NCBI GenBank assembly: GCA_965233585.1
Contig: CBDDTI010000422.1
Span: forward strand, 1-32,495
Origin: a bacterium
GTDB lineage: Bacteria; SAR324; NAC60-12
DNA length: 32,495 nt
Direction of reading: 5' to 3'
The notes under the pieces were generated by a model. The model did not search any database, was not told the origin of the DNA, and saw only the letters and a list, made by a program, of their open reading frames with translations. Shown here one piece after another: positions 1 through 32,495 of this stretch. Made by a program: the position numbers and the translations under genes. Each line of letters opens with the position of its first letter. The stretch's first letter is position 1.

Positions 1-910
1 TGTTGTAATGTCGACCCAGGTAGCCCACAGCTTGGCCGATGTTGGCCCTATCTTGGCCTATGTAGTCCCTATCTTGGCCTTAGGTCGGCCCATGTAGCCC
101 ACCCACATCTTGGCCGATGTTGGCCTTCGGCGGCGTCGTCGTCGTTGTTGTTGTTCTTGTTGTTGTCGTTGTCGTCGTTGTTCTTGTTGGTGTTGTTGTT
201 GTTGGTGGTGGTGGTGTTGTTGTTGTTGACCGGTGTTGGCCCTATGTGGGCGCAGGTTTGCCCCTGTCTTGGCCCGAGGTTGTTGTTGTTGTGGTTGTTG
301 TTGTTGTTGTCGTTGTCGTCCTTGTTTTTTGTTGTCGTTGTTGTTGTTGTATTTGGGCGCAGGTTTGCCCCTGTCTTGGCCCTAGGTTGTGGTGGTTGTT
401 GTTGTTGTGGTTGTTGTTGGTGTTGTTGTTGTTGATGTTGTTGTTGTCGTTGTCGTTGTCGTTGTTTTTGTTGTTGTCGTGGTTGTCGTTGTCGTCCTTG
501 TGTTTTGTTGTTGTTGTGGTTGTTGTTGTGGTTGTCGTTGTTGTGCTTGTTGTTTTTGTTGTTGTTGTTGTGCTTGTTGTTGGTCCTAGCATGGCCCATC
601 CTGCCCCTATCTTGGCCTTATGTGGGCCCATGTGGCCCGATGTTGGCCCTATCTTGGCCTTATGTGGGCCCACCTTGGCCGATGTTGGCCCTTGGATGGC
701 GCAGGTTTGCCCCTATCATGGCCCATGTTGGCCCCAGCCTGCCCTTATGTGGGCCCATGTGGCCCCATGTTGGCCCTATCTTGGCCCGATGCGGGCCCAT
801 CTGGCCCACATCTTGGCCGAGGTCGGCCCTATGTCGGCGCAGGCTTGCCCCTATCTTAGCCTTACGTGGACCCATGTAGCCCACATCTAGGCCGATGTTG
901 GCCCTATGTT
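1..910. repeat. Degenerate tandem repeat (units such as GATGTTGGCCCTATCTTGGCCTTATGTGGGCCCA) interrupted by a microsatellite
   Basis: The GTTGGCCCTATCTTGGCC core recurs at about 41, 642 and 768, with variants at 1-125, 234-280, 352-385 and 590-910. Confidence 0.9.
133..582. repeat. (GTT/GTC/GGT)n trinucleotide microsatellite tracts
   Basis: Long imperfect GTT runs. They account for the poly-V, -L, -N, -Q and -T ORFs in the track. Confidence 0.95.
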
Positions 911-1106
911 GACACCAAAGCCGTCAAGATGGCCAGACCCCTTCCTAAGACCCAAAACCATGAAAAACCTATGGTTTTTTAACGTCGCCAAGATGAACTC
1001 CGGCGAAGGCCACGAAACCCTGTAAAAAACGATATTTTTTGAACACCACACGCAAAATACACTGTAAATTACAACGATAATCGTGGACCGGGGGTAAGTA
1101 CGAGGT

Positions 1107-1224
1107 GGTCGGCGGCAGGGGCGGCCAGTGTATATAATCTTCGGTTACCACCGAAGGCCTCCGGCGAGGACACGGGCGCGGGGCCGGCGCCCGGATTTAA
1201 GGGCTGCCGCCCCTGTCGCCGACC
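1107..1224. other. Multi-branched inverted-repeat structure, probably the terminus of a repeat element
   Basis: GGTCGGCGGCAGGGGCGGC (1107-1125) pairs with GCCGCCCCTGTCGCCGACC (1206-1224) at 18/19 plus one G-T. It encloses hairpins CTTCGGT/ACCGAAG (1139-1156) and CGGGCGC/GCGCCCG (1173-1193). Confidence 0.75.
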
Positions 1225-1312
1225 CCGGGCGCCCAAAATTGTGTGGAAGAAGGAGGTCCGTGAAAAAGGGCCGGTCGACGAAAGGTGAGAGATTGAGAGG
1301 CTTTGCAGATTG

Positions 1313-1572
1313 TGTGGCAGCGAGCCGGCCAAGTACCAGCTGCATGGCCGCAGGACATTCGTAACGGCAAAACACCATCGAATGGCGAAGGGCTTACCGG
1401 CACCTCTGAAACCCGAGTAAAATGATTACTCGTCTCTGTTTAAAACGGAGCAAAAGGCACTGAGGCTTCCGTTTTTTGTCCGCATGTTTGCCAGAGCTTG
1501 TGGCCAGTGAGCCGGCCAAGCACAAGCTGCATGGCTTTGTGACGTATCGGCAACGGCGAAACATCACTAATG
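1313..1572 (+). repeat. Diverged ~70-bp direct duplication
   Basis: TGTGGC..GAGCCGGCCAAG..AGCTGCATGGC..AACGGC.AAAC occurs at ~1313-1384 and ~1499-1572. Confidence 0.7.
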
Positions 1573-1647
1573 TCGTGCCGAAAATGATGCGAAGGTATTC
1601 GCAATAGCAAGCTTCCCGGAGTCCGGAGCGGCCCGTTTGAAATCCTA

Positions 1648-1748
1648 CTGTTCTGCTATGCTGCTATGCTGCTGCTGTCCTGCTATGCTGCTATGCTGCT
1701 GCCGTGCTGCCGCTGCTGCCGCGGCAGCAGCAGCCGCTGCTGGCTGCC
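1648..1748. repeat. (TGC)n / TGCTA microsatellite
   Basis: CTGCTATGCTGCTATGCTGCTGCTG... lies directly before the satellite. Confidence 0.85.
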
Positions 1749-1750
1749 CG

Positions 1751-4335
1751 GCCTAACGTTGCTTTCTCAAGGAAAGTGCCCAGCAGGTGGCCAAAGGACA
1801 TGTTGCTGGGCCGCCAAGGGCGCCGGGAAGGGCTTTAAGGGCAGCCTAGGGCGCCGGGAAGGGTTTAAGGCCAGCCTAGTGCCTAACGTTGCTTTCTGAA
1901 ACCAGGAGAAAATCTCAAGGAAAGCGCCCGGTAGGTGGCCAAAGGACATGCTACTGGACCGCCAAGAGCGCCGGGAAGGGCTTTAAGGGCAGCCTAGGGC
2001 GCCGGGAAGGGTTTAAGGCCAGCCTAGTGCCTAAGGTTGCTTTCTGAAACCAGGAGAACATCTCAAGGAAAGCGCCCGGCAGGTGGAAGGACATGCTGCT
2101 GGGCCGCCCAGGGCGCCGGGAAGGGGTTTAAGGGCAGCCTAGGGCGCCGGGAAGGGTTTAAGGCCAGCCTAGTGCCTAACGTAGCTTTCTGAAACCTGGA
2201 GAAAATTTCAAGGAAAGCGCCCGGCAGGTGGCCAAAGGACATGCTGCTGGGCCGCCAAGGGCGCCGGGAAGGGCTTTAAGGGCGGCCTAGGGCGCCGGGA
2301 AGGGTTTAAGGCCAGCCTAGTACCTAACGTTGCTTTCTGAAACCAGGAGAAAATCTCAAGGAAAGCGCCCGGCAGGTGGCCAAAGGACATGCTGCTGGGC
2401 CGCCAAGAGCGCCGGGAAGGGGTTTAAGGGCAGCCTAGGGCGCCGGAAGGGGTTTAAGACCAGCCTAGTGCCTAACGTTGCTTTCCGAAACCAGGAGAAA
2501 ATCTCAAGGAAAGCGCCCGGCAGGTGGCCAAAGGACATGCTGCTGGGCCGCCAAGAGCGCCTGGAAGGGCTTTAAGGGCAGCCTACGGCGCCGGGAAGGG
2601 TTTAAGGCCAGCCTAGTGCCTAACGTTGCTTTCTGAAACCAGGAGAACATCTCAAGGAAAGCGCCCGGCAGGTGGCCAAAGGACATGCTGCTGGGCCGCC
2701 AAGGGCGCCGGGAAGGGGTTGCAGCCTAGGGCGCCGGGAAGGGTTTAAGGCCAGCCTAGTGCCTAACGTTGCTTGAACATCTCAAGGAAAGCGCCCCGCA
2801 AGAGCGCCGGGAAGTGGTTTAAGGGCAGCCTAGGGCGCCGGGAAGGGTTTAAGGCCAGCCTAGTGCCTAACGTTGCTTTCTGAAACCAAGAGAAAGCGCC
2901 CGGCAGGTGGCCAAAGGACATGCTGCTGGGCCGCCAAGGGCGCCGGGAAGGGGTTTAAGGGCAGCCTAGGGCGCCGGGAAGGGTTTAAGGCCAGCCTAGT
3001 ACCTAACGTTGCTTTCTGAAACCAGGAGAAAATCTCAAGGAAAGCGCCCGGCAGGTCCAAAGGACATGCTGCTGGGCCGCCAAGGGCACCGGGAATGGCT
3101 TTAAGGGCAGCCTAGGGCGCCGGGAAGGGTTTAAGGCCAGCCTAGTGCCTAACGGTGCTTTCTGAAACCAGGAGAAAATCTCAAGGAAAGCGCCCGGCAG
3201 GTGGAAGGACATGCTACTGGGCCGCCAAGAGCGCCGGGAAGGGCTTTTAAGGGCAGCCGATGGCGCCGGGAGGGGTTTAAGGCCAGCCTAGTGCCTAACG
3301 TTGCTTTCTGAAACCAGGAGAACATCTCAAGGAAAGCGCTCGGCAGGTGGCCAAAGGACATGCTGCTGGGCCGCCAAGGGCGCCGGGAAGGGCTTTAAGG
3401 GCAGCTTAGGGCGCCGGGAAGGGTTTAAGGCCAGCCTAGTGCCTAACGTGGCTTTCTGAAACCAGGAGAACATCTCAAGGAAAGCGCCCGGCAGGTGGCC
3501 AAAGGACATGCTGCTGGGCCGCCAAGGGCGCCGGGAAGGGTTTAAGGGCAGCCTAGGGCGCCGGGAAGGGTTTAAGGCCAGCCTAGTGCCTAACGTTGCT
3601 TTCTGAAACCAGGAGAAAATCTCAAGGAAAGCGCCCGGCAGGTGGCCAAAGGACATGCTGCTGGGCCGCCAAGAGCGCCGGGAAGGGCTTTAAGGGCAGC
3701 CTAGGGCGCCGGGAAGGGTTTAAGGCCAGCCTAGTGCCTAATGTTGCTTTCTGAAAGCAGGAGAACATCTCAAGGAAAGCGCCCGGCAGGTTGCCAAAGG
3801 ACATGCTGCTGGGCCGCCAAGAGCGCCGGGAAGGGGTTTAAGGGCAGCCTAGGGCGCCGGGAAGGGTTTAAGGCCAGCCTAGTGCCTAACGTTGCTTTCT
3901 GAAAGCAGGAGAACATCTCAAGGAAAGCGCCCGGCAGGTGGCCAAAGGACATGCTGCTGGGCCGCCAAGGGCGCGGGAAGGGATTTAAGGGCAGCCTAGG
4001 GCGCCGGAAGGGGTTTAAGGCCAGCCTAGTGCCTAACGTTGCTTTCTGAAACCAGCAGAACATCTCAAGGAAAGCGCCCGGCAGGTGGCCAAAGGACATG
4101 CTGCTGGGCCGCCACAGGCGCCGGGAAAGGGGTTTAAGGGCAGCCTAGGGCGCCGGGACAGGTTTAAGGCCAGCCTAGCCCCCAGCAGGTGGCCAGAAGA
4201 AAATGTCAAGGAAAGCGCCCGGCAGGTGGCCAAAGAACATGCTGCTGAAAGGCCAAAGAATATGCTGCTGAAAGGCCAAGGGAAAGCATCCGGCAGATGG
4301 CTATAGGACATGCTGCTGGGCCGCCAAAGGCGCCG
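1751..4335 (+). repeat. GC-rich tandem satellite, 148-bp unit, about 17-18 copies, with an internal ~28-bp subrepeat
   Basis: CAAGGAAAG(C/T)GCCC recurs at 1768, 1916, 2063, 2209, 2357, 2505, 2653 and onward to ~4207, mostly 146-148 bp apart. Each unit contains GGGCGCCGGGAAGGG(C/G)TTTAAGG twice. Units around 2720-2900 carry deletions. Confidence 0.97.
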
Positions 4336-4439
4336 CAAAGCCACTTTTCCTCGGGCGCGCTCCCCCTGCAGATGGCTGGGGTCGGCGGATTTTCAGAAAC
4401 AGGAAAATAAGGGAAAAAACGAAAAAAAAAGATACCCAT

Positions 4440-5260
4440 GAAATTCGAAACCCTAAAATCAAAATAAGAAAAAATGAAATTATTTTATTGTTATTTTATT
4501 TCCCTATTATTAAAATATCTCTAAATAAAAATTATTATAAATTATTTAATGTCGGAAATATTTAAATTATTAAGTTATTTTATTTAATATATAATTTAGC
4601 AATAAATATTGTTAATAATTATTCGGATAATTATTATTAAAATACGATTTTTAAATTTAAAAATTTTAATTTAATTTAATTATTAATAATAATATTATAA
4701 ATATTATATTTTAATTAAATTCTATATTTAAAAAAAAAATAATTATAATATATTTAATTTAATTATAAATATATAATTTAGATTATATTAATTATTAATA
4801 TATAATAATATAAAAATATTTTATATATAAATTATAAAAATTAAAATATTTTTTTTATTTGAAAAATATATTAGGATAATATTAATAAATACATAATTTT
4901 TTTGGAATAAATTAATATATTAAATAATTTTAATGAATAAAATACATATTTAATATTTTGGATAAAATAATTATTTTATTATATTATAATTTAGATGTTT
5001 TAATTGGATTTAAAATTCTATTTTATATTTCTTATTTTATATTTTACATTTTACATTTTATATTTTATACATTATATTACACTATTCGCATTCTATACAT
5101 CCTATTATACTTCGGACTGCTTTCTTTATACCCTACACTTCTTACTGTATTCTTCCCACTCCATACTTTATCTTATTTGAATTCTTCTTACCTTATCCTA
5201 GCTATCTTTTTACTTTATTTTTTATTATAATAATTTTTTTAAATTATTTCTTAATATTGT
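4440..5260. other. Extremely AT-rich, non-periodic tract (probably hypermutated repeat DNA)
   Basis: Hundreds of bases are almost only A/T with no simple periodicity. Several of the surviving G/C bases lie in CG dinucleotides (GTCGG, TTCGG, TACGA). Confidence 0.75.
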
Positions 5261-5629
5261 TACTAAGGAATTTAAATGCGCCGTGCGTTAGCCAGGCTAG
5301 TGCGTGTTATTGCAATATTATTATCCAAAAAAATAACCCGTATATGATCCCGTTCAATGCAATATTAATTATTTTTTTTCTATTTCATATTGTATTCTCC
5401 TTATCCCACGTTCCATATTTTATATTTGCATTTCATTTTATCTGAGTTCTTCTTATCTTATTTCATATCTTCCCATATGTTAGCTAAGTTCTTCTTGACT
5501 ATTTTCATGCCATTTGAGTGCAGCTTAATCTTTCTTATCTCTTCGAAATTAGTCTTAATTTATCTCGATTTTTTTATACATTAGAAAATTTGAGATATAG
5601 AAATATTTATATAAAAAATGTTTTATAAA

Positions 5630-6585
5630 ATATTTTGTACTACGAAGTTTGTACAAAGCAGGTCCCAATATTATTTTGTATTATAAAGCTTGTACAAAGT
5701 ACGTTCTAATATTACTTCGTATTACAAAATATGTATAAAACACCTCCCAATACTACTTTATATTATAAAGTTTGCACAAAATACTTCACAATTGTATTTT
5801 GTAGTACAATGCTTGCATAAAGCAATCCCAATATTATTTTATATTACAAGACATCCCAGTATTACTTTGTTCTACAAAACTTGCACAAATTAGCTAGTAC
5901 CTATAAAATATAAAGCTTGTATAAATCACTTCCCAATATTACTTTATACTACAAAGCTTGTACAAAACACTTCCCAATATTATATTATATTACAAAATTT
6001 ACAAAAAAATATTTCCCAATACTTCTGAATTTAACAAAACTTGTACAAAATACTTCACAATACTATTTTCTATTACATTATTTAAACAAAGCATTGAACA
6101 TACTACTTGGTACCCCAAGATATCCCAATATTATTTTATATTATAAAGCTAGTACAAAGTACATTCCAATATTATTTTGTAGTTAACATTTACGCAAAAT
6201 CCTTTCCAATATTATTTTATATTACAAAATTTGTACAAAGCACTTTCCAATACTACTTTATATTACAAAGCTTGCACAAATACTTCCCAATACTACTATA
6301 TATTATAAAATTTACAAAAAAAATCCCAATATTTATGTATTTTACAAAATTTCTACAAAATATTTCACAATATTATTTTATATTATATTATTTATACAAA
6401 TAATTCCCAATATTATTTTGTACCCCAAGATATCCCAATGCTATTTTATATTACAAAATTTACACAAAATATATTCCAATATTATTTTGTATTTCAATAT
6501 GTACACAAAATCCTTCCCAATATTACTTTGTACTACAAGATATCCCAATACTATTTTGTATTACAAAATTTACACAAAACACTAC
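5630..6585 (+). repeat. Degenerate ~40-bp tandem repeat (consensus close to TACTACAAAGCTTGCACAAAGCACTTCCCA(G/A)TACTACTTTG), eroded by C>T and G>A changes
   Basis: Units such as TATTACAAAGCTTGCACAAATACTTCCCAATACTACT (6262) and TACTACAAAGCTTGTACAAAACACTTCCCAATATT (5947) differ mainly by transitions toward A/T. Confidence 0.9.
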
Positions 6586-6779
6586 AATATACACAACAAA
6601 ATTTTACCCACAATAAATATTTATATACAGATCACTTTTACACAATACTTTTACACATGACAATCATTTACACACACAGAAATTTTTATACAGAAACATT
6701 TTTGCACACAGAGAAGATTTTACTCATAGCAAATGTTTATACATATTTTTTTTATATGTAATAATTTCTTAAAACATAT

Positions 6780-7960
6780 TTTTTAAACACAAAGATTTTT
6801 TTTGTACATAATTATAACAGGAATTGTAGTTCCAAAACCGGATCTCGGTACCAAAGAGAAAAAAATAAAATATTTTTTAGAAAAAAAATTGAAATGAAAA
6901 TTATTAGTGCCAAAATTGCGACAATCTGGTGATAAATCACTGTCGCAGCCTGGATGCAGCCACTCCAATACGATTTAAGAGATCCAGCTGTACAAAATTA
7001 TAGTATTACGCATGCAACCGCGGCACCAAGTAACCTTGACACAGCCATTACAATGCGATCTGCACAGGCTGAATTGCAAAATGCAAAAGAATTACGCGCA
7101 ACGGCTTCGGAAATTGTAACTCCACAGACGGATCTCGACACCACAACAAGGAAAAAAATAATTTTGAAATATTTTTTTAATATTTTTATAAGGAAAATTA
7201 CTAACGCCAACGCCAAAATTGAGAAAATCTGCTGACAAATCAATATCGCAACCTTGATGCAACCATTCCAATAACATTTACGATGTCCAATTGCAAAAAA
7301 GAAAAATATTATGCATGTAACCGCGGTGCCAACCAATCTTGACGTAACCATTGCAATATATTTTGCAAATCATGTCGTAAATCTGCACATATTTACATAT
7401 GTGACAACAGCAGATCACGACAATTATATAGTCATTCCAATGCAATCTGCAATTACAGCTTCCAAAATATCCTTTAACTACGCACGCAGAAATACACCCA
7501 AAGCAACTTGAAGCCACCATTATAATGCGACAAAGAAAAAAGGTAAACCGACCGCAGCCGCAACCGCCACATACAGGAGATACCTTTCTTCGTCGGCTGC
7601 AGCCACTTTACACGGAAAAATACAAGGTTTCGTATTCCGATTTCCTTCCCAACGCAAGCCCCATGCAAGATTCATGTAATCATTACAATGTATTTCGCAG
7701 TATTACGTTGCAAACCTGCTCATATCTATGTATATGACAAGACCAGATGACAAGAATTATATAATTATTCCAATACGATCTGTAATCACAAATTCCAAAA
7801 TATCCTATAACTACGCACGGATAATCACACCTAAAACAACTTAAAACTACCATTATAATAAGATAAAGAAAAAAGGTAAACCGACCGCAACCGCAAATAC
7901 CGCTCACAGGCAATGCCTTTCTTCGCCGGCCACAGCCACTTTACACAAAAAAATACAAAA
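6780..7960 (+). repeat. Composite interspersed repeat with two internal duplications of ~300 bp
   Basis: 6815-7060 resembles 7110-7355 (GAATTGTA..TCCA...GGATCTCG.../...CCGCGG). 7360-7630 resembles 7700-7960 (AAAAAAGGTAAACCGACCGCA...CAGCCACTTTACAC). Confidence 0.8.
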
Positions 7961-8279
7961 TATATCTAAGAAAAAAATCTAAAATTAATTATAAAATAAT
8001 ATATATAAAATAATATATATAAAATATAAAAATATATAATATAATTTTATTTATATATATAATTATAATTATTTTGAAATAACTATAATTAAAATAGCAT
8101 TTTATTAATTAATAGATTATATATATAAACAAATATTTTTTGTTTCCAATAATTAAATTTCAATTTAAATATAATTAAACATATATAAATTAAATTTATA
8201 AATATTTCAATTATTATTTATATATATTTAATATTTTTCCTATCTCTTACGTAAGGGTTATTAGATTTTCTCAGAATTA

Positions 8280-8420
8280 TCTCCTTTTCCTTTTCCTTCT
8301 CCTCCTCCTGTTTCTCCTTCTCCTCCTCATCCTTTTCCTCCACCACCTCTGCCTCCACTTCCATGTCCACTTCCGTCTTGCCAATTCTTCGCCAAGCTCT
8401 TCGCCAAGCTCTTCGCCAAC
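8280..8420. repeat. CT-rich tract followed by three copies of TCTTCGCCAA(GC)
   Basis: (CTC/TTC)n run at 8280-8345 and a 12-bp tandem at 8386-8419. Confidence 0.8.
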
Positions 8421-8476
8421 TTCTGCACGCAGTGGCCACTGCTGGACCTCAATTGCAAGGATTTGACCGCATTGGA

Positions 8477-8686
8477 CACCGCCGGACCTCAACCTGGGAC
8501 CTTCCGAGCTCAGTGAGCACCGCTGGACTTCAACCTGGGACCTTCCGAGCTCAGTGAGCACCGCTGGACCTCAACCTGGGACCATCCGAACTCAATGAGT
8601 ACCGCTGGACCTCAACCTGGGAGCCGCCAAACTCAGTGAGCACCACCTGGGACCTTCCGAGCTCAATGAGCACCGCTGGTCCTCAA
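8477..8686 (+). repeat. 41-bp tandem repeat CACCGCTGGACCTCAACCTGGGACCTTCCGAGCTCAGTGAG, about 5 copies
   Basis: Copies start at 8477, 8518, 8559 and 8600, followed by truncated copies. Confidence 0.92.
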
Positions 8687-8687
8687 C

Positions 8688-9190
8688 GGCCAGATAAAAT
8701 ATCAGAAAATATATTAGATAAAATACCAGATAATATGTCAGATAAAATACCAGAAAATATGTCAGTCAGATAAAATATTAAAAAATATGTCAAATAACAT
8801 ATTTAAAAATATACCAAATAGAATATCAGATAATATGCTAGATAAAGTGCCAAAATAATTGCCAAATAGAACATCAAAAAATTTACCAAATAAAATTTCA
8901 AATAAAATATCAAAATATATACAAAATAGAATGCCAAAAGGTATGCCAGATAAAATGTCAGATAGAATGTCAGAAATTTACCAAATAAAATATCAAAAGA
9001 ATTACCAAATAAAATATCAAAACAATTACCAAATAGAAAATCAGAAAATATACCAAATAAAATACCACATAAAATATCAAAAGATATACCAAAAAATATA
9101 CAAAAAAATATGCCAAAAAATACGTCAAATAGGAAACCAAATTAAATATCAAAAAATATAACAAATAAAATATCAAAAAAAAATCCAATA
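8688..9190 (+). repeat. ~12-bp tandem repeat (GCCAGATAGAAT-like), progressively eroded by G>A
   Basis: ATGCCAGATAAAATGTCAGATAGAATGTCAGA (8943) degrades to ACCAAATAAAATATCAAAA (8980-9180). Confidence 0.85.
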
Positions 9191-9998
9191 ATAAATCAAT
9201 AAATATTATAATAGGAATAATATAAAATGAAATAATTTAAATATTCCTATAATATATAAAAATACAACAATATATTAATATATATATTAATTATAATAAA
9301 AATACATATTCCAAATATTTTTAAAATTATTCGAATTAATTTATATTAATATAAAAATTATAATATGTCATAAATTTTAAATTTTAAAAATATAAAATAT
9401 ACTAATTATAAATTATATTTAGGTTTATCAAATTTAAAAATTAACAAACATAGCGCAGAAATATAATTTATTTACTCAGAATATAAAATGTATTTAATTG
9501 TATTCATATTATTTCATTCCTGTCCGCAAAAAATCGTTTTTTTCCTATCAACAAGACCGTTAAATATTACCCATTTTAAATATCTTACACGCTCTTGTGC
9601 TATAATTTGTCCTTTTCCCTCCGTAAATACTAAATCATTAATCCCTCGCTATTATTATTGCTAGTAACATTCTTCATTTCCAGCGGGATTTCAACCAACC
9701 ATTTCTTGGCCTTAATACCTTGCCCTATTTTTTTTTAAAACTCAAAACACAAAAATTATAAACATAAATCACCCTAAAAATTTCTCGTCATCGATCAGAA
9801 TCACAGATTCACACATTCATGGTGGCACTACTTCCATTTTGATTTTCAATAAAAAAATTATTCTATGCCAACCCATACCGAAAAAACACCAAAAATATCA
9901 AAAATATTAATTTTTGTAAAAATTCCTTATATTATATAATTTTTTAATGAAAATTTAATTTAAATCAAAATTACAAAATATATAATTAATATTTAAAT

Positions 9999-10287
9999 AT
10001 GATAAGTCTGATGAGGCTAATAAGGTTAATGAGGCTAATAAGGCTAGTAAAGCTGATGAGGGGGATGAGGTTGATGGGGCTGATGAGGCTAATGAGGCGA
10101 ATGACACTGATGACGCTGATGATAATAACGCTGATGATGATAATGCTGATAATGATAACGTTGATGATGATAACGCTGATGACGCTGATGAGGCTGGTGA
10201 GGCTGATGAGCCTGCTGATGCTGATGATGATGGTGGTGGTGGTGGTGATGATGAGAAGGAGGAGCAGGAGGAGCAGGAGGAGCAGGA
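9999..10287 (+). repeat. GATGAGGCT / (GAT)n / (GGT)n / GGAGCAGGA microsatellite block
   Basis: 9-bp and 3-bp tandem units. They account for the poly-M, -S and -H ORFs in the track. Confidence 0.9.
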
Positions 10288-10544
10288 AAAATATTTGAAG
10301 GTATGCCGCATGTTCGAAACAAACCCATCTGAAAATCTTGGGGATTCTTCAACATATAAGTTTACACACGCATACCACACTTCGGCCCTGGGTTTCGCTA
10401 CTACTCACAGCCACGAGTGAGTATAACCAAAGCCTGGTATTCGGGGATTGGCAATAAGTAAGTTTTCGTTGGTTCGGGCACCTGCCTCTATCTGTGTTAT
10501 GGCACGCGTCCAATGTTGTCCTCGATGTTGTAAGTGATGTTGTG

Positions 10545-11078
10545 AATTTCTCGTTTTTTTTTCTCACATAAATTTTCATGTTGTAAATTTGGCGTTTTTT
10601 TTCTCACGTAAATTTTGATGTTTTAAATTTGGCGTTTTTTTTCTCACGTAAATTTTGATGTTTTAAATTTGGCGTTTTTTTCTCACGTAAATTTTGATGT
10701 TGTAAATTTGTCGTTTTTTTTCTCACGTAAATTTTGATGTTGTAAATTTGGCGTTTTTTTCTCACGTAAATTTTGATGTTATAAATTTGGCCTTTTTTTC
10801 TCACATAAATTTTGATGTTGTAAATTTGGCCTTTTTTTCCTCACGTAAATTTTGATGTTTTAAATTTGGTGTTTTTTCCCTCACGCAAATTTTGATGTTG
10901 TAAATTTGGCGTTTTTTTCTCATGTAAATATTGATATTGTAAATTTTGCATATTTTTTCTCACGATTTCTCACGTAAATTTTAATGTTGTAAATTTGGCG
11001 TTTTTTTTCCTCACGTAAATTTCGTTGTAAATTTGGTGTTTTTTTCCCGACGTAAATTTTGATGTTGTAAATTTGGCA
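10545..11078 (-). repeat. Left subterminal array, ~40-bp unit, about 13 copies
   Basis: Tandem TTTTTTTCTCACGTAAATTTTGATGTTGTAAATTTGGCG. Confidence 0.95.
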
Positions 11079-11300
11079 TTTTTGATTCATTCTGATTATG
11101 AAGTTTTGATTCATTATTCTGATAAGTGATAAATTAAGTTAAAGTATCTGTTTTTGTCAGCCCACCAGTTAAAAGGTTATTAAGTTATCAATAAATTATC
11201 CATATCAATGATGATAAATTTACATATTTAAACATTAAAATCAAGTTAAGTTCAAAAAATATAGAAAAATACTTTTAAAAACATTGTAAAATTTCCGGTA

Positions 11301-11980
11301 CATCCAAACGGTTCAGAACGGTTCAGGCGTATCAGTTTCTAATACATCCGAACGATTCAGAACGGTTCAGGCGTCTCCGAACTATTCCGAACCATTCCGA
11401 ACTAATCCGAACTCAGGCCTCCGATACATCCGAACGGTTCAGAACGGTTCAAGCGTATCAGGTTTTTGCCTTAGATTCTAAGCTTAAAAGTGGGTAATTT
11501 TTACAACATATTATCATTTAAGTTAACAAGTTGAAGATACATGATTTGTAAGCAAGTAAAGGTTTTAAGCTATGAGGTTTTAAGTTAGTTACAAATTATA
11601 AGAGGAAGAAAAATTGTAAGACAAGTGATGTCAGTTGCAAGTTGTGAGTTGTAAATTGCCATAAGCCAAGGTACTTTAAGTAAAAATTTCGGTGAAGAAA
11701 AACATGTCTGAAAGTAACTTAGGCTGTGATACAAGTCGTGGCAGAATGTTTTCCCAAAGAACGGGGCTGGAAAAAACTTAGGCTAAATTTCACAATCTTC
11801 TGACAAGTATATGTCACACCCAAACCCGTCTAAGGCAGGCAATCTTGTCACGTAAGCGGTCAGTGGCCCTCTGAGATCCATCCTAGGGGCAAGGATGGGG
11901 AAAACGGTGTGACATCTGAACCGTTCTGAACCGTTCGGATGCATTTCATATAGTTCGGAATAGTTCGGGATAGTTCGGGA
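11301..11980. repeat. Internal inverted-repeat pair (possible nested MITE) built from 10-bp units
   Basis: (TCCGAACTAT)n...CATCCGAACGGTTCAGAACGGTTCA at 11376-11451, with extra copies at 11301 and 11345, mirrors TGAACCGTTCTGAACCGTTCGGATG...(TAGTTCGG(A/G)A)x3 at 11917-11980. Confidence 0.8.
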
Positions 11981-12819
11981 CTGTGTTTATATTAAGCTCT
12001 TGTCTCTATAATTTGCCTGTGTGTTATCACACATTTGCCCATAAGTTTACAGCACTAGTTACACAGTACTTCAGTGAGATCGAATTTTGCCTGGTTTCGG
12101 GGCACGTAGATTCGCGTTGCGTGAGGGCGTACATGCGTGGACGTGCGTGCGTGCGTGTATCCTGATCGGACCTGCCTTTCTCGCAGGTGAGTCTTGTCTT
12201 GTTACCTGCCGTTACGTACCAATTTTACTTGCCACAGCCTACCAGGATCTAGCAGGTTTAAGGAAACGAATTAGTTTATCATTTATTCAGCATTATGCAT
12301 TATGCAACACTTACAAGCAGGAAGTGACGATGTGACAACGCAACCATGTACCAATATGTGACAGTGACCCACAAGCACGGTTATCACCAAGAACGGAGCA
12401 ACGAGAACAAGAACAGGAAAGCGAAAAAAAAGAAGAAGAGTAACAATAACAACAACAACCACGACGACGACAACGGCATAACCAACAAATGAAGGGCCAA
12501 TGGAGGGACAAAAAGACAAGTTAAACACACCCACCAGCTTCAATGCCAACTGAATTTCAAGAAACAAACAAAAACCAAAAACTGTAAGCAGGAATCAGGA
12601 GTGTGACAATACAAAAAGAATTGACCCATCTCAACATCAAAAACATCATTGCAATAACGACGTGAACAAAAATGGGCGCGCATAGTAAATCATGAATCAT
12701 GACTCATGACGCATAAATCACAGGAAACAAAAAAATATAACTCACAATGTCAGTCATGACTTGAAGCAAGAAAAGTTCGCGGTTGATAACGTCAATTATG
12801 ACATGAACAAGACTAAAAG

Positions 12820-13233
12820 TGGCGTTTACAAAATCCAAATTTATGTAAGGAAAAAAATTGGCATTTATACAGCGTCAAAATATACATTAGGAAAAAAATG
12901 CGTTTACAACGTCAAAATTTGTATAAAATAAAAAAAATCGGCGTTTACAACGTCAAAATTTACGTAAGAGAAAAAAAATCAGCGTTTGCAACATCGAAAT
13001 TTACGTAAGACCAAAACAAATCGGGGTTTACAACGTCAAAATTTACGTAAAACAAAAAAATCGGCGTTTACAACGTCAAAATTTACGTAAGAAAAAAACC
13101 GGCGTTTACAACGTCAAAATTTACGTAAGAGAAAAAAATCGGCGTTTACAACGTCAAAATTTACGTAAGAAAAAAAATCGGCGTTTACAACATCAAAATT
13201 TACGTAAGAAAAAAAATGGGGGTTTACAACGTC
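12820..13233 (+). repeat. Right subterminal array, ~39-40-bp unit, about 10-11 copies, inverted relative to the left array
   Basis: Tandem CGGCGTTTACAACGTCAAAATTTACGTAAGAAAAAAAAT. It shares TTTACAAC.TCAAAATTTACGT.AGAAAAAA with the reverse complement of the left array. Confidence 0.95.
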
Positions 13234-13741
13234 ACCGATAACGTCAACCAGAATGATACACGTCAGCCGCGACACAAAGGGGCAATTACAGAGGCAGGTA
13301 CCCGAACCAAAGTCTCCGTTACAAAAAACATTGAAAATTCAAGTAATTCGAATAGATACAAATAAAAATTTCTCCATGTAAAATAGTAGATCTTAGTGTA
13401 CCAACCAATGTTTTGTACATCCCTACATTTTATATGGAGGAATATTTCCCCCGATTTTTGATTTTTTTTTTTTTCTGAGTATGAATTTTTCTTGGACCCC
13501 GACCCCCCAAAAAGGTATCTGTGTGAACCTGTTGCTTTGCCACTTCCCTGCATTTTTCTCACTCAGCCTTCAATTGTTTTTAAGGAGCAAGCTATCCTTT
13601 TTGTAAGGAAATGGGCTCACTGATATTTACGGCCTGTCTTTTTACAATGTTGACAAAAAGTAAAGCGGTCATATCCCCTTTCTTTTGCCCAAGAGTTGGG
13701 TTAGAAAGCCAGGCTGACTCGGAAAAGTAGCACGGCGTTGC

Positions 13742-13805
13742 ATTTTGAGATCTTAGTAGTTACAACTACCAAATAGCAGAGTTGCAAGCACTAAGATCTC
13801 AAAAT
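13742..13805. other. 16-bp perfect inverted repeat (hairpin) with a 32-nt loop
   Basis: ATTTTGAGATCTTAGT (13742-13757) pairs with ACTAAGATCTCAAAAT (13790-13805). It extends imperfectly through GTTG/CAAC. Confidence 0.8.
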
Positions 13806-14132
13806 CAACCGCCATGCCACTAGTCTGAATAAGCAAAGTACAACATGCTCAAAAGAGACAACTGCTAAAATCTATGCAGAATTAGGCGCGCAGCTCGTTT
13901 TCCAAGAATCACACCAATTTCCTACAAAATAAATGGCCCCAACCCCGCCAAATTTTCAAACTGCATTTTGAGATTGCTATATCAGGGTAATTTTATGCAT
14001 AAATCATCTATGTTTTTGCTCTTACAATATGGCAAGGTATAGGTAGGCTCCCTATAAAATGGGCCTTGAGGCCCTTCAAATTAGTTCATACCTAGAAACT
14101 CCGAAACCGAGAAAAATCAAGGGTTCAGTCAT

Positions 14133-14168
14133 AAAACCAGGGTTTGCATTGCAAAACCAGGGTTTGCA
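14133..14168. repeat. Palindromic motif cluster AAAACCAGGGTTTGCA, 2 copies (left subterminal)
   Basis: Copies at 14133-14148 and 14150-14168. Confidence 0.8.
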
Positions 14169-14390
14169 ATTTATGCATGTTTCCACGCCTCTTACTGATG
14201 CCTTTTTTCCTGACGGAGCCCAGTGAGACGTTGATTGTCAAAGAGTGCCTGGCCTAAAATGGATGTGCGGGGCTTGGAAAACTACCCAAAAAGGTTTGAA
14301 CACTTTGTAACATCCACCCTTTGAAGTTTGTCATGTCAAAAATTGACATGGCTCAAAGTTGCTGAGTTTAGGGAATTTTAAGCTGCCCTT

Positions 14391-16172
14391 TCATCCGTCA
14401 AAGGCCTTGCTAGTCGGCCGAATTATGTATCCAGCTTTGGCAAAATGTTCGTATGATGCCTGCAAATGGCGCTGGAGCACCCTCGGAGCCACTTGGAGAA
14501 GTTTAAGGGTTACTCGCCTCGCAAGGCGAGAAGGTCTTCTCACGAAGTTCTCTGATTGCTGTGTTGCCCAGCATATTGGGTTCACAAGTGGGCCTATGAA
14601 CGATCCTTCGAAGAGATATAAGGTGAGATGGTGTAGTGCGCGATGCTTCGGTTGAAGAATCCACAAGCACTGCTGGCGTTCAACTGAAAGGCGCGCTAAA
14701 AGAGCATACCGCTTCAGAAACGCTAGGCCCAAGTCAGCTGCATTTCTGCTTTCTCGACATGTCAAAAAGGCTTCGCCCTTGTAGAATACCCGAAGGAAAG
14801 AGTTGGCCATGACTGCGGCCTCACCAGCAAGCTGTGCCATTTCTGGCCATGCCCTGCCTTCCGCTTTGAATCGCCACTCCATCCATTTCATGAGCACTGT
14901 GGTCAAGGCTCCTTTGTGCCAACCGCCGGTTGGAAAAGTGGTAGTGGTGCCCCATCCTATCAGCTCCTTGGAGATCTTTGAGACATGCGGCTGCTTCTTG
15001 TGTGCCAAGCAAAAATCTAAAAACAGTTGGGACAACCTCTCAAAGCGGTCATCAACCGAAGACTCTGGTTGAAGCTCTGACAAGATTGCTATAAAACTGC
15101 TGAGGAAATATTTGCCCACCCCTAAATGCCAGCAATGAAAGACATCAAAGGACCAAAGCAGCCCCAATCTGCCAGGAGGATGTGGCACCTGCTCAAGAGG
15201 CGATGGTCCCCAATCCTCACTATGCAAATCTTGGGCGTGCATAGTGGGCCTCCACTTTGGCTGCGCTGTGTTGATTTGCTCGAAGTCAAAGCCAACTTGA
15301 CCTGCTCTGCAAAGATGGCAAATACCAACCGGAGGTTTTCGCCGCACATTTGTGCGGTGCTTCGGCACGTTTCTGAAGCTGCGCTCCATGTATGCAGAGT
15401 CAGAGAGAAATGGCCAATCGCCAGAGACTTGCAGGAGTGCAAATGTAAATTTGCCGCGGCTAGCCAAGCGATCCATCACACCATTGTGCAACAAGTCTTT
15501 GGACTCTTCGGCAACCAAGGCAAGGAGGCTGTGAAAAACATATTCTCGTTTGCCAGTGTACATCAACTTGGGCATGGCTGCAAAGAGAAACCTCGAAGTG
15601 AGCGAATGCCCTTCGTAGTTGGGCAGCAACTTGACATATTGGTCTTTACCTTTTAATGTTGCCAGGCCTCTCCCGAGCATGCTATGATAATTCATCACAA
15701 GAAAGGCGCTCCTCTTCCGTCCACGCCCCTCGTCACCATGCAAAATTGTCGGTATGCATGTCGAGAGGTTCAGACGGTTGGAGTCTGCTAGTGCAAAGAC
15801 GGGATGATCGGGCACCTGAAGCCGGTACTGTTTCCAAAAATGATCAAGGATTGCAGCTTCTCTCGCATGATCAGGCTTCATCAATCCACAAAAAATGTGG
15901 GTGTGATTGTTCATCACCAGGTACTCACACCAATCACGGAACCGAAGTACTGGAACGAACTAGTCCCTACCGTCATCCCCCGTATCCAGCCGAGATTGAG
16001 GAATCGGCAACGCTAGCTGATGCTTTCCCACAAGAAGCCTTCTACAGTCCCGTTCGGTATTCTGTTCTGAACGCTTGGACAAATCAACAAGACCGGGTGA
16101 TCGGTTAGCAGCTGCTACCCCCACATCAGCTACAACTGCTTTGGCTGCCCGGACGACCGCAGCACATGCGGC
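14391..16172 (-). pseudogene. CACTA/EnSpm/Plavaka-type DDE transposase; main exon of ~590 codons with one in-frame TAG at 15962-15960; first exon not located
   Basis: Ordered motifs HGDEG, GDWP, CHLC, DVFHCWHLG, QPKHRALHH and SENF match the CMC/EnSpm pattern (D..D..CxxC..DxxH..KxH..E). ORFs 15960-16217 and 14391-15917 share a frame (...DDGRD*FVPVLRFRDWCEYLVMNNH...). Likely acceptor AAG|GCC at 16172. Confidence 0.8.
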
Positions 16173-16452
16173 CTTGGGACACCGGGCAAAAGCGTCAGAG
16201 GGAGGAAAAAAAGGCAAACCAAAGGGTGGATGTTACAAAAGTGTCACGCTGGGGTAGGGTATTGCACAGTTTGGCACAGCGTCGTGGTTGTGAATTCAAA
16301 CAATTTAGAGAAAAGTTTCGTTCAAGCAAAAATTTGTTGCAAACAAAACTAAGACCAGACACCTGACAAATTGTTGCAAGCCATTTTTTCCCTTCTTGTT
16401 GCGGGCCACTTGTAGGCCTTTTGAGTAGCGCAAAACCATTTGTGGAAACATA

Positions 16453-17294
16453 TCACACACATTTTTTTACAGGTGGTAGGTGCCGAAAAAATCTATATAC
16501 AACGTATGTCATGTAGATTTGGTCTTCCCAGGTTTCACCAACGTCATGGATAGTGTCACCGCCAAATCTGGTATTTTTGCACCCGGCAGTGCCTTGGATG
16601 ATTGGACAGGTTGCGTTAGGGTGGTCAAGGGTCTATCTACTTGTAAGGGGTTCTGACTTCTAACTATTAACATTTCTTTAGGTGAACATAACCCCCGACT
16701 ATATATCTATAGATTTAAATCTCATATTATGAAAAAATTGGTTTACAATTTTTGGATTTGGAAATAGTGGAACAAGGTGCTGCGGTACTTGTCGATCATG
16801 GCTGCTTCCAGCATGCCAGCGCTGTAAGGTTCAGGTGAAATGTACATAATCAGCATATGACTGAATCGTTCCTTTCCAAAGGCATAGCCGTAAAGTTTGT
16901 TGCCCCACCTCCATAAAGGAGAGTGTGTAAACCCAACCTTCCATGTCAAGGGAGCTTGAGATTGGAAAAGGTTTTCCAATACGGTAGAGGTATGACGAAC
17001 TACGGCGCCCGAAACAGCATCCAAATTTAGAAGTTAAAATTGAACCACACCAGGATACTGCTGTTCCAGTGTGCCCTGAAGATCCCTTAGCTTTGGAAAC
17101 CGGTCAATGTAGAGAGCTAACCGTTTGGACCACAAATTCCTGCTCGCTGACGTTGATTCGATTTTCGGAATGGTTTCAAAGTCAATTTTCCTCCTTTTCA
17201 GATCTGTTTCCTCCATGGTAGCAGTCTGCAAAGGCGCTGCTTCGCAACATGGTTTCTGGACATGACTTAGCCATGAAATAGACGACTTGGAAAC
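16453..17294 (-). pseudogene. GIY-YIG-like nuclease gene; exons 17294-16781 and 16592-16453; one in-frame TAA at 17036-17034; more 5' exons possible up to ~18050
   Basis: WKVGFTH..LWRW..YGY..AGMLEAAMIDKYR splices (GC donor, AG|G acceptor, phase 1) to STAGCKNTRFGGD..YMTYVVYRFF..stop. KxGxT, R, ExxxI and NxxxGG are GIY-YIG hallmarks. ORFs 17034-17321 and 16743-17024 are in frame across the stop. Confidence 0.6.
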
Positions 17295-18399
17295 CTGAGG
17301 CAAGAGGGCCCCAAACATCAAACTGAATTAATAGGTAAAAGATCACGTCATTTTTTTTGAAATAAAATGATTTTCAACCGGTTTTGTTCTGTTCTTTCAG
17401 TCAAGGAACTGACCGGTGACATGTTAACAGTTTCACCAACCAAGCGTCATCTTCATCAAGCTCAGATACATCATCGGACGGGCATTGCATGAAAAATAAA
17501 TTATCGATCTAAATACATAGGGCATTATGCCTGGAAATGGGCCACATGCAGCTGCGCCGGATAGGCAGAAGAGGTTGAATCAAAAATCACATGCTTGCCC
17601 TTTGTTGGCCCTTGAGGTGCTGACGCCATTGCCAATTTCATGGCTGAAGTTGCGAACTGCGCGGCCCACAGGCCGACCTGGCAGAGAAGGAGTCATGCGA
17701 AGAGAGTCAAGAGTAATGGGGATACATTGGGTAATGTGGGGTATTTCGGGGTAAGCCGTTTGAACTAATCCCAAAAAAACAAAGCGTCCCACACATTTAT
17801 AAGACAATTAAAAGTTTGTGGGTAGGTTCAACTTCAAATCAAATAGGTCAAGAATGCAAAGGCATCTCACAGAGCGCAATCTTCCAGCTGTCCCGCAGAC
17901 ACGGCTCCGGTTTGCCAAATGCAGGCCACAAATTGATTGAAGAGAGGACTGCTTGTGGGGATATCCCACAGCTCTGGTGCAGGCGACCCCCAACTCCCCA
18001 AACAAATCTTAGAGGACCTAAATTAAAAGTTGGAACCATCATGGGAATCAGCAACGTATTTAAGTATATACATAATGGTTCGGATGGTCACCCGCAGGAA
18101 AGCTTAGAGGGTTTTCAACTGCACACCCAAATCTACTTGGCTACTTATCACAGGCTCCCACATCATCACACGCCAGAATGAAACAACAAATTGTATTAAG
18201 TTGTTCGAACATAAATATATATATCAAGACGGACTGGTTTCAAGCGTGTTTTGATGTTCAATGGAAAAGTGAAATCTGAAATCTTAACTTTTGCGTTCAG
18301 GCATGTGTAAATGCACAACGAACTGCTAAGTGATCATTGCCAAGAGAGTCACATAGGTTCAGCCCATGCGACAACCCCAAAACCAAAAACATGATCCAC

Positions 18400-21300
18400 C
18401 TACTTGGCCTTTTTGGCCTTCTTTTTGATGGAACTTTTGGCAGCGGCAGCCTTTGCACGGGCACTGCTATTCGCAACCGGCTTTTCAACTTCAGTAGAGG
18501 GGGTCCTCTTGTCCCTGGTGTAGAACTTCTTTGCATTCCTGCAGCAGTTTTGGGAGAGGAAGAAATGATAAGCTGACTTGATAAAACTAAGCTTTTCCAA
18601 AAAGAAGTCAGGGAAGTCAAGGAATTTATGATATGTGAGATGTCGTTATTTGTTTATATAAGTTCAAGTTGGTGAGCTATGGTCAGAATCAACATGGCTT
18701 CTGGCCCCCCCAACAGTCCTCACTTTGTTCTCAGTCGCCAAAGTCTTAGAGCACCTTAGCAAGGGCTGCCAGGTGGAGGAAGATTTGACGGGCTTCACCC
18801 AAAACAAAATTCTCTGGGGCACAGCGTCAAGGAAATTGAGGTATGAATGTAAAGGTTGCTTTCTTCATTCGTTCCTCTGCCATTTTCACAAACCTCACAA
18901 CAATTTTGGGGAACATCCCAAGGGTTGGTACATTGGAAGATTCAAGGTGATTCAAGTATATGGTTTTTTCTTGAATGATGCAATGTAGTTGCAACCATTC
19001 ACCCGTTCAGATCAATAACTGAAATCTGAAAGTGTAGTGCTAATAGAGTTGAGAAAATTGAGTACGTAGCTCTGGAGATCCAAATTTGTCAGCTTCGCCC
19101 CGGGCCCAAGCTTCATTGCAGGAGTCATAGGCCATGTCAACCTCCTTGATCGCCACTTCCAAAGCTGGAATGCACCTTGGTGCAGCTGGGTGGGAACAAG
19201 GTTCTGCCAGGACTGATTGAATTGGGGTAATTAGCCAATGGACCAATTGCTATACTATACTTGTACATGAACAACAGACCAATATATGCTTGCGTGAGAT
19301 GCCATGTTTTAGCCAGAACTGCATAAGATAAGGGGCTGTGTGGCAGCACTGTCACTTGAATACTTTGAACGTAACTCCCGGATCAAAGATCTCAGCTTCC
19401 CCGATTTGCTCATCATGGATTCCAAGAAGCGACCAAGGTCATCCTTAACCTGCGATGTGGGAAAGGTAGCAGGATTGCTATAATCAAACTTATAAATAAA
19501 TATTGTATACTCTATAGTTACTGGTAGGGATGGCGAGCCATTCACGCAGTAGACTTGCATGGTGTCCACTTCAGAAGGACCGCTTACTTACCAAAGTAGG
19601 TTTTGATTTTTGTTGAACATGTTCGCATGGATCCATGCACATGTATGGGGTCGATGGCAGCACAAGAATGAGTCTATGATAGTCACGAAGCTGCATCCCT
19701 GTCCTGGGCATAGCGATTGTGTGAGGGATCTTCAATCGCCTTGGTACGTTCCTTCTGCTCTCGATCTTCCATATCCTTCAGGGCACCAAACTTGTCCCCA
19801 GCCATGGTGTACGCCGGGTCAGTGTTGGCCTCTCGCCAGGCAAAAGGGTCATGGATCCTCTGTTAAGAAAAAGCAGTTTGGCAAGCAAAATGTTGGGGGC
19901 CTTGGATGTGTTCCGGTGCTGTTCTTCGTAGGAATACTCTGTGGTTTTGTGCCCAGTTTCACGGACAGTGACCCAATATTCCTGGGCTCCATCATAAGCA
20001 TTTCGCCTGGCCAAGGCTATGGTCCATCAGGTTGGGGTTACATGTAAAGTAAAATAAACAACAATAAATGGTCCATATGTGTTTGGCATTGTTGATTCAA
20101 ATTCCCACATCCAAATCATGAGAGTGGATGGCCTACAATGGGATTCGCCAATTGCCACACATCGGGAAATCGCACCTTGGATGCGAGTCCTTGGTAGGTC
20201 ATGGCTCATTCATATATATATATATATAATATATGTTGATTGGCCGCTATGGCAAATCAGTATGAAGCACTACTGGGGTATGTACATGTGTAAATAACAT
20301 CTTTTATAAAAAATATTAAGGTTCCTACTGAGACCACTTGAGGTCATCGGCCATCTCAGACTGGCTGTACCAGCCTTCTTCTTTCTTGATCTGCACCGTC
20401 TGCTTCTTTGAAACAATTGTATGCAAAGTGGATAAGAACTCTTCCTGCAGGAAAATAAAACATGATTGGTGGAAGAACAACAGCTGGTGGTAAAATAATT
20501 GTAACCATTTATGACCCAAATTGTGTTTCCAAAAATGCCGGAATCATTGAATAACTTTTGAGGGCAGCCTTACAACCTTACTTTTTTGAACTGCGATCCT
20601 TCTGGAAATTTTCTTGGCGTAGGACATCACCGATCTCATCTTTCGTCATGGACCCACCACCTTTCCATTCACGCTTCAACCACTCAGGGCAATTTAAATG
20701 GGGCCTTGAAGGGTGGTCCTTGCACATGCGGTCGACCCTGGCTTTGGCTGCACGACGGAGCTTCATCTCCAGGGGGTGAAGGATGCGAAATTGTGATACC
20801 CCACGCCCCACGATAGGAAAATATTGTAGCAACCATATATCAATTGTGTCATCTTTGAACATATTTATCAAGCAAGTTTCCAAAAATGATTAGAGCTGGA
20901 TAGTTAACAGTATATTGAATGAATGCACGGATACATCATCTAATATCACACACATATGATTCAAAACTTTCAGTATTGGTATATCCAAGCCTGACGATCG
21001 GTCATGCCACCAATTCGAAAGATAGATCGTGTCGCTTGAGATCCGTCAGGTTTCTTTGTCTTATCATCCGTGGATTCCATGGATTGGTCTGGTACCTGGT
21101 CACCTGGAGCCTGCTTGGAAGGTTCACCAACCACTCGGTTGTTCTCACCGGGGTTTTCTTTCTGCTTCTTAGAAGGGGAATTCTCCAAGCATTCAACAGA
21201 CTGAGGAGGTCCAGGCCGTTTGCGAAGAGGTGTTGCCACTGGCATAGCGGATTGCAAAGTAGAATCCTCGATCAAGCGGTTTAGAAAAGTCAGAGTTGGT

Positions 21301-21982
21301 TACATGCAGCAACAAAAATATATAATATATGTAAGATATCAGGCGTTTGTTTGCACCACCTTGGCTATGAAGACTGTCAATTCGAATTCGCAGCTGGAGC
21401 ACAACACCATTCCCAGGGGTCTCAAGAGCACCTGCTTGTGCTGCTTCTAGTTCTTCTTCCGTAGCCTGGGGCGCGGTGAAAAAATCCCCAAGTTGACTTG
21501 ATTGTTGCGTTTGGCTTTGAGGTTGGAACAGGAAGAGTTTCCGCTTCACAGGGCAAGGGCTCCCCAGTCAAAGCCTTCAGCAGTGGATGCATGGTATTTA
21601 GGAGAAAAGACTTATACTTTAACTCAACTGAATTTTGAGGTCCCAGCGGTGCTATCACTTTCTTGTGGGTCAACAAGGGGCTGCCCAAGTTTCGTATTGA
21701 TCTCCTGCATGCAAAATGCACCTGAATGGTATTTCCGGTGCCAACTGTAATATATCAAACATGGTTTTGAGTTCGTATGTTATGATCAGCTAGAAATTTC
21801 AATCCATTAATTGAATACATGTCCACTTGGGCATGATTGCACATGACATCAGTCATAATGGCCTCCAATTCTTTGAGCAAACGGGCTTCTTCATCAAAAG
21901 CGTAGTCAAGGACATGTGCCATCCCACACTCCAGCGTCTCACAACTCCACAAGTTTGAAACGGGGATCTCTTGCTGAGACAT
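18400..21982 (-). CDS. Multi-exon hypothetical protein (element accessory gene); exon structure only partly resolved
   Basis: Protein-like segments, several starting at AG|G sites: MSQQEIPV..(21982), KLRRAAKARVDRMCKDHPSRPHLNCPEWLKREWK, EEFLSTL..EGWYSQSEMADDLKWS, RRNAYDGAQEYWVTVRE, VKDDLGRFLESMMSKSGKLRSLIREL, CIPALEVAIKEVDMAYD, and a Lys-rich end ..KKKAKKAK*. Confidence 0.65.
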
Positions 21983-22409
21983 CCTGGTCCAGCTAAAATG
22001 GCATCGGATTCATTAGAGCAGGATAGACCAAACAGTTTTGGACATGTCTTTCAGTAAGGGACCATTAGACAGTTTAATTCATATTTATCATTTTTTCATC
22101 ATAGAAGACTAGACTTGTTGAACAATCTCTGTTTCCGTCAAACCCGTCAAAACCCGCTTTATGTGTGTTGCTTTCTTGCAAGCCATGCATGATTGATGCC
22201 AGAGGTTGAATACTAGTGGAAGGTAGGTGCACATAATTGAACAACAAAGACAATGACAAAAACCTGCTCTATGATGAATAGCTATTTTCGTGTTGATTTT
22301 GCCAATCTCGATCGGGGAATTTGCAAGCCCCACTTCTGCAAATTAAGGTTCTCGAAGCTTCTCGAATTTCTCGAATTAGCCAACCCCAAATGATCGAAAT
22401 TTGTCATCA

Positions 22410-22640
22410 AAACCAGGTGAAAAATGGACTGGTTTTGGAGGTCTCAACCCGTGAAAAAAATCACGGGTTGTCACGGGTAAATCATGGGTTGGTCATGGGT
22501 TCGTCACGGGTTTGTGCAAAACCAGGTTTTTCACTAAACCCAGGTTTTGGGGTCCCAAACCCAGGGTTTTGGTTCCGAAACCCAGGGTTTGCATCTGTAA
22601 ATCACGGGTTGGTCACGGGTTTAGGATCAAACCCGACATT
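22410..22640. repeat. Internal cluster of AAACCCAGG(G/T)TTT palindromes and CACGGGTT/AACCCG motifs
   Basis: Four palindrome-like copies at 22515-22593. TCACGGG(T) or TCATGGGT occurs about 7 times at 22460-22620. Confidence 0.8.
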
Positions 22641-22741
22641 TGCATGTGGAAAAATTTCAAAGTGTTGAAAGTAGCGAATAATCAACCATGATTTTTCATC
22701 GATCCCTCGAACCCTGGGATTGGTTCCCCCACCGAAAATAT

Positions 22742-25082
22742 CTAAATTTTGTCGGGAATGAATGGTCGGAATTCAGGCGGGATTTTCAGTCGCTTCGACC
22801 CACGTAAATATTTGTACAACTCGTCAAATCCAACAAAACTCCACAAATCAGAATCCGCATGCCACTCCATGCCCAAAGTTTCCAAGACTGAAGGTGTGAC
22901 TGCCGGAAGCTGAGGTTGGCCGGCACAAGACTCCTTCATGTCTTCGATCAAATCAACCACTGCTCTGGCAAAGGCCATGGGATAAACCCTGAGGATGGGC
23001 AAAGAATATGGAATGGGATGGGATATGCACATGGTGTAAATCAACCATTAAAAAGGGTGGCCAGCCAAATAATTCTAACATGCATATGTTAATCCAAAGC
23101 ATGCTATATCAGGAATTTATGTTTTTACATGGGGGAAATATAAAAGTAAAAAAAATCCATTACCGTCAACTATGATCATAACCCTGAATCTTAGGATGTC
23201 TTTGGCACATAGATAAACGGTTGGTTTCGGGGATAACCATAAGGCGTGATATCCTTACAAAATGGATAGCTAAAGGCAATGGATTTTCTTTGATCTTGGA
23301 TTTCTTTCAAGTAACTCTGTGGACCGGAGATCTTTGGTGCCCTTGTAACGGACTTTCCCAGTAGCATCTTTGTACTTCACACAGGTCTTTATGGTCTGCC
23401 TTTGGGATGTAGGGTTATGAAGGCGCCCCCTATCCAAGCGACGGATTTTCTGGCTATTGCAAAATGCATAATGCCTTTTTGCTGTGGGACTGCCGTAGTG
23501 CCTCATCCACCATTTCACCGTGGAGACCTGAGGTACATAGCCCCAAACCAGTAAAACCACAAAGTTCCAAAATAACTGTTTGTTCACCTGACCAAGCAAT
23601 GATACAATTTTCTTGTGTATTCAGAGAAGATTTTGAATCCACAGTAATGCATGGAAAGTCTCAACAGGTGCATATCTAGCGCATATCTCACGCATATCTA
23701 GCACATAATGCCGACATCGATCGGTGTAAGGGCATAACTGCAAAAGGTCCGCCAGATTCACAAATAGATAGCAGGATAAATCTCCATGTTGGATAAAATT
23801 CCAAGAGCGACCCAGATGGCTGTTCCAGGGACCAACATCCTCCAAGAGCAGTGCATAGGAGAACGAGGCAGCATGTCCTGCGGTGCCAGTCTGGTTAGCT
23901 TGCGCGTGTTAAAGTGGGAATTGGCACTCCCCATGGGGCTACATATGATTTCACCCAGTATCCTATCACTAAACCAAATAATGTTTCTTATTCCAACAGG
24001 TTCCACATTCAGAACAAAAAAGCATTTCCAAATACCAGGTTCCTTTCCAACAGTTTGTTAGATGTACGAACAGACGCATGTAGAAGACATCCTATGGAAG
24101 TGCATGCGCTTCTCATTGACGTTCCAATGTTCACCTTACATAGAGAGCTGCATTTGATGCCGAAGTGGCATGCGAAGGCATTCATCGCCCCTTTCATCAT
24201 CACCAGTGCTGCCAACCTTATGGATGTGAGAAGGCCGGCTGATAGCGGGATGGAATCACCACTTGATACAAACACATTGTCTCAACCTGAGAACCTCGAA
24301 GCCTAGATAGACCCCCTGTTGAACACCTTCCATTGGGAAACAAAACATGTCAAATACTGCCACAGAAACGCAAAACCAGAAGGACTGTTGAGATCCATGT
24401 AGTTTGACCTCTTCGAATTCTTTGGAACTGAATGGTCTTTGATATCAAACCTGACATTTGTGTACTTGGCCGCTTTCATCTGTCGGCAGATGTTGCCAAC
24501 ACCTGCGAAGAACTCCATATAGTCCACCTCCTGTTTGGAAAGAGATCTGCGTGTATGACATCCATATGTATGCAGAGATGAATTGGCATTCGTAAGTCAA
24601 AACATGAAAACATGGATCCATGACCGATACCGCATGTGATACACATGGATCTAGCTATATATGTATACATGGATTGCGTATGCCTGGAAATCTACCCTGG
24701 TAAATTGAAATCTCTGTTTCCCAAGCCGACCTGTGTCATGTCAAAGCCGCTCCATGTGATGAGCAGCAGGCAAAGAACGAACTCCTGGCCAGAGGCAAGT
24801 TGAAGGATGGCGAGAATAGGTTGTGGTGAAAGCATATATGTACAATGAGTATTGATGAATATCGAATATATAATATCGATTATATATATAATATTGAATA
24901 TATAATATCTGAAATGGGGATGGGGATTGACTCTTCATGAACCTTACAGGCATTTGTAATTACGACTTGCATGGCTGTGCGCATGCTTGTTGATAGGTCA
25001 ATTAAACCCTCACGACCCTAACACTCTCCTTTGGGCACTTCAGCAGCCGAAGACGAAACACCAGGTCGTCAATCCAAGCCAT
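22742..25082 (-). CDS. C5-cytosine DNA methyltransferase-like protein, 7 exons, 346 aa
   Basis: Exons 25082-25029, 24784-24731, 24530-24370, 24216-24043, 23877-23739, 23527-23316 and 22988-22742 total 1041 nt. Phases are compatible, all acceptors are AG|G, and donors are GA, GT, GT, GA, GT, GT. Motifs in canonical order: I EFFAGVG, II RFD, III MDL, IV IKCSS, VI LEQP, VIII YGSPTAKRH, X-like YPMAFARAV. Confidence 0.8.
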
Positions 25083-26522
25083 TGCTATGGACAGCCCCGG
25101 AAGGGAAGCCAATCTGTTGAGGATAACGATGGAACCAAGAATGATATATACATATACTCTATGAACACCTCATTGTGCAAGTATCTCAAGACTTAGCGCA
25201 CTTTAGCTTTGCTGGAAATCTGTACCAGTATTTACTACATCCAGAGTAGAAGATTCCATGTCCATGGGAAAAAGCTGCGGGAAAAGTGGTTGAACACGAT
25301 CAGCATCAATCCACCTTGCCATAATGAAGAAAATAACCCCTTTGATTATTGAATCATACAGAGATGTCTCCTTTGAGTACTCTTAACCGATCATCATTCC
25401 ATCATTGAACCTTGATGATGTGTTGATGTTTCAATTTGTTGACCCAACTCCAAAAAAACATGCCAGAGGGCACAAGATCTTTTCAGAGTTTCCAGCCGGA
25501 CACTCCACAGGTTGTTGCGTCGCTGCAACTTGCGAAGCCTCTCCACCGTCATGTTTTGACCTTGGCCGGGTATCAACACAGGATCCATGCAAACAAATGG
25601 ACAGGGAAAACATGGGGAAACATAATCATAGGCACGCTATCTCCAATTGATGACTATATATGCATTCGTGCATCGTGCAGGTGACGATTGTTCTTATTTT
25701 TTTGAATGCAACAGTAGCCAGAACTTGTTTTTGATAGGCACTTGAGGGACACAAAATTCTTCAAGGATGGTGGGATTCCATGATAGTGGAAACAACAGTG
25801 TGAGTCAGAGAGACACCCTGTCCCCTGAAGAAGGCTCCAGGTTTGTCAAAGTTCTTTTAACATAGGATGGCGGCAACGTTCCTTTTTCTTTTCTCTCTGA
25901 TGGGATGAGCATTCCATCTGCAGGTCTAGTGCGCAAAGCAGCCCTGGGATATCTTCGTGGATTCAGGACAGACTTGGCCATCACCCTAAAGGTGGTATAT
26001 TGGGACTTTGAGGGGTAGTTATTGTTTCCCATCCCCCCTTAAGTCCAGACAAACTGCTTTATCATATGGTATGTTAGTAACGTAATTATGTATATAATGA
26101 TATGGGTCCCGAAAATAACTAATGGTTTAACCAAATATCAAAGTGAAATACAGATCCAACACTTATTTGTCACAATTTCCAATTATGGATGGCCATTTGT
26201 TTCCAATAATGGAGCTCGAGATGCTGTCCAAAAATCCTTTGTGGGCTTTATCTCAAAACGCTCGTATGTTCTCCCCGAAGTTCAACACTTGAAGATCAGT
26301 TTTCAAACCTTTCTGTGGGAACAATTTGCCACCACTAAGTTTTGATCAAACCAGTGGGAGTGACATCAGTGTCCAACTTGCCCGCAACTCCTAAGCTGAC
26401 ATGTATATGTGTGAACCCAAGCAGCTTGTTTCAAAGCTACAACCCTGAAAGACACGCAAACAGCCAGCATGTTGCGAGCGGTTGGCACATCATGAGAGCA
26501 TCTCAAAAGGGAGTTGGTCAAA

Positions 26523-29500
26523 TCAATTGGGCTTTGTAAGAACCAGTGTGCCAGTCGCTTTCAATGAGTCTCCGAGTCGCTCTACCTCCGAACTATCCCC
26601 AACATCATCTTGGGCAATCTCACCATCGTTCACCATTCTGTCGAGATACATCACCTCGGCCGGGTAGTTGGATAAAATCAATGGGGGGTACATGGGATTC
26701 AAACAAACCCAGCGAACGAGTGACACTATCTAGACATCAAACTTATGATGAAACAAACCCTTTTGATATCCTTTGCCGCCAGTTGGAAAAACGAGTCACC
26801 CTGTCAGCAACCTACTTTTTGAAGAAAATAATTTGTCCTGACCTCGCTTGACTGCATACAAAGCATACATGTCATACGTTCATGCATGCATATATGATAC
26901 ATAATGATACATATATATATATATGTGCATGTTCATGCATGGTGCACTCGGGTCAAGTTACAAACAGCTTCGCACATTTCAGGGCCACCGCAAGTCGGGA
27001 CATGAAATTGGGGCCATCAATGTCATTGAAGCTGAAGGAGCATAAGTCTCTCTTGGCAGATCGGGAGGTGCACCCAACACGGCCGGTCTTCCAGTAGATG
27101 TTGAGTCTGCACTGCTGCAGATTTGAAACCTTGAGCCGGGTCTTCATCTCAACTTCATCTCTTCTGTCACAGAAGTTGCGGGATTGTCAGCGTACAACTC
27201 AAGGTATTTCCTGATTTTCGGAACGTCTTTGTCCCTTGGTAAGGCATCTGGTTCCTGCGAAGTTGGTCTTTCTGCCTTGCGAGCTTTCTTCTGAGGCTCC
27301 GTTTTCTGAATTTCTGTGGTGCTTTTTCTCTGCTTTGTTTCGTTGCCAGTTGACTGGCCAGTTGGCTCCGCCACTGGCTTTGCAAACTTTTTTGCTTTCT
27401 TCTTTGTCTGCTGTTCCTCTACATCTTTGAGCTTACCCAAAGATTCATTTCCATCATTCCATGCGTAGGCGTCCCAGTGGTACCCCGACGTTCCCCAACT
27501 TTCATGCGCCCATTCCTCATCTGGAGGACCGTACTCATTGTACCATTCCTCCTCCCACCACCCCTCATCCTTCTCATCCTTCTCTGGAGCTTCCTTGTGT
27601 GAGCCCTTCCCAGACCCTTTCTGCTTTGTGGTAATTCTCCCTCTACCCCGTCCCCGTCCTCGTCCCCGCCCTCTAGGTTTCTCTGGTTTCAAACCTAATT
27701 GGTCATCTCGTGTCACGTAGGGCTCGGATGACATTGCCTAGCCATCACAAGTCAATGCACCACATAGGGCAAAATGATACAATCAGATTCTTTATTTTGG
27801 CATCCCTGCAGTGAATGATCTATGTTTGTAATTCCCAACCCCCTCACATATCCCTTCCCAAGCCTCATCAAGCTTGGATCTTTTCATGGGCTTCACATCG
27901 TGTTTGGGTGAAGCATCTGGTTTTTCCTGGGCGTCATCAACATGAGCGGGCTGGTGTCCTGCTTCTTCTGGTGTTGTCTTTTTTCTACAACGGTGAAAGG
28001 TATTTCGTTTCTGGGCTGCAGAGACTTCAGGCGAAGGTTTCGGTGTGACTTCTGTAGGAAGCGGCAAGGTGTTGACATCAACGGGAAAAGTCTCTTGTTC
28101 GTCCGTAGCCGCTGAAGTGATGTTCACTCCTAAAAAACAGCAAAGTAAAATTCAACCCACCTATCAACCCACAACAAGAAATCCATACAGTATTCACCTT
28201 CACATGTTCACTACGGAGTGCATGTGCTGGAGTATTTTTTTTGTGGTCGGCGCCCGTTGCCTTTCGGCGGGTCGCACTTGAAACTCCCGAGTGGACCAGC
28301 AGGGATTCGAACCACCACCGGCAGTCTGTCAGCGCTGGCAAGACCAGCGCCATACCAACTGAGCCATCGGGTCGCCTAGTGCATGTGCTGGAGTATGAGG
28401 AAAAAATGTGCAGCTACAACTGCTCCTGGTCCCCCGGAAACTACTAGCGACATCAATGCCAAACGTTCCTCTTCCTGCTTTTTCTTTCGCAACCTCAAAC
28501 AAGTCAGGAATTGTTTTTCCCAATCGCGCAGTTTGACAGACCACCAACAAAACAATGTCAACAGCTTTAACACGCTTTGAGACAACATTTTACTGATCAG
28601 CTTTGATGCCTACCTTCATGAAAAGAAATGCGTGCATTGTTACTAAGTGGATGCTAATCAGTTGTTTGAACAAACACCTTGATTTGATAGGTCAAGCCTT
28701 GAAATGCAGCCAGAAACATTGCCAGCCGTGCGATAATCTCGGCCCTTTGTTTCTCCAGGTCCCTTTGTTTACCTGGAGTGAGGTACTTGGTAGGTGGCAA
28801 CTACCCCAGTCACATCACAACAAATATGTTTTTGTTGTGCATCTCGATACAACTTGAAGAAATGCAAAAACATAAATTTAAACAAGTTGCTTGCATTTTC
28901 TGCATCACTTGCGGCAGGGGGTGCTTCATCACTGGGAAGTCTGGTGGGTTCCGTGGGGGAAGGAGTCGAAGTTGCCTGTAACTTGCAGTCTGTCTTTTCA
29001 TCACCTTTGCACACACCTGTCACCTGACCCGTTGGTTCCTTTTTCTCTGCATGTACCTCTTTTTGCTGCTCTGTCTCTACCGCAGCTTCCTGTTGAACTA
29101 CCTTCGCAGCCTTGCCGCTGCTGCTAGAGCTTTTTTGTTTTTCAAAGGGTTCAATCAGGGGGTCGCTCTCTTTTACATCCTCCTCTTCCCCTTCCTCTGC
29201 GTCCTCATTCCAAGCATCATCCTCCCCATCAGACTTGTCGGCCAGCCCCTGCACCAACGAATACGGTACGTACCCCATCTAATTAATCACACTTAACAGA
29301 ACACATTCACAAAGTATGCACGTTCATGCACACGAGAAACCTGCAATGCAACTTAGCAAAAACACCTTGACATCCTCAGTGGTAAGCCCAAAGATACTCT
29401 TGACAGAGCCCGTGCCTTCGCCTTACTTTTGGCATTCACACTGTCCACCGTAGCCTGTCGAAGAAAAGGGTGGCGAGAGACATGTTTTTTTTTTAACGTT

Positions 29501-30354
29501 TTCATTTATATATATTTTATATATTATAAGAAGAAGAGACTATGTTCAACTCTTCAGTTGGGGTGACGACAGAAAGACTTTAGAAAACATATGCACGCAT
29601 GATTGCCTTGAGAAGCATTGAAGAATAATATTCAGCCTGAAGCATGAAATCCAAGAGTAGGACAACATTCTGGAATTCGATCACCTGGGTCAGGACTGGC
29701 AGTGTTGACAAATAGTAACCCATTCGTTTAGCATTGATTCTCCAGACACATCTGTAATCCAAGAATGATCAGCGTCGATGACCACATGTCACAGGAAAAA
29801 ATGACATTACGGTCATCTAGATTTGTTTGAAACAAATCACAAAGAAAATGACTTGGACATGAAGATGCAGCATCATTTGAAAGTTTCTTAAACCGAGTTG
29901 CGGTCGACACTTCTTGACGTCTAGCTTTCAACTTGACAAACCCGCAGAGCTTCTTGATGGTTTGGCCCGTTTCTTCAACTAGGGTCACTAAGTCTTCCCC
30001 ATGACGTTTCCCCAGGGTCAAGAGAGTTCCAACTTCGTCACGGAGGTCATCAATACTGGGCAAAGGTTGTTTTTCAGTAATGCACATTCTCTGCAAGATT
30101 GGTTCCAGCAAAGCGTCATTCCGAACACAATTGGGTATGCTCTCATGCTTGACCACGGTTCCCTCGGCCATCACTGGGCCACCATCCAACACTCTGTTTC
30201 TGATTTCTTCTATGCCAAACCATTCGTGTGCCAACCCTTTGATAACACATGCTTTTCCAGATCGTCCAGACCCATCACCCTTAAGCTCCGTAGACTCGCA
30301 GAGCTCCTTTGACTTAGTCTTGGAAGCTGTGACGCTGGCTTTGGTTTTGGCCAT
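26523..30354 (-). CDS. Large multi-exon hypothetical protein (element accessory gene) with globular ends and a low-complexity acidic/basic middle
   Basis: Start MAKTKAS.. at 30354 with a folded-looking exon (GLAHEW..IRNRVL..LLEPIL..IKKLCGFVKLKARRQEVS). Acidic exon near 29250, RGRGRGRGRGR exon at 27144-27734, and C-terminal segments RLNIYWKTGRVGC..RLAVALKCAKLF and VMYLDRMV..TKPN*. Joining them into one gene is inferred. Confidence 0.6.
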
Positions 30355-31034
30355 CGTGGCCAGTTTGATCTGAAAATGGCTGAAAAATAATAGCGGAAAA
30401 TAAATATCCAATTTGCTGGTTTCATTTCCGAACGTTGCACCAGGAGCTTGGTTTTCTCCAACTTGGCAGTGTGAGATCCCGGTCATTCTAGCTCCGGGGC
30501 CCCGGACTGTTAATCTCGAGCAGCCAAAAAATCAGCCGCCATTGCTTCAAGCGGATACCCAATGCATCTAATTTTGCATATCTAAGGGTGTTGCCCATTC
30601 TCCCCAATTGTGACTCCACATTATTATTTTTTTGTGTGGGCCTTAAAAATTATATCAAATCACGATTCATTTCAGGGCGTGGTGCAAGCCACAAGTGATG
30701 AACTGGGATTGAAATAAAAATATGCTTTCAGATAATTGGAATGATGGTGCATGAGTTCATGCCTATTATATGTTTACATATAGCCTGAATAGTCTGCATT
30801 AAACGATCAGTATGATATACCACCATCCTGTTGGAGCGATTAATACATTGTATGAGGAATTGTATGATTCACATTGTATATATTGCGTTTTGAAAAAATA
30901 AACCTTATATCACCGCTTAAGGTCATTGAGGGTAAAATCGTTCCATCAACATAAGATAAATCTGCAATGCCACCAATCCGCGGCCCAAGCAACCACCCTG
31001 CAATGGGCCAAGAATCGTACCTGACCCGAGATTT

Positions 31035-31102
31035 GCTGCAAAACCAGGGTTTGCAGCGTAAACCCAGGGTTTGGGATCATCATGGGGTGAAACCCAAGGT
31101 TT
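31035..31102. repeat. Palindromic motif cluster (right subterminal)
   Basis: GCTGCAAAACCAGGGTTTGCAGC (31035-31057), AAACCCAGGGTTT (31060-31072) and AAACCCAAGGTTT (31090-31102). Confidence 0.8.
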
Positions 31103-32495
31103 GTGGTCAAACCCGAGAAAAAAGAAGGGTCAGGATGCGCAAGGTACTACAAAATGGCTGGACAAGGGAAAATAATTTCCTACAAAATGACCCTAGAAAT
31201 CGGGCTTATATTGGCCTTGAGGCCAACCATTTCATAGGGGAAATTTCAACGGGTATACCTTCCAAATATCCCAAAAAATGGTGTTTTATCTAATAGTTTT
31301 TGTATATTAATAATTTTTCGAATTATTTGGAGGGCCGCACGGTACTTACATTTAATTAACATAGATATGTGTCGTTCTTGTCAGTTGTATTACGGAGCAT
31401 ACGAAGCGCAGGTTGAGTGAAAGGCTGCTGTACTTGTGATTTATAAACTCCTGAACACAAAGGAATTATGCCACTTTCATCCACTTTCTAGTTGTCAAAT
31501 AAAACTCTTAACCAATGTCTCAGATATTTTGAAGACCAAAGCATTGTAACAGCTGTATTTTTTTGAGATCAAATTGGCCGAGACCTTTTGGGGGCAAGCT
31601 CACATTTCGCAGTGATTTCCGGTATGATGCATTTTATCTCTCAAAGATTCTCGAGGAATTGAAGCCGCTGCGGGCATTGCAGGCATTGCCCGTCCTTTGA
31701 TTCCTTCTCTTCAATATCATTTAGGCTGTTGTCCCCATGTGGCTCGGCGCTGAGCTCCAGACTCGTCCAAAACCACACGCTGCAGCTTCCTTCGTGGATA
31801 TTTCACTGGGACGCACCCGAACGGCTCAAGTTCTCCTGAAAAAACAAACAATTTTGAATATGTTTATATGTTTTCCTAGGTCTTCGTTCGTAGTATTTTT
31901 TTCTGGGAGACTAGGTTGTTGACTTTTTTTTGAGATATCGGTCAGAAAAAGTAGTTCTTCACCAAAACGCCTACTTTATGATTTCCCTGGTTTCATTTCA
32001 TGCTGCATTACCATATTACGCACTCAACCTCATTCAATCCTATGTCAGTTGAATTCCCTAATGTGAGCCATTGATAAAACTAAGTGAAGCAATGACAAAA
32101 GGCCCGCAAATCGACAGGGTCAATCACCACCTACCCTCTATCCACCATAAGCGAATAAAATCAAAACGCTGTTAGCTGGTCAATCGGCTTTGAAGTGCCA
32201 CTAACAGACTCTTTGGCTCACCATTTCTTAGATTATGTCCATTTTTGTGTGCGATGTGCACGTTTTATGCGAAAGTTCGCGCCTACAAAAACCTTCGAAA
32301 CTCCCTCAAAAAGCTTCAAAACGACTACAAAAACCATCAAACGCCTACAAATCCCAAAAAACTAGGTCACTTTGCTTTTTAATATTTTCGGCAATATCAA
32401 AAAAATGGAAATGTTAAGCCTTCTGCTTCTTTTTTGCAGAATTCTCACGGAATTATATTTTTGGAAGAAACATGGTCATAATTGCAAGTTTGAAC

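What the first reader, a model, noticed from the sequence alone, without database searches (positions are those of the whole stretch)
13900..31340. Candidate giant CACTA/Plavaka-like DNA transposon carrying its own C5 methyltransferase, a GIY-YIG-like nuclease and two unknown genes
Seen: five co-oriented spliced genes (unknown A, MTase, unknown B, GIY-YIG-like, DDE transposase) in ~16 kb, bracketed by matching palindrome clusters and imperfect inverted sequence. Established: CACTA elements normally encode a transposase plus a TnpA-type accessory protein, and cytosine methyltransferases are known cargo of Symbiodinium retrotransposons (de Mendoza et al. 2018). Inference: these genes move as one unit, giving a cut-and-paste element with a methylase and nuclease pair reminiscent of restriction-modification or epigenetic self-regulation. 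I do not recognise this as a described family.
Basis: partly seen in the sequence, partly recalled or inferred. Interest (0 to 1): 0.92.

Follow-up and report, generated by a model that had tools for sequence, protein, structure and literature searches.

The report
Multi-gene CACTA/Transib-like transposon, decayed copy
A roughly 17 kb stretch of a Symbiodiniaceae-type dinoflagellate genome looks like a worn-out copy of a cut-and-paste transposon whose transposase gene sits beside a cytosine-methyltransferase-like gene and two unknown genes, but its ends could not be proven.

Summary
The genes are real, all on the minus strand, but there are four rather than five. The "GIY-YIG-like" and "DDE transposase" parts splice in frame into one 768-codon gene.

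- **Transposase:** the family has an RNase H-like DDE core with C(2)C and H(3)H motifs and a RAG1/Transib-like fold. This places it in the CACTA-Mirage-Chapaev-Transib (CMCT) clade. No Pfam transposase model matches.
- **Methyltransferase-like gene:** it has a cytosine-C5 methyltransferase fold with motif I, a Cys and a Glu, but no Pfam PF00145 match.
- **GIY-YIG:** this label rests only on weak leads.
- **Palindromes:** 13-bp palindrome arrays are significant, but they form three clusters, not two. The largest is internal.
- **Ends:** terminal inverted repeats and target-site duplications are not established.
- **Linkage elsewhere:** it rests on a few fused gene models (A-MTase 1, MTase-B 5, B-transposase 1, GIY-transposase 3).
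- **State of this copy:** the transposase gene carries two in-frame stops and three substitutions at conserved residues. The MTase-like gene looks intact.

Verdict: probably a new multi-gene CMCT transposon family carrying a methyltransferase-like gene. The finding is partly supported, and co-mobility is unproven.

The parts
13903..13914 (+). Candidate left terminus (CAAGAATCACAC), preceded by TC. Weak and unproven.
   Evidence: Start of the best inverted alignment to 31380-31213. The motif occurs only at the two candidate ends, but the pattern was derived from them.
14113..14166 (.). Left array of the 13-bp palindrome (AAAACCAGGGTTT twice, 20 bp apart), about 225 bp downstream of the transposase stop codon.
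   Evidence: (family D20)
14391..16172 (-). Exon 3 of the GIY-like/transposase gene: the DDE transposase core. It is broken by an in-frame TAG at 15962-15960. It also carries H526R, D557N and G560R at invariant or near-invariant family positions.
16173..16503 (-). Intron (331 nt; GT donor, polypyrimidine tract, AG|G acceptor) joining the GIY-like part to the transposase part.
   Evidence: gapless junction against P0062
16504..16592 (-). Exon 2 of the same gene (GCKNxRxGGDT segment, end of the GIY-like domain).
16781..17216 (-). Exon 1 of the same gene: N-terminus plus the GIY-YIG/T5orf172-like domain. It has an in-frame TAA at 17036-17034 where homologue P0014 has Arg.
19082..21270 (-). Unknown gene B. 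Several exons, approximately 21270-21000, 20772-20596, 20480-20328, 20011-19889 and 19237-19082.
   Evidence: tblastn of the fused models P0061, P0150, P0161, P0201 and P0216. No Pfam family.
22458..22611 (.). Internal and largest array of the palindrome and its variants (21-22 bp period). It lies between the MTase-like stop codon (22742-22744) and gene B.
22742..25094 (-). Cytosine-C5-methyltransferase-like gene. Modelled exons are 24787-24731, 24530-24370, 24216-24043, 23877-23739, 23527-23316 and 22988-22742. A likely further 5' exon lies near 25094-25011. There are no internal stops and the conserved residues are kept.
26950..30354 (-). Unknown gene A. ATG at 30354; N-terminal domain 30261-29881; acidic, RG-rich and K-rich middle part (29278-27144); C-terminal segment about 27159-27028.
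   Evidence: collinear with P0214. No Pfam family.
31040..31102 (.). Right array of the palindrome (3 copies, 20 and 30 bp apart), about 690 bp upstream of the ATG of gene A.
31369..31380 (-). Candidate right terminus (reverse complement CAAGAACGACAC), followed by TC. Weak and unproven.

Best explanation
[quoted passage not shown] The family is multi-copy in Symbiodiniaceae-type genomes.

Gene order on the minus strand is: unknown A, a divergent cytosine-C5-methyltransferase-like gene, unknown B, and a transposase whose DDE core carries an N-terminal GIY-YIG/T5orf172-like domain.

Shown:
- the DDE/C(2)C/H(3)H signature and the RAG1/Transib-like fold of the transposase family;
- the C5-MTase-like fold of the MTase-like family;
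- the in-frame fusion of the GIY-like and DDE parts;
- the three palindrome arrays;
- the inactivating mutations in this copy.

Inferred:
- The four genes travel together.
- Intact copies excise and insert through the DDE transposase.
- The 13-bp palindromes, spaced about 20-21 bp, are binding sites for an element protein, as subterminal repeats are for TnpA in En/Spm.
- The MTase-like protein modifies cytosines in nucleic acid for the element's own regulation.
For: Transposase family:
- 130 proteins had E <= 0.001 among 8000 scored candidates. The best (P0001) is 98% identical, and its 90% cluster has 37 member sequences.
- Across 22 aligned members, D162, D267, C300, C303, D358, H361, H526 and E556 are invariant, and H530 is nearly so.
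- In the model (pLDDT 83.5, pTM 0.83), D162 ends strand 154-162, D267 follows strand 255-266, and E556 lies in helix 553-563.
- Foldseek against PDB gave 40 matches at E <= 0.001, all RAG1 in the rows shown (best 6v0v_A, E 2.7e-6, TM 0.41). BbRAGL, HzTransib, P element and Hermes follow.
- The ESM Atlas gave a Plavaka cluster at rank 26 (score 0.90, 148 shared features).

Fusion:
- The three-exon model is 2307 nt (768 codons). It aligns to P0062 over 733 columns at 41.5% identity, with gapless junctions.

MTase-like family:
- 1717 cluster representatives had E <= 0.001.
- The consensus shows ExFAGxG, xVCSSW and LEQPxxS.
- The model has pLDDT 84.3.
- 41 of the 42 PDB rows shown are cytosine-C5 methyltransferases (best S. 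pombe Dnmt2, E 9.3e-4). Viral hits are mostly named cytosine methyltransferases.
- The window gene gives an uninterrupted six-exon model, 192 of 359 alignment columns identical to P0123.

Linkage elsewhere, from fused gene models:
- P0214 joins A and MTase.
- P0061, P0150, P0161, P0201 and P0216 join MTase and B.
- P0061 joins MTase, B and the transposase.
- P0014, P0062 and P0091 join the GIY-like domain and the transposase.
- In P0061 the three parts are similarly diverged from the window (49%, 37-50% and 45% identity).

Copy decay and composition:
- TAA at 17036-17034, TAG at 15962-15960, and H526R, D557N, G560R.
- CpG observed/expected is evenly low (0.52-0.69) from 13.9 to 31.4 kb, against 1.12-1.20 in the left flank and 0.84 to the right.
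Against: - No terminal inverted repeat, CACTA terminus or target-site duplication is demonstrated. The inverted similarity of the ends is marginal. The 2-bp TC flanks would match by chance 1 time in 16.
- Direct MTase-to-transposase linkage rests on one gene model. Only 1 of 120 transposase homologues carries an MTase-like piece, and 0 of 152 MTase-like proteins carry a transposase part. Fused models can be gene-prediction artefacts.
- A third, internal palindrome array is not expected for simple subterminal repeats.
- No Pfam transposase model (Plavaka PF18759, Transposase_21) matched any of 22 members at E <= 10.
- No PF00145 match for any of 26 MTase-like members at E <= 1.
- The MTase-like motifs differ from the canonical PCQ and ENV (recalled), and TM-scores are low (about 0.3).
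- The exon-rich architecture with host-type splice sites also fits ordinary host genes.
Confidence: 0.58

Rival explanations
1. Only the GIY-like/DDE gene is transposon-derived. The MTase-like gene, A and B are neighbouring multi-copy host genes in a typical one-directional dinoflagellate gene block, and the palindrome arrays are ordinary intergenic signals.
For: - Head-to-tail orientation and exon-rich genes are described as archetypal for Symbiodinium (PMC5890265, passages).
- The MTase-like gene has host-type splice sites and is intact while the transposase is broken.
- All three palindrome arrays lie between genes.
- Ends are unproven.
- Only 1 of 272 fetched proteins joins MTase-like and transposase parts.
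Against: - The same gene order recurs in fused models that are only 26-65% identical to the window: P0214, P0150, P0161, P0201, P0216 and P0061.
- The MTase-like family is very large (1717 representatives), which fits a mobile family.
- CpG depletion is even over the whole 17 kb.
Confidence: 0.22
2. There are two adjacent or composite units that share the palindrome arrays. One runs about 14.0-22.6 kb (B plus transposase). The other runs about 22.5-31.3 kb (A plus MTase-like) and depends on the first.
For: Three arrays lie at nearly equal spacing: start-to-start 8325 and 8462 in family D20. The middle and right arrays are the most alike (score 34-39 against null 14 with sd about 2).
Against: MTase-to-B adjacency is kept in five diverged fused models. 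No other similarity exists between the halves or around the middle array.
Confidence: 0.12
3. The region is a fragment of an endogenous DNA virus or another non-transposon mobile element.
For: MTase-like folds are common in viruses. The GIY/T5orf172-like leads come from bacterial or phage-type clusters.
Against: - No capsid, polymerase or packaging genes were found among the open reading frames scanned.
- No phage match for the MTase-like protein.
- No relatives in the prokaryote genome collection.
- The genes have spliceosomal introns.
Confidence: 0.03

Closest known systems
CMCT clade of DDE DNA transposons (EnSpm/CACTA, Mirage, Chapaev, Transib, Plavaka, ESTA, Lanisha; RAG1), as defined in Kojima 2025, PMC12730594 (passages read)
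   Same: [quoted passage not shown] The fold is RAG1/Transib-like. There is a weak Plavaka lead.
   Different: No Pfam model of these families matches. The usual 5'-CA..TG-3' termini and 2-5 bp target-site duplications are only hinted at (CAAG...CTTG, TC flanks) and are unproven. The transposase carries an extra N-terminal GIY-like domain.
Maize En/Spm (CACTA) architecture: transposase plus TnpA, with subterminal repeat arrays (recalled knowledge, no call)
   Same: Intron-rich genes lie on one strand. Short repeated motifs are clustered near the presumed ends.
   Different: The motif here is a 13-bp palindrome, and it also forms a large internal array. There are no CACTA termini. No TnpA homologue was recognised. 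Cargo genes are present.
Fungal EnSpm and Plavaka elements carrying TET/JBP dioxygenase genes (Kojima 2025, PMC12730594, passages)
   Same: CMCT-type transposons that carry an enzyme acting on cytosine modification.
   Different: The cargo there removes or oxidises 5mC. Here it is a methyltransferase-like protein. The host is a dinoflagellate. Co-mobility was shown there by complete elements with target-site duplications, which was not done here.
SymbioLINE-Dnmt and SymbioDIRS-Dnmt3 retrotransposons of Symbiodinium (de Mendoza 2018, PMC5890265, passages)
   Same: Same host group. Mobile elements carrying cytosine methyltransferase-type genes.
   Different: Those are intronless retrotransposons whose DNMTs match Pfam PF00145. 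Here the candidate is a DDE DNA transposon with an exon-rich, PF00145-negative MTase-like gene.
[quoted passage not shown]
   Same: Size class and number of genes.
   Different: Their gene content is unknown to me. Whether they carry the same MTase-like gene could not be checked.
KolobokP transposons encoding a DDD/E transposase and a His-Me finger homing endonuclease (PMC9587614; only the search listing and start of the abstract seen)
   Same: A eukaryotic DDE-type transposon combined with a second nuclease-type module.
   Different: Different superfamily and different nuclease fold. Here the second module is fused to the transposase, and its nuclease nature is unverified.

Membership tests
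CMCT clade DDE transposases | DDE catalytic triad on an RNase H-like fold | tested here: met
   D162, D267 and E556 are invariant in 22 members. They sit at the strand ends and on a helix of a confident model. The top fold matches are RAG1, Transib, P element and Hermes. The window copy keeps all three.
CMCT clade DDE transposases | [quoted passage not shown] | tested here: met
   C300-x2-C303 is invariant; in H526-x3-H530, H526 is invariant and H530 nearly so. In the window copy H526 is replaced by R.
CMCT clade DDE transposases | 5'-CA..TG-3' termini and 2-5 bp target-site duplications | tested here: inconclusive
   The candidate ends CAAG... (13903) and ...CTTG (31380) with TC flanks come from a marginal alignment. 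No second copy was available to fix the ends.
CMCT clade DDE transposases | Match to Pfam models of member families (Plavaka PF18759, Transposase_21 PF02992) | tested here: not met
   None of 22 members matched a transposase family at E <= 10. There is only an ESM Atlas lead at 0.90.
Cytosine-C5 methyltransferases (Pfam PF00145) | Score above the PF00145 gathering threshold | tested here: not met
   No PF00145 hit for P0123 at E <= 10, for 26 members at E <= 1, or for the window exons. No PDB sequence match.
Cytosine-C5 methyltransferases (Pfam PF00145) | AdoMet-binding Rossmann-type fold with motif I (FxGxG) | tested here: met
   ExFAGxG follows strand 1. 41 of the 42 PDB rows shown are C5 methyltransferases, although TM is only about 0.3. 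The window has EFFAGVG.
Cytosine-C5 methyltransferases (Pfam PF00145) | Catalytic Cys (motif IV, PCQ) and Glu (motif VI, ENV). The motif names are recalled. | tested here: inconclusive
   A nearly invariant Cys (xVCSSW) follows strand 109-113, and an invariant Glu (LEQP) ends strand 166-172. These are the right places, but the contexts are non-canonical. No residue-level superposition was available.
Cytosine-C5 methyltransferases (Pfam PF00145) | Methyl transfer to cytosine C5 of DNA | not testable with these tools
   This needs an enzyme assay or methylome data. The best fold hit, Dnmt2, is described in PMC5890265 as a tRNA methyltransferase family.
GIY-YIG nuclease superfamily (including T5orf172, MUG113) | Match to family models or solved structures | tested here: not met
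   No Pfam hit at E <= 10 for four sequences, and no meaningful PDB sequence hit. ESM Atlas leads score only 0.83, to clusters with T5orf172, GIY-YIG or MUG113 on 11-23% of members.
GIY-YIG nuclease superfamily (including T5orf172, MUG113) | GIY-YIG alpha/beta fold with catalytic Arg, Glu and Asn | not tested
The invariant K-x-G-x-T, RW, E and the GCxN segment are only suggestive.
En/Spm-type element | Subterminal repeat arrays bound by an element-encoded protein | not testable with these tools
   The arrays exist at 14113-14166 and 31040-31102, but also internally. Binding is unknown.

The most novel reading that the evidence does not exclude
An autonomous CMCT-type DNA transposon family of dinoflagellates that regulates itself epigenetically. 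Its own divergent C5-methyltransferase would methylate the CCWGG-like core of the element's 13-bp palindromes (AAACCCAGGGTTT, spaced two helical turns apart). That would control binding of the transposase or an accessory protein (A or B), for example by coupling transposition to replication or shielding the element. The transposase has also recruited a GIY-YIG-type nuclease domain for end processing. This would be the first cut-and-paste transposon known to carry a cytosine methyltransferase.
Probability: 0.12. Interest if true: 0.88.

Novelty: new variant of a known kind. Interest (0 to 1): 0.6.

Why it matters
If the four genes move together, this would be a DNA (cut-and-paste) transposon that carries a cytosine-methyltransferase-type gene. 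The known cases differ:
- Retrotransposons with DNMTs occur in the same algae.
- Fungal CACTA/Plavaka elements carry the opposing TET/JBP enzymes.

Such an element would add a family of PF00145-negative methyltransferase-like genes that DNMT censuses based on that Pfam model would miss. There are at least 1717 cluster representatives. These genes sit in genomes known for very high DNA methylation.

It would also extend the RAG1/Transib/CACTA transposase clade to dinoflagellates, in a new domain architecture (GIY-like plus DDE).

For genome annotation, these gene families would then be counted as repeats rather than as host genes.

Tried and rejected
- **Pfam scans.** 83 window open reading frames were scanned (44 minus, 39 plus; E <= 0.01) with no family found. 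Further scans of homologues and alignments gave only scattered chance hits.
- **PDB sequence and profile searches.** Nothing for the transposase or the MTase-like protein (one chance hit at E 0.71). For the GIY-like profile only NDUFS4 at E 0.3-0.6, taken as chance.
- **Cluster members.** Copy numbers, accessions and contig co-location stayed unchecked.
- **Other collections.** The prokaryote genome collection has no relative of the transposase or of P0123 (one search failed for lack of a conserved stretch). No phage match.
- **Terminal inverted repeats.** Local alignments and a 14-mer scan show nothing convincing beyond the palindromes. A masked run only aligned the masking letters and is void.
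- **RNA genes.** No Rfam family and no tRNA in the window.
- **CpG profile.** It gives no sharp right-hand boundary.
- **Rejected ideas.** A restriction-modification-like methylase/nuclease pair was rejected: the nuclease-like part is a domain of the transposase and is unverified. Canonical CACTA was rejected: there are no CACTA termini.
- **Literature.** Searches found no description of a dinoflagellate DDE transposon carrying a methyltransferase. Repbase, Dfam, Repbase Reports and bioRxiv supplements could not be consulted.

Full report
**Setting.** The window is heterogeneous. Positions 1-4300 are GC-rich satellites, 4300-10000 are AT-rich tandem arrays, and 10.5-13.2 kb is a foldback-like repeat. 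From about 13.9 kb onward the composition is even, at 42-50% GC. Homologues of the largest open reading frame come from Symbiodiniaceae: names seen are Skav gene models, Symbiodinium natans, Symbiodinium sp. CCMP2592 and Cladocopium goreaui. All coding evidence in 13.9-31.4 kb is on the minus strand.

**The transposase.** The 522-codon frame 14391-15959 has no Pfam family. It has 130 database relatives at E <= 0.001 among 8000 scored candidates. The best is P0001, 98% identical, whose 90% cluster has 37 member sequences.

- An alignment of 22 members (A1) shows invariant D162 (in HGDEGR), D267 (in GDW), C300, C303, D358, H361, H526 and E556, with H530 nearly invariant.
- Neither Pfam (22 members, E <= 10) nor a profile search of PDB sequences gave a transposase match.
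- The AlphaFold model is confident (pLDDT 83.5, pTM 0.83). It places D162 at the end of strand 154-162, D267 just after strand 255-266, and E556 on helix 553-563, which is the RNase H-like DDE layout.
- Foldseek against PDB found 40 matches at E <= 0.001, all RAG1 chains in the rows shown (best 6v0v_A, E 2.7e-6, TM 0.41-0.46). These are followed by the amphioxus RAG-like protein BbRAGL, Helicoverpa Transib, P element transposase and Hermes.
- The family here has exactly that: C300xxC303 and H526xxxH530 between D267 and E556.
- The ESM Atlas gave a Plavaka cluster at rank 26 (score 0.90, 148 shared features). By the tool's own statistics this is only a lead.

I conclude that the 'DDE transposase, CACTA/Plavaka-like' call is right at clade level. 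Assignment to a named superfamily is open.

**GIY-like part is a domain, not a gene.**
- Three longer homologues (P0014, P0062, P0091) carry an N-terminal segment that matches window 17096-16770 and 16596-16465.
- In the window, a GT donor directly after ...YMTY (exon end 16504) and an AG|G acceptor behind a polypyrimidine tract (exon start 16172) join this segment in frame to the transposase.
- The three-exon model (17216-16781, 16592-16504, 16172-14391) has 768 codons. It aligns to P0062 over 733 columns at 41.5% identity with gapless junctions.
- The N-terminal 16 residues of P0001 are translated from the polypyrimidine tract and have pLDDT below 50.

The GIY-YIG label itself is weak. There are no Pfam or PDB sequence matches. 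The ESM Atlas gave only scores of 0.83, to clusters where 11-23% of members carry T5orf172, GIY-YIG or MUG113.

**This copy is dead.** Against P0001 the window differs at 16 of 608 positions. These include TAG for Glu at 15962-15960, and H526R, D557N and G560R at invariant or near-invariant columns. Exon 1 has an in-frame TAA at 17036-17034, where P0014 has Arg and the flanking residues are conserved.

**The methyltransferase-like gene.**
- Exon translations between 24787 and 22745 look like a methyltransferase (EFFAGVG, GIKCSS, LEQPSGS).
- A search for longer relatives found three proteins, including a 357-residue Cladocopium goreaui protein, P0123.
- P0123 has no PF00145 or other real Pfam hit and no PDB sequence hit.
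- An exhaustive HMMER search found 1717 cluster representatives at E <= 0.001, 442 at 1e-10 and 33 at 1e-30.
- In 26 aligned members, E170, P172, S175, K215, G257 and G263 are invariant, and C116, R129, N147 and R152 nearly so. The consensus reads ExFAGxG ... xVCSSW ... NRGTSxRS ... LEQPxxS.
- None of the 26 members matched PF00145.
- The model (pLDDT 84.3, pTM 0.86) matched S. pombe Dnmt2 (E 9.3e-4), followed by DNMT3A/B, DIM2, DNMT1, MET1, EhMeth and M.MpeI. In total, 41 of the 42 rows shown are cytosine-C5 methyltransferases and one is a cap 2'-O-methyltransferase. TM-scores are near 0.3 over about 210-230 columns.
- Viral-library hits are likewise mostly named cytosine methyltransferases.
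- The Cys follows the fourth strand and the Glu ends the fifth. This is where motifs IV and VI sit in C5 enzymes (motif numbering recalled), but the sequence contexts are not canonical.

The fold and the likely cofactor site support 'C5-methyltransferase-like'. Activity and substrate (DNA or RNA) are open. In the window a homologue-guided six-exon model has no internal stop. It keeps all conserved residues, uses GT donors at 4 of 5 introns and GA at the fifth, and AG|G acceptors at 5 of 5. It is identical to P0123 in 192 of 359 columns. A further 5' exon near 25094-25011 is suggested by P0255.

**Genes A and B.**
- Gene A starts at 30354. It has an N-terminal domain (30261-29881), an acidic, RG-rich and Lys-rich middle, and a weakly matched C-terminal segment (27159-27028, E 0.054) collinear with P0214.
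- Gene B (about 21270-19082) is defined by pieces matched by P0061, P0150, P0161, P0201 and P0216.
- Neither has a Pfam family.

**Do the genes travel together?** DNA copies could not be examined.

The indirect evidence comes from gene models elsewhere that run across neighbouring genes in the same order:
- A with MTase in P0214;
- MTase with B in P0150, P0161, P0201, P0216 and P0061;
- MTase C-terminus, B and transposase in P0061;
- GIY-like with transposase in P0014, P0062 and P0091.

These proteins are only 26-65% identical to the window, so the order is old. The numbers are small. Only 1 of 120 transposase homologues contains an MTase-like piece, and 0 of 152 MTase-like proteins contain a transposase part. 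The GIY-like domain is seen in 3 of 272 proteins. Most database proteins are single-ORF fragments, so absence says little. Even CpG depletion (observed/expected 0.52-0.69, with TpG/CpA excess) across 13.9-31.4 kb, against 1.12-1.20 to the left, fits one compositional unit. The right boundary is gradual, however.

**Ends and repeats.**
- The palindrome AAACCCWGGGTTT is enriched (11 against 1.56 expected).
- Nine copies form three arrays with 20-21 bp spacing. One lies downstream of the transposase stop, one between the MTase-like gene and B, and one upstream of gene A.
- Outside these arrays the two flanks show only marginal inverted similarity.
- The alignment begins at CAAGAATCACAC (13903) and the reverse complement CAAGAACGACAC (31380), each flanked by TC. 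This would fit the 5'-CA..TG-3' termini and 2-5 bp duplications typical of the clade, but it is far from proof.

**Comparison with known elements and novelty.**
- The DNMT-bearing elements known in Symbiodinium are intronless LINE and DIRS retrotransposons with PF00145-positive DNMTs (PMC5890265, passages).
- Fungal EnSpm and Plavaka elements carry TET/JBP genes (PMC12730594).
- En/Spm families of 16-20 kb with 4-5 ORFs are reported from a red alga (PMC6431247, passage; original report not seen).

Seven literature searches found no dinoflagellate DDE transposon with a methyltransferase-type gene or a GIY-DDE fusion. Repbase and Dfam could not be checked. I rate it a new variant of a known kind, with co-mobility still to be shown.

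Noticed in passing
window 1765-4247: GC-rich (about 58-61%) satellite with a 148-bp unit, about 16 copies at 92-93% match, with 295- and 443-bp higher-order periods.
   Followed up: no
window 1-910: GTT microsatellite (279-582, about 102 copies) flanked by 42-bp and 21-bp GC-rich tandem repeats.
   Followed up: no
window 5631-6579 and 8691-9206: Very AT-rich (20-30% GC) arrays with 41-bp and 12/24-bp units. There is also a 41-bp GC-richer array at 8477-8644.
   Followed up: no
window 10535-11083 and 12815-13234: Two arrays of a 40-bp repeat in inverted orientation (arms up to 125 nt, 78% complementary, about 2.2 kb apart). An inner inverted pair of 10-bp repeats lies at 11376-11413 and 11950-11980. 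This is a foldback-like element just left of the candidate transposon.
   Followed up: partly
window 13713-13834: A 55-nt imperfect hairpin (76% complementary, 12-nt loop) lies about 70 bp outside the candidate left end (I14).
   Followed up: no
window 13903-31380 versus flanks: CpG observed/expected is 0.59 with TpG/CpA excess inside, against 1.12-1.20 in the left flank. This fits long-term CpG methylation of the unit.
   Followed up: partly
P0201, P0216 (relatives); window 22988-22832 to about 21270: Two fused models leave the MTase-like last exon early and continue into gene B. This could be alternative splicing, as in the En/Spm TnpA/TnpD transcripts, or a prediction artefact.
   Followed up: no
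window 27144-27737 (minus): Gene A contains an RG repeat (six RG pairs), Trp/acidic runs and a Lys-rich tail. Such composition suggests nucleic-acid binding.
   Followed up: no
window 32280-32362: A 20-21 bp tandem repeat (CGCCTACAAAAACCTTCAAAA-like, about 3.5 copies) lies in the right flank.
   Followed up: no
palindrome arrays 14133-14165, 22518-22590, 31040-31102: The 13-bp palindrome has a CCAGG core. This is the sequence type methylated by Dcm-class enzymes (recalled). That is notable beside a C5-methyltransferase-like gene.
   Followed up: no
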